From Candidatus Altiarchaeota archaeon (lineage in GTDB: Archaea; Altiarchaeota; Altiarchaeia; IMC4; QMZM01), in contig JAFGDV010000012.1 of assembly GCA_016931955.1 (NCBI GenBank), positions 37,510 through 101,509 of the forward strand: a stretch of 64,000 nucleotides of DNA. Direction: 5' to 3'. Positions 1-64,000 of the stretch are shown here, piece after piece. Position numbers and translations under genes: made by a program. The notes under the pieces were generated by a model. The model was not told the DNA's origin, did not search any database, and worked only from the letters and a program-made list of their open reading frames with translations. The number at the start of each line of letters is the position of its first letter. Within the stretch, counting starts at the first letter, position 1.

Positions 1-189
1 ATGTGCTCATATTTTCACCCAGATGAACTTCTACCGTTAAGGGGATTATTTTCCATCTCAAATTTCAAACGCAATTTAGAGATTATTGACAAACTATCAA
101 GAGAATACAACGTAGGCTACAAATTTCTTACTGCTTCAGAAGCGGTTGAAAACTTTGTTACATACTCTGGTAAACAAAGTAGTTGTTAG
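1..189 (+). CDS. 3' end of a CDS that starts upstream of the window; product unknown
   Basis: Open frame runs from the window edge to a stop at 187-189. AT-rich like the neighbouring glycan island. No recognisable motifs. Confidence 0.2.
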   Translation: MCSYFHPDELLPLRGLFSISNFKRNLEIIDKLSREYNVGYKFLTASEAVENFVTYSGKQSSC

Positions 190-1344
190 GTTGTATATGG
201 ACACAAAAAAGGGTAATGGGTCATCTAAAGCCAACACAGCAAATATCTTTTTTCCTCTGATGGAGTGCAACCAACCCCTCCAAGTTAACTTTTTTTCACA
301 TAGCAGTTTGTAGGCTGATTTGAAATCATTAATCAAATAAATCCATTTAACACGATCTTCTTGAGAATTTATAGGAGGATTATCCTTCCCAGTTATGTCA
401 ATATATGCTATGTAAGGCACATTAAGACCACACTTCGTCGATAACCTGTTCTGCCAGCCAGTTCGGGGATTTACTTCAATAAGCTTGAATTCGCCGCTAG
501 CAGCATCCTTCTTAAATTCCACATCAGCGATTCCATTATACCCAATCGCACTCAAAAAGGAAGTTGCAAATTCTGATATCTCTGGAACCCAGATACTCTC
601 ACACAAAGCACCATTACCAAAACGATGAGGCCATTGGCGTATTCTTTTAAAAGTGAAAGTTGCTAATGGTTTAAAATTTTTGTTCATATATAAATGGGCT
701 AGATACATCATATCATCACCACCCGGCACTATCTCTTGTAATAGTACTTCATAACCCTTTCGACGTGCCTTCACATATCCGTCTAAGAGTTCCTCTTGGG
801 AGTATGCTTCGAAGACTTTTACACCAAACTCTTCTACAAAACTCGCTGAATGACTTGGTTTGATTATACAAGGATAATCAATCTCCTCACTGATTTTCTT
901 AAGATCCTGATCATCTCTCGGAAAATAGGTTTTTGGGTGGGGCACAGAACTTTTAGCTAAAGATTTATAGAAGTCAGCTTTATTCACAAGTTGTTCAATA
1001 ACTTTAGGCTTACCAATAACAAAATCAAAATATTTTTCTAACCGCATCTGATGTTTAGAAAGAACAACAACACTTATGTCCCCTGTGGGAAATAATACCG
1101 CTCTTTTATCTTCTAAACCAAGGGATAACAAAAAGTTTATAAAAACTTCTTCCGAAACTAATGGATTTGGTGATATTAATTTCCTTCCGAATCGGGAGTA
1201 TAGCCCCACAGCTCTTTTATCCCATGTAACACCGATAACAGGGACTTTTTGTTCACTAAGACTTCGCAAGACGCCTAGACCATTAAGGCCTAATTCAATT
1301 ACTATTGCTGGAGGTTTACTTGAGACTTCCTTTATTTTTTCCAT
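136..1344 (-). CDS. ATP-grasp domain enzyme (carboligase-like) associated with the glycan cluster
   Basis: 402-aa ORF with a pre-ATP-grasp N-domain followed by an ATP-grasp-like core (…CIIKPSHSASFVEEFGVKVF…, …LLQEIVPGGDDMMY…). Sits at the edge of the glycosyltransferase island. Confidence 0.5.
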   Translation of the reverse strand: MEKIKEVSSKPPAIVIELGLNGLGVLRSLSEQKVPVIGVTWDKRAVGLYSRFGRKLISPNPLVSEEVFINFLLSLGLEDKRAVLFPTGDISVVVLSKHQMRLEKYFDFVIGKPKVIEQLVNKADFYKSLAKSSVPHPKTYFPRDDQDLKKISEEIDYPCIIKPSHSASFVEEFGVKVFEAYSQEELLDGYVKARRKGYEVLLQEIVPGGDDMMYLAHLYMNKNFKPLATFTFKRIRQWPHRFGNGALCESIWVPEISEFATSFLSAIGYNGIADVEFKKDAASGEFKLIEVNPRTGWQNRLSTKCGLNVPYIAYIDITGKDNPPINSQEDRVKWIYLINDFKSAYKLLCEKKLTWRGWLHSIRGKKIFAVLALDDPLPFFVSIYNLTTTLFTRVCNKVFNRF

Positions 1345-1436
1345 TATGGCATACTAAGGGTTTTATAGCCTATAGGGATATATTATTGTCTAATACCCTT
1401 ATTCTATTATCAAAAGAATAGATATATTTAACCAAC

Positions 1437-2597
1437 ATGAAACTAGCTCTTCTTGGACCTTATCCTCTAGATGCCAAAAACATTCAGGGAGGCGCACATG
1501 CCCACATATACGCATTAACTGAGCACTTTAGACACTATGCAGATTTATACGTACACGTCATTACTATATCACCAGAACTGGAGGACGATAAAACAATTGT
1601 GAAGGATAACATCACAGTACATTATATAGCCTCAAAAGGGCCCTTTAGATTGTTATCTGCCCTTACAACAGATCGGAAGAGGATAATCAAGAAAACAAAG
1701 GAAATCAATCCAGATATTGTCCATGCCCATTGTACCGTCTCGTATGGATTCCCAGCGAGCTCATTATCTAAGAAATTTCCAACAATCATGACAGTCCATG
1801 GAATAAGTTCTGAGGAGATAAAGACGTTTAATGGGCTTTCAAAGTATCCTAAATGGATCATAGAAACAATAATTGAGAGACACGTACTAAAAAAGATAAA
1901 GGATATAATCGTCGTATCGCATTATGCTAGTGGAAAAATCGAACCATTATGTAGAAAAAACAAGATTTATATAATACCTGTAGGAATTAATCGAGATTTT
2001 TTTGAGATAAAAAATAACGAAAAAAAAGGTGAACTATTATTCGTTGGTGGTATAGAACCAAGAAAAGGTTTATTATACCTCTTCAAGTCTGTGAAAATCA
2101 TGAAAGAGATCATCCCCACAATAAGGCTACATGTCGTAGGTAGAGTTCGAAAAAAAGGGTATTATAATAGACTTAGGGGATATGTGGATACAAATGACCT
2201 AACGGAGAACATAAGGTTTCTTGGCTCCTTAGATAAAGAGGGGCTTAAGATGAGATATAGTGAATGTTCAGTATTTGTTCTCCCCTCCCAAGAAGAATCT
2301 TTGGGTTTAGTTCTTGTGGAGGCCATGGCAGCTGGAAAGCCTGTTGTGGCTTCAGGTATTGGGGGAATACCTGATGTAGTTGATAATAATGAAAATGGTT
2401 TTTTAGTTGAATACGGAAACTCAAAACAACTTGCTGAAAGGATTACTGTACTATTAAACGATAAAAATCTAAGAGAGACCATGGGTACGAAAGGTCGTGA
2501 GAAAGCCAAAGAATTCAAAAATGAGGTTATTGCTAAACAGATATATGATTTATACAATAATATATTAGGTGAGTGCATTCATGGAAAAAAGAGTTAA
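1437..2597 (+). CDS. Glycosyltransferase family 4 (GT-B, retaining)
   Basis: 386 aa. C-terminal GT4 signature [30 protein letters not shown] (EX7E-type). Confidence 0.75.
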
Positions 2598-3096
2598 TAG
2601 TTTAGCACATATCCTGTATTTTTTAGTTAAACCGATACCAAGTATTATCGGCAATAAACTTCGATATCTTGTAGCCCGAACTTTCAATAAGGATTTTGGC
2701 AAAGGGGTTGTCATAAGAAAAAATACTTTTCTCGACGTCAAAAACATTAAAATAGGGGATTATGTTTCGATTGATGAAGGTTGTGTGTTTACATCCATTA
2801 GAGGGGGAAAAATTGAGATAGGGAACTATACAATAATATCTTCTAGAGTCAAGTTCTACCCTATGAGTTTTAAATTCGATTCAAGAGACGAATTAATCAA
2901 AAATCAGGGAGCTAATAGAAAGCCGATAATTGTTGGTAGAGATGTGTGGATTGGTGCAGATTCTATCATCTTAGGTGGTGTTAAGATAGGCGATGGAACG
3001 ATAGTTGGGGCGGGATCAGTAGTTTCAAAGGATATTCCAGCATACGCTGTTGTCGTGGGTAATCCGGCCAGGATTATAAGGGAAAGAGGCACATGA
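2569..3096 (+). CDS. Sugar O-/N-acetyltransferase, left-handed beta-helix (hexapeptide repeat) family
   Basis: 175 aa with hexapeptide repeats (…[13 protein letters not shown]…, [30 protein letters not shown]). Alternative start at 2581. Confidence 0.7.
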
Positions 3097-3141
3097 TAAT
3101 AAGTTAAAGCAGTATGTGAGAATAGTCACTCTAGTGGTTAT

Positions 3142-3705
3142 ATGAAAATAAAGAAGAAGCATATCATCAAATTACTAAATGAGATGAACCCTCTTAATGA
3201 GTTCCCTCATTTAATTTACGCATGCGTTAAGTGGATTCCGTATACAATTGGCAGTTATCTCAGAGTTTTGGTCGCAAAAATATTTTTGAAAGATGTTGGC
3301 AGTGGCGTCTATATCCGAAAGAATGCAGTATTTGATTTTAAGTACATCAAGATTGGGGATGGCGTCTTGCTTGGAGAAGACTGTATTTTGGCTGCTCGAG
3401 TTGGTGGGGAAATTGTCATAGGCGATAATTCATTGATTGGCGGGCGGGTTAAGTTTTATACAATTAACCATAAATTCGACGACCCATGTAAATTGATTAA
3501 GAACCAGGGTGTGGTGTATGGCCCTATCCTTATCGGGTCTGATGTGTGGATTGGTGCAGATTCTATCATCTTAGGCGGAGTTAGGATAGGGGATGGAGCA
3601 GTTGTGGGCGCAGGTTCTGTAGTTACAAAAGACGTACCACCATACACAGTGGTTGCTGGAAATCCAGCAAAAAAAATAAAGTCTAGGGATAGATCACAGA
3701 ACTGA
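3142..3705 (+). CDS. Hexapeptide-repeat acetyltransferase, tandem paralog of 2569-3096
   Basis: 187 aa with the same architecture ([30 protein letters not shown]). Shares an identical 35-nt patch with the upstream paralog. Confidence 0.7.
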
Positions 3706-4848
3706 TGAGTAGATTTTTTCAATAACTTCAATACGTTTAGCCCACGTGAAATTACTGTTCACTCGTCTGACACCATTAGCACCCATTTTCTTGGGTAGGA
3801 TATCATCATCAAGCAGCTCATCAATCTTATTAGCTAACTCTATATGATTTTCAGGTCTTACCAAGAAACCTGTTTCTCCATCCCTCACTACCTCGGGTAT
3901 AGCCCCTACTTGGGCGGATACAACCGGCAGACCACATGCCATTGCCTCTGCGAGAACGATACCAAAGCTCTCTATCCTAGATGGCATGACAAATACAGAT
4001 GCCTTATTTAGTAATTGCACTATCTCCTTTTGTTGTAGAAAGCCATGGAAATTAACTTTTCTAGTTAAGCCCTCTTTTGCGCATATGTTTTTGAGGTGAC
4101 TTTTGTAGTTCTTGGCTCCTTCTCGCCCAACAATATCAAGGAATGTGTTGGGGTGATTTTTTAGGACTTCCTTGAACGCAAAAAGTAGAGTGTCTATACC
4201 TTTTTGAGGTTCCAATCGTCCCACTGTTATTATTCGCTGTTCTCGTTCTAATCCAAAGTCCTTGAAAACAAAAGTATCGACACCAGGATATGCGACTTCT
4301 ATCTTGTTTTCGTTAATCTTATAAATCTTCTTCAATTCCTCTTTACTGTATCTACTCGGAACAATTGCTTTTGTGCTTAATTTTGTGGCTTGCTTGTCTA
4401 GATGCAAATGCAATGACCATCGTATAGCCTTATGGTTAAGTATTCCCTCTTTTCTTATGTCTGTAAGAGAGTAGGGATAAAGACGTGGATAATGTACTTC
4501 ATGAACCAAGGGTTTCTTTTTTAATTTCGCCCAGAAATTGGTTAGAATCATCTCAGGTTTTGCGCCATGTATTATGTCAATGTTTCTGATATTAATCGAT
4601 TTTCTCCACCAAGAGACTGCTGAACGCACATCTAATGGCCTGAATCCAGTGAACTTAGATGCTGAATAGAATATTATGCCGTCTATCTTAGGTAGAGCAA
4701 TATACGATTGCTTGGGTAGAACCACATCCAGAGTGTGACCTCTTTTTGCAAGTTCTTCCATCGTTTTCCACAGAACAATCTCTCCACCTCCGACGCCACT
4801 TTCAGTTGGTGTGCCTGCTACGAACATCAGGATTTTATAGGTCTCCAT
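3694..4848 (-). CDS. Glycosyltransferase family 4
   Basis: 384 aa. Motif [29 protein letters not shown]. Confidence 0.75.
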
Positions 4849-4852
4849 TATC

Positions 4853-6007
4853 TTAGACTAATTTTTCATATTCTTTTATGGCTTTTTTGGCTATTATTCC
4901 CCAGTCATAGTCTTTTATGATTTTCTTGGACTCTTCACCCATCTTCTTTAGAAGATTTTTCTCGTAAACCGTTATCACGGCTTCTGATATTGCATTACAG
5001 TCTGCTGTGGGCACCAACAACCCATTAACGCCATCTTTGACTACCTGCGGGTTCTCAGACGTGTTGGTCGCTATTACTGGAAGTTCAACGCTCATCGCCT
5101 CTAGAATAACGAGCGGAAGCCCTTCATAGAGAGTGGGTGTCACCGACAAATCTGCAAGTTTATAGTAGTTAAAGAGGAGTTCATCGTCGACATTTCTAAA
5201 ATGTTTTATTATGTCTCCCAGACCAAGTTTTTTTATCAGTGAGTAGACTCTTTCTTCATCAGTTCCGGTTCCGACAAGTATCAGTTTAACGTTTTCTATC
5301 TCTTTTCTAATCTTATCAAGAGCCTCTATTAGATAGTATACCCCCTTCACTTTTTCTATCCTATTCACATTTATGATGATAAAGTCATCATCTTTAAGCC
5401 CTAAGTCCTCTCTCGTCACAGAAGCTTTAGATACGTATTCTTCTATTTGGGAAAGATCAACGCCATCAGGTATGTTGAATATCTTCTTTCTTTCGACATC
5501 GAAAAGTTCTGCTATTTCTCTAGCTTGTAATTCTCCTTCAGAGGCTATGGCTTCTGATCTGTTCATACAAATTTTTAGTGGATAGTTAACTGGCGTCAAG
5601 AAAAACCTGTTTTTAAAGCCCTTCGCTTTATACCATTCGTTACCAAATGCTTGGACTACTATTGGTTTCCTGTTTTTTGACAGTATGTAGGGAAATGATG
5701 TTATCTCGTAGGCGTGCAGTATATCAAATTCTTTCTTTTTCAGGTATTTGGACAGATTTATGTTGAAGTGGTGGTATGTTCTATAGAATCTGAATCCTCG
5801 ACCGTATTGAACTCTTGGAGAGATAAAACGATATTTTACACCATCAAGATTTTCTGTCTTTTTTCTGCCTTCTTTTTCTGGTGAAGAGATTACTTCGACG
5901 TCAACTCCTTGTTCTGCTATGTGTTTCGCAAGGAAATAGACGTATCTTTCCATCCCCCCATATCCATGGAAGGGGAAAACCCACCTAGAGGACATCATAA
6001 CTTTCAT
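4853..6007 (-). CDS. Glycosyltransferase family 4
   Basis: 384 aa. Motif EGLPLVILEAMSVELPVIATNTSENPQVV. Confidence 0.7.
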   Translation of the reverse strand: MKVMMSSRWVFPFHGYGGMERYVYFLAKHIAEQGVDVEVISSPEKEGRKKTENLDGVKYRFISPRVQYGRGFRFYRTYHHFNINLSKYLKKKEFDILHAYEITSFPYILSKNRKPIVVQAFGNEWYKAKGFKNRFFLTPVNYPLKICMNRSEAIASEGELQAREIAELFDVERKKIFNIPDGVDLSQIEEYVSKASVTREDLGLKDDDFIIINVNRIEKVKGVYYLIEALDKIRKEIENVKLILVGTGTDEERVYSLIKKLGLGDIIKHFRNVDDELLFNYYKLADLSVTPTLYEGLPLVILEAMSVELPVIATNTSENPQVVKDGVNGLLVPTADCNAISEAVITVYEKNLLKKMGEESKKIIKDYDWGIIAKKAIKEYEKLV

Positions 6008-6121
6008 CCTATCGTGATATGCCTATATGTTATAACTAATATTGTATATTGTCATCTATTAGCATTTGTTAAAGTATCTATATTACATATATACAACATA
6101 CCACATAGGTTAAATAATAAA

Positions 6122-7318
6122 ATGAGGATTCTGTTCATCCACGACAACCACAAACATCTAGGTGGGGCTGAAACATATCTATTCCAACTCATGAAGCTAC
6201 TAAAGGGTAGAGGACATAGTGTTTACTTTTTCTCAATCGACAAGAATGTTGAAGCAAGAACAGAGGATATCTTCGTCTACAAAGAAAAAAGAAAGAACAG
6301 ATTAGCAAAGCACTTATCCTATTACTATCTCGATTGGGGCATATACAAAGCCCTCAAGAATTGGATAAAGGAGATAAAACCTGACGTAATCCATCTGCAG
6401 AATATTCAGAAATGTCCTATAACGTTGCTTCTTGCAGCAACCAGTTCAGGAATCCCCGTGGTATATACTGTCCACGACGTAGGAATCCTGTGTCTGACTG
6501 GTTTATGTATCAAGCCTTCTGGAGAAGTGTGCGGAGGAGGATTTGGGGTGAAATGCGTATGGAGTGGTTGTGTTAGCCTTAAAGGTTACTTATACAATTT
6601 TCTGCCGAAGATTATCAAAAAATATCTCATCAAAAACAGGATAAAGCTGATTATCTCTCCAAGCAGAGCATTCGAAAAACTTTTGGGAGATGATGGATAC
6701 GCGAACGTGGCCCACATAAAAAACTTCATAGATATTCAAAATTGTGATGTTGATCAAACAAAAATTGAGAGGGGTAATGTATTATTTGTTGGTATGTTGG
6801 AGCAGCATAAGGGAGTATATCCCTTGATGAATGCATTTTCTAGCGTATCCAATAAAATACCTTCGGCTGTCCTACACATAGTTGGAGAAGGTCGCGAAAA
6901 GGAAGGTATGACAAAAAAGGCCAACGAGTTGGGTTTTCTTGAGAAGGTGGTTTTTCATGGGAAAATTCCTAAAGAGGAGCTTGCAACATTTTATCAGAAA
7001 GCAAACTTGGTGGTTTTCCCCTCTGTTTGCATGGAGAATAGTCCCTACGTTATCAGGGAGGCTATGGCTTCAGGTCGGCCTGTTGTAGCCAGTAACATTG
7101 GTGGTATTCCTGAGCTTGTAGTTGAGGGGGAAACTGGTTTTCTGGTTAGCGTTAGAAACCCTGACGAATTGACTGAAAAAATACTTCGATTGTTGTCTGA
7201 CTGGAATCTTGCTAAGAAAATGGGGGAAAACGCAAGGAGGATAGCTGAAAAAGATTTAAAAGCGAACGATCATTTGGATAAAATCTTGGAGGTTTATACT
7301 TCACTTTCAGAGAAATGA
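6122..7318 (+). CDS. Glycosyltransferase family 4
   Basis: Start taken at the internal ATG 6122 (MRILFIHDNHKHLGGAETY…). The track start at 5909 would overlap the convergent gene. C-terminal motif ENSPYVIREAMASGRPVVASNIGGIPELV. Confidence 0.7.
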   Translation: MRILFIHDNHKHLGGAETYLFQLMKLLKGRGHSVYFFSIDKNVEARTEDIFVYKEKRKNRLAKHLSYYYLDWGIYKALKNWIKEIKPDVIHLQNIQKCPITLLLAATSSGIPVVYTVHDVGILCLTGLCIKPSGEVCGGGFGVKCVWSGCVSLKGYLYNFLPKIIKKYLIKNRIKLIISPSRAFEKLLGDDGYANVAHIKNFIDIQNCDVDQTKIERGNVLFVGMLEQHKGVYPLMNAFSSVSNKIPSAVLHIVGEGREKEGMTKKANELGFLEKVVFHGKIPKEELATFYQKANLVVFPSVCMENSPYVIREAMASGRPVVASNIGGIPELVVEGETGFLVSVRNPDELTEKILRLLSDWNLAKKMGENARRIAEKDLKANDHLDKILEVYTSLSEK

Positions 7319-8169
7319 ACGTATCTATAATAATCCCTTGCTCTGCCGAGCATGCGAAATATCTGGATGATCTGTTTAATGCTTTGTCAAAGCAGAAGTT
7401 TAAGGATGAATTTGAGGTTATCCTAGTTCTGGAAGACGGCAATTGGGGAATGGATGATAAGATAAGTAATTATCCATTGAACGTAAAATTGTGTTCTTCT
7501 CAGCTTAGGAATCCTGGAGCTAATAGAAATATCGCAATAAAGGAAGCTAATGGTAACGTGATTGCATTTATTGACAGTGATTGTGTACCCACTGAGAATT
7601 GGCTTGAGAACTTGATTAAACCCCTAGGGGAATATGATGGTTCTCAGGGGATTGATTATTCATACGACGACTCCTATCTTGGGAAGTTTATGGAAAAACA
7701 GCAGTTGAATTTTCTGTATAGCTCAGTTGTAGATGGGCGCTGTAAGTTCATAGACACACGTAATTGCGCCATACGGCTGGATGTGTTAAACAAGGTTGGT
7801 GGTTTTGATGAGAGATTGGAAACTTCTGAAGACAAAGACCTTGGCTATAGACTCTACAAATCAGGATTCAATGTTGTATTGAATAAAGAGGCAATAGTCT
7901 ATCACAGGTGGAGAAAAGGAAGCCTTCTGGGATTCTTTAAATGGGGTATGTGGTATGGCAAAGGCGACTACGTATTCAGGCAGAAATGGGATAAAATGTC
8001 TTTCCATTCTGGTTTTAGGAGCGCATTAAATGACTTGAAGTCTTCACTTTTTTACTTGATCAAAAGTCTTTGTTCCTCAGGTGATGAAAGAGAAGTCAAT
8101 TTGCTTTTTTCTTTCAGACAGTTTGGTGTAGCCTTTGGTAAGCTAAAGGCTATGTTGTTTAAAACCTAA
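7315..8169 (+). CDS. Glycosyltransferase family 2 (GT-A)
   Basis: N-terminus MNVSIIIPCSAEH…, a D-S-D-C motif (FIDSDCVP) and a DxD-like region. Its start overlaps the upstream stop (ATGA). Confidence 0.65.
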   Translation: MNVSIIIPCSAEHAKYLDDLFNALSKQKFKDEFEVILVLEDGNWGMDDKISNYPLNVKLCSSQLRNPGANRNIAIKEANGNVIAFIDSDCVPTENWLENLIKPLGEYDGSQGIDYSYDDSYLGKFMEKQQLNFLYSSVVDGRCKFIDTRNCAIRLDVLNKVGGFDERLETSEDKDLGYRLYKSGFNVVLNKEAIVYHRWRKGSLLGFFKWGMWYGKGDYVFRQKWDKMSFHSGFRSALNDLKSSLFYLIKSLCSSGDEREVNLLFSFRQFGVAFGKLKAMLFKT

Positions 8170-8907
8170 CGCCTCTAAGCATTCTCCATTAGTCAAATAT
8201 TTTACATCGGGTTTATCGGCTACGTGCTCAAATATCTTTTCCAGTCTATCCCACATTTCCAATTTCTCGACTTCCCATGAATGCCCCCATACATGGAATA
8301 TTCCGCCTTTCTTGAGAACTTTCTCAAAGAGTCGCTTTGCACGCGACTCCCAGCTGAAAATTGACTTCTGGGGCAAAGAATACGTCTTATGTAATTTTAT
8401 ATTTCTTGGTCGCGGATAGACCTGTACTGTTGTCGCGAACTCGAATGGATCCTTTGGGGGATCTGTAATACCCATCTCAACTGTTCTAGCTCCTAAGAAA
8501 CCTGCATCCTTGACTATCGCTTTAGTTTCATTGCTGAAATCGCCATAAGGGTAACAGAACATCTTAACTTCGTGTCCTAGAATATCTTCTAGATACTCTT
8601 TTGATCCCTTTATCTCCTCTCTCACATCTTTTATAGACAGTTGAGATAAATAGGGATGATTTAGTGTGTGTGCACCAATCTCATGTTTCCCATCTAAGTC
8701 TAACAAATCTTCTTTCGTAAGGGAACCTGTTTTTATACTCTCCTCAACCAGCTGTGACCTGTCTCCCTCATTCAGGGTATCTATTGCTTCAATCTTTGGA
8801 ACATAGAATGTCCCCTTAAGCGAGAATTTGTCCAGTAGCTCTGACAATTGTTTATCTAGGATGTGTCCGTCATCCCAGCTTGTTGTTACAAAAATCTTTT
8901 TTTCCAT
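8143..8907 (-). CDS. Polysaccharide deacetylase (CE4 / NodB-like)
   Basis: 254 aa. …TTSWDDGH… and …AHTLNHPYL… motifs typical of CE4 deacetylases. Confidence 0.6.
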   Translation of the reverse strand: MEKKIFVTTSWDDGHILDKQLSELLDKFSLKGTFYVPKIEAIDTLNEGDRSQLVEESIKTGSLTKEDLLDLDGKHEIGAHTLNHPYLSQLSIKDVREEIKGSKEYLEDILGHEVKMFCYPYGDFSNETKAIVKDAGFLGARTVEMGITDPPKDPFEFATTVQVYPRPRNIKLHKTYSLPQKSIFSWESRAKRLFEKVLKKGGIFHVWGHSWEVEKLEMWDRLEKIFEHVADKPDVKYLTNGECLEALGFKQHSL

Positions 8908-8911
8908 GTTT

Positions 8912-9811
8912 TCACAAACAGATTATTCTACGCTCTATGCTTCCTCGTATTCTACCTAGTTTGTAGGCAAACCATTGTACAAACTGGCAGATTGGTATCC
9001 CCACATACAATGCTTTGTCCCCTTTGTGGAAAGGCGCATTTAGGATTCTCCATGGAAGGCGGAGGAAAAGAGCTTTAAACATGACTTTATAGATTCCCCA
9101 GTCAATGGTGTGGTTCTTCCCTAGCATGTCTCTGTGTTTTTTAAAGTATCTTACATACCATCTCCCATATCTGTAAAACTGCCGATATAGTTCATACAAT
9201 GAGGTTCGATGTTTATGTAAGACGACTGCATCAGGTTCATAAATCAACTTATACCCTGCTTTTGTCACCCTCCAACCCATGTCTACATCCCCCCCAGAGT
9301 ACTGTGCTCCGTCAAAGTAGCCCAATTCCTCTATTATTTTCCGTCTGTAGGCAGCATTAGCTGTGACGATGTAGGGGTATTTTTCCTTGACATTCCATTC
9401 TTGTATTAGAACGTATTTGGCCGAGTATTTTTCTACCACCGTTTGTGGGTTGTATGCTACAACTTTTCCACCGACGCCTGCGATCTTGTCGTCTGTGAAG
9501 TTCCTCATCAAGTTTTTAAGCCAGTTCTTGTCTACTTCGCAGTCTCCGTCTGTGAATGCCAGTATCTCTCCTTTGGCGTTTTTTACTGCTAGGTTTCTCG
9601 CATAGAATTGCCCTTTTCTGCTTTCGAATAGGTATCTCACAGGATATTTCTGTATCACTTCTTTCGTGGAGTCTGTGGAGTTGTTATCCACCACTATGAC
9701 TTCCGTCTTTTCTTTTGGGTAGTTTAGATCCAGTATAGATTCTATGCATTCTCCCACTATCCTCTCTGCGTTGTGTACTGGCACAATTACTGAGACAGTT
9801 GGTAATTCCAT
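8912..9811 (-). CDS. Glycosyltransferase family 2
   Basis: VSVIVPVHNAERIVGECIESIL…, DGDC motif. Confidence 0.7.
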   Translation of the reverse strand: MELPTVSVIVPVHNAERIVGECIESILDLNYPKEKTEVIVVDNNSTDSTKEVIQKYPVRYLFESRKGQFYARNLAVKNAKGEILAFTDGDCEVDKNWLKNLMRNFTDDKIAGVGGKVVAYNPQTVVEKYSAKYVLIQEWNVKEKYPYIVTANAAYRRKIIEELGYFDGAQYSGGDVDMGWRVTKAGYKLIYEPDAVVLHKHRTSLYELYRQFYRYGRWYVRYFKKHRDMLGKNHTIDWGIYKVMFKALFLRLPWRILNAPFHKGDKALYVGIPICQFVQWFAYKLGRIRGSIERRIICL

Positions 9812-9876
9812 AATAGCACTTAGAGATTTATGGTAGTAGGATATATATGCTAAGAAGACAAAATAAATAGATCCCT

Positions 9877-11325
9877 ATGACACTTAAAAGAAAAGCTATA
9901 AGGAGTAGCATTTTAATATTCGGTAAGACTCTCTTTCAGAGAGGTGCCAGTTTTGTAAGTAAAATAATCTTGGCTAGGCTCCTTGTACCAGCGGATTTTG
10001 GTTTGGTCGCTATCGCATCTCTGGTTGTAAACGGCATAGGCTTGTTTAGGGATATCGGTATAAACTCTGCTCTAATTTATAAAAAAGAGGATGAAAGTGC
10101 AACAGCAGATACCTCTTTCTTGATTATCTGGGTGGTAAGCATCTTCTTATATCTTATTGCTTTCATGTTGGCTCCTTTTGTAGCTGATTTTTTTGGAGAA
10201 GAGGTAGTTGTGGACATTATTAGAATATCAGCTCTCACATTTCTTCTATACGCCGTTGGATTTGTTCCAATGACTTTGCTTGAAAAGAGGATAAAGTTCA
10301 GAAGGTATGTTGCTGTTGAGCTTATATCAACTGTTGTGGGTATATCCACTATGTTATACATGGCTTTTGTTGGCTTTGGTGTCTGGAGTCTTATCTACGG
10401 TGGCTTAATTGGCGGGTCTGCTGGAGCCGTTGCTGTCTGGTTTTTGACTTCCTGGAGGCCTAGATGGGTATTTGACAAAAAGATTGCTAAAGAATTGATA
10501 GGGTATGGGAAGTTCATGTTGGGTGTGACGCTTGCGATTTTTTTGATTCAGAATATTGATAATGCTGTAATTGGGAAGGTTATTGGCATGTCTATGCTTG
10601 GAATTTATACGATGGCATATTCTATCTGTAATCTTCCGGCGAATACCGTCATGCAGACTATAAATCAGGTGCTTTTTCCCACTTATTCTAGGATACAGGA
10701 TGATATCCCAAAGCTTAGGAGGGGTTATCTCAAGGTTTTTAATCTTGTTTCATTGCTTGTTTTCCCCATATCTTCTGGTATCTTCATCCTAGCGCCTGAG
10801 TTTGTCACGATTGTTTTAAGCGAGAAATGGATTCCTGCCATTCCCGCTATCCAGATACTGTGTTTTTTTGGTTTGTTTCGTTCTTTGGCTGGGACTACTG
10901 GTGAGGTTTTTAAGGCTTTAGGTAAACCTGATATTCCTTTTAAAGCCTATAGTGCTCAATTCTTGATTATTCTCTTACTGATTTATCCGTTCACTCTCCA
11001 GTTTGGTATTGTTGGAGCAAGTGTGGTTGTGACATCCTCTATTCTCCTTATAATGCTGTGGCTGCTATTCAGGGTATGTAAGGCTTTGGAGATCAAGTTC
11101 AGTTCTTTATCTGCGATTTCTGTAGTGCATTTGTTGTCTTCTTTGGTCATGGTCTTGATTGTTTACCTAATTAAAACAAGCCTAGGTATGACTCTTTTAT
11201 CTTTAGTTACTTCAGTCCTTGTTGGAGCGATAGTTTATGTCTCCACAGTATATGTTCTAACGAGAGGAAGGGCTGTTTCAGATGCTATGGAGGTTGTTTC
11301 TGCTCTTAGAGGAGTCAGATCATAG
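9877..11325 (+). CDS. Polysaccharide biosynthesis protein / oligosaccharide flippase (Wzx-like, MOP superfamily)
   Basis: 482-aa polytopic membrane protein with roughly 12-14 TM helices and a typical Wzx N-terminus. Confidence 0.65.
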   Translation: MTLKRKAIRSSILIFGKTLFQRGASFVSKIILARLLVPADFGLVAIASLVVNGIGLFRDIGINSALIYKKEDESATADTSFLIIWVVSIFLYLIAFMLAPFVADFFGEEVVVDIIRISALTFLLYAVGFVPMTLLEKRIKFRRYVAVELISTVVGISTMLYMAFVGFGVWSLIYGGLIGGSAGAVAVWFLTSWRPRWVFDKKIAKELIGYGKFMLGVTLAIFLIQNIDNAVIGKVIGMSMLGIYTMAYSICNLPANTVMQTINQVLFPTYSRIQDDIPKLRRGYLKVFNLVSLLVFPISSGIFILAPEFVTIVLSEKWIPAIPAIQILCFFGLFRSLAGTTGEVFKALGKPDIPFKAYSAQFLIILLLIYPFTLQFGIVGASVVVTSSILLIMLWLLFRVCKALEIKFSSLSAISVVHLLSSLVMVLIVYLIKTSLGMTLLSLVTSVLVGAIVYVSTVYVLTRGRAVSDAMEVVSALRGVRS

Positions 11326-11331
11326 CTCCCT

Positions 11332-12789
11332 TCAATCACGCTTTTTCCAAACATACATTCCTTCCGGGATTCTAGAATCATTCAGCTGATAATAGTCTTT
11401 CTCTAAGAGTAGATCTTCTGCTTGCTGAACCTCATCGAACTCAAAATCGCTGAGTAGGACTATTGGGGGTTTATTCTCTACTAAGATTTCGTTAAATTCT
11501 GTTAGATTAATTGTAACTAGTACAGATCTATCAGAGTAGTATTTCAAAAAATCTTCTCGTTCAAAGGTGGTTGCTAGAACCAGATCATCTGGATTTGATA
11601 CAACATTTATATACCTAGCTACATCCCTTATCTCTCCATGATACGCACTATTACCATGCATACCAATTACTCCATATACCGAAAAAATCACGAACAGAAC
11701 GAGAATAGGGAAATGGACATTTTTTGGCAGCATCTGAAGCCCTAATGCCGCAGAAATGATGAAAGGCGGAACTAGGGAGTACAAGAAGTAATCGTGTTCA
11801 TATACGGCTCCGGGCATCAAGACAAAAAACATCAAGCCATAGGCAAATAATATTAGAATGATTGAATTTTTGAATAATTTTTCTTTATCATCAAACTCAA
11901 ATTTCTTTGTTAAAGCATTCCAAAACCAGATGAATGATAGTGTAAGAACAATAAACCCGACTTGACTCATAAATCGGTCAAGAAAAACTCGGTAAAAACT
12001 AGGGGATAATAGTAATTCTAATCCTAAGTATTTATCTACTGCACTTGATAGATGAGCTACATTACCAGATAAGAGATTTATATGTAGCATATTAATCAAA
12101 AATGCAATAAATGCAACTATGGGTATCAAAGAGAATAGTTTGATATTAACTTTAGACCTAAACAGAATCGAGACCAAAAAGAATAAAAACACAAAAGGTA
12201 GGAAATAGTGGGAATCAAGTCCACCAAATAGGGTAATCAGGATAAGATAATAAAAATATTTTTTCTCATTATCCTCTATCCATTTGATAAATAAATAGAT
12301 AAATAAAAACTGAAAAAATAAACCTATGGGGAAACCAAACCGATCAAAATATACTGCTTCAGGAACAACCGCTAAGAAAATTGTTGATATAAGAGCAGTA
12401 TTTTTATCCCAAATTTTAGAGACAATAGCATAAAGGAGGATTATATTAGCTAACCCAAAGAGTATATAGGGTAAACGAATGGTCCACTCGTTAACACCTA
12501 GAATCATATGGAATAATGACAGGAGTATAACACCAAATTGGGGGTAATTAGAATAGTATATAAGTTTACCATCAATTACGTTGGTTACCGCCCCAAATTT
12601 AGTTTCTAAAAAACCATATCTTAGGTGATTTCTCTCCACCACACCCAATTGAGCGCCCATTAAATCATGATGTCCTACAAAACTCTCTGTTATCTCATAT
12701 GACCTAAACAACAAGCCAAGTACCAAAACTAGGAGAAGAGCCTTATTTTTAAAAAGGAATCTTTTAAGTTTACTAATCACGTTATCCAT
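11332..12789 (-). CDS. GT-C membrane glycosyltransferase (GT39/ArnT/PMT-like)
   Basis: 485-aa polytopic protein with an ArnT/PMT_2-like N-terminal region. Lies next to a polyprenyl-phosphate sugar synthase. Confidence 0.45.
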   Translation of the reverse strand: MDNVISKLKRFLFKNKALLLVLVLGLLFRSYEITESFVGHHDLMGAQLGVVERNHLRYGFLETKFGAVTNVIDGKLIYYSNYPQFGVILLSLFHMILGVNEWTIRLPYILFGLANIILLYAIVSKIWDKNTALISTIFLAVVPEAVYFDRFGFPIGLFFQFLFIYLFIKWIEDNEKKYFYYLILITLFGGLDSHYFLPFVFLFFLVSILFRSKVNIKLFSLIPIVAFIAFLINMLHINLLSGNVAHLSSAVDKYLGLELLLSPSFYRVFLDRFMSQVGFIVLTLSFIWFWNALTKKFEFDDKEKLFKNSIILILFAYGLMFFVLMPGAVYEHDYFLYSLVPPFIISAALGLQMLPKNVHFPILVLFVIFSVYGVIGMHGNSAYHGEIRDVARYINVVSNPDDLVLATTFEREDFLKYYSDRSVLVTINLTEFNEILVENKPPIVLLSDFEFDEVQQAEDLLLEKDYYQLNDSRIPEGMYVWKKRD

Positions 12790-12897
12790 CCCCAGTTATT
12801 AGAATATCTATGCTATATATAGATAGTTCATTAATATATAAAAACTGCGCATATATTATCATACATTATCCCATAACTTTATAATTTAAATAAACAA

Positions 12898-13788
12898 ATG
12901 ACATATAAAAACCAAAAAATAATTGCTATTGTCCCAGCATACAACGAGGAGGCAACCATCGGTAGCGTTGTACTAACTGCCAAGAACTATGTGGATAAGG
13001 TGGTTATAGTAGATGATGGTAGCAGTGATAAGACTTCCGCGATCGCTGAACTTGCTGGCGCTGAGGTTGCTAGGCATGACGAAAATATGGGCTATGGCGC
13101 AGCTATTAAAACTTGTTTTGATGTGGCGAAAAAATATAATGCTGATGTTATGGTCACATTGGATGGCGATGGTCAGCATAATCCCAGTGAGATAACAAAG
13201 GTGGTAAAATCTATAATCAATGGAGAAGCTGACATCGTTATTGGGTCGAGATTTTTGGGTAAGTCAAGCCGTATTCCGGGATACAGGAAATTCGGCATAA
13301 AGTTTCTGAATAGGATGACAAATCTATCCTCAAGAAAGGTTTCTGATACGCAGAGTGGTTTCAGAGCTTATTCACGAAAAGCAATCAACAGCTTGAGGTT
13401 AAATGAATCAGGCATGGGTATCGGCTCGGAGATATTAATGAACGCCCAAAAGCTTGATTTGAAGATAGAAGAGGTTCCAATCTCTGTCAGGTATGATGTA
13501 AGTAAGCCTTCTCAACATCCATTATCTCATGGAGCTAGTGTTTTGGGTACAGTTTTGAGTTATATTGAAGAGAAACGTCCGCTTGAGTTCTTTGGCTTAA
13601 TAGGCATATTATGCTTAACATCCGGCGTCGGTTTAGGTTTTTGGGTTTTTCAAAGATACAATGAAGTACATCAGCTTGCTACTGGAAGTGCTGTAATAAC
13701 GGCCATTCTTGTGCTTACCGGAATCCTCTCTATTTTTTCGGGGATCATAATTCACACAATCGTAAGTTCTCTCAGAATAAAGGAATAA
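12898..13788 (+). CDS. GT2 polyprenyl-phosphate sugar synthase (Dpm1/GtrB/ArnC-like) with a C-terminal two-TM anchor
   Basis: IVPAYNEEATIGSV…VDDGSSDKT…, followed by two C-terminal hydrophobic helices. Confidence 0.7.
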   Translation: MTYKNQKIIAIVPAYNEEATIGSVVLTAKNYVDKVVIVDDGSSDKTSAIAELAGAEVARHDENMGYGAAIKTCFDVAKKYNADVMVTLDGDGQHNPSEITKVVKSIINGEADIVIGSRFLGKSSRIPGYRKFGIKFLNRMTNLSSRKVSDTQSGFRAYSRKAINSLRLNESGMGIGSEILMNAQKLDLKIEEVPISVRYDVSKPSQHPLSHGASVLGTVLSYIEEKRPLEFFGLIGILCLTSGVGLGFWVFQRYNEVHQLATGSAVITAILVLTGILSIFSGIIIHTIVSSLRIKE

Positions 13789-13798
13789 TTCAAAGAAG

Positions 13799-14767
13799 AT
13801 GTATCCTTTAGTTTCAGTAGTTGTTGTAGTCTATAATGAAGAAAAATATATCCAAGGATGTATTGAATCTCTGTTGAGATTAAACTATCCAAAAAATCGA
13901 TATGAAGTTGTTGTGGTTGATGGCATGTCAACTGACAGAACACAAGAAATTGTTAAGAAGTACCCAATTAAGCTTGTAATCAATAAAGCTAGATTTTGTC
14001 CACCTGGGAGGAATCTTGGCGTTGAAAATGCGAGAGGGGATTATGTGGCGTTCACTGATGGGGACTGTGAGGTCGATGTTAACTGGTTGAAAACTTTGGT
14101 TGATGAAATCAGGAAATGCCCAGATGAAGTGGTTTCTGTGGGTGGTCCGAATCTTGTATTTGAGACTGATTCTCTTCTTGCCAGAACGATTGGACACATG
14201 CAGGAAACGTATTTAGGTTCTGGTGGCTCGGCACAATCATATAAGATTGATGAGCCCCGTTATGTTGAATCAATCCCCACTTGCAATATACTCTACAAAA
14301 AAGAGATTTTAGCAAAGGAGAGATATGATGATGAACTCAAAATTGGCGAAGACGCTGAACTGCATTTTAGGTTGAGGCGACTAGGATATAAATTTTTGTA
14401 TCTGCCAAACGCTATTGTATGGCATCACAGACGAAGTAAAATAGTGAATTTCATTGGGCATATATGGACATATGGGAAGGCTATGGGGGGGGTAACGAGA
14501 AAACATAAAAAAATCATAAGATTTTATGCCTTTTTACCTCCTTTGGCGATAATTGCTTTGATATTAGCATACCCTCTAATACTTTATTTTCCACTGATTA
14601 TTTGGATATATCTACTAGGGATTGGCATATATTCCATTGCTTTATTGATATCATCATTGCAAGTCTACAATAGGATAGGTATAACTGGGTTTATACTAAC
14701 CATGCTACTATTACCCCTACAGCATTTTATTTATGGGGTTGGGTTTTTAATGGGGGCATTATTATGA
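13799..14767 (+). CDS. Glycosyltransferase family 2 with a C-terminal membrane domain
   Basis: VSVVVVVYNEEKYIQGCIESLL…DGDCEVD…, with a hydrophobic C-terminal ~80 aa. Confidence 0.65.
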   Translation: MYPLVSVVVVVYNEEKYIQGCIESLLRLNYPKNRYEVVVVDGMSTDRTQEIVKKYPIKLVINKARFCPPGRNLGVENARGDYVAFTDGDCEVDVNWLKTLVDEIRKCPDEVVSVGGPNLVFETDSLLARTIGHMQETYLGSGGSAQSYKIDEPRYVESIPTCNILYKKEILAKERYDDELKIGEDAELHFRLRRLGYKFLYLPNAIVWHHRRSKIVNFIGHIWTYGKAMGGVTRKHKKIIRFYAFLPPLAIIALILAYPLILYFPLIIWIYLLGIGIYSIALLISSLQVYNRIGITGFILTMLLLPLQHFIYGVGFLMGALL

Positions 14768-15840
14768 AAATAATAACAGTTTTGGGGACTAGGCCTGAAA
14801 TAATTAAACTAAGCCCTTTAATACCCTTGCTTGATAAAAAATTCAAGAATATAGTCGTCCATACAGGCCAACATTATAATTGGGAGATGGACAAGGTTTT
14901 TTTCAAGGAATTGGATCTACGAGAGCCAGATTATAACCTGCATGTTGGTTCAGGGAATAGTGCGTATCAGATAGGTACAATAATCCTTAGATTAGAAAAA
15001 ATAATTAAAAAAGAAAAACCAAACGCAGTTATTGTTTATGGGGATACAAATACTACATTGGCTGGAGCACTAGTCGGCTCAAAGATGAATTTAAAAGTAA
15101 TCCATATAGAAGCAGGATGCAGATCAAGAAATAGAAAAACACCCGAAGAGATAAATAGGATACTGACGGATCACTGTTCAGATATGTTGTTCAGCATAGA
15201 CGAAGAGAGTTATAGAAACCTGATTGATGAAGGAATTGATAAAAAAAGAATATTCTTAAGTGGAAATACAATTACTGAGGTGCTTTCTAGGAATAAGAAA
15301 CTCAGTAAGAAATCAAAGATACTAAGGGATCTTGGCTTAAAAGAGAGGGAATACGCTGTTGTTACAATGCACAGAGCAGAAAATACTTCAAAAGAAAACA
15401 TCAAATGCATTATAAAGGCGCTAAATGAAATCTCCAAGGAGAGTGATATTGTATTCCCAATACACCCAAGGACTAAAAAAGTTATTTGTTCTAACAAAAT
15501 TCAGGTTTCTAAAAAGATAAAGATAACAGAGCCTCTGGGGTATCTAGATTTTATAAAGCTCTTATCTAACGCCCTATTTGTAATGACCGACAGCGGTGGG
15601 ATTCAAGCAGAAACAGTCGAATTAAACATTCCATGCTTAGTATTGAGAAATGAAACAGAATATAACGAATATATTCGCTTGGGTAAAATAATATTGGCTG
15701 GAACCGACACGAGGAATATAATAAAAGCTTCAAAGAAATTGAGTATAAGCCATGAGAAAATAAGAAAAATAAAGTATAAACCCAAAAAAAACGCATGTAA
15801 AAAAATAATAGAAGCAATAGAAAGCATGAGTACATATTAA
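14764..15840 (+). CDS. wecB: UDP-N-acetylglucosamine 2-epimerase (non-hydrolysing)
   Basis: MKIITVLGTRPEIIKLSPLI…HTGQHY… is a canonical WecB/MnaA N-terminus. 358 aa. Confidence 0.75.
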   Translation: MKIITVLGTRPEIIKLSPLIPLLDKKFKNIVVHTGQHYNWEMDKVFFKELDLREPDYNLHVGSGNSAYQIGTIILRLEKIIKKEKPNAVIVYGDTNTTLAGALVGSKMNLKVIHIEAGCRSRNRKTPEEINRILTDHCSDMLFSIDEESYRNLIDEGIDKKRIFLSGNTITEVLSRNKKLSKKSKILRDLGLKEREYAVVTMHRAENTSKENIKCIIKALNEISKESDIVFPIHPRTKKVICSNKIQVSKKIKITEPLGYLDFIKLLSNALFVMTDSGGIQAETVELNIPCLVLRNETEYNEYIRLGKIILAGTDTRNIIKASKKLSISHEKIRKIKYKPKKNACKKIIEAIESMSTY

Positions 15841-15880
15841 AAACCGTGAGGATTATCAAGATTTTTATCCAATAGATAGA

Positions 15881-17002
15881 ATGACTACTAAGGTATTATT
15901 TGTCAGATCAAATCCTGTTAATCCGGAGCCTAGAGTCGAAAAACAAGCACTTGCACTTGCTGAAGAAAATTTTGACGTCAACATCCTAGGGTGGGATAGA
16001 GAGGGTAGCCATCAGAGGATAGAACATAGAAACGAGTACACGATAAACAGGTTCCGACTTAAATCCAGTTATGGTTCTCTAAAACTACTTTTTTATATCC
16101 CTATCTGGTGGTTTTATGAATTTTATTATTTGATGACACGAGAATGGGATATAATACACGCTTGTGATTTTGACACATTATTGCCTGCAATAATTGCAGC
16201 AAAAATAAAAAAAAGGAGAATAGTTTACGATATTTTTGATTTTTACTCAGGCATGATTCCCACAGGAATCCCAGAAATAGTTATAAAAATCATCACTTTT
16301 TTAGAAAACTCCTTTCCGAGATTTGCGGATTTTGTCATTGTTCCAAATGACAGCATGACAAAACACATAAAAGGCATGAAGTCTAAGAGAATTATAACAA
16401 TCATGAATATCCCTAAAGACTTAGAGTATAACAATATGTTTATCAATTCTGAAAAAATCGATAAATTCCTGATATTTTATGGAGGTACATTTGGAAAAGA
16501 TCGCGGATTAGATGAGATAATAGGAATAGTCGAAGGTATAGATGATGTACAATTAGTTATTGCTGGTTATGGTGCTGACTCAGAAAAAATAAAAGATTTA
16601 TGCAACAATAGCAATAATTCAACTTTTATTGGTAGATTAAAATATGATGAGATTTTAGCTTATACACAAAAAGCAGACATGTTATTTGCATTATATGACC
16701 CAAATATAAAAAACAACATCTTCGCCAGCCCCAACAAATTATTTGAAGCAATGATGTTAAGTAAACCAATTATCGTCAGCGACAAAACATTTATGGCAGA
16801 TATTGTTAAAAAAGAGAGATGTGGTTTTGTTGTGGATTATAGAGATACTAATAGTATAAAAAACGCCATAATTAAACTCAGAGATGATCCCAAACTTTGC
16901 AAAGAATTGGGAAAAAATGGGGAAAACGCCCATGAAAAAAAATACAATTGGGATATTATGAAAAAAAGATTGCTAGAGATTTACAATTCTTTAAAAGAAT
17001 AG
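15881..17002 (+). CDS. Glycosyltransferase, GT4-like
   Basis: 373-aa GT-B-like fold. Confidence 0.5.
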   Translation: MTTKVLFVRSNPVNPEPRVEKQALALAEENFDVNILGWDREGSHQRIEHRNEYTINRFRLKSSYGSLKLLFYIPIWWFYEFYYLMTREWDIIHACDFDTLLPAIIAAKIKKRRIVYDIFDFYSGMIPTGIPEIVIKIITFLENSFPRFADFVIVPNDSMTKHIKGMKSKRIITIMNIPKDLEYNNMFINSEKIDKFLIFYGGTFGKDRGLDEIIGIVEGIDDVQLVIAGYGADSEKIKDLCNNSNNSTFIGRLKYDEILAYTQKADMLFALYDPNIKNNIFASPNKLFEAMMLSKPIIVSDKTFMADIVKKERCGFVVDYRDTNSIKNAIIKLRDDPKLCKELGKNGENAHEKKYNWDIMKKRLLEIYNSLKE

Positions 17003-17074
17003 GATAGCTACGGTTACAAATACAAATGTGTGTTGTCACATAACTCTTTTGTCTTATCACTACAGCGTAAATTC

Positions 17075-18304
17075 TCAATTTCTTCTTAACAAAACTAACT
17101 GTGTTAAAAAGAATAATATATTAACGCCAAACAAAATCCAGATTATGTTATCCAATGTTAGATGATATAAAAGAATAAACACTATCTCAAATGTTGTTAT
17201 TGCCAATAGATAGGGGATAAATCCTGTTTTCTTTAATGCTAGGTTGTAGTTCACTAGAAGCGTATTTACGCCTATGGGTAGCATTGCAACACCCAAGAGT
17301 TGTAATAAAGGAACTGAGTTAAGGTATTCTGGGCTGAATAAAACCCCTATAATAAATCTCGGGAAAAACCAAAAGACTGCCGCTACAAGAATTGACGTAG
17401 TTAAAACATAAAAAATGCTTGCGCTTAATATCCCTTTCGTTTCCTCGCCTTTCGCATAAACCTCAGAGACCTTAGGAAACATAACCATACAAACAGACGA
17501 AGTCACAAAAAGAATCAATCGCGCCATCGTCAAAGCAACATTATAAAAACCAGTCTCCTGAGAACTAAAAAAGTGTTTAACAAACACGGTTGGAGCCTCA
17601 ACCATAACAGTCATACAAAAGAGAGTTAAAAGAACAGGCCACGTATATTTGTATATGGCTGATATATCTATACTGTTATCTGATCGATCAAACAAAAACT
17701 TTAGGGGGATGAAAGCTATCAAAAAAGCAAAAAGATAACCCAAACCATAAGCAAGAAGAGCCCCATTAACACCCAAACCAAAAAAAACAAGGACTACTCC
17801 CAAAACCAATCTTGCTACAGACTCCAGAGAAAAATTCAAACCCAGTTGATTAAAGTCTTGTATGCCACGAAGAACCCCCCGATTAACAGGTAAAACAACA
17901 GCGAACACAATAGAAAAACCAACAATGACTACCGGTGTGATAGAGGGCAACTTCATGAAATCAGCAATAAACCAACTCAACAATAAGACAATAAAAAAGC
18001 CTAAAAAACCATACCTAGAGAGCTTTTTTATAGCTGAAAACATAAGAGAATTGATCTTCCCATACTGTTCTTTAGCCTTAAACTCGGAAACGAATTTGGT
18101 TATAACGGTAGTTATTGTCCCAGACGGAACTGCAAAGATCATAAGCAACGCCAACATGGAACCCAAGATACCATAGTCAGCAGGCCCTAAAGCCCTTGCC
18201 ATATAGATGTGATAGATGTAAGCGAAGAGATTGGCTATTACTGTGGCTATAAACATGATACCAGATTGCTTCATAAGTTGTTTAGACATGTTCTGTATCA
18301 CCAC
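17075..18304 (-). CDS. Polysaccharide biosynthesis / flippase family membrane protein (MOP)
   Basis: 409 aa with about 12 TM helices. Confidence 0.6.
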   Translation of the reverse strand: MVIQNMSKQLMKQSGIMFIATVIANLFAYIYHIYMARALGPADYGILGSMLALLMIFAVPSGTITTVITKFVSEFKAKEQYGKINSLMFSAIKKLSRYGFLGFFIVLLLSWFIADFMKLPSITPVVIVGFSIVFAVVLPVNRGVLRGIQDFNQLGLNFSLESVARLVLGVVLVFFGLGVNGALLAYGLGYLFAFLIAFIPLKFLFDRSDNSIDISAIYKYTWPVLLTLFCMTVMVEAPTVFVKHFFSSQETGFYNVALTMARLILFVTSSVCMVMFPKVSEVYAKGEETKGILSASIFYVLTTSILVAAVFWFFPRFIIGVLFSPEYLNSVPLLQLLGVAMLPIGVNTLLVNYNLALKKTGFIPYLLAITTFEIVFILLYHLTLDNIIWILFGVNILFFLTQLVLLRRN

Positions 18305-18305
18305 A

Positions 18306-18473
18306 AAATAAATTGTATATAGTTATATGGAGAGAGATAATAACTAATCGGGTTTGAATCAATTGCCTTCTTATCCGTACATTTTATATTATATATAATT
18401 ATTTTCATACAATGTTTATATTTAAGCAATTCAATCCATATATTAGCATATATCACACACGCTCCAGGTATTT
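18306..18473 (+). promoter_or_regulatory. AT-rich promoter region with TATA-like boxes upstream of the surface-protein gene
   Basis: Contains ttttatattatatataat and gtttatatttaag immediately upstream of the 18474 ORF. Confidence 0.3.
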
Positions 18474-21400
18474 ATGCACGAAAATAAAAATAATTTAAAA
18501 CAAGAGAACATGCGAAAAACACTCTACTTGATAATAGGCATACTAATAACAGTCAGCCTAGCTAACGCACAATGTGGATATTCTGGAACAGGAGACTGGA
18601 TTATAGATTCTAAGATTGATTGCAAGGACACATCGATTACATTAAACGGAAACATACTCATCAACACAGGAGGCTGGCTTAACGCAACCAATGTGTTTTT
18701 CACATTCAACAACACTGGTAAAGCCAACGAAACAACAAGAGGCACGGCACTTGAAGACGGAGGCAACCTGACTCTTGTGGACTGCCTTTATCAAAGCAAC
18801 GAACCAGTTGGTGGAACGGATATTGAAGACAACCCAGGCGGTTGGACTAACACATGGATCAATGTATGGAATGATGTTGGAAATGCAGACTGTAGGATAA
18901 TATTGAATAGAACAACCTTCAATGGCATAGGGATGCATCCCTTGAACATATTAAATAGTCGCTATGGCATCTACCCTATGGAGGGGCAGATGTGGGTGGA
19001 CAACTGCACATGCAATAAATCAGTTAACTGTTTCATTTCTACAGCAGATAGCACAAGAGGGGATAATAGAACAATTCGCTACTTGAAAAACAACAAATTT
19101 GAGAACATAAGCACATTCCCCTATGTCTTCCTCTATGATGGAGACAGTGAAACAGAATACTTGGAAATAACAGGAAACACCTGGTATGGTAACACATACC
19201 GTATGGGGACACTTGATTACACTGAGAAAGTTAAGATATACGACAACACCGCAAGCGGCACACCCAACTATGGTTTCAGCAACAACGGAGCAAGTGATGT
19301 CTTGATATACAACATGAACATTTCAGGACCGCCAACAGCAGTAGAGTTAAATTCAGGAAACCATGACTTTGAGATATACAATCTGAATATAACAAACGGC
19401 GGAATAGGCTGCAACTACGGCAACCGCAACATAACAATACATGATGTAGACGTCACAGGTAAGAAAGCATTTGTAGGAAGCACCGCAGTCGCAGGAAGCC
19501 CAAACTACAACAACCACTTCTACAACATGACATACACATTTGTTTTCGGGGCAGACATAGTAGGCTACCTGATAGCCTACACAGGAGAAAACTCAACAAT
19601 AGAGGACATCACAATAGTTGGGTCTCCCACAGACCAGACAGCGATAACCACAAAACACGCCACAGGAGGGACTGGGGGAAGCGAATACTATGTTAAAAAC
19701 GTCACATATGAGGACATAAGCATAGACAACATCAACACAGGCATCCGGATGAAATACTTCAACGACAGCACATTCAGAGACATCAGGATGACCAATGTGA
19801 ACAGCTACAACATCTACTTCTCAGGGAACAACTACCGAAACAGATTCATCAACGTCACACACGACAGCGTTTTCTTCGACAACAACGACGACGTATTCGA
19901 CTACTACAATTATCTTTCGGTGAATGTGACCGGTGACAACGTGTGGGGGATAGAAGTGTATAATAGGACTAGCGATTTGTTAACGAGCGGATCCACGACG
20001 ACGGGGAAAGTCGAGAAACTAGAAGTCAACGAATTCAAGCAGACCAAGGTGGCGACAAATTTACAGTATCCGCACACGATCAAGGTAACAGGATTGGTGG
20101 CGGACACGGACTACAACGTCACAGTAAACGGAGCATACAGTCAAACAAAAAAGACAGACGCACTGGGAGTACTGACATTCCAAGAGAATATAACAGACAA
20201 CACACGGATGACACTGAAGGCGACAACAGACGTATACCCGCCATTCATCACGATCATTACACCACAGAACACAAAATACGCGCAAGGAGCGCTGACGGCG
20301 GAGATCAGCTTAGACGAAGACGGAGACTGGTGCGCATACTCACTAGAAGGAAACCCCAACAAAACAATGACAGGAGCAGGAAAAAGCTGGACAACACTGC
20401 TCACAGAACTCGCGAAGATAGAGTACAGCATAAAGTTCTGGTGCAATGACACACAAGGACACATGGGGTCATCCGAGAAACGATATTTTACGATAGTAGA
20501 ATGCCTGGCAGACGGAGACTGCGGCATAGGACAATACTGCAACACAGGAGATGAGTGCAAAGACAAAAAAGGAGACGGAGCACCATGCAGTGCAGATAAG
20601 GAGTGCACGTCAAATGAATGCTGCCATTCAATATGTAGAAGTGTGTGCCCCTACTGCGGAGACGGATACTGCGACGGAGGAGAAACATGCGGAACATGCC
20701 CGCTAGACTGCACCTGCGCACCCGGAGGCGGACCAGGAGGAGGAACAGGAGGATCCGGAGGAGCCATCGGGACAGGAGGAATAGGGGCGAACTGCTTCGA
20801 CGGGATAATGAACCAGGGAGAAACCGGAATAGACTGCGGAGGACCCTGCAAGGCATGTCCTAGTTGCATGGACGGGATACTGAACCAAGGCGAGACCGGA
20901 GTAGACTGCGGAGGACCCTGCGGAGAATGCGCCATCGGAGCGACAGCGGCAAGCTGCTATGACAGAATAAAGAACCAGGGAGAACAAGGAATAGACTGCG
21001 GAGGACCCTGCAAGGCATGCAAGACAGGGAACATATTACAGGAGAAATTCATGATAGGGTTAAATCATCCCAGTGAAGTGGAAGCAGGAGACCACTACAC
21101 AGTAGGAGTGACAGTAGAGAATACAGGAGACACCACACTAAAAGAACTGAACGTGAAAGTAGGCAGCCAGATAAAGACAACCGACTTAGATCTGACAGAG
21201 AAAAAGACAGTGGAATTCCAACTAACCGCGCCACGAGAAGAAGGAGAATACATGATAAAAGTAGAAGCATACAATGGAACCCTAAGAGAAGAAGAACAAA
21301 CAAAGATACAAGTAAAGCCAACCCCGCTGACGCTGAGAGCCACAACAGTAGACAACACAACATATATTATAACGCAGACCAATTACACCGACGCAGTGAT

Positions 21401-21665
21401 AGAATTAATAATCACAAGAGAAAACAAAACAGTATACTGGGACTACATAAGCGAAGAAGAACACATAACACAGATACAGGCAGGAAACTACCAAGTACAA
21501 GCCAACCTCAGAGTAGACGGAAAAACACTGAAAACCAAACAAATAACGCCGACCACAGAAAAAGAAACAATACCCGAAGACATGACCACGATACTGGCAA
21601 TACCGTTACTGATAATAAACCTCGCTTTATTAGGAAGCATCACCAAAAAAATAATAAGAAAATAA
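18474..21665 (+). CDS. Secreted, heavily N-glycosylation-sequon-rich surface protein (S-layer-like) with Cys-rich repeats and a C-terminal TM anchor
   Basis: 1063 aa. Signal-peptide-like MRKTLYLIIGILITVSLANA (probable start at 18510). Dozens of N-x-S/T sequons. Beta-helix-like N/T/Y-rich body. Gly-rich linker. Three C-x7-NQGExG-x-DCGGPC-x2-C repeats. C-terminal LAIPLLIINLALLGSITKKIIRK anchor. Confidence 0.6.
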   Translation: MHENKNNLKQENMRKTLYLIIGILITVSLANAQCGYSGTGDWIIDSKIDCKDTSITLNGNILINTGGWLNATNVFFTFNNTGKANETTRGTALEDGGNLTLVDCLYQSNEPVGGTDIEDNPGGWTNTWINVWNDVGNADCRIILNRTTFNGIGMHPLNILNSRYGIYPMEGQMWVDNCTCNKSVNCFISTADSTRGDNRTIRYLKNNKFENISTFPYVFLYDGDSETEYLEITGNTWYGNTYRMGTLDYTEKVKIYDNTASGTPNYGFSNNGASDVLIYNMNISGPPTAVELNSGNHDFEIYNLNITNGGIGCNYGNRNITIHDVDVTGKKAFVGSTAVAGSPNYNNHFYNMTYTFVFGADIVGYLIAYTGENSTIEDITIVGSPTDQTAITTKHATGGTGGSEYYVKNVTYEDISIDNINTGIRMKYFNDSTFRDIRMTNVNSYNIYFSGNNYRNRFINVTHDSVFFDNNDDVFDYYNYLSVNVTGDNVWGIEVYNRTSDLLTSGSTTTGKVEKLEVNEFKQTKVATNLQYPHTIKVTGLVADTDYNVTVNGAYSQTKKTDALGVLTFQENITDNTRMTLKATTDVYPPFITIITPQNTKYAQGALTAEISLDEDGDWCAYSLEGNPNKTMTGAGKSWTTLLTELAKIEYSIKFWCNDTQGHMGSSEKRYFTIVECLADGDCGIGQYCNTGDECKDKKGDGAPCSADKECTSNECCHSICRSVCPYCGDGYCDGGETCGTCPLDCTCAPGGGPGGGTGGSGGAIGTGGIGANCFDGIMNQGETGIDCGGPCKACPSCMDGILNQGETGVDCGGPCGECAIGATAASCYDRIKNQGEQGIDCGGPCKACKTGNILQEKFMIGLNHPSEVEAGDHYTVGVTVENTGDTTLKELNVKVGSQIKTTDLDLTEKKTVEFQLTAPREEGEYMIKVEAYNGTLREEEQTKIQVKPTPLTLRATTVDNTTYIITQTNYTDAVIELIITRENKTVYWDYISEEEHITQIQAGNYQVQANLRVDGKTLKTKQITPTTEKETIPEDMTTILAIPLLIINLALLGSITKKIIRK
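20793..21020 (+). repeat. Intragenic triplicated Cys-rich module (identical 32-mers ggaatagactgcggaggaccctgcaaggcatg at 20826 and 20989)
   Basis: Direct nucleotide repeats encoding NQGETGIDCGGPCKAC three times. Confidence 0.6.
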
Positions 21666-21666
21666 A

Positions 21667-21918
21667 ATGTACATACCCTACCTAAACATAGACATAGACC
21701 TAATATGGCTGCTAGTGCTAGGAAACATGGGAATGATACTAGCACTAATACTGATACTAATAGAACTACAACAAGTAAGAAAACTGAGGAAAGCATTCGA
21801 ACACATGTTCGGACACTACGAAGAACTAATGGAAAAAGACACCAAAATATTCTGGAAAGAACTGGAAGAACTAAAATACATAATAGGAGCAAACAACAAC
21901 AAATCAACTGAACAATGA
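21667..21918 (+). CDS. Small membrane protein (hypothetical)
   Basis: 83 aa. N-terminal TM helix plus a charged tail. Shares the A/C-skewed composition of the island. Confidence 0.25.
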   Translation: MYIPYLNIDIDLIWLLVLGNMGMILALILILIELQQVRKLRKAFEHMFGHYEELMEKDTKIFWKELEELKYIIGANNNKSTEQ

Positions 21919-21924
21919 AGCATA

Positions 21925-22025
21925 CAATCTGACATAGGATACGTGTTCTACGAGATCGAGCTTGCTCTTACCGCCCCCATGCGGTCGACGAAGGGGATGG
22001 AAATAGCCGCAGACCAGGATCTCTA
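21925..22025. repeat. Degenerate copy of the 3' end of GT2 gene 28347-29063 (att-like)
   Basis: ctgacataggatacgtgttctacgagatcgagcttgctcttaccgcccc… aligns to 28375-28440. Near-identical to the copy at 26521-26590. Confidence 0.6.
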
Positions 22026-22118
22026 AGAGGATAGGGATACAGCCGCCTGAGACACTAAAAGCCCACCGAAACATCTGATAACGGAGTTGTTACTTTCTGG
22101 TGTAGCATTTTTAAACAT

Positions 22119-22140
22119 ATGTTACGTTATAATGTAACAT
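22119..22140. promoter_or_regulatory. Perfect palindrome ATGTTAC-N8-GTAACAT between a TATA-like ttttaaac and the ATG of ATPase 1
   Basis: atgttacgttataatgtaacat overlaps start codon 22139. Operator-like position on a leaderless promoter. Confidence 0.35.
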
Positions 22141-23419
22141 GGAACTACGTAAATTAGCCGAAGCCAACCCCTGGTGGCAGACCAAAAAAGTACCACAAAA
22201 CCTCCGAGGACGCGACAGACCCAAATACAGACTACTCCTAAAATCAATCACACAAAAAGAAGTCACAATAATAACCGGAGTCAGACGCTCAGGAAAAAGC
22301 ACACTAATGTACCAGACCATAGACAACCTACTCAAAGAAAAAACACCCCCAAAACAGATACTATTCGTCAACCTAGAAGACCCAAGACTCACAAACGACA
22401 CACTAGACGACATATACGAAGCATACAGAAGCGGAATCAACCCCGACCAGAAGGCACACATCTTCCTAGACGAAATACACCGAAGAGAAAACTGGGAAAA
22501 ATGGGTCAAAAGACACTACGACCTCGGCACAGACTGCAAATTCACAATCTCAGGATCATGCTCATACCTCCTGAAAAAAGAATACTCAACACTACTCACA
22601 GGCAGAAACCTCACCTTCGAAGTATTCCCCCTAAGCTTCCAAGAATACCTCACCTTCAAAGGCATCAACTTAGACGCCGAAGCACTGGAAAAAGACATCC
22701 TCCTAGAGAAACAGAGACACGAAATCCAGAAGGCGATGAACGAATACATGGAAGAAGGAGGCTTCCCAGACGCGTTCTTCAAAGAAGAAGACTTCAAGAG
22801 ACTGCTCCTAACACAATACTTCGACGACATAATATACAAAGACATCGTAGACCGCCACGAACTAAACAGCCGCAAAACAAGAGACCTTGCACTATACCTC
22901 GCATCCAACATCACCTCCCCACTATCCCTCAGAAACATCAGAAACACGCTCGGACTATCCTACGAATCAATAAAAGACTACATCACATACTACGCCGAAG
23001 CATTCCTCTTCTTCACAGTCGAACACTTCTCCTACTCCCTCAAAGAACAGAAGACACGCCCCTCAAAAGCATACTGCATAGACAACGGCCTCCGAAACGC
23101 AGTAAGCTTCAAGTTCACAAAAGACGACGGAAAACTAGCCGAAAACCTAGCCTACCTCCACCTAAGACAAAACAAAGACGACATATACTACTGGAAAGAC
23201 AAAAACGAAGTAGACTTCATAACAAAAAACCCCGACCACACACTAACCGCCATAAACGTCACATACACAGATGAAGTGGACGAAAGAGAAATAAAGTCGC
23301 TCAAAGAATTCAAACAAAAACACAAAAAAACACAAGAACTCATAATAATCACAAAAAACACCCAAAAAACACAAGAAGAAATCAAGTACATACCACTATG
23401 GAAGTGGCTGCTAGAATAG
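22139..23419 (+). CDS. COG1373-type ATPase (AAA_14 + DUF4143-like)
   Basis: N-terminal NPWW, Walker A GVRRSGKSTLM, Walker B …IFLDEIH…, C-terminal …IPLWKWLLE*. Strongly A/C-skewed coding strand. Confidence 0.7.
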   Translation: MELRKLAEANPWWQTKKVPQNLRGRDRPKYRLLLKSITQKEVTIITGVRRSGKSTLMYQTIDNLLKEKTPPKQILFVNLEDPRLTNDTLDDIYEAYRSGINPDQKAHIFLDEIHRRENWEKWVKRHYDLGTDCKFTISGSCSYLLKKEYSTLLTGRNLTFEVFPLSFQEYLTFKGINLDAEALEKDILLEKQRHEIQKAMNEYMEEGGFPDAFFKEEDFKRLLLTQYFDDIIYKDIVDRHELNSRKTRDLALYLASNITSPLSLRNIRNTLGLSYESIKDYITYYAEAFLFFTVEHFSYSLKEQKTRPSKAYCIDNGLRNAVSFKFTKDDGKLAENLAYLHLRQNKDDIYYWKDKNEVDFITKNPDHTLTAINVTYTDEVDEREIKSLKEFKQKHKKTQELIIITKNTQKTQEEIKYIPLWKWLLE

Positions 23420-23454
23420 AGACTAACCCAGATACTCCGAGGTTTAATTTACAT

Positions 23455-23481
23455 TTGCCGCCCACGCGGTCGACGAATAAA
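23455..23481. repeat. Short relic of the GT2 3'-end repeat (gccgcccacgcggtcgacgaa)
   Basis: Matches the ccgcccccatgcggtcgacgaa core of the copies at 21961 and 26540. Confidence 0.4.
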
Positions 23482-23530
23482 CAAAATTTGCCGTTACAAG
23501 GGCAAAGTTTTAAAAGAAAATTCACCCACA

Positions 23531-23576
23531 AATGCAATATTTATGCATAAATATTGCAATAGACTGCAATATTTAA
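23531..23576. promoter_or_regulatory. Nested palindromic operator-like element (three TGCAATATTT/AAATATTGCA half-sites; ATTTATGCATAAAT)
   Basis: Upstream of ATPase 2. A paralogous ~50-bp copy lies at 29132-29185. Confidence 0.35.
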
Positions 23577-23599
23577 ATACAACAACCACTATATATAAC

Positions 23600-24925
23600 A
23601 TGGACAAAAACACCCTCAGAGCAACAATAATATCACAAAAAAAAGAAACAAAAAAAATACTAAAACAAGAAAAAATCATAGAAAGAGAACTACAAAAAGA
23701 AACAGAAAAACAACTAAAAAACAACCTCATCAAGATCACCACAGGCGTCAGAAGATGCGGAAAATCAACCCTCGCCCTACAAACACTCCAAGACAAAGAA
23801 CACGCCTACATCAACTTCGACGACGAAAGACTCTACAAGATCACGACAAAAGACCTCGACACAATCCTAGAAACACTATATGAAGTATACGGAAACTTCA
23901 AATACCTCCTCCTAGACGAAATACAGAACATACCTGGATGGGAGCTATACGCAAACAGACTACAAAGACAAGGCCTCAACCTCATAGTAACCGGAAGCAA
24001 CGCAAAACTACTAAGCAAAGAACTTGCAACACACCTAACAGGAAGACACATCACACTTGAACTATACCCCTTCTCCTTCAGAGAATACCTAAGCTACCAC
24101 AAAATCAGCCCCCAAAAAGAAGACCTACAAATCGCAGAAGGCATCGGAAAAATCAAAAAACACCTAAGAGACTACATAGAAAAAGGCGGATTCCCCGAAA
24201 CATACAAAATCAAAGACAACACAAGATACCTAAAAGACCTCTACAACTCCATCATAAACCAAGACATCATAAGCAGATACAACATAAAATACGCAAACAC
24301 GCTAAGAGAGATAATCTCCTACACCATCTCAAACTACGCAAGCCCAATAACCTACAAAAAAATAAAAAACATATTCGACATAAAAAGCCAACACACAATA
24401 AAAAACTACCTCTACTACGCAGAAGAATCATACCTGATAACCCAGAGCCTACAATACACACACAAAATAAAAGAACAAACACGACTGCCCAAAAAAATCT
24501 ACGCCATAGACACAGGCCTCATAAAAGCAATAGGATTCAAGGCATCAGAAAACACCGGCAGACTAATGGAAAACCTCATCGCAATAGAACTACAGAGAAA
24601 AAAAACACAAAACCCCCTCCTAGAAATATACCACTGGAGAGACTACCAAAAAAGAGAAGTCGACTTCGCAGTCAAAGAAGGCCTAAAAGTAAAGGAACTA
24701 ATCCAGGCATGCTACGACATCGAAGACCCAAAAACAAAGGAGAGGGAAGAAAAAGCATTGATAAAAGCCGGGAAAGAACTCAGATGCAAAAACCTCAAAA
24801 TAATAACCTGGGACCACGAAGAAACAGGGAGAATAGAGTATATCCCACTATGGAAGTGGCTGCTGCAGCCGACGGGTTTTGTCCCGGCGACTGAGGAGAA
24901 TGTAGTGCCTAACCCAACAAATTAG
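23600..24925 (+). CDS. COG1373-type ATPase paralog
   Basis: Start chosen at MDKNTLRA (23600). Walker A GVRRCGKSTLA. C-terminal …IPLWKWLL, then a read-through tail. Confidence 0.65.
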   Translation: MDKNTLRATIISQKKETKKILKQEKIIERELQKETEKQLKNNLIKITTGVRRCGKSTLALQTLQDKEHAYINFDDERLYKITTKDLDTILETLYEVYGNFKYLLLDEIQNIPGWELYANRLQRQGLNLIVTGSNAKLLSKELATHLTGRHITLELYPFSFREYLSYHKISPQKEDLQIAEGIGKIKKHLRDYIEKGGFPETYKIKDNTRYLKDLYNSIINQDIISRYNIKYANTLREIISYTISNYASPITYKKIKNIFDIKSQHTIKNYLYYAEESYLITQSLQYTHKIKEQTRLPKKIYAIDTGLIKAIGFKASENTGRLMENLIAIELQRKKTQNPLLEIYHWRDYQKREVDFAVKEGLKVKELIQACYDIEDPKTKEREEKALIKAGKELRCKNLKIITWDHEETGRIEYIPLWKWLLQPTGFVPATEENVVPNPTN

Positions 24926-24964
24926 GCACCAAACCCAAAAAAAACACCCCGAATAGGGGAAAAC

Positions 24965-26311
24965 CTAAGGCAACCCCAATAAAGAGAAAAGCCACGCCGG
25001 AATATAATATATTACTATACTATCTGTTCCCCCTCTCCTCAGCTGATTCCTCGTCACCAAAACCGCCTCACCTACACCGTATTTTTCGCAGAATTTAGTT
25101 AGGCTACGAATGTCTTTCTTGTTAATGTAGGTCTGATACTTGACTTCGACAGGCAGCAGCCTTTTGTCCGCTAATACAATATCCACCTCATCCTTCTGCG
25201 GCGTACGCCAGAAAGATATCTTCTGCAGACTACCCACTATCTGAGACTCTATGAGATGACCTGCTATCCCACCACCTTCAAGCATGCTAAAGGGTTGATC
25301 CAATAACGCCAACACAATAGATGGGTGGACTATGAACTGTTTCTTGCTTGCACGCACCTGCTTAGATACGTTGACAGAGTAGTTGTAGGCCACCTTAATC
25401 AGAAAAGATTTCTCTAGTAGGCTTACATACTCTGCCGCCTGATTTCGGTTAATCCTGAGGTTGCCTGCTATGTTCACCAACTCAAAGAGTTGGGCGTTCG
25501 CCGCAGCCAGCAGCCTGAGCAATTCGTAGACCACGTTCTCATTCCCCCTGCTAGCCCGACTTATGTCTTCGACGGTTTTCTCTATCACCGACTCCCGAAT
25601 ATACTTTTTAATGTATTCTTCGTCGTCTTCGTCAAACAGCTCAGGGAAGGCGCCCCTCTCCAAGTATTGGATGAACAGTTCCATGTATCTAGCCCTATTC
25701 GCAGCGAAATGCAGGTCATATTCTCGTATCATGTTTTCGTTCAAGGCTATCTCGTCCCTAAGACCAAAGTATCTCACAAACTCCCTGAAGGAAAGTACTG
25801 GCAGATGAAAGGATAGTATCCTGCCGGCAAGCGTTTCCCTGTATTTCCTCAGCTCAAGAGACGATGACCCGGAGACAAAAATCTTCAGGTTCTCTTCGGT
25901 GTCATAGACAGTCTTAAGGAGATCAGGGAAGTTAGGAAGCTTCTGCACCTCGTCGAGGAAAAGATACCTCATACCTTTCCCATCAGAAAACTCCAGAAAG
26001 TAGTTGATTAGATCCCATGCCACCTCATACCTCTGGAAGTCTATGTCGTCGAAGGAGATATAGCAGACGTTCTTTTCTTCGGTCTTCACCAGAAGCTTCT
26101 TTATCATCTGCTTGAGTAAGACAGTCTTGCCTACGCGCCGCAGACCCACGACTGCCAGAATCTGCCTATTTTGACAGTATTTGAGTAGGTCTCCCATGAG
26201 GTCTCTCTCAAACTCTGGAGTAGTGAAGTCTTTTTTCTCCCACCACGGGTTCTGCCTGAAAAGCAGTCTACTGTGTCTTTCGTCCATCGTATTATCTATT
26301 AGGAAGAACAT
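24965..26311 (-). CDS. COG1373-type ATPase paralog
   Basis: …QNPWWEKKDF…GLRRVGKTVLL…YIPAWLFSLL. Confidence 0.65.
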   Translation of the reverse strand: MFFLIDNTMDERHSRLLFRQNPWWEKKDFTTPEFERDLMGDLLKYCQNRQILAVVGLRRVGKTVLLKQMIKKLLVKTEEKNVCYISFDDIDFQRYEVAWDLINYFLEFSDGKGMRYLFLDEVQKLPNFPDLLKTVYDTEENLKIFVSGSSSLELRKYRETLAGRILSFHLPVLSFREFVRYFGLRDEIALNENMIREYDLHFAANRARYMELFIQYLERGAFPELFDEDDEEYIKKYIRESVIEKTVEDISRASRGNENVVYELLRLLAAANAQLFELVNIAGNLRINRNQAAEYVSLLEKSFLIKVAYNYSVNVSKQVRASKKQFIVHPSIVLALLDQPFSMLEGGGIAGHLIESQIVGSLQKISFWRTPQKDEVDIVLADKRLLPVEVKYQTYINKKDIRSLTKFCEKYGVGEAVLVTRNQLRRGGTDSIVIYYIPAWLFSLLGLP

Positions 26312-26321
26312 CCTTATAAAG

Positions 26322-26380
26322 TTTATGCACTAAAAACGTGCACAAAATAAAATTTTATGCACAAAAACTGTGCACAGAAT
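26322..26380. promoter_or_regulatory. Tandem 27-bp operator-like repeat, each unit with a TGCAC-N8-GTGCA inverted repeat
   Basis: tttatgcactaaaaacgtgcacaaaat / tttatgcacaaaaactgtgcacagaat, directly upstream of ATPase 3 on the minus strand. Confidence 0.35.
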
Positions 26381-26415
26381 CTAAAAAGCCACAAGATTAA
26401 GAACGACGCTATTGA

Positions 26416-26600
26416 TTATCTCCCCAAAAAACCAGGGAAAGCATTCAAACACTACGAATAAAAAAAGAACTGGAAAAACTGAAACATATAGTCTACATCA
26501 CAGAAGAAGAAAAAAACTAAAGGCCGAGCTTGCTCTTACCGCCCCCATGCGGTCGACGAAGGAGATGGAGATGGCCGCAGACCCTCAACTGCCCCAGACC
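26416..26600. repeat. Direct repeat: ~105-bp intergenic segment plus a degenerate GT2 3'-end copy (partner at 28246-28440)
   Basis: tccccaaaaaaccagggaaagcattcaaacactacgaataaaaaaag… aligns with 28246-28350. gagcttgctcttaccgcccccatgcggtcgacgaagg aligns with 28406-28440 and is near-identical to 21961-22000. Confidence 0.65.
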
Positions 26601-26710
26601 CCTTGCCACAGAATCCTCAGACATTATAAGGTACAGATGACAAAAAACATAGTATTCCATCAGATACAACCAACAATATTTAAACCCAGAAAACAAAAAT
26701 AAGATAAAAG

Positions 26711-28093
26711 ATGACAATCATCGACTCCCTGAAAGCCCAAAACGAATGGTGGAAGACCGGGAAAGTACCCACAGCACTCCTAAAAAAAACCAAAAGAGAA
26801 GAATACAAGACAGCAGAAAAACTCCTCAAAGAAGAAAGAATAACCGCAATAACCGGACCACGCAGAACCGGAAAAACAACCCTCCAATACCAGCTCATAC
26901 ACCACCTCCTCCAAGAAACCGAACCCAACAAGATACTCTACATATCCATGGACGACCCATCACTAAGACCCCACACACAAAACCTCCTACAAGAAATACT
27001 GGAAACCTACTACAGAGAAATCCTCCTCGAAGAAAAAAGAAACACACAAGTCCACGTCTTCATAGACGAAATACACTTCCACACAAACTGGGAACAATGG
27101 CTGAAAAAATACTACGACCAAAGATACCCAATAAAATTCACGATAACAAGCTCATCCTCAGCCCACCTATCACAGAAGTCAAAAGAAAGCCTCGTCGGAC
27201 GAATCATCGAAATACTACTACTCCCCCTAAGCTTCAGAAGCTACCTCGCCCTCACAGGAAAAAACCAGCTCACAGAACACTACAACAAACTCAGCCTCGA
27301 AACAATAGACGCAGACAAAAGATTCCAGCTGCTAAAACACGAAGAAGAAGCACGGATCATGTTCTCAAAATACCTCCTATACGGAGGACTGCCCGAGTCC
27401 ATAAAAACAGGAGAAATACACCTATGGCAGGAAAAACTAATATCAGACGTCCTAAGAAAAGTTATATACAGAGACATCACAGGACTCTACGACGTCAGAA
27501 CACCCACAAAACTCGAAGACCTCTTCGTCCACCTCACATACAACACCAGCAAAACATTCTCATACACCTCCCTCTCCCAAAACCTCGGCATAAGCACAGA
27601 AGCCATAATAAACTACACACGCTACCTCCAGGAATCCTACCTCATAGGCGAACTACGACTCCACACAAAAAGCATCGAAAAAAGCCTCCGAGCCAACAGA
27701 AAATACTTCATAATGGACTGCGGACTACAGAACGCCATAACAAAAACCACCGACCTAACCGAAGCCAACACAGGCCCACTAATAGAATCCACAATCGAAA
27801 AACACCTCTACGCATACGCCAAAAAAGAAAACCACAACCTACACTACTGGAGAGAAAAAGAAGAAGTAGACATAATACTAGACACCAAAAAAAAGACACT
27901 ACCAATAGAGGTAAAATACAAAAACAAGATAAAAAAAGAAGACATGCGAGGACTACTCAAATTCATGGACAAATACAAAACAGACAAAGGATACATGATA
28001 ACCAAAGACCTCCTCCAAAAACAAAAAATCAACGGAAAAGAAATCCAACTAATACCAGCATGGCTATTCCTACTAGCAATACCCGCCGCCTAA
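26711..28093 (+). CDS. COG1373-type ATPase paralog
   Basis: …QNEWWKTGKVP…GPRRTGKTTLQ…LIPAWLFLLAIPAA. Confidence 0.65.
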   Translation: MTIIDSLKAQNEWWKTGKVPTALLKKTKREEYKTAEKLLKEERITAITGPRRTGKTTLQYQLIHHLLQETEPNKILYISMDDPSLRPHTQNLLQEILETYYREILLEEKRNTQVHVFIDEIHFHTNWEQWLKKYYDQRYPIKFTITSSSSAHLSQKSKESLVGRIIEILLLPLSFRSYLALTGKNQLTEHYNKLSLETIDADKRFQLLKHEEEARIMFSKYLLYGGLPESIKTGEIHLWQEKLISDVLRKVIYRDITGLYDVRTPTKLEDLFVHLTYNTSKTFSYTSLSQNLGISTEAIINYTRYLQESYLIGELRLHTKSIEKSLRANRKYFIMDCGLQNAITKTTDLTEANTGPLIESTIEKHLYAYAKKENHNLHYWREKEEVDIILDTKKKTLPIEVKYKNKIKKEDMRGLLKFMDKYKTDKGYMITKDLLQKQKINGKEIQLIPAWLFLLAIPAA

Positions 28094-28245
28094 AAAAAAA
28101 AGACTGAGACAACAGCCTGCTTCTTTCCCGCCTGAACATATAAAAAGATCACTATTAGCATGATCATGGTTATACAATTCAGAAACCAAGTGACTGAACC
28201 CTAAGACCTGAAAGAAATAATAGGAAACAACAACGAATCAGCTTA

Positions 28246-28440
28246 TAATCTATCCCCAAAAAAAAACCAGGGAAAGCATTCGAACACTACGAATAAAAAA
28301 AGATCCAGGAAAAAACCAGCCTGCATCACAGAAGAAGAAAAAAAAACTACTTCAGATACAGGCGGAGACAATGCCTGACATAGGATAAGTGTTCTCCGAG
28401 ATTAAGCTTGCTCTTACCGCCCTCTCGGTCAATGAAAGTG
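28246..28440. repeat. Resident copy of the direct repeat (intergenic ~105 bp plus the genuine 3' end of the GT2 gene)
   Basis: See 26416-26600. Confidence 0.65.
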
Positions 28441-29063
28441 ATCGGGACCTCCTTGACTCGGGAATAGCGGCCGCGAACCAGTATTTCTAAGAGGATCTTG
28501 AAGCCGACCGGGTTAAGGACGACGCCGTCAATAACTTCTCTGCGGAAGAAGAAGAAACCAGAGACCGGATCCCTGACAGAGGTGAGGGGGCGAGCCAAGA
28601 GGACAGCACCCCGAGAGGTTAGACGACGACGAAGAGGCCAATTCTGGATACAACCGCCACGGACATAGCGGCTGCCGACGGAGACATCGGCTTCGCCCCG
28701 CAAAATAGGAGCCACCAAAGCAGGAATAGCGTCTAGGGGATGAGAGAAGTCGGCGTCCATGACGCCAAATATGCCGCCCGAAGCCTGAGAGAAGCCGGCG
28801 AGGACGGCAGAGGAAAGACCTAATTTGCCGGAGCGGACGATGATTTTAAGATCGGGGTAAGGGCTTTGAAGAGAACGGACGACTTCGGCGGAGCCATCTG
28901 GGCTGTTGTCGTCTACGATGATCAGTTCACCGCGGAGGTCGTTGCGGGAAAAAACCTTGAAGAAGGCAGGAATAAGCTTGGATAAGTTCTCGCGTTCATT
29001 ATAGGTGGGTACGACGACTGAGACCCTGGAGTTCTCCAAGGGAGGGAAAGAAGTCCTATGCAT
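28347..29063 (-). CDS. GT2 dolichol/polyprenol-phosphate mannosyltransferase-like (Dpm1-type, soluble form)
   Basis: …VSVVVPTYNERENL…VDDNSPDGS…DADFSHP… GC-rich (core-like) composition, unlike its neighbours. Confidence 0.7.
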   Translation of the reverse strand: MHRTSFPPLENSRVSVVVPTYNERENLSKLIPAFFKVFSRNDLRGELIIVDDNSPDGSAEVVRSLQSPYPDLKIIVRSGKLGLSSAVLAGFSQASGGIFGVMDADFSHPLDAIPALVAPILRGEADVSVGSRYVRGGCIQNWPLRRRLTSRGAVLLARPLTSVRDPVSGFFFFRREVIDGVVLNPVGFKILLEILVRGRYSRVKEVPITFIDREGGKSKLNLGEHLSYVRHCLRLYLK

Positions 29064-29131
29064 GATAAAGGATATAAACAGATACGGAAATAAATAAGTT
29101 TGCTGTTATGAGGTGGGGATAATCTACCCAC

Positions 29132-29185
29132 GGATGCAATAGTTATGCATAGATATTGTAATAGACTGCAGTATTTGGATACGAT
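29132..29185. repeat. Copy of the ATPase-2 upstream palindromic element
   Basis: ggatgcaatagttatgcatagatattgtaatagactgcagtatttggatac is ~85% identical to 23531-23580. Confidence 0.45.
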
Positions 29186-29209
29186 AATAAAAGATCACTG
29201 AGGGATAAT

Positions 29210-29245
29210 GGGAGGGGCTGCTAGGATAGAGGAGTTGATACCCCA
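29210..29245. repeat. Relic of the ATPase 3'-terminal motif plus the left 21-bp direct repeat of the AbiE-like module
   Basis: tgggaggggctgctaggatagag matches tggaagtggctgctagaatagag (23401-23423) at 20 of 23 positions. gatagaggagttgatacccca recurs at 31174-31193. Confidence 0.5.
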
Positions 29246-29307
29246 GTAGTCGTCGAGGACAAAGGAGAAGAAAGCCCCACGCATTTTACGGAACATACAC
29301 GGTAATG

Positions 29308-29350
29308 TACTAAAAATAGTAAAAAAAATGATATTTTACTAAAAATAGTA
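29308..29350. promoter_or_regulatory. Two TACTA-N4-TAGTA palindromes 29 bp apart next to a TATA-like tttatagg, upstream of the AbiEi-like gene
   Basis: tactaaaaatagta at 29308-29321 and 29337-29350. ATG at 29379. Confidence 0.4.
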
Positions 29351-29378
29351 TTTATAGGTGAAAAACACATAACATAAC

Positions 29379-30221
29379 ATGCTAGAACTGATCTACGGGA
29401 CAAAAACAAAGACCAGGATACTGGAAGAGCTCGCAACAGCAGGAAAACCAAAGACCAGAAAAGAACTAATAGAGCTGACAGGATGCGGCACCAGGGGAGT
29501 ATACGAGCAGACAGAGGAACTAATAACCCTAGGCATAGTCAAAGAAACCAAGAAAGGCTGGAAAAAACTAGAGCTAAACCCAGAACACCCACTATACCAG
29601 GACATCAAAAACACGGCACTCGCAGCAATAGACTACAAAAAAAACCTCATAAAAAACCTCCTCCAGACAATAGACCAAATACTAGAAGACGACTACTATA
29701 TCGGATTCTACACAGCAGCCACAAAAAAAATCACACCAATCGACTACACACCAGAGAAACACGTATACAAGGTACTGGACACAGAATACGAAAAAAAAAT
29801 AAAGAAAATCAAAACATACGACAAACTAAGGGAAATAGACATACAAAAAGAGAAAAAAGGGTTGATTAAGGCAGTATTCCTAAAATGCCAGAAAATCCCG
29901 GAAGACGTGACAAGAGAAGAAATACAAAACCAGGAAGTGTGGATAGCAAGCACGGAGAGGGGTATAGTAGAATGCTTCACCCCAGAAAACAAATACTTCA
30001 CCAGATACGGAAGCTGCCTGGCCCTGCTACAAAACAAAATAGAAAACACAATAGACGAAAAACAACTACTGAAAATAGCAGGAGAACTCAACATAAAAAA
30101 AGAACTAGTTAAAGTCATGGGCAGCTTCAACCACCACCTCAAAAAAAGACTATTCAACGCAGAACCCAACACAGAAGAGATCAAAGAAGTCAAACAGGCG
30201 ATAAACACGGTATTAGGATGA
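29379..30221 (+). CDS. AbiEi-like antitoxin / transcriptional regulator (N-terminal wHTH)
   Basis: TRILEELATAGKPKTRKELIELTGCGTRGVYEQTEELITLGIV winged-helix. Stop overlaps the start of the downstream NTase by 4 bp. Confidence 0.5.
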   Translation: MLELIYGTKTKTRILEELATAGKPKTRKELIELTGCGTRGVYEQTEELITLGIVKETKKGWKKLELNPEHPLYQDIKNTALAAIDYKKNLIKNLLQTIDQILEDDYYIGFYTAATKKITPIDYTPEKHVYKVLDTEYEKKIKKIKTYDKLREIDIQKEKKGLIKAVFLKCQKIPEDVTREEIQNQEVWIASTERGIVECFTPENKYFTRYGSCLALLQNKIENTIDEKQLLKIAGELNIKKELVKVMGSFNHHLKKRLFNAEPNTEEIKEVKQAINTVLG

Positions 30222-31177
30222 AGACAACATACACGACAGAAGAAAAAGAAGGGATCCTAGGCATAATAGAAACCTGGGGGAGAGAACAGATAACCCAAGA
30301 CGTCTTCAGAAAAATACAACTACAGACAGGCATACCTTCAGGACTGATAGAGACAACATTCTGGCACATAGACACACTCTATCAGCTGAAAAAACTCGAA
30401 AAACCACCCATATTCAAAGGAGGAACCTGCGTACAATGCTACATCCCAGCAGGCCTGCAGAGAGCATCAAACGACCTAGACTTCAATTCAAGGATAGCCA
30501 ACCCAGCCACCATAAGGGAGCAGATAAAAAAACTAAACAAAAAACTGCTAAACAAAGGAAACGCCACACAGATAAAAAAATACGGCGAAAGAATAAGCTA
30601 TGGAACATTCGACTACCAGCTAAAAGACGAAATATCCGGTGTTATAACATTCAACAGGAGAATGCCCTCCCGCCTTGGAGAATACGTCAAAGCAGGCGAA
30701 CTAGAGGTTCAGGCAAAAAACATGAAAATCCAGGTAAACTACAAACACGCCTGGATGCCCGCAATAAAGACGATAGACAAAAAACCAAGATTCTTCATAC
30801 TCGAACACCAAAAAATGAAAGGATTCACCTACCCAAGCTCAAGCCTGAACGACCTAATCGCCGACAAAATACTTGCAACAACAAAAGAAACGGGGAGAGA
30901 ACGATTCAAAGACGTATACGACCTGATGACTCTGTTCATGCAAAAATACGAGAAAAAACAGATACTCGAGAAACTGGAGAGGATACTGGAGAAGAAAGGG
31001 CAACAACCAGAGACCACGATAAAATCCTCGGCAACGAATATCGGGAGATTCACAGAAAAAAGCCTCGAAGCACAAGGATTCAAAAGCCTCGTATGCAAAG
31101 ACGGCAGAAAACTCATAGAAAACTGGGAAACCAACTGCTTAAAGCTAACAGAGAAGATGAACTCGTTGCTGAGATAG
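30218..31177 (+). CDS. AbiEii-like nucleotidyltransferase toxin (DUF1814 / Pol-beta NTase fold)
   Basis: FKGGTCVQCYIPAGLQRASNDLDFNS matches the hGG…DhDh NTase motif of AbiEii-family toxins. Translationally coupled to the upstream wHTH gene. Confidence 0.55.
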   Translation: MKTTYTTEEKEGILGIIETWGREQITQDVFRKIQLQTGIPSGLIETTFWHIDTLYQLKKLEKPPIFKGGTCVQCYIPAGLQRASNDLDFNSRIANPATIREQIKKLNKKLLNKGNATQIKKYGERISYGTFDYQLKDEISGVITFNRRMPSRLGEYVKAGELEVQAKNMKIQVNYKHAWMPAIKTIDKKPRFFILEHQKMKGFTYPSSSLNDLIADKILATTKETGRERFKDVYDLMTLFMQKYEKKQILEKLERILEKKGQQPETTIKSSATNIGRFTEKSLEAQGFKSLVCKDGRKLIENWETNCLKLTEKMNSLLR

Positions 31178-31194
31178 AGGAGTTGATCCCATGG
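31174..31194. repeat. Right 21-bp direct repeat of the AbiE-like module (gatagaggagttgatcccatg)
   Basis: Matches 29225-29245 at 20 of 21 positions. Overlaps the toxin stop codon. Confidence 0.5.
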
Positions 31195-31354
31195 AAGACC
31201 CCTTGAGGAGGAGGCTTCTCGATTAATCTTGATTAAAGATCTCATGGTATAACCTTTAACTTCAATAGGGAGGTAGGGGTAGGGTGATATGCGTATTTAT
31301 ATACTTATGTTCACTATAGTATACAAAATATGAGGAATTTGTTCACCGAATAAG

Positions 31355-32641
31355 ATGGAGCACAGAAAAATCATAATACAATGGAAAGAATACACACCAC
31401 CGAAGACACAACCCAGAGAAGTGAACATCGACCCCACAACAGACTTCATCACCACAATAACAGGCCCAAGAAGAGCAGGCAAAACATACCTCTGCTACCA
31501 GCTAATGAACCACCTAATAGACAAAGGAACCCCCCGAGAAAACATCCTATACGTGAACTTCGAAGACGAAAAACTCATAGGGGCTAAAGCAGCAGACCTC
31601 GAAAAACTGATGAACACATTCCAAGAACTAACAGACACCAACCCAGAACACAACACCTACCTCTTCCTCGACGAAATACAGAACGTCAAAGACTGGGACG
31701 CATGGATAAGGAGAATACACGACACCCAAAAAAACGTGAAACTAATACTCACAGGCTCATCCTCCAAGATGCTAAGCCGAGAAGTCACAACAAAACTACG
31801 CGGCAGAATACTAAACCACGAAGTATACCCCCTAAGCTTCAAAGAATACCTCACATGGAAAAACACCCCATACAACCTAAAAACACTAACAGAAAGCAGA
31901 GACAGAATCGAAGTAAAAAAACAATACAATGAATACCTGACAAACGGAGGCTACCCCACAATAGCACTCAACCAAGCACCCAGAGAACAGATACTCCAAA
32001 GCTACTACGAATCAATGATATTCAAGGATGTGGTAGAAAGACACAACATCAAAGACGTCAAAAAACTGCGCATACTCGCAAAACTACTATTCGAATCCAC
32101 ATCAAAAGAGATGTCCTACAACAGGCTAGCAAACAAACTCAAATCCCTCGGATTCACAGCAAGCAAAAACACCATAATAGAACACATCAGCCACTTCGAA
32201 GACGCATACCTATTCTTCCAGAACATGAAACACGAGTACTCCATCACAAAACGGATGGGTGCGATAAAAAAGATCTACTGCATAGACAACGGACTACTCA
32301 ACACAGTCAGCTTCAAATTCGCAGAAGACACCGGAAAACTGATGGAAAACCAAGTCTACATAGAACTAAAACGCAGAAACAAACAAGTCTACTACCACAA
32401 AGACAAACACGAATGCGACTTCCTCACACAAGAAAAAAACAAGATCACATCAGCCATACAAGTAACCCACACACTAAACGACGAAAACGAAGACCGAGAA
32501 ATAAACGGCCTACTTGAAGCCATGAGAACCCACAACCTACAAGATGGAACCATCCTCACCTTCGAACAAGAAGAGACAAGAAAAAAAGACGACAAAACAA
32601 TACGGATCACACCAGTCTGGAAGTGGCTGCTGGAGACATGA
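31355..32641 (+). CDS. COG1373-type ATPase paralog
   Basis: …ITGPRRAGKTYLCY…FLDEIQN…ITPVWKWLLET*. Confidence 0.65.
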   Translation: MEHRKIIIQWKEYTPPKTQPREVNIDPTTDFITTITGPRRAGKTYLCYQLMNHLIDKGTPRENILYVNFEDEKLIGAKAADLEKLMNTFQELTDTNPEHNTYLFLDEIQNVKDWDAWIRRIHDTQKNVKLILTGSSSKMLSREVTTKLRGRILNHEVYPLSFKEYLTWKNTPYNLKTLTESRDRIEVKKQYNEYLTNGGYPTIALNQAPREQILQSYYESMIFKDVVERHNIKDVKKLRILAKLLFESTSKEMSYNRLANKLKSLGFTASKNTIIEHISHFEDAYLFFQNMKHEYSITKRMGAIKKIYCIDNGLLNTVSFKFAEDTGKLMENQVYIELKRRNKQVYYHKDKHECDFLTQEKNKITSAIQVTHTLNDENEDREINGLLEAMRTHNLQDGTILTFEQEETRKKDDKTIRITPVWKWLLET

Positions 32642-32711
32642 GATCGAAAGAAAAACAGACCAGAGAGTATCTTTGTTGACCAAAATTTATAAATAATGGA
32701 CAACATAGATG

Positions 32712-32788
32712 TAAAGTGATAACATGGGACCGCGAAGAAAAAGGGAGAATAGAATACATACCACTATGGAAGTGGCTGCTGGAATAAA
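32712..32788 (+). pseudogene. 3'-terminal fragment of a COG1373 ATPase gene (ATPase-2-like)
   Basis: ataacatgggaccgcgaagaaaaagggagaatagaatacataccactatggaagtggctgctggaataa is ~88% identical to 24799-24866. No upstream ORF. Confidence 0.5.
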
Positions 32789-32984
32789 GAGGTTATTTCA
32801 TAGATGGCTGCTTGAGGCAGAAAGAGAAGAGCCCAGAAGAGAGCAAGGTAGTGCCCTGGAAAAGGCAAGATATAAAGGAGGTGAGGGGAAATAGGGGATA
32901 TAGTAGGGGCTCCGATGAATGCATCCCAACGAGGATAGAGAGAAAAGCTTTTAATCCCATATCGACAGAATACTTTAAGAGAAG

Positions 32985-33185
32985 ATGAAATGCGCACTGG
33001 ATAAGGAGGAAGGAATACCAGATAAGAGAAGATGCCCCAAAAAGATGCTCAACGGACCATGCGGCGGACAACTAAAGGGAAAATGCGAAGTAAACCCAGG
33101 ATTAGGGTGCGTGTGGGTGCAGGTATATGAGGAACTCAAGAAGAGGGGGAAAGAAAAAATACTCAAGGAGCTGTGCATGAGATGA
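32985..33185 (+). CDS. MetV-like small zinc-ribbon protein (MTHFR C-terminal-domain family)
   Basis: …RRCPKKMLNGPCGG…C…C… motif. Overlaps the metF start. Confidence 0.5.
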   Translation: MKCALDKEEGIPDKRRCPKKMLNGPCGGQLKGKCEVNPGLGCVWVQVYEELKKRGKEKILKELCMR

Positions 33186-34060
33186 CGCTGAGAAGAGAAT
33201 TAAAGAAAAAATTCACTTATACGGGAGAACTAGAACCCGGGAAGATTTCAGAGTTAAAGGAGATAGTAGAGGAAGCCAGGAAACTGAAGAAGTATGTTAC
33301 GGCATGTAATGTAACAGACAACCCGCAAGCTTATGCGTACATAAGCAGCCTGGCGGCGTCGTATATGATACAGGAGAAGGCCGGGATGGAGGCCATATAT
33401 CAGCTGACTTGCAGAGACAGGAATCGATTAGCGCTGACTTCAGAGCTGCTGGGGGCGGCGGCGCTGGGGATAAAGAATGTGCTGGCGTTGACTGGAGACT
33501 ACACTACGTTGGGGGATATGCCTGAGGCGAAGCCTGTATTTGATTTAGATGCGTGCCGGCTAGTGCATATGATCAAGGAGATGAACGAGGGAAGAGATAT
33601 AAAGGGGAACCGAATAGAACCTAGGACGGAATTCTTTATCGGAGTCGCAGCGAACCCCAACGCTATACCATTAGAACCGGAGATACTGAAGCTGGAGAAG
33701 AAAGAAAAAGTGGGGGCGGAATTCGTGCAGACTCAGGTAGTGTATGAGATGGAGATAGTAGAGAATTTCCTGGAGGCAACGAAGAACGTGGAGATACCGA
33801 TACTGATCGGGGTGTTCCCGCTGAGATCATACGGGGTAGCGGAGTACTTCGACAAGAACGTGCCCGGAGTCAAGGTACCCGAAAAACTGTTGAAGGAACT
33901 GAAGGAGATAAAGGAGGCTGGGGGGGCTCGGGAGGAATACGATAAAGTCAATGAAAGATTCTTTTCCGGACTAATAAAAGGGATAAAGAAGACTGATGCG
34001 AGGGGATGCCATATAATGGCGGTGAATTACTCGGAGATTGTGGAGAAGCTGGTCGTCTAA
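33173..34060 (+). CDS. metF: Methylenetetrahydrofolate reductase-like (MetF)
   Basis: 295-aa TIM-barrel MTHFR signature (…VTDNPQAYAYISSLAASYMIQEKAGMEAIYQLTCRDRNRLAL…ALTGDY…). Confidence 0.65.
   Translation: MHEMTLRRELKKKFTYTGELEPGKISELKEIVEEARKLKKYVTACNVTDNPQAYAYISSLAASYMIQEKAGMEAIYQLTCRDRNRLALTSELLGAAALGIKNVLALTGDYTTLGDMPEAKPVFDLDACRLVHMIKEMNEGRDIKGNRIEPRTEFFIGVAANPNAIPLEPEILKLEKKEKVGAEFVQTQVVYEMEIVENFLEATKNVEIPILIGVFPLRSYGVAEYFDKNVPGVKVPEKLLKELKEIKEAGGAREEYDKVNERFFSGLIKGIKKTDARGCHIMAVNYSEIVEKLVV
34001..34053. repeat. 53-bp direct repeat (genuine 3' end of metF), left copy
   Basis: aggggatgccatataatggcggtgaattactcggagattgtggagaagctggt. Partner at 34721-34773 with 2 mismatches. Confidence 0.7.
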
Positions 34061-34398
34061 GTTTTTTCCATAAGGATCTTTTTGATGATGGGTCTGACCA
34101 CTGGTATGTCCTCCTTCACGACAAGCCACACCCTCTTAGGGTCCATCCCAAAGTAGAAATGGATAGCCTTATCCCTCATACCCGCTATATCCCGCCAAGG
34201 CACTTCAGGATGCTTATCCTTCACAGGAGAAGGCACGTTTTTTGCCGCTTCGCCTATGACCTCGACACATCGGATGACGGCTTATTGAGTCTTCTCATCC
34301 CCTAAAAACACGTCATAAGACATATCTCTGATGAATTCCTCGGCAAGCTCCATGTTCTCCAACATATCCTTCAGATAGATTGACACGTTCCTTTTCAT
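34057..34398 (-). pseudogene. HEPN (DUF86) toxin gene with an in-frame TAA stop
   Basis: Minus-strand translation gives MKRNVSIYLKDMLENMELAEEFIRDMSYDVFLGDEKTQ*AVIRCVEVIGEAAKNV…RDKAIHFYF… (Rx4HxY HEPN motif). The stop is at 34282-34284. Start overlaps the MNT stop by 2 bp (34396-34397). Confidence 0.5.
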
Positions 34399-34688
34399 AC
34401 ATAAACCGCCTCCTCTAGGACTCTATCCCGCAACTCAGCGCGAAGATCCTTTTTAGGAACAACATCAGCCTTAACGCCGAGAACATCACCCAAGAAATTC
34501 TCCAAGCCAACAATCCTGAGAAGACTCACCGGCTCCTCGAATTCGACGAGGAAGTCAACATCACTTGACTCATCCTGCTCACCCCTGACATAAGACCCAA
34601 AAACACCGATACTCTTAACCATAAACCTCCTCGAAAGCTCAGCCCTATGCTTAGACAAAGCAGTCCTAATGTCACCAAGGGTTACCAT
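34395..34688 (-). CDS. Minimal nucleotidyltransferase (MNT) antitoxin
   Basis: GVFGSYVRGEQDESSDVDFLVEF, the Pol-beta NTase motif of MNT antitoxins. 97 aa. Confidence 0.7.
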   Translation of the reverse strand: MVTLGDIRTALSKHRAELSRRFMVKSIGVFGSYVRGEQDESSDVDFLVEFEEPVSLLRIVGLENFLGDVLGVKADVVPKKDLRAELRDRVLEEAVYV

Positions 34689-34720
34689 ATTAGGATATTG
34701 GACTTAGAAACTATAAGCCA

Positions 34721-34773
34721 AGGAGATGCCATATAATGGCGGTGAATTACTCGGAGATTGTGGAAAAGCTGGT
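34721..34773. repeat. 53-bp direct repeat, right copy (duplicated metF 3' end, retains a stop)
   Basis: aggagatgccatataatggcggtgaattactcggagattgtggaaaagctggt. Confidence 0.7.
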
Positions 34774-34902
34774 TTAGAAAAAAAGCTCTCCAGACCATTT
34801 CTTTAGTTGGGTGAAACCCCTTTCAGAGAGAATATTGCCTGCAGCCAAAAAGACCTTGAGGAGAAGGTGATTAAGGATTATGCAGCCTGATATAATACTG
34901 TA

Positions 34903-35751
34903 TCACTTAGAGGAATACATCACTCCATTCTTGTCCTTGACAGTTAATTCAGCGGGGGCGAAGATATCCGCCGGAATATTATAGAAGTCGCGGTCAGCCT
35001 GCTGGAAGATGTCGCAGAAAGACCTGCCGAAAGCAGAGGAATTCTTGGAGACGGACCTCTCAGTCAAGGAAGGAACCCAGTCACTTACCTGAAGAAAGAC
35101 GTTACCCTTATAGATGATGGCGTCATTGGCCTCGAACATGCAGTCTTCGCTCAATTCCACCATGGGAACGGAACCCTGAGCGGAGACGATGTTGTTGACG
35201 TCAAAGCCCAGGTTAAGGAGACGGAAGACAGCGACCTCGACGACGCGGGAAAGAACATTGACCAAGCCAGTCAAGGAATTAGGACGAAAAACACCGATGA
35301 GAAGGTCAGAGGCGCCAGTATCCCTCAGGATGGATTCAAGAAGAGGCCTAGGGGGGAAAGAACTGGTCTCAAGCAAGAGGGCGGCAACATCAGAGGACTC
35401 AAAGTAGTTGATCCTAGGCAGAAGACCCGGAGGCTTGTCCGCTAGGATGCGGGCAGGGCCCGAGCCCATGGCGGAAAAATCCCCGGACTTGACACGCCAG
35501 CCCGCCATCTGAGATCCAAGGGTTGCGACGGCAGGGGCCTCGTCGATCCTGACCTGGACGACGTCGTCTATCATAACCTGACCCAATCCTGCAAGAGAAG
35601 CCTCAGCCACCCACAAAGCGGTATCCAAGTCAGGCACAGAATTCAAGCCGACGTCTAAGACAGAGACTGAGCCAAAATCAAGCTCCAACATAAGGGATGG
35701 ATCCACCTTAAGGGATTCAAGGATCCCATAAGCGCGCTTGTTTAGGTTCAT
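34903..35751 (-). CDS. mch: Methenyltetrahydromethanopterin cyclohydrolase-like (Mch)
   Basis: 282 aa. …AGWRVKSGDFSAMGSGPARILA… and …FYNIPADIFAPAELTV… resemble Mch hallmark segments. The call is from memory of the family. Confidence 0.45.
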   Translation of the reverse strand: MNLNKRAYGILESLKVDPSLMLELDFGSVSVLDVGLNSVPDLDTALWVAEASLAGLGQVMIDDVVQVRIDEAPAVATLGSQMAGWRVKSGDFSAMGSGPARILADKPPGLLPRINYFESSDVAALLLETSSFPPRPLLESILRDTGASDLLIGVFRPNSLTGLVNVLSRVVEVAVFRLLNLGFDVNNIVSAQGSVPMVELSEDCMFEANDAIIYKGNVFLQVSDWVPSLTERSVSKNSSAFGRSFCDIFQQADRDFYNIPADIFAPAELTVKDKNGVMYSSK

Positions 35752-37325
35752 TTTCCAACGGAGGGGAAAAGGGTCCCATCCTTGTGAGGAAGATACAATG
35801 CGTTAAGATACTCCTCATTAAAATCTTTAGATTCTGAGAGATTAAAGTATGTGACCTTTTTGGCGAGGGATTCCGCCCCCTTCTTCACCTCGTCGTCGAC
35901 CAACGCCATATATGCGCCCCTGAGGGAGCCGTTGCCGATGAACTCGAACCTCTCCCTTGGGATATCAGGAAGCAAGCCAATGGTTATCGCCTTCTCCAAG
36001 TCGATGTGGTAGCCAAAGCCGCCTGCTATGTAGATCTTCTGCAGATCATTGAAGTCAACGCCCACCCTGGAAAGGGTTCTGGCGCCGGCATAGATGGCGG
36101 CCTTACCCAACAGGATATTGCGGACGTCCTTCTCGTTCAAGGAAATATCCCTGCCGTTGACGGTTTCGTCTCCGAAGACGACTACGAATTCGAGGCCGTT
36201 GGCTCCGGACCGCAACCTATCAGAGGGCATGTCGGAGAACCTGCCCTGGTGGTCTATTACATCCCTCCTGAATAGGCCAGCAAGTAAACTGATCAAACCG
36301 GAGCCGCATACGCCGGCAGGCTTCTCATTGCCTACGGTAGAGTAGACCACGTTAAGGTCTTCGTCTACGTCGATGCGCTCAATGACTCCCATAACAGCAG
36401 GCATGCCGCAGCTGACCTCGCCCCCCTCAAAGGCCGGGCCGGCTGAGGTAGAACATGCAAGAAGCCATTCACTGCAGCCTAAGACGACTTCGCCGTTGGT
36501 ACCCACGTCGACCAGCATGGAAGGCTTCTCTGATTTATGCAAGCCGCTGACAAGGATGTCAGCTACCACATCCCCGCCAACGAAGCCGGCGATGCCCGGC
36601 ATAGAATAGAGGCTGCCAGAGCAATTCAACCTGAGTTTCTCCGCATCCAGGCGGCGAGGTAATCTAAACTCTGAAAGTTCAGGGTCCTCCAAGACAATAC
36701 GAGGATCCCGGTCCAATAGGATGTAGGTCATGATGGTGTTGCCTGCAGTGACAATGTGCTTTACCCGCACATGCTCTCTGCCCTCGATGAGGGAAGCGAT
36801 GACTGAGTTGACTGTATCGATGATTGATCTGTTAAGGGATTCCACGCCTATGTGCTCAGCGTATTTCAAGCGAGTCAATACGTCGCCGCCGTAGGTTACC
36901 TGCCTGTTGTATTCAGAGGCATAGGCCACAGGCTTCTTGGTCGAGAGGTCGACGAGGTAGGCGAATACAGTAGTCGTGCCGACGTCGACCGCCACGCCGA
37001 CGTCGAAGCCCGACAATTCAGACAATTCCAGACTAGGAGACTCGGAAAGGATCTGATGCTCACCCAAGCGGCTCTCAGGCGGGACGAAGACGATCAAGTC
37101 AGACGCTGGAAAGGTCTGGCATGCCAGGTGCAGGTCACCTGATTTAGGCTTCAAGGACCTGACCCTGCCCTCCTCGATTCTGACACCGCATCTGCCGCAT
37201 CTGCCTTTGCCATAGCAGAGGGCGGACAAGCATATGCCTGCTTCCATGGCTGCATCAAGGAGGGACCTGTCTTCCCCGATCCTGACAACCCTGCCATCCG
37301 GTTGAAAGGTTACAATGTACTCCAT
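35748..37325 (-). CDS. Reductive activator of corrinoid proteins (RACo/RamA-like): [2Fe-2S] ferredoxin + ASKHA ATPase (COG3894)
   Basis: N-terminal plant-type ferredoxin C-x4-C-x2-C (CYGKGRCGRCGV) followed by a ~450-aa ASKHA/DUF4445-like domain. Adjacent to CFeSP genes. Confidence 0.5.
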   Translation of the reverse strand: MEYIVTFQPDGRVVRIGEDRSLLDAAMEAGICLSALCYGKGRCGRCGVRIEEGRVRSLKPKSGDLHLACQTFPASDLIVFVPPESRLGEHQILSESPSLELSELSGFDVGVAVDVGTTTVFAYLVDLSTKKPVAYASEYNRQVTYGGDVLTRLKYAEHIGVESLNRSIIDTVNSVIASLIEGREHVRVKHIVTAGNTIMTYILLDRDPRIVLEDPELSEFRLPRRLDAEKLRLNCSGSLYSMPGIAGFVGGDVVADILVSGLHKSEKPSMLVDVGTNGEVVLGCSEWLLACSTSAGPAFEGGEVSCGMPAVMGVIERIDVDEDLNVVYSTVGNEKPAGVCGSGLISLLAGLFRRDVIDHQGRFSDMPSDRLRSGANGLEFVVVFGDETVNGRDISLNEKDVRNILLGKAAIYAGARTLSRVGVDFNDLQKIYIAGGFGYHIDLEKAITIGLLPDIPRERFEFIGNGSLRGAYMALVDDEVKKGAESLAKKVTYFNLSESKDFNEEYLNALYLPHKDGTLFPSVGK

Positions 37326-38686
37326 TCTTTCCCCAGGAAAACACCCAACTGAGAGGAATCCTGCGGACCAACGATGACATCCCAGCCAGTTCGGCGCTCC
37401 AGTTCCTCCTTCAGGGACTCCATCACCCCGGGAATGATCAATTTTTTGTGATTGACGCGCTCGGAGAGACGGCTTTTCTCCAACGCCCTGCTGATGGCTT
37501 CCACAGATAACTTGTCGGCTGCGACGGCGACCGTCGCTGCGAGGCCGCCGGAGTCTATTATTAATAGAAAACAGGAAACACCCGACCTCCTAAGATCGTC
37601 TGAGACGCTGAAGTAGGTGAGGGTGAAGTTAGTGGACAGCAAGACAGGAGAGAACTCGTTGGGTTCACCGATCTCATAGAGCTTAGGCTCCACTGTAGGC
37701 TCGACGCGAGGATCACCGTAGATGTTCGACCTAAGGATTAGGAGAGGTAGGAGAGACCACCGCTCGATGGAGTGCACGATGAAGAGGCTGGCGAAGCGGT
37801 GCAGTAGGAGGGATGCAATCGTGGATTCTAGGTAGGGCTTCGATTCGTCACCGCAACCCCTCATCCAGACGGAGGCCGTAGACGCCATTAGAGGGAACCC
37901 AAGTTCTCCAACGCCGTCTAAGGCAGCCTTCCTCAGGAGGGTGAACTTGTTGACGGTACGGGCAAGACCATCATCCCTTACATCGATCCCAGGATCGAGG
38001 ATCAGGTTGCTGAAACCCTCAGAGATGATCCTCTTGGAGAGGGAGGAGAGACCCTCCACCGTGGGAGAATAGACGACGAAGGCTGTATCGTATTTGCGGG
38101 CAAGCTTCAACACAGCAGACCAGTTCTCGCTGTCGGCTGCGTAGAGCAGAGGCCTGCGAGAGCCCACAAGCTCCAAGCCATCCCTGAGGACCTCAGGTTT
38201 AAAGGAGCAGAGAATCAATGGACCAGAGAAGTTCTCCGATACCAGTTCAAGGGCCTTCCTAAAGCGGTAATCTTTATTAGATGCAGACCTGACCGAGACA
38301 CCGTCCAAGGACAATCTCATGCCAGCCCGCTCCACAGAAAAATCCTTGACCAATTTTATTCTATCCAGTATTTCCTCCTCAGGCATAAGGTCGCTGACGT
38401 CCATGAAGAAAGGCGGGGGATTGAAGAACCTGAACTCGTGACGATAGAGGACCTCTTCGCCGCCGACTGATAGATTAGAGAAGGATGAAGCTTGGACAGG
38501 CGGCATCAAGAGTTTATTTAATGTGTTCCATTGCTCATCTGATAGTAGAGGGCAATCAGAGGGCTTGGCTTCTCGCTCCAGGAGCTTCAAGGCATAAGAC
38601 ATGCAGGTCTTAAAACCACATCTGCCGCAGTCCGTCTTCGGAAGATGCCCGTACAATTGAAGAGCTGTCAGCCTTTTCACGTTCAT
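37310..38686 (-). CDS. cdhE: CO dehydrogenase/acetyl-CoA synthase corrinoid Fe-S protein large subunit (CdhE/AcsC, gamma)
   Basis: Start at MNVKRLTALQLYGHLPKTDCGRCGFKTCMSYALKLL…DCP, the N-terminal [4Fe-4S] motif of AcsC/CdhE. The upstream 99 codons in the track look like a no-stop artefact. Confidence 0.55.
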   Translation of the reverse strand: MNVKRLTALQLYGHLPKTDCGRCGFKTCMSYALKLLEREAKPSDCPLLSDEQWNTLNKLLMPPVQASSFSNLSVGGEEVLYRHEFRFFNPPPFFMDVSDLMPEEEILDRIKLVKDFSVERAGMRLSLDGVSVRSASNKDYRFRKALELVSENFSGPLILCSFKPEVLRDGLELVGSRRPLLYAADSENWSAVLKLARKYDTAFVVYSPTVEGLSSLSKRIISEGFSNLILDPGIDVRDDGLARTVNKFTLLRKAALDGVGELGFPLMASTASVWMRGCGDESKPYLESTIASLLLHRFASLFIVHSIERWSLLPLLILRSNIYGDPRVEPTVEPKLYEIGEPNEFSPVLLSTNFTLTYFSVSDDLRRSGVSCFLLIIDSGGLAATVAVAADKLSVEAISRALEKSRLSERVNHKKLIIPGVMESLKEELERRTGWDVIVGPQDSSQLGVFLGKEWSTL

Positions 38687-39693
38687 CCCTCCACCCACAT
38701 GGAATAGGGCGAGTGGGTGCTGTAAAGATCCCCGGGCTTGAACAAGGCATCGAATAGAGACTCCAAGCAGTCGACTGCGAAGGGGTGCAGCATCATGAAC
38801 AGGTCGGCGCCGGACAGCAAGGCCATGGAGGCGGTAGAGGACTCCCACAGGGGACCCCGCAGCTCCCTTGGACCCCATTCTTCGTTGTGCATCCACGCCT
38901 CCCTGGCACTCCAGGCATTGGAGGTTGCGGACGCGATAGGCAGTGAAAGGAAGGGATCGCCCTGGAGACCCAGAAGCCGGCAACGCTCCATCGCAGAGAT
39001 GGAGTATTCAACACCATAGCCTATGCCGCCAGTAAATAGATCCATTATGATGTTCGAAGGCTTAACGCCCAGCTTCATCAGGTTCCTGTTGAAGCGGCGC
39101 ATCTCGTCAGGGTTCATCGATATGAGAGAGACAAGGGATTGATCATGTTTAACCGCGGCTTCCGCAACCTGCCTGTAATTCATGTCGGGGCCGACCGAGG
39201 ACAAGACAACGGATTCGCCGGAGCATACCTCAGCAGCCTTGGAAAGCAGTTCCGGATCCTTGTCTGGGTTGCCGGAGCCGCCTATTATCAATGGAACCTT
39301 GACCGCCTGCAATACATCCTCTATCGTTTTACAGGCCTCTGCTATGGATGTATTCCCCACCTTCGGGTCAGTGCTCACCAAGTGAAGTGTTATCATCTTG
39401 GCAGCGTATTTTTTGACGCGCAGCCTCGCCCAATCGCGGGGGTCCTCCATGGCGTCGCCGAAGCAATGCCTCACGTTCCCAGGAAGATGGATCGGGATAT
39501 CAAAGACGTCCTCCGAGATCACTGGATGACATGCCTTGAAGCCGTCAAAGTAGTGGAAGGCTGGCGTGTTTTCTCCGCCGATCCTATAGGACTTGTCTCT
39601 GGTCCCGCCATCCCGCCTAGTGGCTCCTATGGACACGACACTGATCCTCTGCTTGTATCCCTCCTTCGGCAGCTTGAATCTGGGAGAAGCCAT
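38683..39693 (-). CDS. cdhD: CODH/ACS corrinoid Fe-S protein small subunit (CdhD/AcsD, delta)
   Basis: Start at MASPRFKLPKEGYKQRI (39693). TIM-barrel-like ~337 aa. Stop overlaps the cdhE start. Confidence 0.45.
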   Translation of the reverse strand: MASPRFKLPKEGYKQRISVVSIGATRRDGGTRDKSYRIGGENTPAFHYFDGFKACHPVISEDVFDIPIHLPGNVRHCFGDAMEDPRDWARLRVKKYAAKMITLHLVSTDPKVGNTSIAEACKTIEDVLQAVKVPLIIGGSGNPDKDPELLSKAAEVCSGESVVLSSVGPDMNYRQVAEAAVKHDQSLVSLISMNPDEMRRFNRNLMKLGVKPSNIIMDLFTGGIGYGVEYSISAMERCRLLGLQGDPFLSLPIASATSNAWSAREAWMHNEEWGPRELRGPLWESSTASMALLSGADLFMMLHPFAVDCLESLFDALFKPGDLYSTHSPYSMWVEG

Positions 39694-39700
39694 CGTTAAA

Positions 39701-40279
39701 TTATTTAGTGTAGACAGAATAAAACCAGCTAACATCATCCAATGTGTTGATGCTCCTGAAGGAAAGAAGCTGAGGATCATATTTTAACAGACGCTCTGGT
39801 CTCACCTTAAGGACATCCATTCGGTCGATCAACGAGGTTATCCTCTGATTCAGTTCAATAGTTTTGAGGACGTCGAGGACCTTCTCCCTCCGGTAGAAGG
39901 CATGCAGTGGCTCCAATAAACCCGCGGGATTCAGGGGGACCACGCCGTCGCCTTCGAGGAGGGAGTAGAGGAAACGGATCAGTTCAGTGTTGAGGAAGGG
40001 CATGTCACATCCTGCGACGAAGAGGAAATCTGCATTGGAGGCTTGGACGCCGGCATAGATAGCGCCCAGGGGGCCCGCATCGTAGTCTTCGGGGATAATA
40101 TGGGGATAATCCGATAACCTGGATTCCAGGCCGCGGGCGCAGACGAGGAAGGTCTTATCAAAAAGGGAAGAAAGGATATCGTAGCCGAAGGAGAACAGGG
40201 GCTTGCCTCTGAAGGGGATGAATGGTTTGTCTCTGATCCTTTTACTCTTGCCCAAGAGCATCAAGGCATCAACCATCAT
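39701..40279 (-). CDS. Molybdenum cofactor guanylyltransferase-like (MobA family)
   Basis: …LLGKSKRIRDKPFIPFRGKPL… and …DYDAGPLGAIYAG…GCDMPFL… are MobA-like NTP-transferase motifs. Confidence 0.5.
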   Translation of the reverse strand: MMVDALMLLGKSKRIRDKPFIPFRGKPLFSFGYDILSSLFDKTFLVCARGLESRLSDYPHIIPEDYDAGPLGAIYAGVQASNADFLFVAGCDMPFLNTELIRFLYSLLEGDGVVPLNPAGLLEPLHAFYRREKVLDVLKTIELNQRITSLIDRMDVLKVRPERLLKYDPQLLSFRSINTLDDVSWFYSVYTK

Positions 40280-41592
40280 GTAAACTTATTCACGACGGAC
40301 GCTGAAATAAGGGAACAAGACAGGCCGATGAATAATGGATCGACTGCCGCTAGGGGGAGAAAATGCCAAAAGACTGCGGCAAGGGAGCCGCACAGTATGG
40401 AGGAAAAAGCTGCGGAAGAAGACAACCTGATAGAGAACAAGGCTGAGAGAATGGGGACGAGGATGCCTGAAGTCCACACAGTGGAGAGGAATATCAATGC
40501 GGGAATGATCCTCTGGAGGTACAAAGCAAGTAAGAGACTTAGAAAGCCGAGGGAGAAAACCATAAGCCGGCTGAAGGGTACAAGAAATCTGTCGTCATCA
40601 GAGAACCTGCGGAAGAGGTCATGGGAGAGGCTGCTGGCGCCCGCATGCAGGAAGGAGTCCGCTGTGCTCATTATCGCGGAGAGCAATCCAATATAGAAGA
40701 CCGCCTGGAGGATTGGGGGTAAGAGATTGGAGCCAACGGCAAAGATCGCCTGGTCTGGGTCGTCTAAGCCGTATTGGATCGATACGAGACCGGATAATAC
40801 AACCACTGAGTCTATCAGCATCCAGACCACGATAGAGAGGAGGATCGCCTTCCTCAAGTCGACTGACGGGGCTGAGGCGAAGATCCTCTGATAGATTGGA
40901 GAAGAAGTGATGGGCAGAAAAAACAGGAGGACACACCAGACAAGGATCTCCTGAGGGTCCATCAAGGAGACCGGGTTCAGGAATTCATGCGGCAGAGATC
41001 CAGGGCCAGCGGAGAGGAGGTAAGGTAGGAGGATGAGTAGAGAGAGTAACATAAAACCCAGCTGCAGGAAATCGGATACGACGACTGAACGCATGCCTCC
41101 GAGGAGGGTGTAGAAGACTACGACGACTGAAAACAACAGCATCGAAGAATTGAAGGATAGGGACGTCGTGAGCTCCAGCAATCTGCCGCCCGCGATGATG
41201 GACTCAGGAACAAGACAGAGAACAGCCAGTAAGAGAGAAGATGAGACAACTACTCTATTATCATAGAAGCCGCCGAGGAAGTCCGGCAAGGTGAACCTGT
41301 CGCCCTTGATCCTTGGAAGAAGCCACATCAGGAAAATATTTCCTGAATAGAAGGGAAGGATGAACCAGAGGACTCCCAAGCCTGTCTGGTTGGCGATGCT
41401 TACACCGCCTATCAAAGCAGAGGCTCCATAGAAGGTCGAGACGACGGTCGCAACCAGGAGGGGAAAGGAAAGCTGGGTGTCCGCTAAGATAAAGGATCGC
41501 TCACTGCCGACGCTCCTGAAGAACAAGCCGACCAACAAGAGCAAGACAAAGTAGGCCGCAAACAAGAGGGTTAAGTCCATAAGACTACTCAA
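40276..41592 (-). CDS. Sodium:solute symporter-family-like membrane transporter
   Basis: 438 aa with about 12-13 TM helices. Confidence 0.4.
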   Translation of the reverse strand: MSSLMDLTLLFAAYFVLLLLVGLFFRSVGSERSFILADTQLSFPLLVATVVSTFYGASALIGGVSIANQTGLGVLWFILPFYSGNIFLMWLLPRIKGDRFTLPDFLGGFYDNRVVVSSSLLLAVLCLVPESIIAGGRLLELTTSLSFNSSMLLFSVVVVFYTLLGGMRSVVVSDFLQLGFMLLSLLILLPYLLSAGPGSLPHEFLNPVSLMDPQEILVWCVLLFFLPITSSPIYQRIFASAPSVDLRKAILLSIVVWMLIDSVVVLSGLVSIQYGLDDPDQAIFAVGSNLLPPILQAVFYIGLLSAIMSTADSFLHAGASSLSHDLFRRFSDDDRFLVPFSRLMVFSLGFLSLLLALYLQRIIPALIFLSTVWTSGILVPILSALFSIRLSSSAAFSSILCGSLAAVFWHFLPLAAVDPLFIGLSCSLISASVVNKFT

Positions 41593-42554
41593 TAGACAAT
41601 CCTAGAGGATTCAACCGATTCAGGCTTCACGGTTATCTGTTTAGGGGATACAAGACTCCGCCAGAGAAGGATCTCAGAAAACAGGCGGACTGGGAGGATC
41701 AGGAGATAGGAGATGGCTGGGCCGACGATGAATGCCAGACAGCAGGTGAAAAATGCCAGGACTGCAAGCACCAAGCTGATGAGGAGCCATATAAGATGGA
41801 AGACGAAGACCTTACCGGCATTGTTCTTGACTATCTCCACCGAATTCCTGACGGCATCCATAAGGCCCCTATTCGATAAAACAAGTTCGATGCGGACGAA
41901 GGTGAATAGCAGGACAAGGACCGTCTCTATTAGGACCACGATAAAGACACCGACGACGAAGACCAACAGACCCTGCATGATGTTGTCCATAAATACGCGT
42001 AACTGCTCCTCTGAGGCTGAAGAGAGCACAGACGCCGTCCCGGGGACCCAGAGCAAAAAAAACAACAATATAGGCAGGATGGTGATGATGCCAACAAAAA
42101 GCTCGAAGAAGAAGAGCTTCACCGCATTGGAAAACTGAGTCCCTAGATGGGAGGTCCACTCAGAAACATTCTTCTTCGATGCGGTCTCCTCCAGGGGCTT
42201 TATGACTGACAACGTTATGAGGATGACGACGATGCTAGAAAGCCAGCCCAACGCCGTCCTGACGAAGAAGGAAGGCTTCGTGTACTCGCAGACCATCAGG
42301 GATACTAGTGAGGAGAGGAAATCAGCCCCCGAGGGTGTGAACTCGCATGGCCGCTCCACGAGGTTGAATGCGAAATTCAGGCCCATCGACAGTATGGAAA
42401 CGAGGAAGATGAAGACAAACAACGCAATAAAGGCAGACAAGACCCTGTTATAGTTCTCCTTGTAGAGGTTGTATCCTGATTTTATGGCATCGGTTACATC
42501 ATCCATGTAACTTAATTGTAGACTGGAATATAAATACATGGACGAGATAGGCAT
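41589..42554 (-). CDS. Polytopic membrane protein (hypothetical)
   Basis: 321 aa with multiple TM segments. No motifs recognised. Confidence 0.3.
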   Translation of the reverse strand: MPISSMYLYSSLQLSYMDDVTDAIKSGYNLYKENYNRVLSAFIALFVFIFLVSILSMGLNFAFNLVERPCEFTPSGADFLSSLVSLMVCEYTKPSFFVRTALGWLSSIVVILITLSVIKPLEETASKKNVSEWTSHLGTQFSNAVKLFFFELFVGIITILPILLFFLLWVPGTASVLSSASEEQLRVFMDNIMQGLLVFVVGVFIVVLIETVLVLLFTFVRIELVLSNRGLMDAVRNSVEIVKNNAGKVFVFHLIWLLISLVLAVLAFFTCCLAFIVGPAISYLLILPVRLFSEILLWRSLVSPKQITVKPESVESSRIVY

Positions 42555-43701
42555 TGTGGGGATAAACTCGAGGGCGGCGGCAGACAGCGCCCGAAGTCTT
42601 GGATTAAAGGTTTATCTGGTAGACTACTTCGACGACGTGGACGTCAAAGCGGAGAGACGTTATTCACTGCAGAGCGAGCCATTAAAGCCCAACCTCGAGG
42701 TAGAGTACACCTCAGACAAGCTGGTGGACGCAGCCATAGAAAAACTCGGGGGAGAAGTCAGTTCACTGATAACGACTTCAGACATAGGCTGCAATCCAAG
42801 GCTCATAGAAAAACTCGAAAAACACTTCACTGTTCTTGGGAACAACTCAGGGCAGGTGAAGAAGGCAAAAAACTGGAGGACGCTGAAGAAGGCCCTGGAC
42901 GAGGAGGGTATAAGGCATCCGAAGACGGAGACCGCAAGATCTACCAGAGAAATAGAAAAAAAACTGGGAGAGATTAAGACGCCTGCGGTGGTCAAGGGTG
43001 TGGGGATTCAGCCGAGGCTCATAAGGGGTCTGGAAGACATGGAAGGGCTTAAAGACCTCAGGATAGAGGATGAGGCCCTGATCCAGGAATACATCAAGGG
43101 GGTGGAGGTAAGCGCATCGGTCATGGCCGACGCCGAAAAAACGACGACGCTCTCAGTTAACAGACAACTGGTGGGGATAGACTGGTTATTCGCCAAAGAG
43201 ATGGCATACTGCGGGAACATCGTGCCACTGGATTCAATGTATGACGAAAAAATAGCGGAAAAATCAGCAGGGATAATAGATAGACTAGGGTTGATAGGTT
43301 CGAATGGAGTCGACTACATAATATCAGAGGATGGACTGTACTTCATGGAAGTGAACACCAGACTCCAGGACACACTTGAATGCGTCGAAAAATACAGGGG
43401 AATAAACATGGTAAGAGAACACCTGAAGGCCTTGGAGGGAAACACTGACATACATGGAAAGGCTGGAGGATGCTATGGTAAAGGGATACTGTATGCGAGG
43501 GAAAGGCTGAGGGTCGAGGATCTAAGGAGGATAGACGGGGTGAAGGACATACCACAGAAAGATTCAACCATCAGGATAAACGAGCCCGTATGCAGCATCT
43601 ACGCCTCGGGGAACACACACGACGAAGTATTGGAAAAACTCAGGGAGAAAGCCAATCTTTTAGACAAACACTACAAAATAGTTACAGGATGGGGATACTA
43701 G
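42538..43701 (+). CDS. ATP-grasp superfamily ligase (COG2232-like)
   Basis: 387 aa. ATP-grasp core …VVKGVGIQPRLI…EALIQEYIKGVEVSASV…YFMEVNTR…. Confidence 0.45.
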   Translation: MDEIGIVGINSRAAADSARSLGLKVYLVDYFDDVDVKAERRYSLQSEPLKPNLEVEYTSDKLVDAAIEKLGGEVSSLITTSDIGCNPRLIEKLEKHFTVLGNNSGQVKKAKNWRTLKKALDEEGIRHPKTETARSTREIEKKLGEIKTPAVVKGVGIQPRLIRGLEDMEGLKDLRIEDEALIQEYIKGVEVSASVMADAEKTTTLSVNRQLVGIDWLFAKEMAYCGNIVPLDSMYDEKIAEKSAGIIDRLGLIGSNGVDYIISEDGLYFMEVNTRLQDTLECVEKYRGINMVREHLKALEGNTDIHGKAGGCYGKGILYARERLRVEDLRRIDGVKDIPQKDSTIRINEPVCSIYASGNTHDEVLEKLREKANLLDKHYKIVTGWGY

Positions 43702-44423
43702 AAACAAGGAATCTGGGCATAGAATTCAATGGGAAAAAGATACTGGATGACGTGAACATCGACCTATGGGAGGGACACGTGCATGCAATAGTAGGCCCCA
43801 ACGGCGCGGGGAAGTCAACGCTGGCTTACACGATAATGGGGCTTGGAGGATACAGGAACATCTCAGGGGATATCCTATTCCAGGGAGAGTCGATAAAGGA
43901 TCTCAGAATAGATGAGAGGGCTAGGAGGGGTATGACGCTCGGATGGCAGGAGCCCGCCCGCTACGAAGGGCTCTCAATAGAAAAATTCGTCACCGCCGCG
44001 GTAGAAGACAAAAGCCACAAAAAGATCAGGGAGGTATTGGGGAAGGCGGGGTTGAACCCGAACCTCTACCTCAAGAGGGCGGTAGACAGAACCCTGAGCG
44101 GAGGCGAGAGGAAGAAGATAGAATTGGCATCGATTCTTGCTTTGAAACCGAAGCTTGTGATGCTGGACGAACCGGACTCTGGGATAGACGTGGCCTCCCT
44201 CAGAAACATATTTGATGCCATAAAGCTACTGAAGGAAAACGGGTCAACCGTTGTATTGATCACGCACAGCCTGGAGGTATTGAATCAGGCAGAACACGCA
44301 TTCCTTATGTGTTGTGGAAAGATAGTGGAGCAAGGCAAAATCGAGAAGATACGGAAATACTTCGAGAAAAAATGCATACCCTGCACCCACGAGAACATAC
44401 CAGATCTGAACGGTGGAGCCTAG
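43689..44423 (+). CDS. sufC: Fe-S cluster assembly ATPase SufC
   Basis: Start at MGILETRNLGIEFNGKKILDDVN…GPNGAGKSTL…LSGGERKKIEL…LDEPDSGIDV. ABC ATPase with SufC-like layout. Confidence 0.7.
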   Translation: MGILETRNLGIEFNGKKILDDVNIDLWEGHVHAIVGPNGAGKSTLAYTIMGLGGYRNISGDILFQGESIKDLRIDERARRGMTLGWQEPARYEGLSIEKFVTAAVEDKSHKKIREVLGKAGLNPNLYLKRAVDRTLSGGERKKIELASILALKPKLVMLDEPDSGIDVASLRNIFDAIKLLKENGSTVVLITHSLEVLNQAEHAFLMCCGKIVEQGKIEKIRKYFEKKCIPCTHENIPDLNGGA

Positions 44424-45348
44424 AATGGATGGTGTAGAGGAACTATATAGGCTGAGTAAGCTGGACAAGGCCTTAGAGGACCCAAATGTAGGGCACATAG
44501 TGATCAATCTGAATAAGATACTCGATAAAAGGCTTATCCCCGGCCTGGAGATAGATGCACGAGAGCTTGAGGACGGGATCGATGCAAGGATCACGGTCAG
44601 AGAAGGCACGGTGATAGAAAAACCCGTGCACCTATGTTTTGGGGTGACGCATGAAAAAGCAGTCCAGAGGATAAAAACTGAGGTGGAGATACAGGAGAAT
44701 GCTGAGGTATTGTTTCTGGCACACTGCATCTTTCCCAACGCAGTTGATGTGACGCATATAATGGATGCGAGGATAACAGTAGGAGAGAACGCGAAATACA
44801 CCTACCTGGAGAAGCACATACACGGAGAATACGGGGGGACAAAGGTCTACCCCAAAGCCAGGGTCGAGCTCGGGAAAAACTCAAGATTCAAGACCGAATT
44901 CGAGCTATTAAGTGGGAGGGTTGGGCTGATAGAGATAGACTATGAGACAGTCTGCAGGGAAGAGAGCGTGATGGAGATGACCTCCAAGGTAAGTGGGAGA
45001 GGCAACGACATAATAAGGATAAGTGAGGTAGGGCACCTGGTGGGGGAGCATGCGAGGGGTGTGCTGACCTCCAGGGTGGCGGTAAGGGAGAACGCGAAGG
45101 CCGAAGTCCACAATAAACTGAATGCCACAGCAGCCTACGCCAGAGGCCACGTAGACTGCAAGGAGATCATACAGGACAACGGGATAGCGACCGCTATACC
45201 AATAGTGCAGGTAAGCCACCCCAAGGCGCACATAACACACGAGGCATCGATAGGGAGCGTGGACACTAAACAGTTGGAGACATTGATGGCAAGGGGCCTC
45301 ACAGAAGACGAAGCAGTTGAGCTTATAATAGAGGGCCTGTTAAGCTGA
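44413..45348 (+). CDS. SufB/SufD-family Fe-S assembly protein
   Basis: 311 aa with a beta-helix SufBD-like C-terminal region. Overlaps the sufC stop. Confidence 0.55.
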   Translation: MEPRMDGVEELYRLSKLDKALEDPNVGHIVINLNKILDKRLIPGLEIDARELEDGIDARITVREGTVIEKPVHLCFGVTHEKAVQRIKTEVEIQENAEVLFLAHCIFPNAVDVTHIMDARITVGENAKYTYLEKHIHGEYGGTKVYPKARVELGKNSRFKTEFELLSGRVGLIEIDYETVCREESVMEMTSKVSGRGNDIIRISEVGHLVGEHARGVLTSRVAVRENAKAEVHNKLNATAAYARGHVDCKEIIQDNGIATAIPIVQVSHPKAHITHEASIGSVDTKQLETLMARGLTEDEAVELIIEGLLS

Positions 45349-45359
45349 AGAGATCCTGA

Positions 45360-46418
45360 TCAGAGCATGTCCAGCAGGTGAGAGGGTAGCTGTAAGAGGA
45401 ATCTTGCAGTGAATGTTGGACTGCAGAATAATGAGTGGACTGTTTTTGAGGCGGAATCCATGTCGCCTCCGTTCTCCAAGAGTTGCTTATGTTCTGATAT
45501 TAGGGAGAATAAGCGATCCTTGCTATTGTCCGAAAGCCTGGAGAGGAGGTTATGGATCCAAAGATGAAGGCGAAGCTCCCAGCCGATAGCTGACCTCCAA
45601 CTGCGCTCATAATCTGGGAGACTGGAAAAACCTGCTGCGATACCGCCCATGACGATACCCCCACCAGAGGAAGCCTTCACCTGACCTGCGGCATCGCCCA
45701 CGGTAATGATCCTCCCATAGTCCGTCCTCAGATTGGGCTCATGGAGGGGTATGACACCATAATTCCGGGCTAATATCCTAGGATCCCTTACCCTGCCAGC
45801 CGCAGAAAGCCCCTTCAGGAAGCGGTCCAGGTGAGGGGTTGGATTCAGCATAGAACAGCAGCCTACGCGAGCATAATCCCTGACAGGAATGACCCATGAA
45901 AAAAAACCAGGTACATTGAAGTGCAGTTCCACAACGTCTGGATCAGATTCCACCTCCAATTCATACTGCACCCCCACGAGGAACCTAGTGGGCTTATCCA
46001 AGCCAAGTCTATGCTGGATTTGGTAGTTTGTGCCAGTAGCCAGAACCACCCTGTCAGCTTCTATGCTATTGAGATCCCTCACGCCCTCGTTCACGAGAAC
46101 TGCGCCGGCATCTACTGCCGAATCCAAGAGGAAGCGGTCGAACTTTCTTCTGTCCAAGACGTAGGCCTTTATCTCTCTACCATCCACGAGAAAGGACTCA
46201 CCTGAAGGGGAGAAGATCCGGGCAGATGACACGCCGTTGAGTATGAAATCCTTACTAGGGGATATGTTAAGCCGCTGAAGACCAGACTTGCTCACCAAAC
46301 CGGCACACTGTACTGGCTGAGTCAGATGCTCCTCGTAGATCTCAACACTATGCTCTCTAACACAGCTTAAGGCTGCGAGGCTGCCAGCAGGCCCGCCTCC
46401 GATAACAGAGATTTTCAT
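45360..46418 (-). CDS. Geranylgeranyl reductase family FAD-dependent oxidoreductase
   Basis: MKISVIGGGPAGSLAALSC… Rossmann FAD motif. 352 aa. Confidence 0.6.
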   Translation of the reverse strand: MKISVIGGGPAGSLAALSCVREHSVEIYEEHLTQPVQCAGLVSKSGLQRLNISPSKDFILNGVSSARIFSPSGESFLVDGREIKAYVLDRRKFDRFLLDSAVDAGAVLVNEGVRDLNSIEADRVVLATGTNYQIQHRLGLDKPTRFLVGVQYELEVESDPDVVELHFNVPGFFSWVIPVRDYARVGCCSMLNPTPHLDRFLKGLSAAGRVRDPRILARNYGVIPLHEPNLRTDYGRIITVGDAAGQVKASSGGGIVMGGIAAGFSSLPDYERSWRSAIGWELRLHLWIHNLLSRLSDNSKDRLFSLISEHKQLLENGGDMDSASKTVHSLFCSPTFTARFLLQLPSHLLDML

Positions 46419-47497
46419 TATACCCTGAGGTCGACTATGTCTCCAGGATTCGGTCCAGTAGAGATGAGGGTGGCTTTTATACCTACTCCATCTTCGATCC
46501 CCCTCACATAATCCCTCGCCCTATGGGATAGTTTATGGTATTCTCTCACGCCATTACATTCAGGGAAGATCTTGTCCAAACAGGTGATGCCGATCTGTGT
46601 GGCTCCGTTGACCATTGCAGAATACTTTGCTAGTTCAAGATCGAAGTCGCCTATGCGTCTCTGTCTCTGGGTCACTGTCCCCTTCTCCCCCAGGTACTTC
46701 GCAAGGACATCATTCACGGAAGATCCCTTGATGCCCTTCTTCTCAGCCGCCCCCAAGACCTCCTGCCAGAGGGGGTATTGGGATATGTTTTCTTCAGTTA
46801 TCAGGGTATTTTGGGGGCCTTCGCCGACGCGAGTAGTATACGCCTTATAGATCACAAGCACGTCGTCTACCTTCGTCGGCCCGATGCCTACGTCGACTGC
46901 GGCCATGCCCGCTGAGGTGTCCTTTGACGTGACATAGGGGTAGGTTCCATAGAATAGGGAAAGCCCGAAGCCCTGACTAGCTTCCACGAGAACCTCCTTA
47001 CCTGAATCAATAGCTGAATTAACCTCCAACGGCACATCAGCCAGGTACTCCCTCAGTTCGGGAAAGTCCCTGGCAAGCTTTATCGTGCGGTGAGCGCGTT
47101 CAGCATTAGCCGGACCGCAGCCGCTCCCTGTGGTGCCGACCTTTGTGTGCAGGAATTTGTCTCCAGCATCCTCCTCTTTGTGTCTCTGTTCTATGACCGC
47201 GCATCTGCTGTCGACGAAGATCCTGCCTTCAGTACCGGTCATCTTGACCTCCTCCTGGAACCTCTTAGGGTCGACGAGGACGCCGGCTCCTACCAGGAGC
47301 CTTGAGGCCTCATTAACGAAGCCGCATGGTATCATCCTCAGACCGTATTCCCTTCCCTCCCAGTAGACGGTGTGCCCCGCATTCGGTCCAACACCCGCCC
47401 GCGCGATTATGTCGGGTCTATCCTTCAAAGCCAGATAGGATATGATCTTGCCCTTGCCTTCGTCGCCGAAGTGTCCACCGACAACAATGGTGGTCAT
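46418..47497 (-). CDS. purA: Adenylosuccinate synthetase (short archaeal type)
   Basis: MTTIVVGGHFGDEGKGKIISYL… P-loop GDEGKGK of PurA. 359 aa. Confidence 0.75.
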   Translation of the reverse strand: MTTIVVGGHFGDEGKGKIISYLALKDRPDIIARAGVGPNAGHTVYWEGREYGLRMIPCGFVNEASRLLVGAGVLVDPKRFQEEVKMTGTEGRIFVDSRCAVIEQRHKEEDAGDKFLHTKVGTTGSGCGPANAERAHRTIKLARDFPELREYLADVPLEVNSAIDSGKEVLVEASQGFGLSLFYGTYPYVTSKDTSAGMAAVDVGIGPTKVDDVLVIYKAYTTRVGEGPQNTLITEENISQYPLWQEVLGAAEKKGIKGSSVNDVLAKYLGEKGTVTQRQRRIGDFDLELAKYSAMVNGATQIGITCLDKIFPECNGVREYHKLSHRARDYVRGIEDGVGIKATLISTGPNPGDIVDLRV

Positions 47498-47850
47498 TTT
47501 CGTCTCCTGTAGTCGTCTTCCACCCTGACCACGTCATCCAGTTCAGGGGTGCTGGATTCAAGGATCCTTGAATCCTGGAGGGGGATTATCCTGTGTTTCT
47601 CTCCCGGATTTATGGTGATGCATTGACCCATCTTCAAGGTGAATGCTTCGCCGTTTTCCCTCTCGATCCTGACCTCGCCCGCTATCACGCACATGGTCTC
47701 CTTTTTCTTTTCGTGGTAGTGGAGGCTGGACCTACATCCTTTCTTCATCTCAAGAACCTTTCCAGCATATTCCTTTTCCGCAGCATACCATAGCTCGCTG
47801 CCCCATGGTTTCTCAACAATCTTAGCCTTCTCGACCTTCAATTTAGTCAC
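47494..47850 (-). CDS. Cupin-domain protein
   Basis: 118-aa cupin barrel (…HYHEKKKETMCVIAGEVRIE…GEKHRI…). Confidence 0.45.
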   Translation of the reverse strand: MTKLKVEKAKIVEKPWGSELWYAAEKEYAGKVLEMKKGCRSSLHYHEKKKETMCVIAGEVRIERENGEAFTLKMGQCITINPGEKHRIIPLQDSRILESSTPELDDVVRVEDDYRRRK

Positions 47851-48547
47851 CGCCTTTAAGTACTACTACGTTTGTCGGATACTGAACGCCTAGGGATTCT
47901 ATCCCGCTGTTGTTTATCCTGAACCTCAGCTTCATCCCCTCCGGGAGGAATTTATGCTTCCTAAGTATCACCGTCCTGAGGTCTGTTCCCTCCTCCTTGA
48001 TGAACTCCAAGATGATCTTAGACCAATAGCGTGTCAGGTCCCCGCCGACGGGCACAATCCTGCCTGAGTCGATGTCGGTGTAGACTTGGTTGGTTATAAG
48101 GACAGGTATGTCATGCCTTCTGGCGATCCGCAGAAGCTGAGCTATCAGTCTACCCAGTTCCCGGGTATCCTTCTCCTCCTGCAGCCTATACAGTACCGAT
48201 ATGGAGTCGACGATGATGAGGCTGACATCTGAACCCGAGACAATATCCGATAGCTTCTTTATGGCAAGCTTCTGTTCGTCGAAGTCAGTGGGCTCGAAGA
48301 GCAGCACATTGCTTAGAACGTCCTTGAGTTTTTTTCCGCAAATCTGCTTCAATCTCTCAGTGGAGAAGCCGCCTTCGCAGTCCATGTATATCACCTTCCC
48401 CTTACCGAGAGCGGCCGTTGTCGCCATCAAGGCAAAGTTTGTCTTCCCCGAAGCCGGCACCCCGTAGATATGCGTTATGGTCTTCGGCTGCAGGCCCCCT
48501 CCGAGGAGGACGTCAAAATCCCTTTCTACACTGATCATCTTATGCAT
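47843..48547 (-). CDS. radB: RecA-superfamily recombinase paralog RadB
   Basis: 234 aa. Walker A THIYGVPASGKTNFAL. KaiC/RadB-like size, with no N-terminal HhH domain. Confidence 0.6.
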   Translation of the reverse strand: MHKMISVERDFDVLLGGGLQPKTITHIYGVPASGKTNFALMATTAALGKGKVIYMDCEGGFSTERLKQICGKKLKDVLSNVLLFEPTDFDEQKLAIKKLSDIVSGSDVSLIIVDSISVLYRLQEEKDTRELGRLIAQLLRIARRHDIPVLITNQVYTDIDSGRIVPVGGDLTRYWSKIILEFIKEEGTDLRTVILRKHKFLPEGMKLRFRINNSGIESLGVQYPTNVVVLKGGD

Positions 48548-48565
48548 GAGTTAAGTTATTCTACT

Positions 48566-49672
48566 TCAGGATATAAAATTATTTCCATGCTTTTTGTACA
48601 TCTCCTTGCACAGCTCCTTCAGCTCCTCCCTATTAGACAATCCCATCTTCTCGAAGTATTCGTCGAAGATGCTGTCTTCGTTGAGGTCCAGGATCTTGAG
48701 GCTTAACAGCTCGTTCGATGCGGTCGGCATGATCGATACATCAAGGATGGTGTAGTCAGGATAACGGCTGTCCCAGTCATGGAAGACATCAAAGTAGTCG
48801 CCGTCCACCTCAGCAGACAGGGAAACTCGGAGACACTTGCAGTCCCGGTTTTCTTCTATGATGTCTTCAACCATCTTGTTTATCTCAGATGGCTTCTTCC
48901 TCCCAGCGGATTCCCTGACGACCCTCATCGGAGAGGACTCCACTGGAATGAATTCAGGCCTATCGAAGCGGAAGTTTTCGAAAAAAAGAAAACCGTTTAC
49001 GTTCATCGACTCGTTGAAGCTTATCCTCTCGGTGCTGCCGATATAGAATGCCGATGTGGTGTCTGAGACCTCCTCTATGGGCTGGTGCCTGTGAAAATGC
49101 CCTGATAGTATGAGGTCGTATTTTTCTGCAACGCCCCTCAACGCCGCCAGAGAGATCTCATGGGGCTCAAGGTAGTGTTCTATCGCCTGATGGATGCACA
49201 GTATGTCGTAGTCGTTGCCTGAGACCTCGGACGAGATCTCCCCAAGTTTCTCCTCAGCCATCCTCTTGTCTCTGGTGTATTGGAAGCCATGGACACCAAC
49301 CCTCTTTCCATCGATGTCGAAGACTAGGTGAGGGCTTTCAGAGGTCAACACATGTATGTTTTCGTGTATATCAGAGAGTATCGGGGTATAGCTGCTGCCT
49401 ATGTAGGTCTCTATCTCATGGTTCCCGATACACAGGATACAGGGTGTTGAATCAGCCACCTCCATCAGCCTTCTGACTGCAACCTGCATGCTCTTCGGAT
49501 CGGGTCTCGTGTGATGGAAAAGGTCCCCGCCGAAGATGAACAATGAGGGATCACGGGCTAATGCCTTATCCAGTGCCTCATTGAAGGCCTTCTCGTAGTC
49601 TTTGAGCCTCTGCTTCTTCAGCCTGTGCCTGAAACCCAGGTGGCAGTCGCTGATGCAGCAAATGGATGCCAT
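48566..49672 (-). CDS. Mre11/SbcD-like calcineurin-type DNA-repair phosphoesterase
   Basis: …ISDCHLGF…FGGDLFH…GNHE…GHFH… phosphoesterase motifs I-V. Confidence 0.5.
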   Translation of the reverse strand: MASICCISDCHLGFRHRLKKQRLKDYEKAFNEALDKALARDPSLFIFGGDLFHHTRPDPKSMQVAVRRLMEVADSTPCILCIGNHEIETYIGSSYTPILSDIHENIHVLTSESPHLVFDIDGKRVGVHGFQYTRDKRMAEEKLGEISSEVSGNDYDILCIHQAIEHYLEPHEISLAALRGVAEKYDLILSGHFHRHQPIEEVSDTTSAFYIGSTERISFNESMNVNGFLFFENFRFDRPEFIPVESSPMRVVRESAGRKKPSEINKMVEDIIEENRDCKCLRVSLSAEVDGDYFDVFHDWDSRYPDYTILDVSIMPTASNELLSLKILDLNEDSIFDEYFEKMGLSNREELKELCKEMYKKHGNNFIS

Positions 49673-49716
49673 AAAATCCTCCCTATATACGCCTATGACT
49701 AATATAATTAAGGATT

Positions 49717-50235
49717 ATGATGGCATTAAACTACAGCGAGCTCCAGGGCATATACAGGTCGGAGAAGACGTCAGCTGCCCTGCATAAGGTCCCTAACAAC
49801 TTCTATTCAGAGCTATCCGAGCTACTCTCCAAGGTAGACCCCGAATACAGGGAATCAACATCGAAGCTCGCAGAAGAGATATACCTGATGAGGATAGGCA
49901 AGATCATGAGACTGGTATTGAGGAGGGGAGATGCCACCCCTCCGATGAACATGACACCACCCGAAAAGGAGGTATATGGAGAATTCACTTCCACCCTATC
50001 AAGGCACAGGGAAAGAATCCTGGGCATAGGGGGTAGGGAGGAAAAAACTGAAGAGAAGAGGGAGGTGGAAGACTACGACAAGGTCGCTGTTAGGATTATT
50101 GCATCAATACCAGCCATAATCGGCTCAGACATGAAACACTACGGGCCCTTCAGAGAGGATGAGGAGGTGAAACTCCCAAAGGCCACAGCAAGGATCCTTG
50201 TAGGGCAGGGTGTTGCGGAGGAGGTCTCAGGGTAG
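49717..50235 (+). CDS. GINS-like (Gins51-type) replication protein, tentative
   Basis: 172 aa. N-terminus …YSELQGIYRSEKTSAALHKVPNNFYSELSELL… resembles the GINS A-domain. Divergently placed next to the repair genes. Confidence 0.3.
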   Translation: MMALNYSELQGIYRSEKTSAALHKVPNNFYSELSELLSKVDPEYRESTSKLAEEIYLMRIGKIMRLVLRRGDATPPMNMTPPEKEVYGEFTSTLSRHRERILGIGGREEKTEEKREVEDYDKVAVRIIASIPAIIGSDMKHYGPFREDEEVKLPKATARILVGQGVAEEVSG

Positions 50236-51006
50236 TTTACTGTCTGCGATCCCCCTCACCAGATCCGTCTTCGTTAGGACCCCAAATTCCTTGGTTATCA
50301 CGGGTAAACCTGATATCCTCTTCTCAAGCATCAAGGTCGCTGCCTCTCCGACCGTTGTTTCAGGCGTTACCGTTACGGGATTGCGGGTCATAAGATGCTC
50401 CACCCTCAGGCCCTTTATGTCCTGGTGAGTGCCTTTATCAAGCGCCTTCCTGAAGGTCTTAAAGCCCCTCGCTATATCCCTCTCCGTCAGTATCCCAACC
50501 AACATGCCCTTATCCGTCACCAATAGACGGTGTATTCCATGCTCCAGCATCAGCTTTCTAGCGGATACTATGGTATCCGCTGGATTCACCAGCACCGGCT
50601 TCTTTGTATAGAAATCCCCCACAATCTTGTCTGAATAGAGGAGTTTTATCACCAGATCGGTCTTCGTTATCAAGCCCACGATTTCTTCGTCCTCCACCAC
50701 GGGAAGGGAAGAAAAACCGTATTCGAGCATGATCCTCGCAGCGTCCCTGAAGTCGGCCTTCAGGGGGATGACCACCAGGTCTTTAGTCATCGCTGCTGAA
50801 ACGTGTATCTGCGTGGACTTGAGTTTCCTCTCCCTGCCTGTTGCAAGCCTGTTGGCTATGTCTTCCTCGGCCAGTATGCCCACAACAAATCCTTCATCGG
50901 TCACCAGAAGCCTTGAGACATGGTTTTTCTCCATCAATGCGAGCGCATGGCTCAGGTTCTGGTCCTTGTCTATCTTAACCGGCGCCCTCTGCACTATAGT
51001 CTCCAT
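50227..51006 (-). CDS. CBS-domain protein (4 CBS motifs)
   Basis: Repeated CBS signatures (…GILTERDI…, …GLITKTDL…). Confidence 0.6.
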   Translation of the reverse strand: METIVQRAPVKIDKDQNLSHALALMEKNHVSRLLVTDEGFVVGILAEEDIANRLATGRERKLKSTQIHVSAAMTKDLVVIPLKADFRDAARIMLEYGFSSLPVVEDEEIVGLITKTDLVIKLLYSDKIVGDFYTKKPVLVNPADTIVSARKLMLEHGIHRLLVTDKGMLVGILTERDIARGFKTFRKALDKGTHQDIKGLRVEHLMTRNPVTVTPETTVGEAATLMLEKRISGLPVITKEFGVLTKTDLVRGIADSKLP

Positions 51007-51009
51007 CTT

Positions 51010-51918
51010 TCATCTACCCTCCTTGTCTATGATATATTTCTTAAGCTCATCGTATCTCTCCTTTATGGTCGATTTTGTGGTTCCGGGAAACCCCTTGATC
51101 TTCTGTGGGATGTTCTTGTCCCCCACCGTATGGCCTGCGAGGTATACTGCTGCGGCTGCGACGCTTATCGGGACCTTGCCGGAGATGATAGAAAGGTCAG
51201 TGGCCTCTTTAACGATATCTGTCGCCCTGGCGAGCGTCATGCCGGAGGCGTTGAGTTTTATCGCCAGCCTGGGAACGTATTCTATCGCTCCTGCAGTAGG
51301 TATCTTCAAGTCAAAGCCCTGAGCTATCTTCCTGTAGCTTTTCCCTATGTCCTTCTTCGCTCTCCCCGAGACCTCCTCCAACTCCTCCAGTGTAACAGGA
51401 ACGTGATGTTGTCTTGTTATTATGTAGATCACTGCAGCGACCATGCTCTCAATTGACCTGCCCTTGACGAGGCCTTCCGCGGCACATTTTCGGTAGAGGC
51501 GGGCGCATTCCTCCTTCATGTTCATCGCTATGTTCAGGTAGGAACACATCCTGTCCAGCTCAGGTAAAGCCACCGAGAGATTCCTCTGGAGAGAGGTGGC
51601 CATCCTCGACCTCTTCTGCCATCTACGCAGACGATACCATTTAGCCTTCTTCTCGACGGGGATAGCTTTCCCCTTTATGTCTCTATCATATTTGTCTATC
51701 TCAGTGGTCAAACCCTTAGTGAGCTTCCCATACCTCAGGAGACCCCCAGTCCTTGACCTCTTGTCCACGTCCTCCCTATCGAACGCCCTCCACTCGGGCC
51801 CGAAATCGAATAGCTTCTCTTCTAAGACAAGACCGCAGTTTTTGCAAAAATTTTCGCCGTGAACGTAATCGCTTACTATTCTATTGCTCCCGCAGTTCGT
51901 GCACTTTTTCTCTGGCAT
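51010..51918 (-). CDS. tfb: Transcription initiation factor IIB (TFB)
   Basis: N-terminal zinc ribbon CTNCGS…CKNCG plus cyclin-fold repeats. 302 aa. Confidence 0.8.
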   Translation of the reverse strand: MPEKKCTNCGSNRIVSDYVHGENFCKNCGLVLEEKLFDFGPEWRAFDREDVDKRSRTGGLLRYGKLTKGLTTEIDKYDRDIKGKAIPVEKKAKWYRLRRWQKRSRMATSLQRNLSVALPELDRMCSYLNIAMNMKEECARLYRKCAAEGLVKGRSIESMVAAVIYIITRQHHVPVTLEELEEVSGRAKKDIGKSYRKIAQGFDLKIPTAGAIEYVPRLAIKLNASGMTLARATDIVKEATDLSIISGKVPISVAAAAVYLAGHTVGDKNIPQKIKGFPGTTKSTIKERYDELKKYIIDKEGR

Positions 51919-51989
51919 TTTTTGTGGGATTATGAATTATGAGGGATAGTAAAAAAGGTTATATATCATGTAAAACAAAGAAAAAGGGT

Positions 51990-53555
51990 CTATTTCCTCC
52001 TTAAAGCTGCTCGAACCAGGCCGACGAAGAGGGGGGCAGGTCTATCGATCCTCGACTTGAATTCAGGATGGAACTGTGACGCAATAAAGTGGGGATGCTT
52101 AGATAACTCGGCGATCTCCATGAGATCCTTCTCAGGATACCTGCCAGAAAACCTCAGACCATGCTTCTCCAAGGTTTCAATGTACTTCGGATTAACCTCC
52201 CAGCGGTGCCTGTGTCTCTCAGATATCTGTCGTTCACCGTAGATGGTGTATGCTAGACTATCATCCGCTATCTCACATGGGTAGGCGCCAAGACGCATAG
52301 TCCCACCCTTTCTGTGTATGTCCTTCTGCTCCGGTATCAGGTCTATCACAGGATGAGGTGTTTTTGGGTTGGCTTCCGTGGTGTCGGCTCCCTCAAGCCC
52401 GCAGACGTTTCTCGCAAATTCTACGACAGAGAGTTGGAAACCGAAACATATCCCTAAGAAGGGGATGTTGTTTTCTCGTGCATACTTTATCGCCTGGATC
52501 TTGCCTTCAACGCCCCTGTCTCCGAAGCCCCCTGGCACAAGTATGCCGTCTACCATGCGCAGATCATCCGCAGTCGTTTCCTCCGATTCAAGCCATCTGA
52601 TGTTCACCCTGCAGGAGCATGGTATGCTCGCATGCTTGAGTGCCTCCTTGATGCTCAAATATGCGTCAGATAGTGCAGTATATTTCCCGACTATGCCAAT
52701 GGTGACCTCCTGCTTGAATTCATGCATCTTATCAACGAGGTTCTGCCACTTGAAGGTATACGATGCCTTCCGGGTGAGCTTCAATTTTTTTATGATAATG
52801 TTGTCCAGATTCTGTTTCTTAAGTATGGCCGGGAGATCGTATATCTCATCCAGGTCGGGATTGGAGAGAACACCCTCTTCGCCTACGCCGCAGAAGAGGG
52901 AGATCTTATGTTTTGTCTTCTTGCTCAGTTGCTCCTTGCATCTGCCGACGACTATGTCAGGCTGTATTCCGAGGCTCTGCAGTTCCTTCACTGAATGCTG
53001 CGTCGGCTTGGTCTTCTGTTCGCCGGAGATTATGACAGGGACATAGGATAGGTGGATGAACAGGAAGTCGTTTTCAGGTTCACGGCTCATCTGCCTCAAG
53101 GCTTCGATGAATATCATGTTCTCCATGTCCCCTACAGTGCCTCCAACCTCCACCATGACCACTTCGGCTTTAAGTCGGCTGAGCCTTTCCTTTATCTCAC
53201 ATGTGACTTGGGGTATCATCTGGACCGTCTTCCCCAAGTAGTCCCCCCTCCTCTCCTTCTCTATAACCGCCTTGTATATTTGGCCGGTTGTTATGTTGGA
53301 GTCCCCGGTAAGGTCGGTGCTCAGGAAACGCTCATAGTGTCCCAGGTCGAGGTCGGTTTCGCTGCCGTCGTCTAGGACGTAGACTTCGCCATGTTCGTAG
53401 GGGTTCATGGTCCCCGGGTCGACGTTCACGTAGCCGTCAATCTTTATCGGCAAAACAGAGTAGCCTGAGTCTTTGAGAATCCTTCCTATTGAAGCAGTGG
53501 TGACGCCTTTTCCCAGGCCAGACAAGACCCCACCTGTCACGATAATGTATTTCAT
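51990..53555 (-). CDS. pyrG: CTP synthase
   Basis: MKYIIVTGGVLSGLGKGVTTASIGRIL… and a GATase C-terminal domain. 521 aa. Confidence 0.85.
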   Translation of the reverse strand: MKYIIVTGGVLSGLGKGVTTASIGRILKDSGYSVLPIKIDGYVNVDPGTMNPYEHGEVYVLDDGSETDLDLGHYERFLSTDLTGDSNITTGQIYKAVIEKERRGDYLGKTVQMIPQVTCEIKERLSRLKAEVVMVEVGGTVGDMENMIFIEALRQMSREPENDFLFIHLSYVPVIISGEQKTKPTQHSVKELQSLGIQPDIVVGRCKEQLSKKTKHKISLFCGVGEEGVLSNPDLDEIYDLPAILKKQNLDNIIIKKLKLTRKASYTFKWQNLVDKMHEFKQEVTIGIVGKYTALSDAYLSIKEALKHASIPCSCRVNIRWLESEETTADDLRMVDGILVPGGFGDRGVEGKIQAIKYARENNIPFLGICFGFQLSVVEFARNVCGLEGADTTEANPKTPHPVIDLIPEQKDIHRKGGTMRLGAYPCEIADDSLAYTIYGERQISERHRHRWEVNPKYIETLEKHGLRFSGRYPEKDLMEIAELSKHPHFIASQFHPEFKSRIDRPAPLFVGLVRAALRRK

Positions 53556-53600
53556 CTACGGTATAATATTTTCTCTTACCCTCTTATATATTATCTGGAG

Positions 53601-54149
53601 ATGAGAGTAAAATTCGCGACCTCCAACAGGCACAAGGTCCAGGAAGGCAACGTCGTCGGCGGAGAGTATGGTATAGAGTTCATCCAGTTGAAGGAACCCT
53701 ATCCTGAGATAAGGGACGACGACGTCAGGGAAGTTGCGAGAGAAGGTGCTGGATTCGTCTACGATAAGGTTAAGTTTCCAGTGATAGTGGAAGACACCGG
53801 CTTATTCATCGAGTCCTTGAAGGGATTCCCCGGATCCTATTCCGCCTTCGTCTACGGTAAGATCGGATGCGAGGGCATATTAAGGCTTCTATCAGGGATA
53901 GAAGACAGGAAAGCATGGTTCACCTCAGCCATAGGATTCTGCGATGAGTCCGGTGTCCGGATCTTTGTGGGAGAAGCCCGGGGAACGATCTCTGAGGAAG
54001 CCAGGGGAAATGCAGGATTCGGGTATGATCCAATCTTTGTTCCTGGAGGCTACGAGAAAACGTTCGCCGAAGACCCTCAACTGAAGAACCAGGTCTCACA
54101 CCGTAGGAAGGCGTTCCAGAAATTCTGTCAGTGGATCAGTAGTAGGTGA
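53601..54149 (+). CDS. Non-canonical purine NTP pyrophosphatase (Ham1/RdgB/ITPase)
   Basis: MRVKFATSNRHKVQE…FGYDPIF… 182 aa. Confidence 0.75.
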   Translation: MRVKFATSNRHKVQEGNVVGGEYGIEFIQLKEPYPEIRDDDVREVAREGAGFVYDKVKFPVIVEDTGLFIESLKGFPGSYSAFVYGKIGCEGILRLLSGIEDRKAWFTSAIGFCDESGVRIFVGEARGTISEEARGNAGFGYDPIFVPGGYEKTFAEDPQLKNQVSHRRKAFQKFCQWISSR

Positions 54150-54180
54150 GGGAGACTATGTATTGCTGCTAAGCGATTTG

Positions 54181-54345
54181 GTCGAGCTTTTCTAAAGCTC
54201 GAGGGTGAACCTTTAGCAAAGGTTGCTGGCGGATGGATCGGTAACAGGTGAATCTGCGGAAGCAGATTCCATTCTTTTTCGCCAATGTTTTCCGTCAAAA
54301 CTGCTGTAGCAGTTTTGGGCGCCAAAATCGGAGATTTTGAGTGTC
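54181..54345. other. Cluster of four perfect hairpins in a convergent intergenic region (candidate structured RNA or terminator array)
   Basis: tcgagcttt-tct-aaagctcga; gaatctgc-ggaa-gcagattc; caaaactgc-tgta-gcagttttg; caaaatc-ggag-gattttg. Confidence 0.2.
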
Positions 54346-54518
54346 TTTCTAGGAAAAAGGTTGCTGGTAGTGCCTAACTGGGAGAGTATATCAATATATT
54401 TATATATCAATATAGTTTCATATAACTACATTTACATACTGAAGTAGAACTATGATAGCATACTAGCATATCCACATATCAACATAATTCTATATGACCA
54501 TATCTGCATGTCAAGGGT

Positions 54519-55790
54519 TCAGACTTGTTCGCCGCCTAGGACGTATATTTGTTCGCCGAACTGCAGCACGTTCAGTGAGATGTTCACCTTATCGCCTACT
54601 TCGGTGTCAGCCTTCAATAGTGCGCTGAAGTTCTCGTTGTTTGGTACCATGACCACTTGGTTGCTGATGACTACCTTAGATGGCAGTATGACGTATCCCG
54701 TCTTGCTGAAGGAGGCATTCGTCATGCCCGCGTTTTTTAGTGTTTCCCCTATTTCCATGAGGTCTGATTCCTTTGAAGCCGTGAACATGATACCCCCAGG
54801 GTTCAGGGAATAGTTCACCCCCACAGCAGCCAGGATCTCCTTAACCCCTGAGTGAGATTTGTTGGCGTATATTATCGTCCTATTGTCTGAGTGCGAAGCC
54901 GACACCCCCTCAAGTCTATTTACCCTCTCGAGGGTTTCGTTGTCTATTGTCTTGTTCACCATGAACCTTGGCGGCATTACCTCGACCTCCGTTGCCTGCA
55001 GCCCGGAGAGCATCTCAGGATGGAAGTCCGATTCTATGACTGCCTGCGCTAGTATCCCTGTTATGTTTATTGCTTCTGCGTTAACGACTTGGCCTGAAGG
55101 GACCCTCTCACTAACGAAGCCGAGCACTCCGCTAAAGAAGCCCTCTTTTGTTTTCATGAGTGGGAAGGCCAGGAAGTATTCCCCCACCCGGGTATCGAAG
55201 CTGCATGGTATGTAGGCTGTGTCGGTTCCAGGACCTGAGATATTCACTGGCAGGGTGCCGATGCATGCCCTCATGAAGTCGTGGTTGCCTCTCCCAACAT
55301 TTGAGTCCATTATCTTCTTCAATGTAAGCGTCTGGTTTTCATCAACCTCGTCGAATATGAACCTGCATAGTAGGTAGGTCCCTGACAGGAAACGCTCTCC
55401 AGTGTAGGGGTTCTCCACTATTTGTGGATTACCCACTTCGATGATTATCTCCTTAAGCCCTGGGAGTGATGTGTTCTGGATAGCCTCTATCGTGTCGAAT
55501 TCGACGGCTGCTGTGATCCTCGAGATCAGCTCGGGTCTTACTTCCCTGATCGATGTGAGTATGGTAGAATTGAATATCTCTTCAACAGTGTAGGCATCCA
55601 CTTCTGGGAAGCTGGATTCCCCCCCAGAGGAGGTTCTGTCGGAGAGGAACAGTATAGACAAGGCTGACAACAGCATGACGCCTATGATGACATAGATCAG
55701 TATATTTGAGCCTTTCTTTCCCTCCTTCTGCTTTGAGCCTTTCTTCTCCTCCTGCTGCGTCGCCCTGAACTTTTTCTTCTTTTTCGCCAT
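54519..55790 (-). CDS. Membrane-anchored extracellular sequon-rich protein (hypothetical)
   Basis: N-terminal Lys-rich tail, a single TM helix (ILIYVIIGVMLLSALSILFL), then a ~370-aa ectodomain with many N-x-S/T sequons. Confidence 0.4.
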   Translation of the reverse strand: MAKKKKKFRATQQEEKKGSKQKEGKKGSNILIYVIIGVMLLSALSILFLSDRTSSGGESSFPEVDAYTVEEIFNSTILTSIREVRPELISRITAAVEFDTIEAIQNTSLPGLKEIIIEVGNPQIVENPYTGERFLSGTYLLCRFIFDEVDENQTLTLKKIMDSNVGRGNHDFMRACIGTLPVNISGPGTDTAYIPCSFDTRVGEYFLAFPLMKTKEGFFSGVLGFVSERVPSGQVVNAEAINITGILAQAVIESDFHPEMLSGLQATEVEVMPPRFMVNKTIDNETLERVNRLEGVSASHSDNRTIIYANKSHSGVKEILAAVGVNYSLNPGGIMFTASKESDLMEIGETLKNAGMTNASFSKTGYVILPSKVVISNQVVMVPNNENFSALLKADTEVGDKVNISLNVLQFGEQIYVLGGEQV

Positions 55791-55835
55791 TCTACGGTTG
55801 TTAAGTTATTAATTTTAAATGATAAATCATTAAAA

Positions 55836-56510
55836 ATGGCTGAGTTTATCAAGATATCATACACGGGCAGCTTGGATGATGGGCGAGTATTCGATACGAC
55901 AAGCGAGGAAGTGGCTAAAAAGGAGGGCATCTACGACGAAAAAAGGGTCTATGGTTTCCTCTATATGATAGTCGGCGAGGGGCAGGTCATCAAAGGACTT
56001 GATGAAGCCTTAAAGGATATGAAGGTGGGTGAAGAGAAAACCGTCAAGATCCCGCCAGAAAAAGCCTACGGTAAACGGAATCCTGAACTCATCAGGATCG
56101 TTCCATTAAAGAAGTTCAAGGAACAGAAGATAAACCCGATACCTGGAATGCCAATCGACATCGATGGCCAGATTGCCCGGGTTCAGACCGTCGCCGGCGG
56201 ACGGGTCAGAGTCGACTTCAACCATGAACTGGCTGGCAGAACCCTCACATTTAACGCCAAGGTTGAGGTAAAAGCTGAGACAGAAGACGACAAAGTGAAG
56301 TTCCTATTAGAGAAGAACTTCAACAAAGTAGAGGGCTTCAACTCGAAGGTGGATGGTCAGGAGTTATCTGTTACAATACCTGAGAAAGCCTACAAGGACA
56401 GGAATCTATTGCTGAGGAAGGCTGCGTTCTCGGCAGAAGCCTTCAAACACCTCAACATTGGCAAGATAACCTTCTGTGAGGTCTGGGGGAAACCTGAAAA
56501 GAAAAAATGA
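55836..56510 (+). CDS. FKBP-type peptidyl-prolyl cis-trans isomerase (long archaeal, SlyD-like with IF insert)
   Basis: MAEFIKISYTGSLDDGRVFDTT…. Confidence 0.75.
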   Translation: MAEFIKISYTGSLDDGRVFDTTSEEVAKKEGIYDEKRVYGFLYMIVGEGQVIKGLDEALKDMKVGEEKTVKIPPEKAYGKRNPELIRIVPLKKFKEQKINPIPGMPIDIDGQIARVQTVAGGRVRVDFNHELAGRTLTFNAKVEVKAETEDDKVKFLLEKNFNKVEGFNSKVDGQELSVTIPEKAYKDRNLLLRKAAFSAEAFKHLNIGKITFCEVWGKPEKKK

Positions 56511-57376
56511 TCGGTGCCGCTCAGAGAGAGATCCTGGAAGTCCTAATCGAGTTATACGACAAAAAAAAGGACTCCATTAAGGGCGAAGACATATCCCAGG
56601 TTCTCAAGAGGTCTCCTGGGACCATACGGAACCAGATGCAGACCCTCCGCGCACTGGGCTACGTCGACGGCGTACCAGGCCCCAAGGGAGGCTACACTCC
56701 CTCAATGAAGGCCTATCAAGTGCTTGGCATAGAACCTGTTGAGAAACCACACGACGTTCCCCTCTATAAAGAGGGTGTGAGGATCGAAGGGGTATCGGCA
56801 CACAAGATACTCTTCATGAAGGTCACGCACCCAAGCGAATGCCGGGCGGTGATAAGCATCCTCGGCGACACCCGTAAGATGGAGGACGGAGACGTTATAA
56901 CGATCGGGCCGACACCCGTGAACCACGTCATCATAAAGGGCAAAGTGACTGGCAGAGACGACGTTAAAAGGGAGATAATGGTGGACACATACAGCATCAC
57001 AAGCATACCCAAGGGCAAGGTGTGCGACATCGCAACAAGAAAGCTCATAAGCCTCAGATCAGACATGGATATAAAGGAATGCGGCAAGACTCTACTAGCG
57101 AATAGAATCAACGCAGCCCCAATAATCGACGACGAACGGCTTAAGGGGATAGTAACCGTCGAAGAGATCGTCAGGGCGATAACCAACGACAAGAAGAACA
57201 TCAAAGCGAAGGACATAGCAATAAGGGACATCTTCACCATCGGCAAAGAATCCAAGCTGCTCACCTGCATAAAAAAGATGGAAAAACTAGACGTTGGGCG
57301 GTTGATTGTCACAGATGAGGGAAGACCCGTCGGCATAATAACCAGGACAGACATCCTCCAGAGGATGGTGAAGTGA
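56507..57376 (+). CDS. Winged-helix + tandem CBS domain regulator
   Basis: N-terminal wHTH (…ISQVLKRSPGTIRNQMQTLRALGYV…) followed by two CBS pairs. Confidence 0.5.
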   Translation: MIGAAQREILEVLIELYDKKKDSIKGEDISQVLKRSPGTIRNQMQTLRALGYVDGVPGPKGGYTPSMKAYQVLGIEPVEKPHDVPLYKEGVRIEGVSAHKILFMKVTHPSECRAVISILGDTRKMEDGDVITIGPTPVNHVIIKGKVTGRDDVKREIMVDTYSITSIPKGKVCDIATRKLISLRSDMDIKECGKTLLANRINAAPIIDDERLKGIVTVEEIVRAITNDKKNIKAKDIAIRDIFTIGKESKLLTCIKKMEKLDVGRLIVTDEGRPVGIITRTDILQRMVK

Positions 57377-57516
57377 GCTGGGGAAACCAAGATTACCATA
57401 CCCTCTTGTAATCATTCTCACAATAGTCTTCGGGGTCCACAGCTTGTCTCTTCTGAGCCCGTATCCCCCACTGGATCTCATTTTTAGTCTCCCGGATAAA
57501 TTAAATACAGAAAGAG

Positions 57517-58191
57517 ATGAAAAAACTGTTTATCCCAGCCTATCTGAGAAAGAATCCTCTGCCAGCGGTTGAAAAAGCATTGAGTCTCATACAGGGATAT
57601 GAGAGGATCGGTTTGCTGACCACCAGCCAACACCTGAACCAGCTTGATTCAGTCAGCGAATTCCTGGAAAAAAAGGGCAAGAAAGCGTTGATCGGTGGCC
57701 AGATACTGGGCTGCGACATAGAAAATGCCGCTAAGATCGAAGAACAAGTCGACTGTTTTTTATACATCGGCTCAGGCAGATTCCATCCCCTGGGGGTGGC
57801 ATTGAAGACGGATAAGCCAGTAGTGGTCTCCAACCCCTACTCGGATTCCGCCAACATGATAACCGAGGATGAGAAACAGAAATACCTGAAGAAGAGGAAG
57901 GGCAGACTGTTGAAGGCCCTTCAAGCAGAGGTTTTTGGAGTGATTGTCTCAACCAAAAGCGGACAGTTCAGCCTCGAAAAAGCATTGAGGATAAAGGAGA
58001 GGCTCGAAGATAGGGGCAAAAAGGCCTTCATATTCGCCGGCTCAGAGATCAATCCGGGAAACCTGCTGCCCTTCAAAGTGGATGCGTGGATCAACACAGC
58101 ATGTCCTCGTTTAGTGGACGACCACTTCAGTAAACCGATACTGAATCCAGAAGAATTAGACACGCTTGAGGAACTGCTTAGAGGAACCTGA
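57517..58191 (+). CDS. Dph2-like (diphthamide synthesis) protein, unusually short
   Basis: …VDCFLYIGSGRFHPLGVAL… resembles the Dph2 repeat-domain signature. 224 aa against ~340 canonical. Confidence 0.35.
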   Translation: MKKLFIPAYLRKNPLPAVEKALSLIQGYERIGLLTTSQHLNQLDSVSEFLEKKGKKALIGGQILGCDIENAAKIEEQVDCFLYIGSGRFHPLGVALKTDKPVVVSNPYSDSANMITEDEKQKYLKKRKGRLLKALQAEVFGVIVSTKSGQFSLEKALRIKERLEDRGKKAFIFAGSEINPGNLLPFKVDAWINTACPRLVDDHFSKPILNPEELDTLEELLRGT

Positions 58192-59680
58192 TCTCCCCTG
58201 GAAGCTCACCCAATCTTTTCCTGAACCCCTTAGGCCAGTTTTCAGGGTCAAGGCCTTTCTGGGCTGTGAATGCTGCAAGCCATCTCTCCAATCCTATGCC
58301 AGTGCAGCCCGAATAAAGTTCACCCCCTTGAGCCTTCACATTGAAGCCCTTTGGATATTTGTCCCCATTATTTGAGGCATTCTGGAACTCCAGCCACTCA
58401 GATTCCTCACGTGAACCCTTATAGGGCATGTATGCTTCAAAGTCTATCGTCCCTATCTTCTTTTCTTCGTCGGCTATTCCAACCATGCCCTCCTGCGCCA
58501 TGAACCAGGGGGTCACGAAGGCCATCCTCCACTCAAGTTCCAGTATTCCATTGAAGATCTTCTTATAGTGTTCCACGATCTCCTTATGTAATCGCTCTAC
58601 TTGCTCAGGGTAACCGATCCATACAAACTCTATGCGGTGGAATTCGTCAACGCGTTCTATGCCATGTATGCCGCCGGATTCATACCTCATCGAGGTGCCG
58701 GAGCGGTCGAATACCTTCAGGGGCAGGCTTTCCTCAGCTATCATCTTACCCGCCAGATAGGGCCAGAACGGCGGACACTGAGCGTAACACATTCCGCCAA
58801 TGGGTTCCTTTATCCGCTCCTTCACCAACTCCGTAGGAACCTCACCCGTTATCTTGTATACGTCTATCACCTCCTCCCAGAGTTCCGGGTCGCGGCTCTG
58901 CGGCGGGCATAGGTAGTATATCTCACCGTATAGATTCTTCGCGTGACCTGACTTCTTCCACACATCCCATGTCACGGCCTTCGGGATTACGACTTCGTCC
59001 ACGTCTAGGGGCTTCAATAGTTCGTCTACGACGATCTGCTCCATCGTCTTCATCATCTTCGTGGCTATTGGACCGAATATCCACTGGCCTCTGCCACGGT
59101 GCATTATCCAGTCCCTTTTCTCCATCTCCAGGCTGGGGTCCTTATCCCAGGCATGTTTTTTCTCCTCAGAAGACCATATGAGTTCCCAATGCTCTTCCTT
59201 TCCCTCATAGTATTGTTTGTCTACTTTCTCCTGGATCAGGCTTATCATTCGGTCCACGTAATTCCTCTGCAGGAATTCCTCGTCCAAGTTTTCTAATTCG
59301 AGAACACAGTTTTTTTCTTTGAATTCCAGTTTTTTCGCGTATGCTATGTCTATCTTTTTCTTCGGCTCCTTCTCTAGCTCGAATTCTATCTTATACTTTT
59401 CTGCCCTGACCTCTCTCACACCTACGTGGTGTTTCTTTCCCAGCTCGGCCGCCAGAAGGTTTTTCATGCGGAAGACTGCGTCATGTGGGCGCACATGTCT
59501 TCCAGAAGTGATCCTAAGCATCAGGCGATCGCCTTCCAGTTTGGAGGACTCTATCTTAGCGCCCTCACCCTTGGGTGCGCCCTTCTCCAGGACAGAAGAA
59601 GACTTCAACAGAATATCTCGGACATCAACGCCCTCCAAGGGCTTGTTGAAAACCAATGTACAATCAAGAATGAACCTCAT
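58178..59680 (-). CDS. Class II aminoacyl-tRNA synthetase, possibly methanogen-type seryl-tRNA synthetase
   Basis: Motif 2 …SMRYESGGIHGIERVDEFHRIEF… and motif 3 …GCTGIGLERW… 500 aa with an atypical N-terminal domain. Confidence 0.4.
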   Translation of the reverse strand: MRFILDCTLVFNKPLEGVDVRDILLKSSSVLEKGAPKGEGAKIESSKLEGDRLMLRITSGRHVRPHDAVFRMKNLLAAELGKKHHVGVREVRAEKYKIEFELEKEPKKKIDIAYAKKLEFKEKNCVLELENLDEEFLQRNYVDRMISLIQEKVDKQYYEGKEEHWELIWSSEEKKHAWDKDPSLEMEKRDWIMHRGRGQWIFGPIATKMMKTMEQIVVDELLKPLDVDEVVIPKAVTWDVWKKSGHAKNLYGEIYYLCPPQSRDPELWEEVIDVYKITGEVPTELVKERIKEPIGGMCYAQCPPFWPYLAGKMIAEESLPLKVFDRSGTSMRYESGGIHGIERVDEFHRIEFVWIGYPEQVERLHKEIVEHYKKIFNGILELEWRMAFVTPWFMAQEGMVGIADEEKKIGTIDFEAYMPYKGSREESEWLEFQNASNNGDKYPKGFNVKAQGGELYSGCTGIGLERWLAAFTAQKGLDPENWPKGFRKRLGELPGEIRFL

Positions 59681-59734
59681 GTAATATAATTAAGCAGAGA
59701 ACACATTTAAGTCTATAACATACCATATTGCCTG

Positions 59735-60526
59735 CTAGGATATAATAGCCATCATAGTACGTCTAAAGCTTCCCGTTTCCCTTATCAGTGTTTCTTCGCC
59801 ATTGATTTTTTGAATGTATGTGACCTCTACAGTAAATTCTTCTTCCTCAAACCAGTCAGGACAGTTCTGTCTTAACACGACCTTTGTAGATTCCCCAAGC
59901 TTCAGGGGCTTGTCAAATTTTCGTGAACAGCTATTACCTTCATTATCTATAACTTTAATAGACTTCAATGTTATGGGAGTGCCAGCAGCATTTAGAGTGG
60001 TGTCGATGGCATCACATAAGAGCACGTCTCCGAAACCTATGCTGGAAAAATTCCTTACTTCATATATCCGGCCCAGTCCATAACATCCTCTATCGCTTTC
60101 CCAGCCAAAGGCTGAAAAGACGAATACTGAGTTTAGGATAAACACAAGGATGAATAACCCCGCCAGTATTCTTACGATATTTCTGAAACCCCTCCTATCG
60201 AAGAACGAACGAGAAAGCAAACTGGCAATAAACCACCAGTAAATCAAAAACAGGATACTTAGTATTACTACTCCCCCAATATTCACAGTAGCCAACAATA
60301 GGATTACCAATATGACAGGCAGATTGGGGATAATGAATGGCCATCCAAAGTATGTGAAGGTGGTCATCTGATGTGAATACATCGGGAGTTGGTAGGGAAC
60401 CCCAAACTTTAGGAATCTGTATATATGATACAGGATATCCGGATACAGGATAAGGTTAGCCGCCAGAATAACTGTAAAAAACTTGATTTTGTTTTTAGTC
60501 GGCTTCAGGAATTCCTTAAAGCTCAT
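59735..60526 (-). CDS. Membrane protein (hypothetical)
   Basis: 263 aa with about 4 TM helices and a C-terminal soluble domain. Confidence 0.3.
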   Translation of the reverse strand: MSFKEFLKPTKNKIKFFTVILAANLILYPDILYHIYRFLKFGVPYQLPMYSHQMTTFTYFGWPFIIPNLPVILVILLLATVNIGGVVILSILFLIYWWFIASLLSRSFFDRRGFRNIVRILAGLFILVFILNSVFVFSAFGWESDRGCYGLGRIYEVRNFSSIGFGDVLLCDAIDTTLNAAGTPITLKSIKVIDNEGNSCSRKFDKPLKLGESTKVVLRQNCPDWFEEEEFTVEVTYIQKINGEETLIRETGSFRRTMMAIIS

Positions 60527-60558
60527 GTTAGGTTATCTGTGCGAGTAGATAAATACGT

Positions 60559-61326
60559 TCAGCCTACGTACGCCCTTAGTATGTCTTCTATGTCGACTAT
60601 GCCTTGGAGGTGTCCTTTTTCGTCGGTGACGGGCAGCCGTATGATGTCTCTTTCAAGCATCAGGGCTGCTGCTTCCTTGACGTCTGCTCCAGGTTTTATG
60701 GTCACCGCTGGCGTCCTCATCGCCTTCTCCACGTGGACTATCTTGGGCCTGCCGGACTCCTTCGACAACCTTACGGAGCCCGCCCTGATCATGTCCATCC
60801 TGGTAAGCACGCCGATGACCTTCTTCTTTTTTAGTACAGGGAAGCCTGAGAAGTTGCTGGCGTACATCTTATCCCATATCCCAGAAATCTCATCCCCGGG
60901 TTCGCAGAATACCACTTCAGATGTCATGACGTCGGCTATTTTCTTCTTCACAGGATTGTGGGAGTGTTTCATGAATGCAGCAAGCAGGTCACGGGCTGAG
61001 ATGATGCCTACGATCCTGTCGTCTGCTACGACAGGCAGCTGTCTTATCCCTGCTTTTATCATTTTCTGGGCGCATGAGAGCAAGTCTTCCTCAAGCCCTG
61101 AGGTGACGACGTTCTTCACCATTATGCCCCCCACCAGGAGGTTTGCCTTGTTTGAGGTGACCCTCATCACGTCGCCTCTAGTGATGATGCCAACAAGTTT
61201 GTCTTCTTCGACGACTGGAAGAGACCGCCTGCGGTGACGACGCATGATGGACCTTGCTTTCGTTACCAGATCCGATGCATGAATGCATTCCGGATCCGCC
61301 GTCATAACATCTTGGACTAAGACCAT
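60559..61326 (-). CDS. CBS-domain protein (4 CBS)
   Basis: Repeated CBS motifs (…GIITRGDV…, …GIISARDL…, …GVLTRMDM…, …GIVDIEDI…). Confidence 0.6.
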   Translation of the reverse strand: MVLVQDVMTADPECIHASDLVTKARSIMRRHRRRSLPVVEEDKLVGIITRGDVMRVTSNKANLLVGGIMVKNVVTSGLEEDLLSCAQKMIKAGIRQLPVVADDRIVGIISARDLLAAFMKHSHNPVKKKIADVMTSEVVFCEPGDEISGIWDKMYASNFSGFPVLKKKKVIGVLTRMDMIRAGSVRLSKESGRPKIVHVEKAMRTPAVTIKPGADVKEAAALMLERDIIRLPVTDEKGHLQGIVDIEDILRAYVG

Positions 61327-61375
61327 TTTTCAGGTTTGGTTCCTAGAATCCAGGAGACGAAAAAGCCCTAGAAGA

Positions 61376-61921
61376 TTAATCCTCGCTTGCACACTCTTCA
61401 CACATCAATCTTCCATTGAAGGGTCTCAGGTTCTCTGAATAGTTACTGCAGACCTCACACACCCCTGAGATAGTTACTTCGGGGGATGGTATGTCGGCTA
61501 TATCCCATTGACTATGTTCTCTTATCAGTAGATGGAGTGCCGGCTCAACGCGAACCAGATCAAATTCCGAGAGTATTCCGATGATGTTGCTATCCTTTGT
61601 GACCACAAGCCTCCTCACCTCGTTGTCTCTCATCTTCCTGGCTGCGTCGTCGATGTCCTGTTCAGGCTTTATCGTTATGAGGGGTGAAGTCATTGTCTCT
61701 GACACCTTCACTTGTTTTGGATCTTTTCCGTCTGCAACCACTTTTGCGATTATGTCGGTGTTTGTTATTATTCCCACGCCGACGCCATTGTCTATAACGA
61801 TCACTGAATCTATGTCGTTCTTTTTCATGACTGATGCAACCCTCTGAATGTTTTCATCAGGCGTCACATAGATGACTCCTCTAGTCATAGCATCCCCAAC
61901 CTTTAGTTCCATTTTAGCCAT
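61376..61921 (-). CDS. CBS pair fused to a C-terminal zinc ribbon
   Basis: Two CBS motifs, then CEVCSNYSENLRPFNGRLMCEEC. Confidence 0.5.
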   Translation of the reverse strand: MAKMELKVGDAMTRGVIYVTPDENIQRVASVMKKNDIDSVIVIDNGVGVGIITNTDIIAKVVADGKDPKQVKVSETMTSPLITIKPEQDIDDAARKMRDNEVRRLVVTKDSNIIGILSEFDLVRVEPALHLLIREHSQWDIADIPSPEVTISGVCEVCSNYSENLRPFNGRLMCEECASED

Positions 61922-61967
61922 TCATTTAATTTGTTTCAATAAAGTATAAAGGAACTGGGGTTAAAAT

Positions 61968-63686
61968 ATGGGACCTGACTTTGAAGTGAGGGATAAAGAC
62001 GTCGGCGGGAGGATTGGGAAGCTCAACATAGATAATAAGACCGTTGAAACGCCGTTGCTGATGCCGGTATACAATCCAAACAAGCCCCTGATAAGCATAG
62101 AAGAACTGAGGGATAGATTCAACCTAAAGGCCTTGATGACTAATTCCTACCTTATGTTGAAGGATGACACCCTCAGGGAGAAGGTGCTCGCGGAGGGCGT
62201 CCACAAGTACCTGAACTTCGATGGTTTAATAGCAACTGATTCAGGCTCATTTCAGCTGATGTCGTATGGGAGCGTTTCCACGACGAATAGGGGGATAATA
62301 GAGTTCCAGGAAAGGATCGGCTCAGACATAGGCTCCTTCCTCGATATACCCTCGCTGCCAGATTCTTATAAGCCCCGGGCGGCTGAGGAATTAGATACCT
62401 CCTTGGAGAGGGCTAAGGAAGCATTGAACGCAAAGTTTGTCGTCAACGCCGGCATTCAGGGTTCAACGCACCTCGACCTCAGGAAGAAGGCTGCCTTAGG
62501 AATCGGGGGAAACTTCAGGCTGTGCGCCGTTGGTGGCATCGTCAGGTTGATGGAGGATTACCGTTTCTCTGACCTCGTGGATATCATCGCAACGGTGAAA
62601 GAGAATCTGCCTTCAGATAGGATTGTTCACGCCTTCGGCTTAGGTCATCCTATGGTTTTTTCTCTCGCTGCCGCCCTCGGATGCGACCTTTTTGATTCCG
62701 CTGCCTACGCCCTCTACGCCCAAGATGGTAGGTATATGACTGAGGCTGGGACGAAGAGGCTGGACAACTTGGATTATCTGCCGTGCTCCTGTCCAATCTG
62801 CAGTAAGTATGGTATGGAACTAAGGGAGTTAGAGGAGGGGGAACGGATTAAAAACCTGGCCTTACATAATCTCTACATCAGCTTTGAGGAATTGAACAGG
62901 GTCAAGCAGGCTATCAGGGAGGGTAGTCTCTGGGAGCTGTTGTCCATGCGCACCAGATCACATCCAGGGCTTTTTTCAGCCCTCAGTAGGTTATCTGACC
63001 ATAGTGGATGGCTTTCCAGGCTCGACCCCATCACAAAGAAGACACCATTCTATTACACGGGAAGGGAATCCAGGTACAGATCCGAGGTCGTGAATGCGCG
63101 TAAAAGGATGAAGAGGGTTTCATCCGTTAACAGGATAAGACTTCAGCCCTTTGGCAGAGTGCCTGTTGAAGTCTTGGACGTCTACCCCTTCGGGAGCTTC
63201 AGTTCGCCTGAGGGTGTGGTCAGAGAGGATCCACCTTTTAGCGTTAGAGACATCGAGAAGTTACGAGCCATTATGGAGTACCAGTTCGGCAGTGGTGCCT
63301 CAGACCTTATAGAGGATGGCTTCAGGATAAAGAAGTCCAGGAAGACTGGGAGGATCAGATGGATTTATAGGAAAAAAGAACTTGTCGCCTCAGTGCGCGC
63401 ATCGGATCACATGATAATACCCAAACAGTATCTTGCGGAAAAACTCAGGGAGAGATTCAAGTACCCGAAGCTTAGGGTTGTCATTGATGATGAAGCTGTT
63501 CCCTTTGTCTCCGAGGGGAAGAGCGTCTTCGCCAGATTCGTTGTATGGGTGGATCCTGATTTGAGGGCTAATGACGAGGTCTTAGTAGTTGATCGAAAGG
63601 ACGAGCTTATCAGGACCGGTACATTGGTTCTCGCACCTAAGGAGGCTATTGATTTTAGTAGGGGTGTTGCCGTCAGGGTCAGATGA
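61968..63686 (+). CDS. tgtA: Archaeosine tRNA-guanine transglycosylase (ArcTGT, with C-terminal PUA)
   Basis: MGPDFEVRDKDVGGRIGKLN…TPLLMPV…, Zn site CSCPICS. 572 aa, typical ArcTGT length. Confidence 0.8.
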   Translation: MGPDFEVRDKDVGGRIGKLNIDNKTVETPLLMPVYNPNKPLISIEELRDRFNLKALMTNSYLMLKDDTLREKVLAEGVHKYLNFDGLIATDSGSFQLMSYGSVSTTNRGIIEFQERIGSDIGSFLDIPSLPDSYKPRAAEELDTSLERAKEALNAKFVVNAGIQGSTHLDLRKKAALGIGGNFRLCAVGGIVRLMEDYRFSDLVDIIATVKENLPSDRIVHAFGLGHPMVFSLAAALGCDLFDSAAYALYAQDGRYMTEAGTKRLDNLDYLPCSCPICSKYGMELRELEEGERIKNLALHNLYISFEELNRVKQAIREGSLWELLSMRTRSHPGLFSALSRLSDHSGWLSRLDPITKKTPFYYTGRESRYRSEVVNARKRMKRVSSVNRIRLQPFGRVPVEVLDVYPFGSFSSPEGVVREDPPFSVRDIEKLRAIMEYQFGSGASDLIEDGFRIKKSRKTGRIRWIYRKKELVASVRASDHMIIPKQYLAEKLRERFKYPKLRVVIDDEAVPFVSEGKSVFARFVVWVDPDLRANDEVLVVDRKDELIRTGTLVLAPKEAIDFSRGVAVRVR

Positions 63687-64000
63687 ACTGGAGGGGAAAA
63701 TAGATTTCATACCGCTCCTGTCTGCTTTTTTCTTCTCCTTGCAGGTAGTTGCATAGGTAGTATGGTAGGTAGACTATTCCGTCAAAGACTGCCTCAGCTA
63801 GGAAAAGTTTCCCAAGGAGCTCGGATACCTCCCCACTTGAGTGCTCGACTGGGTCTTTTGGGTATGTTGTGTGTTGTACTTCATCTACTTTTAGAAGGGA
63901 TTCCAGGTCATAGGCTTTGTCTTCAATCTTTGGCACATGTATCTTTGACCGTACATAGTAGTTCTCTTCAGGGTAACCGTAGCCCCTGGATGCGACCTCT
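63679..64000 (-). CDS. Partial CDS running off the window end (unknown)
   Basis: Open minus-strand frame continues past 64000. Only the C-terminal ~100 aa is visible. Confidence 0.2.
   Translation of the reverse strand, partial: EVASRGYGYPEENYYVRSKIHVPKIEDKAYDLESLLKVDEVQHTTYPKDPVEHSSGEVSELLGKLFLAEAVFDGIVYLPYYLCNYLQGEEKSRQERYEIYFPLQFI

What the first reader, a model, noticed from the sequence alone, without database searches (positions are those of the whole stretch)
21925..28440. ATPase genes bracketed by degenerate copies of the 3' end of a resident GT2 gene: footprint of serial cassette integration at one gene-terminal hotspot
The genuine 3' end of the Dpm1-like GT2 gene (28347-28440, minus strand) has two ~60-100-bp degenerate direct copies, at 21925-22025 and 26521-26600. 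The second copy also carries the ~105-bp intergenic segment just past the gene's 3' end (26416-26520 matches 28246-28350). A 22-bp relic sits at 23460-23481. ATPase 1 is therefore flanked by a copy on its left and a relic on its right, and ATPase 4 by a copy on its left and the real gene on its right. The two displaced copies are near-identical to each other but only ~70% identical to the resident gene end. This is the classic signature of integrative elements that carry a foreign version of their target gene's 3' end and insert repeatedly at the same att site, as with tRNA-targeting islands. Here each inserted unit is a single ~1.3-kb COG1373 ATPase gene with its own operator, and no integrase is in the window.
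Basis: seen in the sequence. Interest (0 to 1): 0.75.

Follow-up and report, generated by a model that had tools for sequence, protein, structure and literature searches.

The report
Gene-end stubs scarring an archaeal defence island
In this Altiarchaeota genome, short dead copies of the ends of a sugar-transferase gene and a small neighbouring gene lie between five candidate anti-virus ATPase genes; they look like scars of repeated recombination that reshuffled the gene array, not the attachment sites of a classic integrating element.

Summary
The Dpm1-like GT2 gene (28347-29063, minus strand) has three dead 3'-end copies. With them lie fragments of the neighbouring 83-aa gene, a copy of the GT2 upstream spacer, and two ATPase "ghosts".

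The ATPases are AAA_14 + DUF4143 proteins, which PADLOC lists as candidate defence family PDC-S01. With an AbiE pair they form a defence island between a surface-protein gene pair and MetV/MetF.

For cassette turnover:
- The ATPases are only 24-37% identical to each other, while the stubs are 70-95% identical.
- Related genomes arrange the locus differently.
- The same bracketing pattern occurs around other genes: thyA 5' end, a TPR gene 5' end, and the small gene.

Against an integrase/att mechanism:
- No recombinase is in the window.
- Stub boundaries differ.
- Copies 1 and 2 share two disabling indels.
- A whole second GT2 gene once existed and was later deleted.
- Two ATPases are old residents.

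Best reading (confidence about 0.5): homologous or unequal recombination, short gene-conversion patches and microhomology deletions among short gene-end repeats. The stubs are scars of that history. Interest is moderate, as a new variant of a known kind.

The parts
18474..21665 (+). 1063-aa Cys-rich surface protein (weak CARDB match). It is the conserved left anchor of the island.
   Evidence: Pfam match. It is syntenic with the 83-aa gene in L002/L003, L165 and L176.
21667..21918 (+). 83-aa membrane-helix plus coiled-coil gene (sORF), intact copy
   Evidence: Only 8 homologues were found, 61-71% identical. In four genomes it always directly follows the big protein.
21905..22060 (-). GT2 3' stub, copy 1 (type A). 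It encodes ..ILLEILVCGYFHPLRRPHGGGKSKLDLVEHVSYVRLYASLFS*, and its stop codon overlaps the sORF 3' end.
   Evidence: (tblastn E 7.6e-5). The RLYAS C-terminus resembles the L002 GT2 (RLYASMLK*).
22139..23419 (+). ATPase 1 (AAA_14 + DUF4143; PADLOC PDC-S01)
   Evidence: The promoter segment 22086-22141 is 82% identical to the L002 spacer 6709-6765.
23420..23481 (-). GT2 3' stub (the 'relic', type B). Its stop codon lies 2 nt from the ATPase 1 stop. It has an internal deletion of about 33 nt.
   Evidence: The same ATPase-stop/GT2-stop junction is present in L004 (88% over 43 nt).
23482..23590 (.). Copy of the GT2 upstream spacer, which also serves as the ATPase 2 promoter. It contains the 26-bp perfect palindrome at 23533-23558. 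With the relic it forms a GT2 'ghost' that has lost its body.
   Evidence: (D6, I1). The deletion ends share the microhomology ACG(G)AA.
23543..24925 (+). ATPase 2. The likely start is the ATG at 23600. The normal stop is lost, which extends the C-terminus.
24965..26311 (-). ATPase 3. It has ordinary codon composition and is the orthologue of L002 gene 6890-8218.
   Evidence: 76% aa and 75% nt over 1341 nt, including the upstream spacer.
26400..26520 (+). Degenerate sORF fragments to the left of copy 2
   Evidence: 83.5% identical to 28261-28344; alignment.
26525..26630 (-). GT2 3' stub, copy 2. The core 26525-26583 is 95% identical to copy 1. The last roughly 18 codons are deleted, and weak homology continues to about 26630.
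26711..28093 (+). ATPase 4 (PDC-S01). Its closest relatives are 57-64% identical and sit as single genes in unrelated loci.
28203..28346 (+). Degenerate sORF fragments downstream of the intact GT2: a 3'-end piece at 28203-28243 and a middle piece at 28260-28344
   Evidence: (D13).
28347..29063 (-). Intact Dpm1-like GT2 (polyprenol monophosphomannose synthase), tail type B
29084..29190 (.). GT2 upstream spacer with a palindrome copy at 29135-29158
29190..29260 (+). ATPase ghost: a 3'-tail relic placed directly after the promoter spacer. It is followed by a weak trace of the ATPase/GT2 junction.
   Evidence: (D18, 88%). The junction trace is weak.
29379..31177 (+). AbiEi-like (29379-30221) and AbiEii (30218-31177) pair
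31355..32641 (+). ATPase 5, the orthologue of L002 gene 8504-9796
   Evidence: 81% aa and 84.7% nt over 1345 nt. Its tail is 93.6% identical to the ATPase that converges on GT2 in L004.
32680..32790 (+). ATPase ghost: a TATA-like box, an ATG and 7 codons fused to a 26-codon tail (ITWDREEKGRIEYIPLWKWLLE*). It ends in 'gaataaag', as does the L004 ATPase/GT2 junction.
   Evidence: (88% to the ATPase 2 tail).
32985..34060 (+). MetV-like (DUF5981) and MetF. They form the conserved right anchor.
   Evidence: In L004 GT2 lies 65 bp from MetV.

Best explanation
The region is a defence-gene island in a Candidatus Altiarchaeota genome. It holds five PDC-S01-type ATPase/PD-(D/E)xK genes and an AbiE pair. 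It lies between a surface-protein gene pair (the 1063-aa protein and the 83-aa sORF) and MetV/MetF. One housekeeping gene, the Dpm1-like GT2, is embedded in it.

The island grows, shuffles and shrinks by general recombination between short conserved gene-end sequences. Those sequences are the GT2 tail, sORF pieces and the conserved ATPase C-terminal tail. The recombination takes three forms: unequal crossing-over, single-crossover insertion or excision of circles that carry one repeat plus cargo, and short gene-conversion patches. Each event duplicates a segment that contains all or part of GT2 and/or sORF. The redundant copy then loses its body through microhomology deletions. What remains are the ends that abut a neighbour's stop codon or promoter. 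On this reading the GT2 3' copies are pseudogene stubs, that is, scars. They are not att sites, and no dedicated integrase is needed.

Shown directly:
- the stubs, the ghosts and the junction types;
- the shared indels of copies 1 and 2;
- the old ATPase lineages;
- the variable layouts in relatives;
- the recurrence of the pattern at other genes.

Inferred:
- that homologous or unequal recombination is the engine;
- that some cassettes arrived as circles or from other strains;
- that stubs persist because they adjoin neighbouring genes.
For: 1. Identity of the genes.
- The ATPases are AAA_14 + DUF4143 and match PADLOC PDC-S01 at E 1e-57 to 1e-118.
- AbiEii is present.
- PDC-S01 is described as an ATPase fused to a PD-(D/E)xK domain, is abundant in Archaea, and is experimentally unvalidated (PMC12988326).

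2. Age mismatch.
- ATPase paralogues are 24-37% identical in amino acids.
- The stubs are 70-95% identical in nucleotides.
- ATPase 4's nearest relatives (57-64%) are solitary genes in unrelated loci.

3. Four combinations of tail type and downstream flank exist. This implies repeated breakpoints at the GT2 stop codon.
- Copy 1: type A tail + intact sORF.
- Copy 2: type A tail + sORF fragments.
- Real gene: type B tail + sORF fragments.
- Relic and L004: type B tail + ATPase tail.

4. Copies 1 and 2 share a 20-nt deletion and a 2-nt insertion. Their 95% identity stops sharply at both ends of a 59-bp patch, while weak homology resumes 29 nt further on. This fits short-tract gene conversion between older stubs.

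5. A GT2 ghost (tail joined to the upstream spacer, with ACG(G)AA microhomology) and two ATPase ghosts (promoter or start joined to the tail) show whole-unit duplication followed by internal deletion.

6. Layouts differ in relatives.
- L004: an ATPase 5-like gene converges on GT2, and GT2 lies 65 bp from MetV.
- L002: sORF converges on PMT_2-GT2, with four ATPases on the GT2 5' side and a GT2 5' fragment among them.
- L165: the sORF is followed by ATPases, PIN and HicAB, with no GT2.

7. The same bracketing occurs around other genes.
- L002: thyA 5' end copies after two ATPases.
- L169/L170: the first 100 nt of a TPR gene bracket an ATPase and a toxin-antitoxin-like pair.
- L166: sORF-like copies bracket an ATPase.

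8. No integrase, transposase, tRNA or Rfam element is present.
Against: - No excision circle, empty site or recombination junction was observed directly. The mechanism is inferred from static sequence.
- Only a handful of related loci could be recovered.
- Solitary ATPase 4-like genes in four loci (L171, L172, L173, L175) and the ATPases downstream of the sORF in L165 show no bracketing repeats. The pattern is therefore not universal.
- In L169 two stubs end at the same nucleotide of the TPR gene (about nt 100). A site-specific enzyme would explain that equally well.
- An integrase could lie outside the 64-kb window; the source contig is 114 kb.
- The persistence of stubs 'because they adjoin neighbours' was not tested.
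- The cassettes share an extreme codon bias that GT2 lacks. This hints at a common external pool, or a process that this model does not explain.
Confidence: 0.5

Rival explanations
1. Single-gene ATPase cassettes are integrative elements that carry their own version of the GT2 3' end. A trans-acting site-specific recombinase inserts them serially at one att site in that gene end, as happens with tRNA-targeting islands.
For: - Direct repeats of the gene end bracket ATPase 1 and ATPase 4.
- An 18-nt stretch, AGCTTGCTCTTACCGCCC, is identical in copy 1, copy 2 and the real gene.
- The cassettes are much older and more diverged than the repeats.
- In L169 two stubs of a TPR gene end at the same position.
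- Cassette positions differ between strains.
Against: - No recombinase domain is found in any window ORF of at least 150 aa.
- Stub boundaries differ: GT2 codons about 180-185, about 197 and about 209.
- Copies 1 and 2 share disabling indels, so they were not two working gene ends displaced in turn.
- The shared 18-mer encodes the conserved GGKSKL motif, so coding constraint explains it.
- The relic is joined to a copy of the GT2 upstream spacer. Insertion aimed at the tail would not duplicate that spacer.
- Stubs and ghosts also lie on the 5' side of the real gene.
- ATPases 3 and 5 are old residents.
Confidence: 0.15
2. Purely local history. A [GT2 + ATPase] unit was tandemly duplicated several times in place, and the copies then diverged and decayed. 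No cassettes were imported or moved.
For: - The GT2 ghost plus the duplicated upstream spacer plus an ATPase ghost show that at least one whole-unit duplication occurred.
- Conserved ATPase tails (93% over 28 nt) provide a substrate for unequal crossing-over.
- Part of the array predates the split from L002.
Against: - ATPase paralogues are only 24-37% identical, and each has closer relatives elsewhere: ATPase 4 at 64%, ATPase 5 at 81%, ATPase 3 at 76%.
- Non-coding stubs that should decay faster are 70-95% identical.
- The ATPase 5 lineage sits on opposite sides of GT2 in L004 compared with the window and L002.
- The cassettes share a codon bias that GT2 and ATPase 3 lack.
Confidence: 0.2
3. 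The ATPase/PD-(D/E)xK proteins mobilise their own genes in a homing-like way. They cut at or near gene ends and are copied in by repair. Flanking gene-end sequence is co-converted in the process.
For: - The family carries a PD-(D/E)xK nuclease-fold domain.
- The genes are multi-copy and scattered as single-gene insertions.
- Gene-end copies accompany them at four different target genes.
Against: - There is no evidence of sequence-specific cleavage.
- A toxin-antitoxin-like pair without an ATPase is bracketed in the same way in L169.
- Many family members show no flanking repeats.
- The target genes are unrelated to each other.
Confidence: 0.05
4. The 59-bp core shared by copies 1 and 2 is a functional element, such as a regulatory site or small RNA placed upstream of ATPases 1 and 4, and selection conserves it.
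For: - Identity of 95% ends sharply on both sides.
- The core lies at nearly the same distance from the downstream start codons, 124 and 128 nt.
Against: - There are only two copies in the window and none in the viral contigs.
- Neither strand folds better than shuffled sequence; z-scores are -0.15 to 0.85.
- No Rfam family matches.
- The sequence is plainly a frameshifted GT2 coding fragment.
Confidence: 0.05

Closest known systems
Serial integration scars of integrase-bearing elements at tRNA or protein-gene 3' ends, such as archaeal SSV/pNOB8-type elements and bacterial genomic islands (own knowledge)
   Same: - Several direct, partly diverged copies of one gene's terminal segment lie with cargo between them.
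- The intact gene is preserved at one end of the array.
   Different: - No integrase is present here.
- The copies do not share one crossover core or boundary.
- Two copies share disabling indels.
- Copies of the gene's upstream spacer and of neighbouring genes are also scattered through the array.
- Each cargo unit is one or two defence genes, not a plasmid or virus.
Defence islands and core-gene-flanked defence hotspots (own knowledge; PDC-S01 and archaeal defence survey in PMC12988326)
   Same: - Candidate defence genes cluster here: five PDC-S01 genes plus AbiE.
- The content differs between related genomes at a syntenic place.
   Different: - Described hotspots are usually occupied by integrase-bearing mobile elements, or are explained by flank-mediated replacement.
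- Here the flanking and embedded core genes themselves are repeatedly part-duplicated inside the island.
Neisserial 'minimal mobile elements': cassettes exchanged between conserved flanking genes by homologous recombination (own knowledge)
   Same: - No element-encoded recombinase is involved.
- Whole-gene cassettes differ between strains at the same flanks.
   Different: - Minimal mobile elements replace one another and leave no duplicated flank stubs.
- Here cassettes accumulate, and flank fragments are duplicated.
IS26 translocatable units and Campbell-type single-crossover insertion (own knowledge)
   Same: - The predicted product has the same form: repeat, cargo, repeat, cargo, repeat.
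- Each unit consists of one repeat plus its cargo.
   Different: - The repeat here is a fragment of a resident housekeeping gene, not an insertion sequence with a transposase.
- No circular intermediate has been observed.

Membership tests
Site-specific integrative element (attL/attR with an integrase) | A tyrosine or serine recombinase gene in or beside the element | tested here: not met
   Pfam scans of every window ORF of at least 150 aa, plus the island ORFs, found no integrase, resolvase or transposase domain. The rest of the genome could not be searched.
Site-specific integrative element (attL/attR with an integrase) | An identical att core at both ends of each unit, at one fixed position in the target gene | tested here: not met
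   The gene-proximal ends of the stubs fall at GT2 codons about 180-185, about 197 and about 209. The only sequence shared by all long copies is the 18-mer that encodes GGKSKL.
Site-specific integrative element (attL/attR with an integrase) | Occupied and empty sites in related strains, with precise boundaries | tested here: inconclusive
   L004 lacks the 3.9-kb AbiE/ATPase 5 block between GT2 and MetV, and has an ATPase converging on GT2. No clean empty sORF/GT2 junction was recovered. L176 ends 98 nt after the sORF.
Integron (IntI plus attC cassettes) | An IntI integrase and structured attC sites at the cassette ends | tested here: not met
   No integrase was found. No Rfam match reached the gathering threshold in 17-35 kb. 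No conserved inverted repeats lie at the cassette ends. The core does not fold better than shuffles.
PDC-S01 candidate defence genes (PADLOC) | A single gene that encodes an AAA_14 ATPase plus a DUF4143 (PD-(D/E)xK) domain and matches the PDC-S01 profiles | tested here: met
   All five ATPases match, at E 2.6e-57 to 2.4e-118 against PDLC04787. Pfam finds AAA_14 + DUF4143 in each.
PDC-S01 candidate defence genes (PADLOC) | Protection against viruses | not testable with these tools
   The literature states that validation is pending (PMC12988326).
Defence island / variable hotspot | Several defence or toxin-antitoxin genes together, with content that differs between related genomes at syntenic flanks | tested here: met
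   The window holds five PDC-S01 genes plus AbiE. L002 holds four PDC-S01 genes plus PIN. L165 holds two PDC-S01 genes plus PIN and HicAB after the same big-protein/sORF pair.
Transposon or casposon | Terminal inverted repeats, a short fixed target-site duplication, and a transposase or Cas1 | tested here: not met
   No such genes were found. No inverted repeats bracket the units. The duplicated segments are 60-185 bp long and of variable extent.

The most novel reading that the evidence does not exclude
Gene-end stubs may act as portable homology. Recombination between two stubs would release a circle holding one stub and a defence cassette. Any genome, or any place, that carries the same gene end could then take up that circle by a single crossover. 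This would give archaeal defence and toxin-antitoxin cassettes an integrase-free way to move and pile up. The same pattern at GT2 3', thyA 5', a TPR gene 5' and the sORF would be its footprint. A stronger variant is that the PD-(D/E)xK ATPases themselves start the process by cutting near gene ends.
Probability: 0.25. Interest if true: 0.75.

Novelty: new variant of a known kind. Interest (0 to 1): 0.5.

Why it matters
PDC-S01 genes are among the commonest candidate defence genes in Archaea. How such single-gene systems accumulate in islands that lack mobile-element machinery is unclear.

This locus gives a readable record of how one island was built. Other gene ends in three other genomes show parallel cases. 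Together they suggest that ordinary recombination between short duplicated gene ends can gain, duplicate and delete cassettes while keeping the embedded housekeeping gene intact. If that holds generally, duplicated stubs of neighbouring genes would be a simple, searchable marker of recent cassette traffic in genomes where no integrase can be found.

There is also a caution for interpretation. Repeated gene-end fragments alone do not prove site-specific integration.

Tried and rejected
- The genome contigs and metagenome-contig scans with the GT2 protein returned only distant GT2 genes (56% identity or less) from unrelated organisms, because the back-translated motifs were too generic.
- The viral-contig scan for the 28-nt core found nothing. 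Scans for ATPases 1 and 5 found no relatives.
- Rfam at a permissive threshold gave no credible hit in 17-35 kb. The window has no tRNA.
- Folding the core on both strands gave no structure signal, so an attC-like or RNA element was rejected.
- The closest sORF relative with sequence downstream (L176) ends 98 nt after the gene and showed nothing recognisable.
- No remnant of the PMT_2 gene that follows GT2 in L002 was found in the window.
- Assembly artefact was considered and rejected for 26.5-34.0 kb. An independent Logan contig (L001) is 100% identical to 26533-34034 and breaks inside the repeated core, as a short-k assembler would. The left half of the array (21.6-26.5 kb) has no independent assembly.
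- High nucleotide identity between ATPase tails was discounted as evidence of recent exchange. With the near-deterministic codon choice of these genes, a conserved peptide alone gives near-identical DNA.

Full report
WHAT THE WINDOW IS

The intact GT2 protein is 100% identical to a protein annotated 'polyprenol monophosphomannose synthase' from a Candidatus Altiarchaeota MAG, on a 114-kb contig. The window has three parts:
- 1-18.3 kb is a low-GC glycosylation cluster.
- 18.5-32.8 kb is the region of interest.
- From 33 kb onward lie Wood-Ljungdahl and housekeeping genes at about 50% GC: MetV/MetF, MCH, RACo, CdhD, RadB-like, TFB and others.

No tRNA gene is present.

CHECKING THE OBSERVATION

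- The 37-nt core occurs exactly twice, and none of 100 shuffles gave a match.
- Copies 1 and 2 are 94.9% identical over 59 nt, E 2e-20.
- Copy 1 matches the real tail at 81.8% over 77 nt, E 7e-14, and at 70% over the whole 140-nt alignment.
- The segment past the gene end is repeated at 83.5% over 91 nt, E 6e-21.
- The relic matches a degenerate pattern that is expected 0.01 times by chance.

Translation shows these are GT2 coding fragments on the minus strand:
- Copy 1 reads ..ILLEILV..GGKSKLDLVEHVSYVRLYASLFS*.
- The relic reads FVDRVGGKCKLNLGVSGL*.
- The real gene reads ..ILLEILVRGRYSRVKEVPITFIDREGGKSKLNLGEHLSYVRHCLRLYLK*.

WHAT ELSE IS THERE

1. Copy 1 keeps its own stop codon, which overlaps the 3' end of the 83-aa gene (sORF). 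It therefore looks like the original convergent sORF/GT2 junction. Its RLYAS C-terminus resembles the GT2 of the outgroup genome L002. I call this tail 'type A'.
2. The relic is about 60 nt long. Its stop codon lies 2 nt from the ATPase 1 stop. The identical ATPase-stop/'ag'/GT2-stop junction is present in a related strain, L004. The relic, the real gene and L004 share the RLYL(K/G)* ending, which I call 'type B'.
3. A roughly 110-bp copy of the spacer upstream of the real GT2 follows the relic directly. This copy includes a 26-bp perfect palindrome. Together they form the ghost of a complete second GT2 gene whose body was deleted. The two deletion ends share the microhomology ACG(G)AA.
4. The '105-bp intergenic segment' beside copy 2 and beside the real gene consists of degenerate pieces of the sORF. 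It includes an exact 17-mer from the sORF interior.
5. Two ATPase ghosts exist.
   - One is a 3' tail placed directly after the promoter spacer, at 29190-29231.
   - The other is a TATA-like box, an ATG and 7 codons fused to a 26-codon tail, at 32680-32790. It ends in the same 'gaataaag' as the L004 junction.

THE GENES

All five ATPases are AAA_14 + DUF4143 proteins and match PADLOC's candidate defence family PDC-S01 at E 1e-57 to 1e-118. The two ORFs at 29379-31177 are an AbiEi-like/AbiEii pair.

A 2026 survey describes PDC-S01 as an ATPase fused to a PD-(D/E)xK domain. It is very common in Archaea and still lacks experimental validation (PMC12988326). The region is therefore a defence island.

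No integrase, resolvase or transposase domain is found in any window ORF of at least 150 aa.

AGES

- The ATPases are only 24-37% identical to one another.
- ATPase 5 is 81% identical, and ATPase 3 is 76% identical, to genes that lie beside GT2 in L002. The GT2 of L002 is only 72% identical to the window's. Those two ATPases were therefore already near GT2 before the two lineages split.
- ATPase 4's nearest relatives (57-64%) are solitary genes between unrelated housekeeping genes in other archaea.
- The non-coding stubs are 70-95% identical.

The cassette bodies and the stubs thus have very different ages. This rules out a simple history of tandem duplication followed by divergence.

WHY IT IS NOT A CLASSIC ATT/INTEGRASE FOOTPRINT

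1. Copies 1 and 2 share a 20-nt deletion and a 2-nt insertion that are absent from the real gene, L004, L002 and the relic. They derive from, or were overwritten by, one already dead fragment.
2. Their near-identity is a 59-bp patch with sharp edges. On the left, copy 2 has lost the last 18 or so codons and joins sORF fragments like those beside the real gene. On the right, identity collapses for about 25 nt and then weakly resumes. A short gene-conversion tract between older stubs explains this best.
3. The stubs end at three different GT2 codons.
4. All four combinations of tail type (A or B) and downstream flank (intact sORF, sORF fragments, ATPase tail) occur. Breakpoints have therefore fallen repeatedly at the stop codon, not at a core inside the tail.
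5. The duplicated GT2 upstream spacer and the ghosts lying on the 5' side of the real gene cannot come from insertions into the 3' tail.
6. The core has no fold signal and no Rfam match.

RELATIVES

- L004 has a GT2 that is 88% identical in amino acids and 80% in nucleotides. There GT2 lies 65 bp from MetV, and an ATPase 5-like gene (tail 93.6% identical) converges on its stop codon. Compared with L004, the window has 3.9 kb (ghosts, AbiE, ATPase 5) between GT2 and MetV.
- L002 has the order big protein, sORF, then a convergent PMT_2-GT2 operon. Four ATPases lie on the GT2 5' side, with a 28-codon GT2 5' fragment among them.
- L165 has the big protein and sORF followed by ATPases, PIN and HicAB, with no GT2.

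The place is a hotspot across the group, and GT2 is caught up in it.

THE PATTERN RECURS ELSEWHERE

- In L002 the thyA start (MKHF.IKAFDIPDAW..) is the real gene after one ATPase. It is present as fragments after two others, with 36 of 40 residues identical in one of them.
- In L169/L170 an ATPase 4-like gene and a DUF2283 toxin-antitoxin-like pair are each bracketed by copies of the first 50-100 nt of the downstream TPR gene. Those copies are 78-94% identical and share one right-hand boundary.
- In L166 an ATPase is bracketed by sORF-like copies, with an ATPase tail relic beside them.
- The solitary ATPase 4-like genes in four loci (L171, L172, L173, L175) and the ATPases downstream of the sORF in L165 show no such repeats.

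MECHANISM

I favour general recombination between short conserved gene-end sequences. It has three components:
- Unequal crossing-over. For example, crossing-over between the conserved ATPase tails would duplicate a [GT2-spacer-ATPase] unit and reproduce the ATPase/GT2 junction.
- Single-crossover insertion of circles that hold one stub plus cargo. This gives stub-cargo-stub, with boundaries set by wherever the circle closed.
- Short conversion patches.

Microhomology deletions would then remove the redundant gene bodies.

The structures are shown directly. The recombination route, and the idea that stubs survive because they adjoin a neighbour's stop or promoter, are inference. A trans-acting integrase outside the window cannot be excluded. 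The fixed boundary in L169 keeps that option alive.

RELIABILITY OF THE ASSEMBLY

An independent Logan contig is 100% identical to 26533-34034 and stops inside the repeated core. The left half of the array has no independent assembly.

VERDICT

The finding is a new variant of a known kind, of moderate interest.

Noticed in passing
window 19500-32800, plus-strand genes (sORF, ATPases 1, 2, 4 and 5, AbiEi/AbiEii); L002 2111-3439, 5318-6571, 8504-9796: T-ending codons are almost absent from these genes.
- Only 37 of 2437 pooled codons (1.5%) end in T. Examples: GAC 114 vs GAT 3, TAC 120 vs TAT 5, CAC 55 vs CAT 0, and Leu CTN 270 vs TTR 7.
- G-ending codons are also rare apart from ATG and TGG.
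- GT2 and ATPase 3, which lie on the minus strand, have ordinary composition.
- Inside the 1063-aa gene, third-position T falls from 0.2-0.3 at the 5' end to 0.02 at the 3' end.
- In L002 only three ATPases show the bias, while thyA and an acyltransferase between them on the same strand do not.
- ATPase 4-like genes in other archaea have normal composition.

The cause is unknown. The bias marks the cassettes as a compositional class apart from the resident genes.
   Followed up: partly
L169 5470-5519, 6998-7097, 7734-7833 (same layout in L170): In an unrelated archaeal MAG, the first 50-100 nt of a TPR gene occur three times. They bracket an ATPase 4-like PDC-S01 gene and a DUF2283 toxin-antitoxin-like pair. 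Both displaced copies end at about nt 100 of the TPR gene.
   Followed up: partly
L002 1988-2105, 5184-5328, 8388-8555: The 5' end of thymidylate synthase, together with its junction to an ATPase tail, is repeated after two further ATPases. The repeats appear as 45-aa and 39-aa pseudo-ORFs. L002 also carries a 28-codon GT2 5' fragment at 8218-8301.
   Followed up: partly
L166 4209-4454, 6241-6332, 7163-7380, 4554-4586: In another Altiarchaeota MAG, three sORF-like copies bracket a PDC-S01 ATPase and an ATPase-tail relic. They lie away from the big surface-protein gene that the sORF normally follows.
   Followed up: partly
window 23533-23558 and 29135-29158: A 26-bp perfect palindrome, TGCAATATTTATGCATAAATATTGCA, lies in the ATPase 2 promoter, and a 92% copy lies in the GT2 upstream spacer. 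It is a likely operator. It overlaps the first ATG of the listed ATPase 2 ORF, so the real start is probably 23600. Other cassettes have their own repeated upstream motifs (read directly).
   Followed up: no
window 24860-24925: ATPase 2 has lost the usual stop after ..PLWKWLL(E) and runs on for about 20 further codons (QPTGFVPATEENVVPNPTN).
   Followed up: no
window 20726-21019: The 1063-aa surface protein contains tandem Cys-rich modules of about 162 nt (..GIDCGGPCKAC..), 73-83% identical to each other.
   Followed up: no
window 28347 downstream, compared with L002 10747-12141: In L002 a 464-aa PMT_2 gene follows GT2, overlapping its stop codon. The window has no trace of that gene next to GT2, and its only PMT_2-like gene (11332-12789) is just 23% identical to it.
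   Followed up: partly
window 34395-34688: A 97-aa minimal nucleotidyltransferase (NTP_transf_2/Polbeta), of the kind found in HEPN/MNT toxin-antitoxin pairs, sits alone between MetF and MCH.
   Followed up: no
window 1-18300 vs 33000-64000: There is a sharp compositional contrast between the two ends of the window. The glycosylation cluster has 32-42% GC and codons rich in third-position T and A. The core metabolic region has about 50% GC.
   Followed up: no

What the first reader, a model, noticed from the sequence alone, without database searches (positions are those of the whole stretch)
22139..32641. Array of five divergent COG1373 (AAA + DUF4143-like) ATPase paralogs, each with a different palindromic operator
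Five full genes and one fragment lie within 11 kb. Orientation is mixed, N-termini are divergent and there are two C-terminal subtypes (IPLWKWLL and IPAWLFLL). Each gene is preceded by a distinct inverted-repeat element sitting between a TATA-like box and the ATG. These are ATGTTAC-N8-GTAACAT (22119-22140), nested AAATATTGCA sites (23531-23576), and tandem TGCAC-N8-GTGCA (26322-26380). Diversified, individually regulated paralog arrays next to TA and abortive-infection genes resemble defence-island architecture. COG1373 ATPases have, as I recall, been flagged as enriched in archaeal defence islands, though I cannot verify that here. Alternatively each gene may be a single-gene selfish element.
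Basis: partly seen in the sequence, partly recalled or inferred. Interest (0 to 1): 0.6.

Follow-up and report, generated by a model that had tools for sequence, protein, structure and literature searches.

The report
Self-regulated ATPase-nuclease gene cassettes, stacked
Five divergent copies of a very common but untested archaeal "candidate antiviral" gene lie together in one variable island; they appear to have arrived one at a time, and most of them carry a private palindromic control site that travels with the gene between distant archaea.

Summary
The window, from a Candidatus Altiarchaeota MAG, has exactly five full AAA_14+DUF4143 genes and one 3' fragment. All five match PADLOC's untested phage-defence candidate PDC-S01. 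AlphaFold models show a STAND/Orc-like nucleotide-binding, helical and winged-helix module followed by an alpha-beta-beta-beta-alpha-beta domain that Pfam and the literature class as a PD-(D/E)XK nuclease. The catalytic E..D..ExK motif is intact only in g3 and g4, the IPAWLF tails. It is degenerate in g1, g2 and g5, the WKWLL tails. Palindromes are real for g1, g2 and g3, weaker for g5 and absent for g4. They are conserved with each gene's orthologues: 15 of 15 g1-type genes keep two GTTAC-N8-GTAAC sites 33 nt apart around the TATA box, including copies on MAGs labelled Woesearchaeota and Heimdallarchaeaceae. Strong promoter palindromes are family-wide (p=2e-19). The neighbours are only 25-37% identical to g1, while g1, g3, g4 and g5 have 64-81% relatives elsewhere. 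Genes are bounded by decayed copies of a glycosyltransferase 3' end, and a related genome carries a different gene set at the same locus. Best reading: independently acquired, probably self-repressed single-gene cassettes in a small TA/Abi island. The family is known. I found no published description of the self-operator or the cassette footprints.

The parts
22139..23419 (+). g1: 426-aa PDC-S01 / COG1373 protein (AAA_14 + DUF4143), WKWLL tail, nuclease motif III degenerate (INVTY)
22089..22140 (+). g1 promoter: distal site GTTAC-N8-GTAGC (22089-22106), TATA-like ATTTTTAAA (22107-22115), proximal site ATGTTAC-N8-GTAACAT (22119-22140) ending on the start codon
   Evidence: the same layout is found in 15/15 g1-type genes
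23600..24925 (+). g2: 441-aa family member (true start 23600), WKWLL tail, motif III degenerate (IQACY)
23533..23579 (+). g2 promoter: perfect 26-bp palindrome TGCAATATTTATG|CATAAATATTGCA (23533-23558), third half-site (23565-23575) overlapping TATA-like TTTAAATA (23572-23579)
   Evidence: a related three-half-site layout is seen in the 53% relative L145
24965..26287 (-). g3: 440-aa family member (the ORF extends to 26311; the M9 start is used by the NCBI model), IPAWLF tail, E..D..ExK intact
26314..26375 (-). g3 promoter: TATA TTTATAA (26314-26320) and two tandem TGCAC-N7-GTGCA sites (26326-26343, 26358-26375) upstream of it
   Evidence: conserved in orthologues L252, L254 and L255
26711..28093 (+). 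g4: 460-aa family member, IPAWLFLL tail, E..D..ExK intact. It has a TATA-like AATATTTAAA at 26675-26684 but no palindrome
   Evidence: AF2 pLDDT 93.7
31355..32641 (+). g5: 428-aa family member, WKWLL tail, motif III degenerate (IQVTH)
31297..31346 (+). g5 promoter: TATA TTTATATA (31297-31304) followed by three half-sites, TGTTCAC (31308-31314), GTATACAAA (31319-31327) and TTTGTTCAC (31338-31346)
   Evidence: conserved in L252 (81% aa), L111 and L123 (59%)
32680..32784 (+). 3' fragment of a sixth, g2-like gene ('g6'); the last ~23 codons and the stop are 88% identical to the g2 3' end
   Evidence: 87% identical to the 3' end of gene B in L252
29092..29195 (+). Orphan copy (~80%) of the g2-type promoter with all three half-sites (palindrome 29135-29160) and no gene behind it; probably the promoter of the gutted g6
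28347..29063 (-). Host GT2 glycosyltransferase whose 3' end is the recurrent junction sequence
   Evidence: Pfam; 72% aa orthologue in L252
21929..22015 (-). Remnant A: pseudo-copy of the GT 3' end (…GGKSKLDLVEHVSYV…*), with a 2-nt insertion shared with remnant C, just left of g1
23440..23480 (-). Remnant B: a shorter, in-frame GT 3'-end remnant (FVDRVGGKCKLNLG) just left of g2
26425..26583 (.). Remnant C, a chimera: its left part is 91% identical to the sequence downstream of GT (28261-28313), and its right part is 95% identical to remnant A; it lies just left of g4
28260..28346 (.). Degenerate copy of the 3' part of the 83-aa ORF (21667-21918), lying between g4 and the GT stop codon
29379..31177 (+). 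AbiEi-like (29379-30221) and AbiEii (30218-31177) toxin-antitoxin / abortive-infection pair, with its own repeats upstream
   Evidence: Pfam AbiEii 2.2e-16; PADLOC AbiEii/AbiEi
34057..34688 (-). MNT (34395-34688) plus a split HepT (34057-34398) cassette inserted at the MTHFR 3' end, flanked by 53-bp direct repeats (34001-34053 and 34721-34773, 96% identical)

Best explanation
The region is a small variable island in an Altiarchaeota genome, lying between a cell-surface glycosylation cluster and Wood-Ljungdahl genes. Five different members of one gene family, and the wreck of a sixth, have accumulated there as separate single-gene cassettes.

Each protein is a compact P-loop switch. It has a nucleotide-binding domain, a helical domain and a winged helix, arranged as in STAND NTPases, Orc1/Cdc6 and the archaeal ATPases 2qen and 2fna. 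This is fused to a C-terminal PD-(D/E)XK nuclease-type domain. That is the PADLOC candidate defence family PDC-S01 (COG1373).

Four of the five cassettes bring a private promoter in which clade-specific palindromic sites flank, overlap or abut the TATA box and the start of a probably leaderless mRNA. The most likely mechanism (inferred) is that a dimer of the gene's own product binds these sites through its winged helix and represses its own transcription. A potentially harmful ATPase-nuclease would then be held at a low, self-set level wherever the gene lands.

The inferred activity is an NTP-dependent switch that acts on DNA. g3 and g4 keep a complete catalytic site. g1, g2 and g5 have lost the (D/E)xK motif and probably bind DNA without cutting it, or use other residues.

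The cassettes entered next to the 3' ends of host genes by recombination that duplicated the gene end. This left decayed copies of the glycosyltransferase 3' end between them.
For: Shown.
- Family identity: Pfam; PADLOC PDC-S01 with E 3e-57 to 2e-118.
- The C-terminal domain has alpha-beta-beta-beta-alpha-beta topology. E..D..ExK is conserved in the g3/g4 clade and lost in g1, g2 and g5. There are sub-threshold hits to Hjc, Mrr_cat and DUF234 on this same region. DUF4143 is listed as a PD-(D/E)XK family in PMC3424549.
- Operators are conserved with the gene. All 15 g1-type genes (58-80% aa) carry G[TC]TA[CT]-N8-[GA]TA[AG]C. In 14 of 15 there are two sites 32-34 nt apart, usually around the TATA box, and the proximal site ends on the A of the ATG in 10 of 15. 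There are none in 69 other family promoters and 24 in 1.1 Mb of other sequence. The set includes copies on Woesearchaeota- and Heimdallarchaeaceae-labelled MAG contigs.
- The g3 and g5 operators are likewise conserved in their orthologues.
- Family-wide test: best inverted-repeat score 7.88 against 5.60 for neighbouring ORFs and 5.69 for shuffles; 47% against 7% score 8 or more; p=1.8e-19.
- Homology between orthologous cassettes starts at the distal operator or TATA box and ends at or within about 115 nt of the stop codon.
- Residues that are conserved within each clade but differ between clades are found in the winged helix and helical domain (13 of 38 conserved columns) and are absent from the nuclease domain (0 of 25). 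They include the first turn of the recognition helix (SYD / NRN / SIE). The wing is basic in all clades.
- Acquisition: g2-g5 are 25-37% identical to g1, against 64-81% for the best relatives elsewhere of g1, g3, g4 and g5. Four non-identical copies of the GT 3' end lie at the cassette borders. There is an orphan g2-type promoter and an orphan 3' end. The orthologous locus L252 shares g3 and g5 but lacks g1, g4 and AbiE. Flanking imperfect direct repeats (24-177 nt) surround 8 of 62 family genes elsewhere, against 2 of 471 controls (p=8e-7).
Against: - No binding, ATPase or nuclease activity was or could be tested. That the gene's own product binds the sites is an argument from parsimony: the sites travel with a single gene across hosts.
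- g4 and its two orthologues examined have no clear palindrome, so self-operators are not universal in the family.
- In STAND proteins the winged helix serves autoinhibition, not DNA binding.
- A k-mer test linking promoter sequence to the residues of the reading helix was weak and confounded by relatedness.
- The nuclease fold of the C-terminal domain was not confirmed by a domain-level structure search; whole-chain searches return only ATPase matches.
- Defence function rests on a candidate list that has not been tested experimentally.
- The recombination mechanism is unknown. There is no recombinase in the island, and the repeats are imperfect.
- MAG taxonomic labels on short contigs can be wrong.
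Confidence: 0.6

Rival explanations
1. The genes form a coordinated paralogue array made by tandem duplication and diversification in place. It works as one multi-specificity defence locus, as some immune gene arrays do.
For: There are five members within 11 kb, with different operator specificities and two nuclease subtypes. A related genome also has four members at the same locus.
Against: g2-g5 are only 25-37% identical to g1, while g1, g3, g4 and g5 have 64-81% relatives in other genomes. The junction remnants are 91-96% identical to each other, so they are far younger than the divergence between the genes they separate. L252 shares only g3 and g5. The unit conserved between orthologues is one gene with its promoter.
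Confidence: 0.07
2. Each gene is a purely selfish, minimal mobile element. Its ATPase, winged-helix and nuclease protein recognises the palindromes as cis sites and promotes its own excision and integration. The defence association is incidental.
For: There are flanking direct repeats around single genes, and insertion repeatedly occurs at host gene 3' ends. Spread across phyla occurs with the promoter attached. The 5' edge of the conserved unit coincides with the distal operator. There is no other recombinase in the island. Members are present on plasmids and on a virus- or plasmid-like contig.
Against: There are no terminal inverted repeats and no fixed-length target duplication. The repeats vary from 24 to 177 nt, are 81-95% identical and differ at every locus, which fits homologous (Campbell-type) recombination better than a site-specific enzyme. 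The most widely spread clade (g1) lacks the nuclease (D/E)xK motif. The fold is a STAND/Orc-like switch, not a known transposase or integrase. Only 13% of the genes show such repeats.
Confidence: 0.15
3. The palindromes are not operators for the gene's own product. They are binding sites for a host regulator, RNA hairpins in the 5' leader, or chance features of AT-rich promoters.
For: The promoters are AT-rich, and short inverted repeats are common there. g4 has none. No binding data exist.
Against: The sites differ between clades yet are near-invariant within a clade, across hosts labelled as different phyla. Several lie upstream of the TATA box and so are not transcribed. The arms are conserved while the spacers vary, as expected for binding by a protein dimer. 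They are far stronger than in neighbouring promoters or in shuffled sequence.
Confidence: 0.1

Closest known systems
PADLOC phage-defence candidate PDC-S01 (COG1373; Pfam AAA_14 + DUF4143)
   Same: It is the same family. All five proteins give full-length HMM matches (E down to 2e-118) and have the same ATPase plus PD-(D/E)XK architecture. PDC-S01 is reported as the fourth most common candidate system in prokaryotes and as enriched in Archaea.
   Different: Nothing differs at the family level. I found no description of clade-specific self-operators, of loss of the nuclease motif in a large clade, or of cassette footprints in the papers retrieved with the terms DUF4143, COG1373 and PDC-S01.
STAND NTPase defence proteins (Avs/AVAST, and the NLR, Apaf-1 and CED-4 type)
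   Different: There is no repeat sensor domain (TPR, WD40 or LRR). The protein is only 426-460 aa and the effector is C-terminal. Here the winged helix is proposed to read DNA, which is not its role in STAND proteins.
Archaeal 'Arch_ATPase' proteins (PF01637, often with DUF234; PDB 2qen PABY2304 and 2fna SSO1545)
   Different: They belong to different Pfam families; the matches to PF01637 and DUF234 here are only sub-threshold. Their function is also unknown.
Orc1/Cdc6 initiators next to their origins
   Same: Both have an AAA-type ATPase with a winged helix, and inverted recognition sites immediately upstream of the protein's own gene that flank an AT-rich element.
Self-repressing mobile defence and addiction modules (AbiEi of AbiE, C-proteins of restriction-modification systems, type II antitoxins)
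   Same: The logic is the same: palindromic sites on the module's own core promoter, inherited together with a horizontally mobile and potentially toxic gene. This comparison rests on general knowledge. AbiE itself sits in this island with its own upstream repeats.
   Different: Here the regulator and the effector would be a single polypeptide, and binding has not been demonstrated.

Membership tests
PDC-S01 / COG1373 (AAA_14 + DUF4143) | AAA_14 P-loop domain above the Pfam gathering score | tested here: met
   120-141 bits against a cut-off of 27 for all five proteins
PDC-S01 / COG1373 (AAA_14 + DUF4143) | DUF4143 domain C-terminal to the ATPase, above the gathering score | tested here: met
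   70-104 bits against a cut-off of 28.1 for all five proteins
PDC-S01 / COG1373 (AAA_14 + DUF4143) | Full-length match to the PADLOC PDC-S01 models | tested here: met
   PDLC04787, E 2.6e-57 to 2.4e-118, covering nearly the whole profile
PDC-S01 / COG1373 (AAA_14 + DUF4143) | Walker A G-x-RR-x-GK[ST] and Walker B hhhhDE | tested here: met
   G47, R49, R50, G52, K53, D111 and E112 are invariant among the five proteins and in 39- and 46-sequence alignments
PDC-S01 / COG1373 (AAA_14 + DUF4143) | Complete PD-(D/E)XK catalytic set (E on helix 1, D on strand 2, (D/E)xK on strand 3) in g3 and g4 | tested here: met
   g4 has E359, D387 and E400-V-K402, invariant or nearly so in its clade; g3 has EVD…VEVKY
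PDC-S01 / COG1373 (AAA_14 + DUF4143) | Complete PD-(D/E)XK catalytic set in g1, g2 and g5 | tested here: not met
   Motif III reads NVT, QAC and QVT; the g1-clade consensus is AINVxYT. E and D of motifs I and II are kept.
PDC-S01 / COG1373 (AAA_14 + DUF4143) | Protection against viruses or other mobile elements | not testable with these tools
STAND NTPases | Nucleotide-binding domain, helical domain and winged-helix module | tested here: met
STAND NTPases | Repeat sensor domain (TPR, WD40 or LRR) on the same chain | tested here: not met
   The models end after the nuclease-type domain and the proteins are 426-460 aa with no repeat region
Orc1/Cdc6-type initiator with adjacent origin | Inverted recognition boxes flanking an extended AT-rich unwinding element | tested here: not met
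   The two sites are 32-34 nt apart with only a 9-13 nt TATA-like spacer between them
Defence island | Known defence or toxin-antitoxin genes immediately adjacent | tested here: met
   AbiEi/AbiEii; MNT plus a split HepT. No restriction-modification or CRISPR genes were found among the ORFs scanned with Pfam, which cover most of 0-44 kb of the window.
Defence island | Variable gene content at a conserved chromosomal position in related genomes | tested here: met
   L252 has the same flanking genes (GT 72%, small ORF 61%, surface protein 55% aa) but a different set of family genes and no AbiE
Defence island | Statistical enrichment of the family near defence genes across genomes | not tested
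   Only anecdotal contexts were seen. The source paper says many of its new systems are not typically enriched near other defence systems.
Site-specific integrative element or integron cassette | Flanking direct repeats | tested here: met
   Window. Other loci: 8 of 62 against 2 of 471 controls.
Site-specific integrative element or integron cassette | Recombinase gene, and an identical att core shared between insertions | tested here: not met
   There is no integrase or transposase domain in the island or among the 30 flanking ORFs scanned. The repeats are 81-96% identical, 24-177 nt long, and a different sequence at every locus.
Self-repressing winged-helix regulators | Palindromic sites on the gene's own core promoter, inherited with the gene | tested here: met
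   (g1, g2, g3, g5); not met for g4
Self-repressing winged-helix regulators | Binding of the sites by the gene's own product, with repression | not testable with these tools
   Inferred only; indirect support comes from clade-specific residues in the recognition helix, and the covariation test was inconclusive

The most novel reading that the evidence does not exclude
PDC-S01/COG1373 genes are a previously unrecognised kind of minimal, autonomous single-gene element. One polypeptide would read its own promoter palindromes through the winged helix and set its own dose. It would also use the same sites, with its ATPase and nuclease-type domain, to promote its own excision, integration or replication next to host gene 3' ends. 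That would explain why the family is among the most abundant 'defence candidates' and yet is only weakly tied to defence islands.
Probability: 0.12. Interest if true: 0.85.

Novelty: new member of a known kind. Interest (0 to 1): 0.5.

Why it matters
PDC-S01 is reported as the fourth most common candidate defence system in prokaryotes, with about 10,000 copies in 7,747 archaeal genomes (PMC12988326). No mechanism or regulation was described for it in the papers retrieved with the terms DUF4143, COG1373 and PDC-S01.

This locus, together with about 90 related loci, supplies three concrete and testable handles:
1. A clade-specific operator code. The clearest case is the GTTAC-N8-GTAAC pair around the TATA box, which predicts that the protein is a sequence-specific DNA binder and its own repressor.
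2. A natural split into clades with and without an intact nuclease motif.
3. Footprints showing that the genes move as single-gene cassettes into host gene 3' ends.

These make it possible to design binding, reporter and nuclease experiments directly. They also caution against reading every PDC-S01 hit as an active nuclease-based defence.

Tried and rejected
1. Orthologous-locus comparison through the glycosyltransferase. The genome-contig scan found no close relative (best 56% aa). The orthologous locus L252 was found later, by chance, through a g3 homologue.
2. IMG/VR scans with g2 and g3 alone found nothing. An alignment query found 84 distant hits at 25-35% identity, which were not analysed further.
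3. PDB sequence searches, with a single protein and with a profile, gave only P-loop matches. PHROGs gave nothing useful.
5. A covariation test comparing shared promoter k-mers with identity in helix 2, helix 3 and the wing gave a signal only in the 50-70% identity bin, and that is confounded by relatedness. I treat it as inconclusive.
6. Palindromes for g4: none in the window, and nothing convincing in the two orthologues.
7. An RNA-hairpin or terminator reading of the palindromes was rejected because several sites lie upstream of the TATA box.
8. An origin-of-replication reading was rejected because the AT-rich spacer is only 9-13 nt.
9. The Logan contig L001, which ends in the A/C repeat at both ends, was considered as evidence for a circular form. 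It was rejected because the overlaps equal k-1 (30 nt), which is an assembly-graph break.
10. I tried to reconstruct the exact order of insertions from remnants A-D. The copies are mosaics (C has a D-like left part and an A-like right part, and A and C share a 2-nt insertion), so no unique history could be derived.
11. Literature searches for DUF4143, COG1373, PDC-S01, AAA_14 and PABY2304/SSO1545 found no functional study.

Full report
**1. What is there.**
A family HMM searched against all six reading frames of the 64-kb window finds exactly five full-length genes and one short fragment. The genes are g1 22139-23419 (+), g2 23600-24925 (+), g3 24965-26287 (-), g4 26711-28093 (+) and g5 31355-32641 (+). 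The fragment lies at 32680-32784. All five proteins pass the Pfam gathering thresholds for AAA_14 and DUF4143. All five give full-length matches to the PADLOC models of the 'phage defence candidate' PDC-S01 (E 3e-57 to 2e-118). g2-g5 are 25-37% identical to g1.

Between g4 and g5 lie a GT2 glycosyltransferase (28347-29063, -) and an AbiEi-like/AbiEii pair. The source is a MAG labelled Candidatus Altiarchaeota.

Two gene starts need correcting. g2 begins at 23600; the ATG at 23543 lies inside the palindrome. g3 most likely begins at M9 (26287), which is also the NCBI model of 440 aa.

**2. What the proteins are.**
AlphaFold2 models built on alignments of homologues are confident: g1 has pLDDT 90.7 and pTM 0.89, and g4 has 93.7 and 0.91. 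The layout has four parts:
- a P-loop nucleotide-binding domain;
- a helical domain;
- a winged helix (g1 residues about 244-313);
- a C-terminal alpha-beta-beta-beta-alpha-beta domain (about 330-420).

The C-terminal domain is assigned to PD-(D/E)XK on four grounds: its topology; sub-threshold Pfam hits to Hjc, Mrr_cat and DUF234 on exactly this stretch; the listing of DUF4143/COG1373 as a PD-(D/E)XK family in PMC3424549; and a conserved E…D…ExK set. A domain-level fold search could not be run.

**3. Two functional subtypes.**
g3 and g4 (IPAWLF tails) keep the helix-1 E, the strand-2 D and the strand-3 ExK; in g4 these are E359, D387 and E400-x-K402, invariant or nearly so in its clade. g1, g2 and g5 (WKWLL tails) keep E and D but read NVT, QAC and QVT where ExK should be. 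The 35-member g1 clade has the consensus AINVxYT. So three of the five genes probably do not cut DNA in the canonical way.

**4. The palindromes are real, gene-specific and inherited with the gene.**
In the window:
- g1 has a 10/11 inverted repeat ending on its start codon, plus a second site upstream of the TATA box.
- g2 has a perfect 26-bp palindrome and a third half-site that overlaps the TATA box.
- g3 has two tandem TGCAC-N7-GTGCA sites just upstream of its TATA box.
- g5 has three weaker half-sites between the TATA box and the ATG.
- g4 has none.

Orthologues settle whether these sites matter. All 15 g1-type genes examined (58-80% aa identity) carry G[TC]TA[CT]-N8-[GA]TA[AG]C. In 14 of 15 there are two sites 32-34 nt apart, usually one on each side of the TATA box, and the proximal site ends exactly at the A of the ATG in 10 of 15. 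The arms are conserved and the spacers vary. The motif is absent from 69 other family promoters and occurs 24 times in 1.1 Mb of other sequence. The set includes a 124-kb contig of a Woesearchaeota-labelled MAG and a contig of a Heimdallarchaeaceae-labelled MAG.

The g3 orthologues (66-80%) keep both tandem sites and the TATA box. The g5 orthologues (59-81%) keep the TATA box and all three half-sites. A 53% relative of g2 has a different but similarly arranged set of three half-sites.

The pattern holds family-wide. The best inverted repeat in -80..+3 of 80 family genes scores 7.88 on average. The figure is 5.60 for 236 other ORFs on the same contigs and 5.69 for shuffled sequence. Scores of 8 or more occur in 47% against 7% (Mann-Whitney p=1.8e-19). 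The palindrome sequences differ widely between clades.

DNA homology between orthologous cassettes begins at the distal operator or TATA box and ends at or within about 115 nt of the stop codon: g1 22085-23416, g3 25036-26381, g5 31297-32641. The conserved unit is therefore promoter plus ORF.

**5. The genes were acquired separately.**
- Identity: g1, g3, g4 and g5 each have much closer relatives elsewhere than within the array. The best are 80% for g1, 81% for g3, 64% for g4 and 81% for g5. The closest relative found for g2 is only 53%.
- Junction remnants: the left border of g1, g2 and g4 carries a decayed copy of the 3' end of the glycosyltransferase gene. These are A 21929-22015, B 23440-23480 and C 26520-26583; the real gene end is at 28347-28422. 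C and the real end are each preceded by a degenerate copy of the 3' part of the 83-aa ORF that lies before remnant A.
- The remnants are mosaics. A and C are 95% identical and share a 2-nt insertion. The left part of C is 91% identical to the sequence next to the real gene.
- Spacing between copies is 1.5, 3.1 and 1.9 kb, which is one or two genes.
- A sixth, g2-like gene has been gutted. An ~80% copy of the whole g2 promoter, with all three half-sites, sits at 29092-29195 with no gene behind it. The last ~23 codons sit at 32713-32784. AbiE and g5 lie between the two pieces.
- A 1.56-Mb contig of a relative (L252) has the same flanking genes: glycosyltransferase 72%, small ORF 61% and large surface protein 55% aa. 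It holds four family genes. Two are orthologues of g3 (76%) and g5 (81%) and two are different. It has no g1, g4 or AbiE, but it does have an orphan g1-type promoter.
- The footprint recurs elsewhere. Eight of 62 family genes on other contigs lie between imperfect direct repeats of 24-177 nt (81-95% identical). The intervening unit of 1.6-2.0 kb holds only that gene. Several of the repeats are 3' ends of neighbouring host genes. Among 471 control ORFs of similar size, 2 had such repeats (Fisher p=8e-7).
- The MNT/HepT cassette in this window shows the same pattern at the MTHFR 3' end, with 53-bp repeats that are 96% identical.
- No recombinase is encoded in the island or among the 30 flanking ORFs scanned.

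**6. Context and literature.**
The island lies between a large glycosylation and surface-protein cluster and Wood-Ljungdahl genes. It contains family genes, AbiE and, a little further on, MNT/HepT. No restriction-modification or CRISPR genes were seen among the ORFs scanned.

PDC systems were predicted by 'guilt-by-embedding' in BREX, DISARM and type I RM loci and were not tested (bioRxiv 10.1101/2024.01.29.577857). PMC12988326 calls PDC-S01 the fourth most common defence across prokaryotes. It counts 9,986 copies in 7,747 archaeal genomes and describes it only as an ATPase domain fused to a PD-(D/E)XK-superfamily member. The papers retrieved with the terms DUF4143, COG1373 and PDC-S01 say nothing about operators, motif loss or cassette structure.

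Family members also occur on 151 plasmid records and 22 phage records, all below 60% identity (24-33% among those listed). Two copies lie on a virus- or plasmid-like contig.

**7. How it most likely works.**
Shown: the family identity, the fold, the state of the catalytic motifs, the conservation and placement of the sites, the unit of conservation, and the insertion footprints.

Inferred:
- (a) The sites are operators bound by a dimer of the gene's own product through the winged helix. The argument is that a single gene carries its sites into unrelated hosts, each clade has its own sites, and they lie on the core promoter. There is supporting detail. Residues conserved within a clade but different between clades lie in the helical and winged-helix domains (13 of 38 conserved columns), against none of 25 in the nuclease domain. 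They include the first turn of the recognition helix (SYD, NRN and SIE in the g1, g3 and g4 clades). The wing is basic in all clades.
- (b) Binding represses transcription by occluding the TATA/BRE region and the start site of a leaderless mRNA.
- (c) The protein is an NTP-dependent switch acting on DNA. It would have nuclease output in the g3/g4 type, and binding or sequestration only in the g1/g2/g5 type.
- (d) Cassettes integrate by recombination involving a duplicated host gene end. This is most simply Campbell-type homologous recombination of a circle carrying one copy of the repeat. That would explain repeats that are long, imperfect and different at every locus.

Defence remains a candidate function only.

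**8. Rivals.**
Tandem duplication in place is contradicted by the identities, the remnants and L252. A purely selfish element whose protein mobilises itself is not excluded. It is weakened by the lack of terminal repeats or fixed target duplications, by the variable imperfect repeats, and by loss of the nuclease motif in the most widely spread clade. Host-factor sites, RNA hairpins or chance are contradicted by clade specificity across hosts, by sites lying upstream of the TATA box, and by the statistics.

**9. Verdict.**
The genes are ordinary members of a known, abundant and uncharacterised family, so the locus itself is a new member of a known kind. Beyond that, and as far as the searchable literature shows, this analysis adds three things: the self-operator architecture conserved across phyla, the split between clades with and without the nuclease motif, and the single-gene cassette footprints. 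All three turn an uncharacterised family into something directly testable.

**10. Limits.**
- No biochemistry was possible.
- Most comparison loci are unannotated metagenome contigs, and MAG labels may be wrong.
- Start codons on those contigs were assigned by rule.
- Control ORFs were called mechanically.
- The covariation test was inconclusive.
- The order of insertions could not be reconstructed.

Noticed in passing
window 34001-34773: An MNT (34395-34688, -) plus HepT cassette is inserted at the 3' end of the MTHFR gene, between 53-bp direct repeats (34001-34053 and 34721-34773, 96% identical). HepT is split: its C-terminal half (34057-34236) matches Pfam HepT-like positions 71-120, and the N-terminal part is in a separate short ORF (34282-34398), so the toxin gene looks disrupted.
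   Followed up: partly
window 20000-34000: The + strand genes of the island (surface protein, small ORF, g1, g2, g4, AbiEi/ii, g5) have very unusual coding strands: A 0.38-0.46, T 0.13-0.19, C 0.18-0.29, G 0.14-0.23, with AT skew up to +0.56. This leaves long stop-free ORFs in other frames (for example 22174-23274 and 26746-28107). g3 on the - strand has a normal composition. The cause is unexplained; it could be codon preference for A- and C-ending codons, strand bias or foreign origin. The flanks of g1 relatives (L082, L086) look similarly rich in A and C.
   Followed up: partly
window 1-64000: The window is compositionally uneven. G+C is 0.34-0.40 in the glycosylation cluster (1-18 kb), 0.42-0.46 in the island and 0.46-0.55 in the Wood-Ljungdahl region (36-64 kb).
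   Followed up: no
L252 1-11329 (JGI Ga0315273_10000001, 1.56-Mb contig): This is the orthologous locus of a related archaeon, with four family genes. It has an orphan g1-type dual-operator promoter at about 4820-4876, followed by a GT-3'-end-like remnant, and an orphan g5-type promoter at about 1761-1818. So promoter wrecks of lost cassettes occur there too. A PMT_2 gene follows the glycosyltransferase there but not in the window; the window's PMT_2 is at 11332-12789.
   Followed up: partly
L085 1-17296 (ENA NODE_14460, 22.7 kb): A virus- or plasmid-like contig with about 20 short co-directional ORFs and a CDC48-like ATPase. It carries two family genes, one placed 6 nt after the preceding ORF, plus a Cas6 C-terminal fragment, a PDDEXK_1 gene and an Eco57I-like gene.
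   Followed up: no
L084 (Altiarchaeota GCA_043800255.1) and L256 (Woesearchaeota GCA_043817645.1): g1-type genes sit next to toxin-antitoxin-rich stretches: three Fic genes, a PIN pair and MNT/HepT in L084, and two MNT/HEPN pairs in L256. Other copies (L082, L089) sit alone among housekeeping genes.
   Followed up: no
window 18474-21665: This 1063-aa surface protein has only a weak CARDB match. It has internal repeats (20726-20857 and 20888-21019, 73% identical) that encode cysteine-rich 'GIDCGGPC' modules. It is followed by a conserved 83-aa ORF, which has a 61% aa orthologue in L252.
   Followed up: no
window 29300-29378: The AbiEi-like gene has its own upstream repeats (TAGTAAAA-N9-TTTTACTA and two copies of TACTAAAAATAGTA). 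This is consistent with the known self-repression of AbiE operons.
   Followed up: no
window 2569-3705: Two adjacent hexapeptide-repeat acetyltransferase paralogues share a 139-nt stretch that is 77% identical (2941-3079 and 3541-3679).
   Followed up: no
L082 2928-4958: A PAPS-reductase gene is interrupted by an intein with a LAGLIDADG domain, according to the precomputed Pfam annotation. It lies a few kb from a solitary g1-type cassette.
   Followed up: no

What the first reader, a model, noticed from the sequence alone, without database searches (positions are those of the whole stretch)
23395..32790. Conserved 3'-terminal nucleotide motif TGGAAGTGGCTGCTRGA recurs at the ends of cassettes, including non-ATPase ones
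The motif ends ATPase 1 (23395-23423), ATPase 2 (24843-24869) and ATPase 5 (32611-32640). It also ends an orphan 77-bp ATPase 3' fragment only ~110 bp after ATPase 5 (32712-32788). A 20-of-23 relic lies at 29210-29232, fused to the left 21-bp repeat of the AbiE-like module. The AbiEii gene itself terminates in a look-alike (…ctgctgagatag…, protein …SLLR* versus …WLLE*). ATPases that are otherwise only moderately similar in protein sequence keep near-identical nucleotides here. That pattern suggests a shared recombination (att/attC-like) site at cassette 3' ends rather than protein constraint alone.
Basis: seen in the sequence. Interest (0 to 1): 0.65.

Follow-up and report, generated by a model that had tools for sequence, protein, structure and literature searches.

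The report
Shared gene-end motif marks recombination-built cassette array
The repeated 17-base motif is simply the coding sequence for the conserved last amino acids of a family of candidate anti-virus ATPases. It sits in an archaeal gene island that grew by repeated insertions, each copying the end of a neighbouring gene, not by an integron-like attachment site.

Summary
The motif occurs 4 times with at most 1 mismatch plus one 3-mismatch relic, all within 23.4-32.8 kb (0.23 matches expected by chance).

The motif encodes W-K-W-L-L-E, the end of the peptide (I/V)PLWKWLL. This peptide is present in 102 of the 120 best homologues of ATPase 1, and its codons vary freely between genomes.

However, the motif uses the genes' rare G-ending codons (10/12 against 7%).

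Every cassette in the island is bracketed by a duplicated end of the adjacent gene:
- mannose-synthase 3' stubs flank the ATPases;
- an ATPase 3' end flanks AbiE, which explains the AbiEii look-alike;
- the MTHFR 3' end flanks a HEPN/MNT pair.

The same architecture recurs in a syntenic relative (thyA 5' stubs) and in other archaeal genomes. There, divergent co-resident paralogues share near-identical 3' ends.

No recombinase gene was found in the 64 kb, the junctions form no hairpin, and the breakpoints in host genes vary. An att/attC-like site is therefore not supported.

Most likely the cassettes were added by homology-driven recombination, with the motif acting as a crossover and deletion hotspot. 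The mechanism is inferred, not shown.

The parts
23399..23415 (+). Motif copy 1. These are the last codons (W K W L L E) of ATPase 1.
   Evidence: Exact match; translation.
24851..24867 (+). Motif copy 2, inside ATPase 2. The ORF continues for 19 more codons, and that tail has ordinary rather than A+C-rich composition.
   Evidence: One mismatch; codon map; G+T fraction rises from 0.32 upstream to 0.48 downstream.
32618..32634 (+). Motif copy 3, at the end of ATPase 5 (..PVWKWLLET*).
   Evidence: Exact match. The orthologue T4 in L147 has TGGAAATGGCTGCTGGAG at this position.
32713..32790 (+). Orphan 3' stub of an ATPase-2-like gene. It contains motif copy 4 (32767-32783) and has its own stop codon.
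   Evidence: 88% identity over 69 nt to 24797-24865 and 94% over 36 nt to 23387-23422; tblastn E = 9e-10 against ATPase 2.
32803..32828 (+). Second, shorter ATPase 3' stub (..WLLEAERE). It resembles the tail of the ATPase 5 orthologue T4 (WLLEAGT*).
   Evidence: Local alignment to L147 R1, z = 4.5.
29118..29187 (+). Promoter and operator relic of an ATPase-2-type gene. No coding body follows it.
   Evidence: 83% identity over 65 nt to 23516-23580, E = 2.5e-12.
29209..29242 (+). Degenerate ATPase 3' stub (W E G L L G *) plus 14 nt. This is the left copy of the direct repeat that brackets the AbiE module.
   Evidence: 3-mismatch motif hit; 20/23 match to the end of ATPase 1; direct repeat D9, z = 4.3-7.9.
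29379..31177 (+). AbiE-type two-gene module. The AbiEi-like gene is 29379-30221 and the AbiEii toxin gene is 30218-31177.
   Evidence: Pfam AbiEii E = 2e-16; PADLOC AbiEii E = 6e-14 and AbiEi E = 5e-4, the latter weak.
31164..31190 (+). Right copy of the direct repeat. It supplies the last codons (L L R *) of AbiEii and is a duplicated ATPase 3' end.
   Evidence: 21/24 match (23/27 in frame) to 29216-29242.
22139..23419 (+). ATPase 1, a member of COG1373 and of the candidate defence family PDC-S01. Its own promoter lies at 22082-22138 and carries two GTTAC-N8-GTAAC boxes.
   Evidence: Pfam; PADLOC E = 7e-111; the promoter boxes are conserved across phyla.
23600..24925 (+). ATPase 2. The ORF opens at 23543, but the likely start is 23600. 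A perfect 26-nt palindrome lies at 23533-23558 in its promoter.
24965..26311 (-). ATPase 3. It lies on the opposite strand, has ordinary base composition and ends ..IPAWLFSLLGLP.
   Evidence: 76% identical to T3 of L147.
26711..28093 (+). ATPase 4. It ends ..IPAWLFLLAIPAA and does not carry the nucleotide motif.
31355..32641 (+). ATPase 5, the orthologue of T4 in L147 (81% amino-acid identity, 85% nucleotide identity).
28347..29063 (-). Intact housekeeping gene for polyprenol monophosphomannose synthase (GT2). The cassette arrays lie on both sides of it.
   Evidence: Pfam; source names and orthologues; synteny with L147.
21924..22015 (-). J1, a decayed copy of the last roughly 30-45 codons of the GT2 gene. 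It sits next to the intact small ORF 21667-21918 and upstream of ATPase 1.
   Evidence: 82% identity to 28368-28442 and 95% to J2; translates to ..ILLEILV..FVDR.GGKSKL.. with a frameshift.
23435..23477 (-). J1.5, a short GT2 3' stub (..FVDRVGGKCKLNLG..). It begins 15 nt after the stop codon of ATPase 1.
   Evidence: Local alignments to J3, J1 and J2, z = 5.0-7.2; translation.
26525..26583 (-). J2, a GT2 3' stub lying between ATPase 3 and ATPase 4.
   Evidence: 95% identity over 59 nt to J1. The Logan unitigs break here.
26426..26516 (+). Left copy of a 91-nt direct repeat. The right copy is 28261-28344, immediately before the GT2 stop codon. Together they bracket ATPase 4.
   Evidence: 83.5% identity, E = 2e-20; also found in the flank screen.
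34001..34773 (.). HEPN/MNT toxin-antitoxin cassette (34072-34688, minus strand). It is bracketed by a 53-nt direct repeat, 34001-34053 and 34721-34773, that duplicates the last codons of the MTHFR-like gene (33173-34060).
   Evidence: 96% identity; Pfam NTP_transf_2 and MTHFR.

Best explanation
**What the motif is (shown).** It is the coding sequence for the C-terminal peptide (I/V)PLWKWLL(E) of one large clade of COG1373 ATPases. These proteins have an AAA_14 domain and a DUF4143 domain and belong to the candidate phage-defence family PDC-S01. The motif marks 'cassette ends' because it is the gene end.

**What the region is (shown).** Window 21.9-34.8 kb is a defence and toxin-antitoxin island built from small self-contained cassettes: five ATPases, each with its own promoter, one AbiE pair and one HEPN/MNT pair. 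Each cassette or block is bracketed by a direct repeat of 24-91 nt that duplicates the end of the gene next to the insertion point.

**How it most likely arose (inferred).**
1. Cassettes are added by homology-dependent recombination. One route is Campbell-type integration of non-replicating circles that carry a cassette plus a piece of the neighbouring host gene. Such circles could form by loop-out between the same repeats in other cells of the population.
2. Each addition leaves a stub of the host gene, or of an ATPase 3' end when the neighbour was an ATPase.
3. The W-K-W-L-L coding stretch is the only run of nucleotide identity shared by otherwise saturated paralogues. It therefore acts as a preferred crossover and deletion end point.
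4. The motif is homogenised together with the adjacent junction repeat by gene conversion. This keeps the same rare codons in all copies within one genome.

No dedicated att site or recombinase is needed.
For: **Peptide, not nucleotide, conservation.**
- 102 of 120 top homologues of ATPase 1 contain the peptide.
- Codons differ freely in 15 distant loci.
- They also differ in the closest A+C-rich orthologues: L145 has TGGAAATGGCTACTA and L017 has TGGAAATACCTCCTG.

**Bracketing repeats in the window.**
- J1 and J2: 59 nt, 95% identical.
- J1.5: z = 5-7.
- 91-nt repeat around ATPase 4.
- 24-27-nt repeat around AbiE.
- 53-nt repeat around HEPN/MNT.
- All are confined to 21.9-34.8 kb.

**Syntenic relative L147.** The GT2 gene is followed by R0 - T4 - R1 - T3 - T2 - R2 - ... 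- T1 - thyA. R0 to R2 are stubs of the first 55-125 nt of thyA.

**Other genomes.**
- L008 has R0 - gene1 - R1 - gene2 - R2, with repeats 89-91% identical, and R0 starts exactly after the Leu-Leu codons.
- L146 paralogues share -79..+91 relative to the stop codon.
- L066 paralogues share 55 nt at 98%.
- L002 paralogues share 47 nt at 94%.
- 8 of 49 ATPase genes have flanking repeats stronger than every control. These include host-gene 3' ends in L133 and L006.

**Signs of concerted evolution.**
- The Lys codon is AAG in all 4 window copies but AAA in all 3 copies in L147, orthologues included, and in both copies in L146.
- 10 of 12 motif codons end in G, against 7% in the bodies.
- Stub lengths cluster: three stubs carry only 17-34 nt of ATPase sequence and one carries 78 nt. 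Only that one was found by tblastn.

**Nothing pointing to site-specific recombination.**
- No recombinase among about 63 ORFs.
- No hairpins at the junctions.
- No Rfam match and no tRNA.
- The ends of the host-gene stubs differ from event to event.
Against: - No circular intermediate, empty site or polymorphic arrangement was observed. The mechanism rests on architecture only.
- Campbell-type integration needs the donor DNA to carry the recipient's host-gene end already. That explains spread within a population but not the first capture.
- In the window the intact ATPases share only 17-27 nt, and their tails are not shared (tail identity 0.16-0.36). Evidence for gene conversion is therefore stronger in L146, L008 and L066 than in the window itself.
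- G- or T-ending codons cluster in these genes in general: 19.5% after another such codon, and 27% after TGG. Part of the rare-codon signal could therefore be a context effect.
- Stubs were detected through the motif, so stubs lacking it would be missed.
- Two multi-ATPase loci, L007 and L143, show no shared 3' ends.
- A recombinase encoded elsewhere in the genome cannot be excluded.
Confidence: 0.55

Rival explanations
1. Site-specific recombination with the enzyme supplied in trans. The cassettes would be integrase-less 'satellite' elements, comparable to integron cassettes in clusters of attC sites lacking an integrase (CALINs), or to cargo-only elements in tRNA-targeting arrays. The gene-end repeats would be att sites recognised by a recombinase encoded elsewhere in the genome.
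For: - Discrete cassettes are bracketed by direct repeats made of gene ends. This is the classic att signature.
- The arrays contain toxin-antitoxin modules, as chromosomal integrons do.
- Solo repeat copies sit at the head of the arrays in L008 and L147.
- CALINs without IntI are common in archaeal MAGs (PMC9668308).
Against: - No tyrosine or serine recombinase or transposase among about 63 ORFs of the window, nor next to the L008 and L066 arrays.
- The repeats have no sequence in common between loci, or between events at one locus.
- Their distal ends fall at different positions: thyA at about nt 55, 62 and 125, and three different GT2 end points.
- No single-strand hairpin structure.
- The cassettes carry their own promoters, and one is inverted.
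Confidence: 0.15
2. Nothing beyond protein constraint and ordinary gene decay. Under this reading the motif is identical because two Trp codons and conserved residues fix most bases. The remaining synonymous matches are chance or sequence-context effects. The stubs are random leftovers of deletions, and the flanking repeats are unrelated tandem duplications.
For: - Terminal codon identity is no higher than in the gene bodies.
- The peptide is near-universal.
- G-ending codons are enriched after TGG in general, 6 of 22.
- The exact 20-mer turns up in dozens of unrelated ATPase genes, and even in an unrelated IS1595-family transposase.
- The relic sits where relatives have an intact ATPase gene.
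Against: - 10 of 12 G-ending codons against 7% in the bodies remains improbable even if the chance per codon is set at 25%, as a context effect might allow.
- Within-genome fixation of AAG or AAA cuts across orthology.
- Shared non-coding flanks downstream of divergent paralogues in L008, L146 and L147 cannot be due to protein constraint.
- Stub starts cluster within 15 nt of a 1.3-kb gene.
- The AbiE and HEPN/MNT cassettes have precise gene-end duplications.
Confidence: 0.2
3. Self-homing. The PD-(D/E)XK nuclease domain (DUF4143) of the ATPase would cut at or next to the 3' end of resident paralogues, and repair of the break would copy the cutter's gene into that site. The ATPase gene would then be a selfish single-gene element that targets the motif.
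For: - DUF4143 is classified in the PD-(D/E)XK superfamily (PMC3424549).
- New cassettes repeatedly sit directly after ATPase 3' ends, and breakpoints cluster at the motif.
- The family is spread across phyla at 60-65% identity and occurs on 219 plasmids.
Against: - Non-ATPase cassettes (HEPN/MNT next to MTHFR) show the same bracketing without any motif.
- Many ATPase cassettes sit after ordinary host genes.
- No biochemical evidence exists.
- Homing does not normally create flanking duplications.
Confidence: 0.05

Closest known systems
Chromosomal integron cassette arrays and CALINs, including archaeal ones (Ghaly et al. 2022, PMC9668308)
   Same: - Tandem arrays of diverse cassettes are separated by similar, genome-specific repeats at the 3' ends of the ORFs.
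- Toxin-antitoxin cassettes occur among them.
- Solo sites sit at the head of the array.
- No integrase lies next to many such arrays.
   Different: - The junction repeats are stubs of adjacent host genes, not attC sites.
- They do not fold into hairpins, and no R'/R'' core sequences were recognised by eye in the junctions looked at.
- The cassettes are about 1.3-kb genes with their own promoters, and one is inverted.
- No IntI was found.
Integrative elements that target the end of a gene and carry a surrogate end. Examples are tRNA- or protein-gene-targeting islands and tandem 'tycheposon'-type arrays with partial-tRNA repeats (bioRxiv 10.1101/2020.12.28.424599, listed; not read here, comparison from general knowledge)
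   Same: - The intact host gene is retained.
- A displaced stub of its end is left on the far side of each insert.
- Serial insertions give a row of stubs.
   Different: - The inserts are single genes or toxin-antitoxin pairs of 0.7-4.5 kb, with no integrase or replication genes.
- Stub lengths and end points vary between events.
- The targets are whichever gene lies next door: GT2 3' end, thyA 5' end, MTHFR 3' end or an ATPase 3' end.
Concerted evolution and gene conversion between paralogues, and defence-island hotspots between core genes that lack mobility genes (from general knowledge)
   Same: - Synonymous variants are fixed within a genome across non-orthologous paralogues.
- Cassette content turns over between conserved flanking genes. 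The GT2 locus holds arrays in both the window and L147.
   Different: - The converted tract is tiny, about 20-170 nt, and sits at the boundary between gene body and junction.
- Additions are accompanied by duplication of a gene end, which simple replacement by double crossover would not produce.
COG1373 / PDC-S01 ATPases (AAA_14 + DUF4143, with a PD-(D/E)XK domain; PADLOC-DB v2; PMC3424549)
   Same: All five ATPases are full-length members: Pfam E = 1e-35 to 1e-41 for AAA_14, and PADLOC PDC-S01 E = 1e-57 to 1e-118.
   Different: Nothing differs at the protein level. I found no report of arrays with shared 3' ends and host-gene stubs in the papers searched. That search is limited.

Membership tests
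Integron / CALIN (attC-type cassette array) | An integron integrase (a tyrosine recombinase with the IntI-specific domain) adjacent to the array or present in the genome | tested here: not met
   No recombinase or transposase Pfam hit in about 63 ORFs covering the whole 64-kb window. The rest of the genome could not be searched.
Integron / CALIN (attC-type cassette array) | attC sites: imperfect palindromes that fold as single strands | tested here: not met
   DNA folding of 12 junction sequences on both strands (window, L008, L146) gave z-scores from -1.7 to +1.2. No dedicated attC covariance model was available.
Integron / CALIN (attC-type cassette array) | Short, mostly promoterless cassettes in one orientation | tested here: not met
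   The cassettes are about 1.3-kb genes with conserved promoter and operator boxes of their own. ATPase 3 and its orthologue T3 are inverted.
Integrase-mediated integrative element with att in a gene end | Direct repeats made of the end of the target gene bracketing the insert, with the gene kept intact | tested here: met
   GT2 3' stubs J1, J1.5 and J2; MTHFR 3' repeat; thyA 5' stubs in L147; host-gene ends in L133 and L006.
Integrase-mediated integrative element with att in a gene end | An integrase gene on the element, and a fixed crossover core shared by all events at a site | tested here: not met
   The inserts contain only an ATPase or toxin-antitoxin genes. Stub end points differ between events.
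COG1373 / PDC-S01 ATPase | AAA_14 P-loop domain followed by DUF4143, and a match to the PADLOC PDC-S01 models | tested here: met
   for all five genes.
AbiE (type IV toxin-antitoxin / abortive infection) | AbiEii nucleotidyltransferase toxin preceded by an AbiEi antitoxin with a winged helix-turn-helix (wHTH) domain | tested here: inconclusive
   AbiEii is clear (Pfam E = 2e-16, PADLOC E = 6e-14). The upstream gene has only a weak AbiEi hit (PADLOC E = 5e-4) and no Pfam hit. The two genes overlap by 4 nt.
Gene conversion / concerted evolution of paralogue 3' ends | Paralogues within a genome are more alike at the tract than orthologues between genomes, and the likeness extends into non-coding flank | tested here: met
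   - AAG in 4 of 4 window copies; AAA in 3 of 3 L147 copies, including orthologues.
- L146, L008, L066 and L002 pairs exceed the 99.9th percentile or the maximum of 2039 between-genome pairs.
- In the window itself the tails are not shared, so the result for the window alone is weak.
Known structured RNA overlapping the motif | A match to an Rfam family at 21.5-33.3 kb | tested here: not met
   Only two sub-threshold hits (E = 0.6-0.8), neither at the motif.

The most novel reading that the evidence does not exclude
Small defence and toxin-antitoxin cassettes may form a previously unrecognised class of recombinase-less mobile cassettes in archaea (Altiarchaeota, Woesearchaeota, Nanohaloarchaeota, Methanosarcinales). 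The class would include single COG1373/PDC-S01 ATPase genes with their own operators, AbiE pairs and HEPN/MNT pairs. They would insert at the very ends of resident genes and duplicate 24-177 nt of that gene end. The conserved ATPase 3' end would serve as a reusable landing pad, so that arrays nucleate and grow behind an existing ATPase.
Probability: 0.2. Interest if true: 0.75.

Novelty: new variant of a known kind. Interest (0 to 1): 0.5.

Why it matters
How defence and toxin-antitoxin genes move in archaea that lack obvious mobile-element machinery is poorly understood. If the architecture seen here is general, it offers a simple, searchable signature of cassette gain. It was found in six unrelated genome loci and in 8 of 49 ATPase genes screened.

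It would also suggest that short conserved coding ends, together with duplicated host-gene stubs, are enough to build and reshuffle defence islands by homologous recombination alone.

There is a practical caution as well. A conserved 3' nucleotide motif in a multi-copy gene family can look like an att site although it is only a conserved peptide.

Tried and rejected
Codon identity was 63% in the terminal region and 67% in the bodies (p = 0.80). Extreme codon bias makes this metric uninformative, so I replaced it with a rare-codon test.
2. **Eyeballed similarity of the sequences downstream of ATPase 1, the relic, the fragment and ATPase 2.** It was not significant against shuffles (z below 2) and I dropped it. 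Only the AbiE repeat and the match between the ATPase 1 downstream region and GT2 survive.
3. **attC-like hairpins.** None found.
4. **Known RNAs and tRNAs.** None found.
5. **Metagenome scan for CCANTNTGGAAGTGGCTGCT.**
   - About 45 of 121 hits are an unrelated bacterial IS1595-family transposase that happens to contain PLWKWLL.
   - About 22 hits are chance.
   - No non-ATPase cassette end was found this way.
6. **Genome-wide mapping of the motif.** This was impossible because the source MAG is not in genome contigs.
7. **Searches of viral contigs with ATPase 1 and with a 27-sequence profile.** No relatives were found.
8. **Five-paralogue alignment as a locus query.** It was too divergent to use.
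9. **Codon-context explanation for AAG and CTG.** The identity of the following base explains little. There is a real clustering effect after G- or T-ending codons, but it is too weak to explain the result alone.
10. **Literature.** I found no report of these arrays.

Full report
**1.

The 17-mer TGGAAGTGGCTGCTRGA is exact at 23399, 32618 and 32767. It has one mismatch at 24851 and three at 29209. Allowing up to three mismatches gives seven hits against 0.23 expected, and no shuffle reaches seven. The two hits outside the island (40622, 47714) lie in unrelated sequence, and a tblastn search finds no ATPase remnant there.

The carriers are three of five paralogous ATPases:
- A1, 22139-23419;
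- A2, 23600-24925;
- A5, 31355-32641.

All five ATPases are AAA_14 + DUF4143 proteins and are 25-37% identical to each other. A3 (24965-26311, minus strand) and A4 (26711-28093) end with a variant peptide, IPAWLF.., and lack the nucleotide motif. In A2 the ORF runs 19 codons past the motif.

The orphan fragment at 32713-32790 is a genuine 3' remnant of an A2-like gene (88% over 69 nt; tblastn E = 9e-10). The relic at 29209-29242 matches the end of A1 at 20 of 23 bases. It is preceded by an 83% copy of the A2 promoter region at 29118-29182.

Independent Logan assemblies reproduce 21965-34034 at 100% identity.

**2. What the motif encodes**

The source is a Candidatus Altiarchaeota MAG. A1 has homologues at 60-80% identity across Altiarchaeota, DPANN and Asgard lineages. 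Of the 120 best, 102 contain W-x-[W/F]-L-L, usually as (I/V)PLWKWLL, at or near the C-terminus.

Six of the 17 bases are two Trp codons, which have no synonyms. In 15 loci from other phyla the remaining codons vary freely, for example TGGAAATGGCTCTTA and TGGAAATGGTTATTA. The two closest orthologues of A1 that share its odd composition have TGGAAATGGCTACTA (L145) and TGGAAATACCTCCTG (L017). There is therefore no nucleotide-level conservation between genomes.

A metagenome scan for the extended 20-mer returned the following:
- ATPase 3' ends from many subfamilies;
- about 22 chance hits;
- about 45 copies of an unrelated bacterial IS1595-family transposase that happens to contain PLWKWLL;
- no non-ATPase cassette ends.

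**3.

I made a codon-aware alignment of A1, A2 and A5. At positions with identical amino acids, codon identity is 266/395 (67%) in the gene bodies and 12/19 (63%) in the terminal 12 codons (p = 0.80).

That metric is blunted by a striking property of these genes. At fourfold-degenerate sites they are 93-95% A or C, with T at 1-4% and G at 4-10%. Bias alone therefore makes codon identity high everywhere.

A more telling count looks at which codons are used. The Lys, Leu, Leu and Glu/Gln codons of the motif are G-ending in 10 of 12 cases. In the bodies 86 of 1230 eligible codons (7%) end in G or T (p = 3e-10). G- or T-ending codons do cluster in general: 19.5% after another such codon against 8.2% otherwise, and 6 of 22 after TGG. 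Even if the chance per codon is set at 25%, as such a context effect might allow, the pattern stays improbable.

Composition also switches at the motif. The G+T fraction is 0.25-0.32 in the 300 nt upstream and 0.43-0.50 in the 60 nt downstream. The read-through tail of A2 has ordinary composition.

**4. What brackets the cassettes**

The surrounding sequence gave the key result. Decayed copies of the last 15-45 codons of the housekeeping gene for polyprenol monophosphomannose synthase (GT2, 28347-29063, minus strand) lie between the ATPases:
- J1 at 21924-22015;
- J1.5 at 23435-23477, starting 15 nt after the A1 stop codon;
- J2 at 26525-26583.

J1 and J2 are 95% identical over 59 nt. J1.5 aligns to the others with z = 5-7. 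All three translate to recognisable GT2 C-terminal peptides.

Other bracketing repeats in the window are:
- a 91-nt repeat (26426-26516 and 28261-28344) around A4;
- a 24-27-nt repeat around the AbiE module, whose left copy is the ATPase 3' stub of the relic and whose right copy supplies the last codons and stop of AbiEii;
- a 53-nt repeat, 96% identical, around a HEPN/MNT pair further right (34072-34688). It duplicates the last codons of the MTHFR-like gene.

Every short direct repeat in the 64-kb window lies in 21.9-34.8 kb, apart from one inside a surface-protein gene. A fourth ATPase 3' stub, 32803-32828, resembles the tail of the A5 orthologue (z = 4.5).

**5. The same architecture elsewhere**

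A syntenic relative, L147, comes from a 1.56-Mb contig and its GT2 is 72% identical. It keeps the order surface protein - small ORF - PMT_2 - GT2. On the promoter side of GT2 it has four ATPases:
- T4, the A5 orthologue (81%);
- T3, the A3 orthologue (76%), inverted and of ordinary composition, as A3 is in the window;
- T2, which is A2-like;
- T1.

These are interleaved with four copies of the first 55-125 nt of thyA. Only the last copy continues into an intact thyA gene, giving R0 - T4 - R1 - T3 - T2 - R2 - ... - T1 - thyA.

In other loci:
- In L008 (Woesearchaeota) two ATPases that are 44% identical sit in R0 - gene1 - R1 - gene2 - R2. The repeats are 89-91% identical and run from -41 to about +90-156 relative to the stop codon. 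The solo R0 starts exactly after the Leu-Leu codons, and an AbiE pair lies next to it.
- In L146 two ATPases, about 41-45% identical depending on the alignment, share -79..+91, including the start of the downstream gene.
- In L066 two ATPases share 55 nt at 98%. In L002 two share 47 nt at 94%.

Among 2039 divergent between-genome pairs, identity in the tail and downstream region averages 0.28 and never exceeds 0.64. The within-genome pairs in L146 and L008 reach 0.93 and 0.87.

I also screened 49 ATPase genes that had enough flanking sequence. Eight have an upstream/downstream direct repeat stronger than any mismatched-locus control. In L133 and L006 the repeat is the 3' end of the preceding host gene.

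Two multi-ATPase loci, L007 and L143, show nothing of the kind.

**6. Why a dedicated recombination site is unlikely**

- None of the about 63 ORFs scanned across the window is an integrase or transposase. The flanks are glycosylation genes on one side and Wood-Ljungdahl and housekeeping genes on the other. There is none beside the arrays in L008 or L066. L002 has a TnpB gene nearby.
- Junction sequences show no single-strand structure (z from -1.7 to +1.2), no Rfam match and no tRNA.
- The bracketing repeats share no sequence between loci. They are made of whichever gene lies adjacent: GT2 3' end, thyA 5' end, MTHFR 3' end, the 5' end of the β-lactamase-fold (Lactamase_B_2/RMMBL) gene downstream of the ATPase in L146, or an ATPase 3' end.
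- Their distal ends fall at different positions in different events.
- The cassettes carry their own promoters. A1 has two GTTAC-N8-GTAAC boxes that are conserved from Altiarchaeota to Woesearchaeota, and A2 has a perfect 26-nt palindrome.

These points fail the defining features of integrons and CALINs as described in PMC9668308.

**7. Most likely mechanism (inferred)**

Cassettes are probably added by homology-dependent recombination that duplicates a gene end. The simplest route is Campbell-type integration of a non-replicating circle carrying a cassette plus a piece of the neighbouring host gene. Such circles are the expected loop-out products of repeat-flanked cassettes in other cells of the population.

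The A1-A3 block is flanked by about 38 identical bases by my reading of the J1/J2 alignment, and the assembly graph breaks there.

The W-K-W-L-L coding stretch is the only run of nucleotide identity among paralogues that are otherwise saturated. Three observations fit the idea that it acts as a crossover and deletion hotspot:
- Three of the four ATPase 3' stubs in the window, and R0 of L008, start inside it or at its edge. Uniform truncation of a 1.3-kb gene would give much longer stubs.
- AbiE landed on it.
- A+C-rich gene bodies meet ordinary-composition tails at it.

Gene conversion between adjacent junction repeats, ending in this conserved stretch, would explain why its synonymous sites are fixed within each genome. 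The Lys codon is AAG in all four window copies. It is AAA in all three L147 copies, including the orthologues of A5 and A2, and AAA in both L146 copies.

What is missing is direct evidence: no circles, empty sites or polymorphic arrangements were seen. The model also does not explain the first capture at a new site. Other routes cannot be excluded, namely capture at staggered breaks, a recombinase acting in trans, and self-homing by the ATPase's PD-(D/E)XK domain (PMC3424549).

**8. Relation to what is known, and novelty**

The proteins are ordinary members of COG1373 and of the PADLOC candidate defence family PDC-S01 (E down to 1e-118). The family also occurs on 219 plasmids.

The island works like a small chromosomal cassette array and resembles integron or CALIN arrays and serial gene-end-targeting integrative elements. 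It fails their membership tests. I found no description of these ATPase arrays, of their shared 3' ends or of the host-gene stubs in the literature searched.

I rate it a new variant of a known kind. The motif itself is ordinary. The recombinase-less, stub-bracketed cassette architecture across several archaeal phyla is the interesting part.

Noticed in passing
window 22139-32641 (A1, A2, A4, A5, AbiEi/ii); L147 T1, T2, T4; L145: The coding strand has an extreme composition. At fourfold-degenerate sites A is 49-55%, C 33-46%, G 4-10% and T 1-4% in the ATPases, and AbiE is milder. The same holds in relatives' cassettes. A3 and its orthologue T3, on the opposite strand, are ordinary. The lack of T removes stop codons, which creates long ORFs in other frames (22174-23274, 26746-28107). 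No cause was established.
   Followed up: partly
window 18500-45350: There is a regional strand asymmetry. At fourfold-degenerate sites the plus strand is T-poor (7-17%) whatever the gene orientation. Host genes are G-rich on the plus strand, for example MTHFR at G 56% and GT2 at C 54% on its own coding strand. GC content also changes from about 37% (1-18 kb, glycosylation cluster) to about 50% (35-64 kb).
   Followed up: partly
window 34001-34773: A HEPN/MNT toxin-antitoxin cassette is bracketed by a 53-nt direct repeat, 96% identical, made of the last codons of the MTHFR-like gene. The HEPN reading frame contains an internal stop codon.
   Followed up: yes
window 22082-22138 and 23516-23599; L002, L004, L017, L019, L020 upstream regions: The ATPase subfamilies carry their own conserved operator-like promoters. 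The A1 type has two GTTAC-N8-GTAAC boxes around a TATA-like box, kept from Altiarchaeota to Woesearchaeota. The A2 type has a perfect 26-nt palindrome, TGCAATATTTATGCATAAATATTGCA. This suggests autoregulation by a DNA-binding part of the ATPase, which I did not test.
   Followed up: partly
L026-L135 (many loci, e.g. L027 1854-2846): A multi-copy bacterial IS1595-family transposase contains ..KLPLWKWLLCMYLMVNSS.., encoded by the identical 20-mer. It often lies at contig ends. This is a coincidental match that contaminates motif scans.
   Followed up: yes
window 21965-26554 (= L001) and 26533-34034 (= L142): Logan unitigs from SRR13394437 begin and end in the J1/J2 repeat. The A1-A3 block therefore forms a repeat-bounded loop in the assembly graph, which is compatible with linear, excised-circle or deleted variants.
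   Followed up: partly
L066 8113-8260 and 10732-10879: A 148-nt direct repeat (84%) brackets two non-ATPase ORFs immediately downstream of an ATPase gene. This is another stub-bracketed block.
   Followed up: no
L008 2490-3949 and window 29379-31177: AbiEi/AbiEii pairs sit directly beside COG1373 ATPase arrays in two unrelated genomes, an Altiarchaeota and a Woesearchaeota.
   Followed up: no
L147 10747-12141 compared with window 21919-28346: In the relative, a PMT_2 gene follows GT2 in an overlapping operon before the small ORF and the surface-protein gene. In the window that position holds ATPases 1-4 and the GT2 stubs instead. A PMT_2 gene lies elsewhere in the window, at 11332-12789.
   Followed up: partly
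L147 6709-6765 and 4042-4081 / 6579-6618: The relative's array contains promoter-only relics. One is an A1-type promoter copy with no gene behind it. Another is a 40-nt, 95% identical duplicate of the T2 promoter. These are comparable to the promoter relic at window 29118-29187.
   Followed up: no
window 20775-20857 and 20937-21019: There is an internal 83-nt repeat (83%) in the 1063-residue Cys-rich surface-protein gene (18474-21665). It corresponds to repeated CGGPC-type modules.
   Followed up: no
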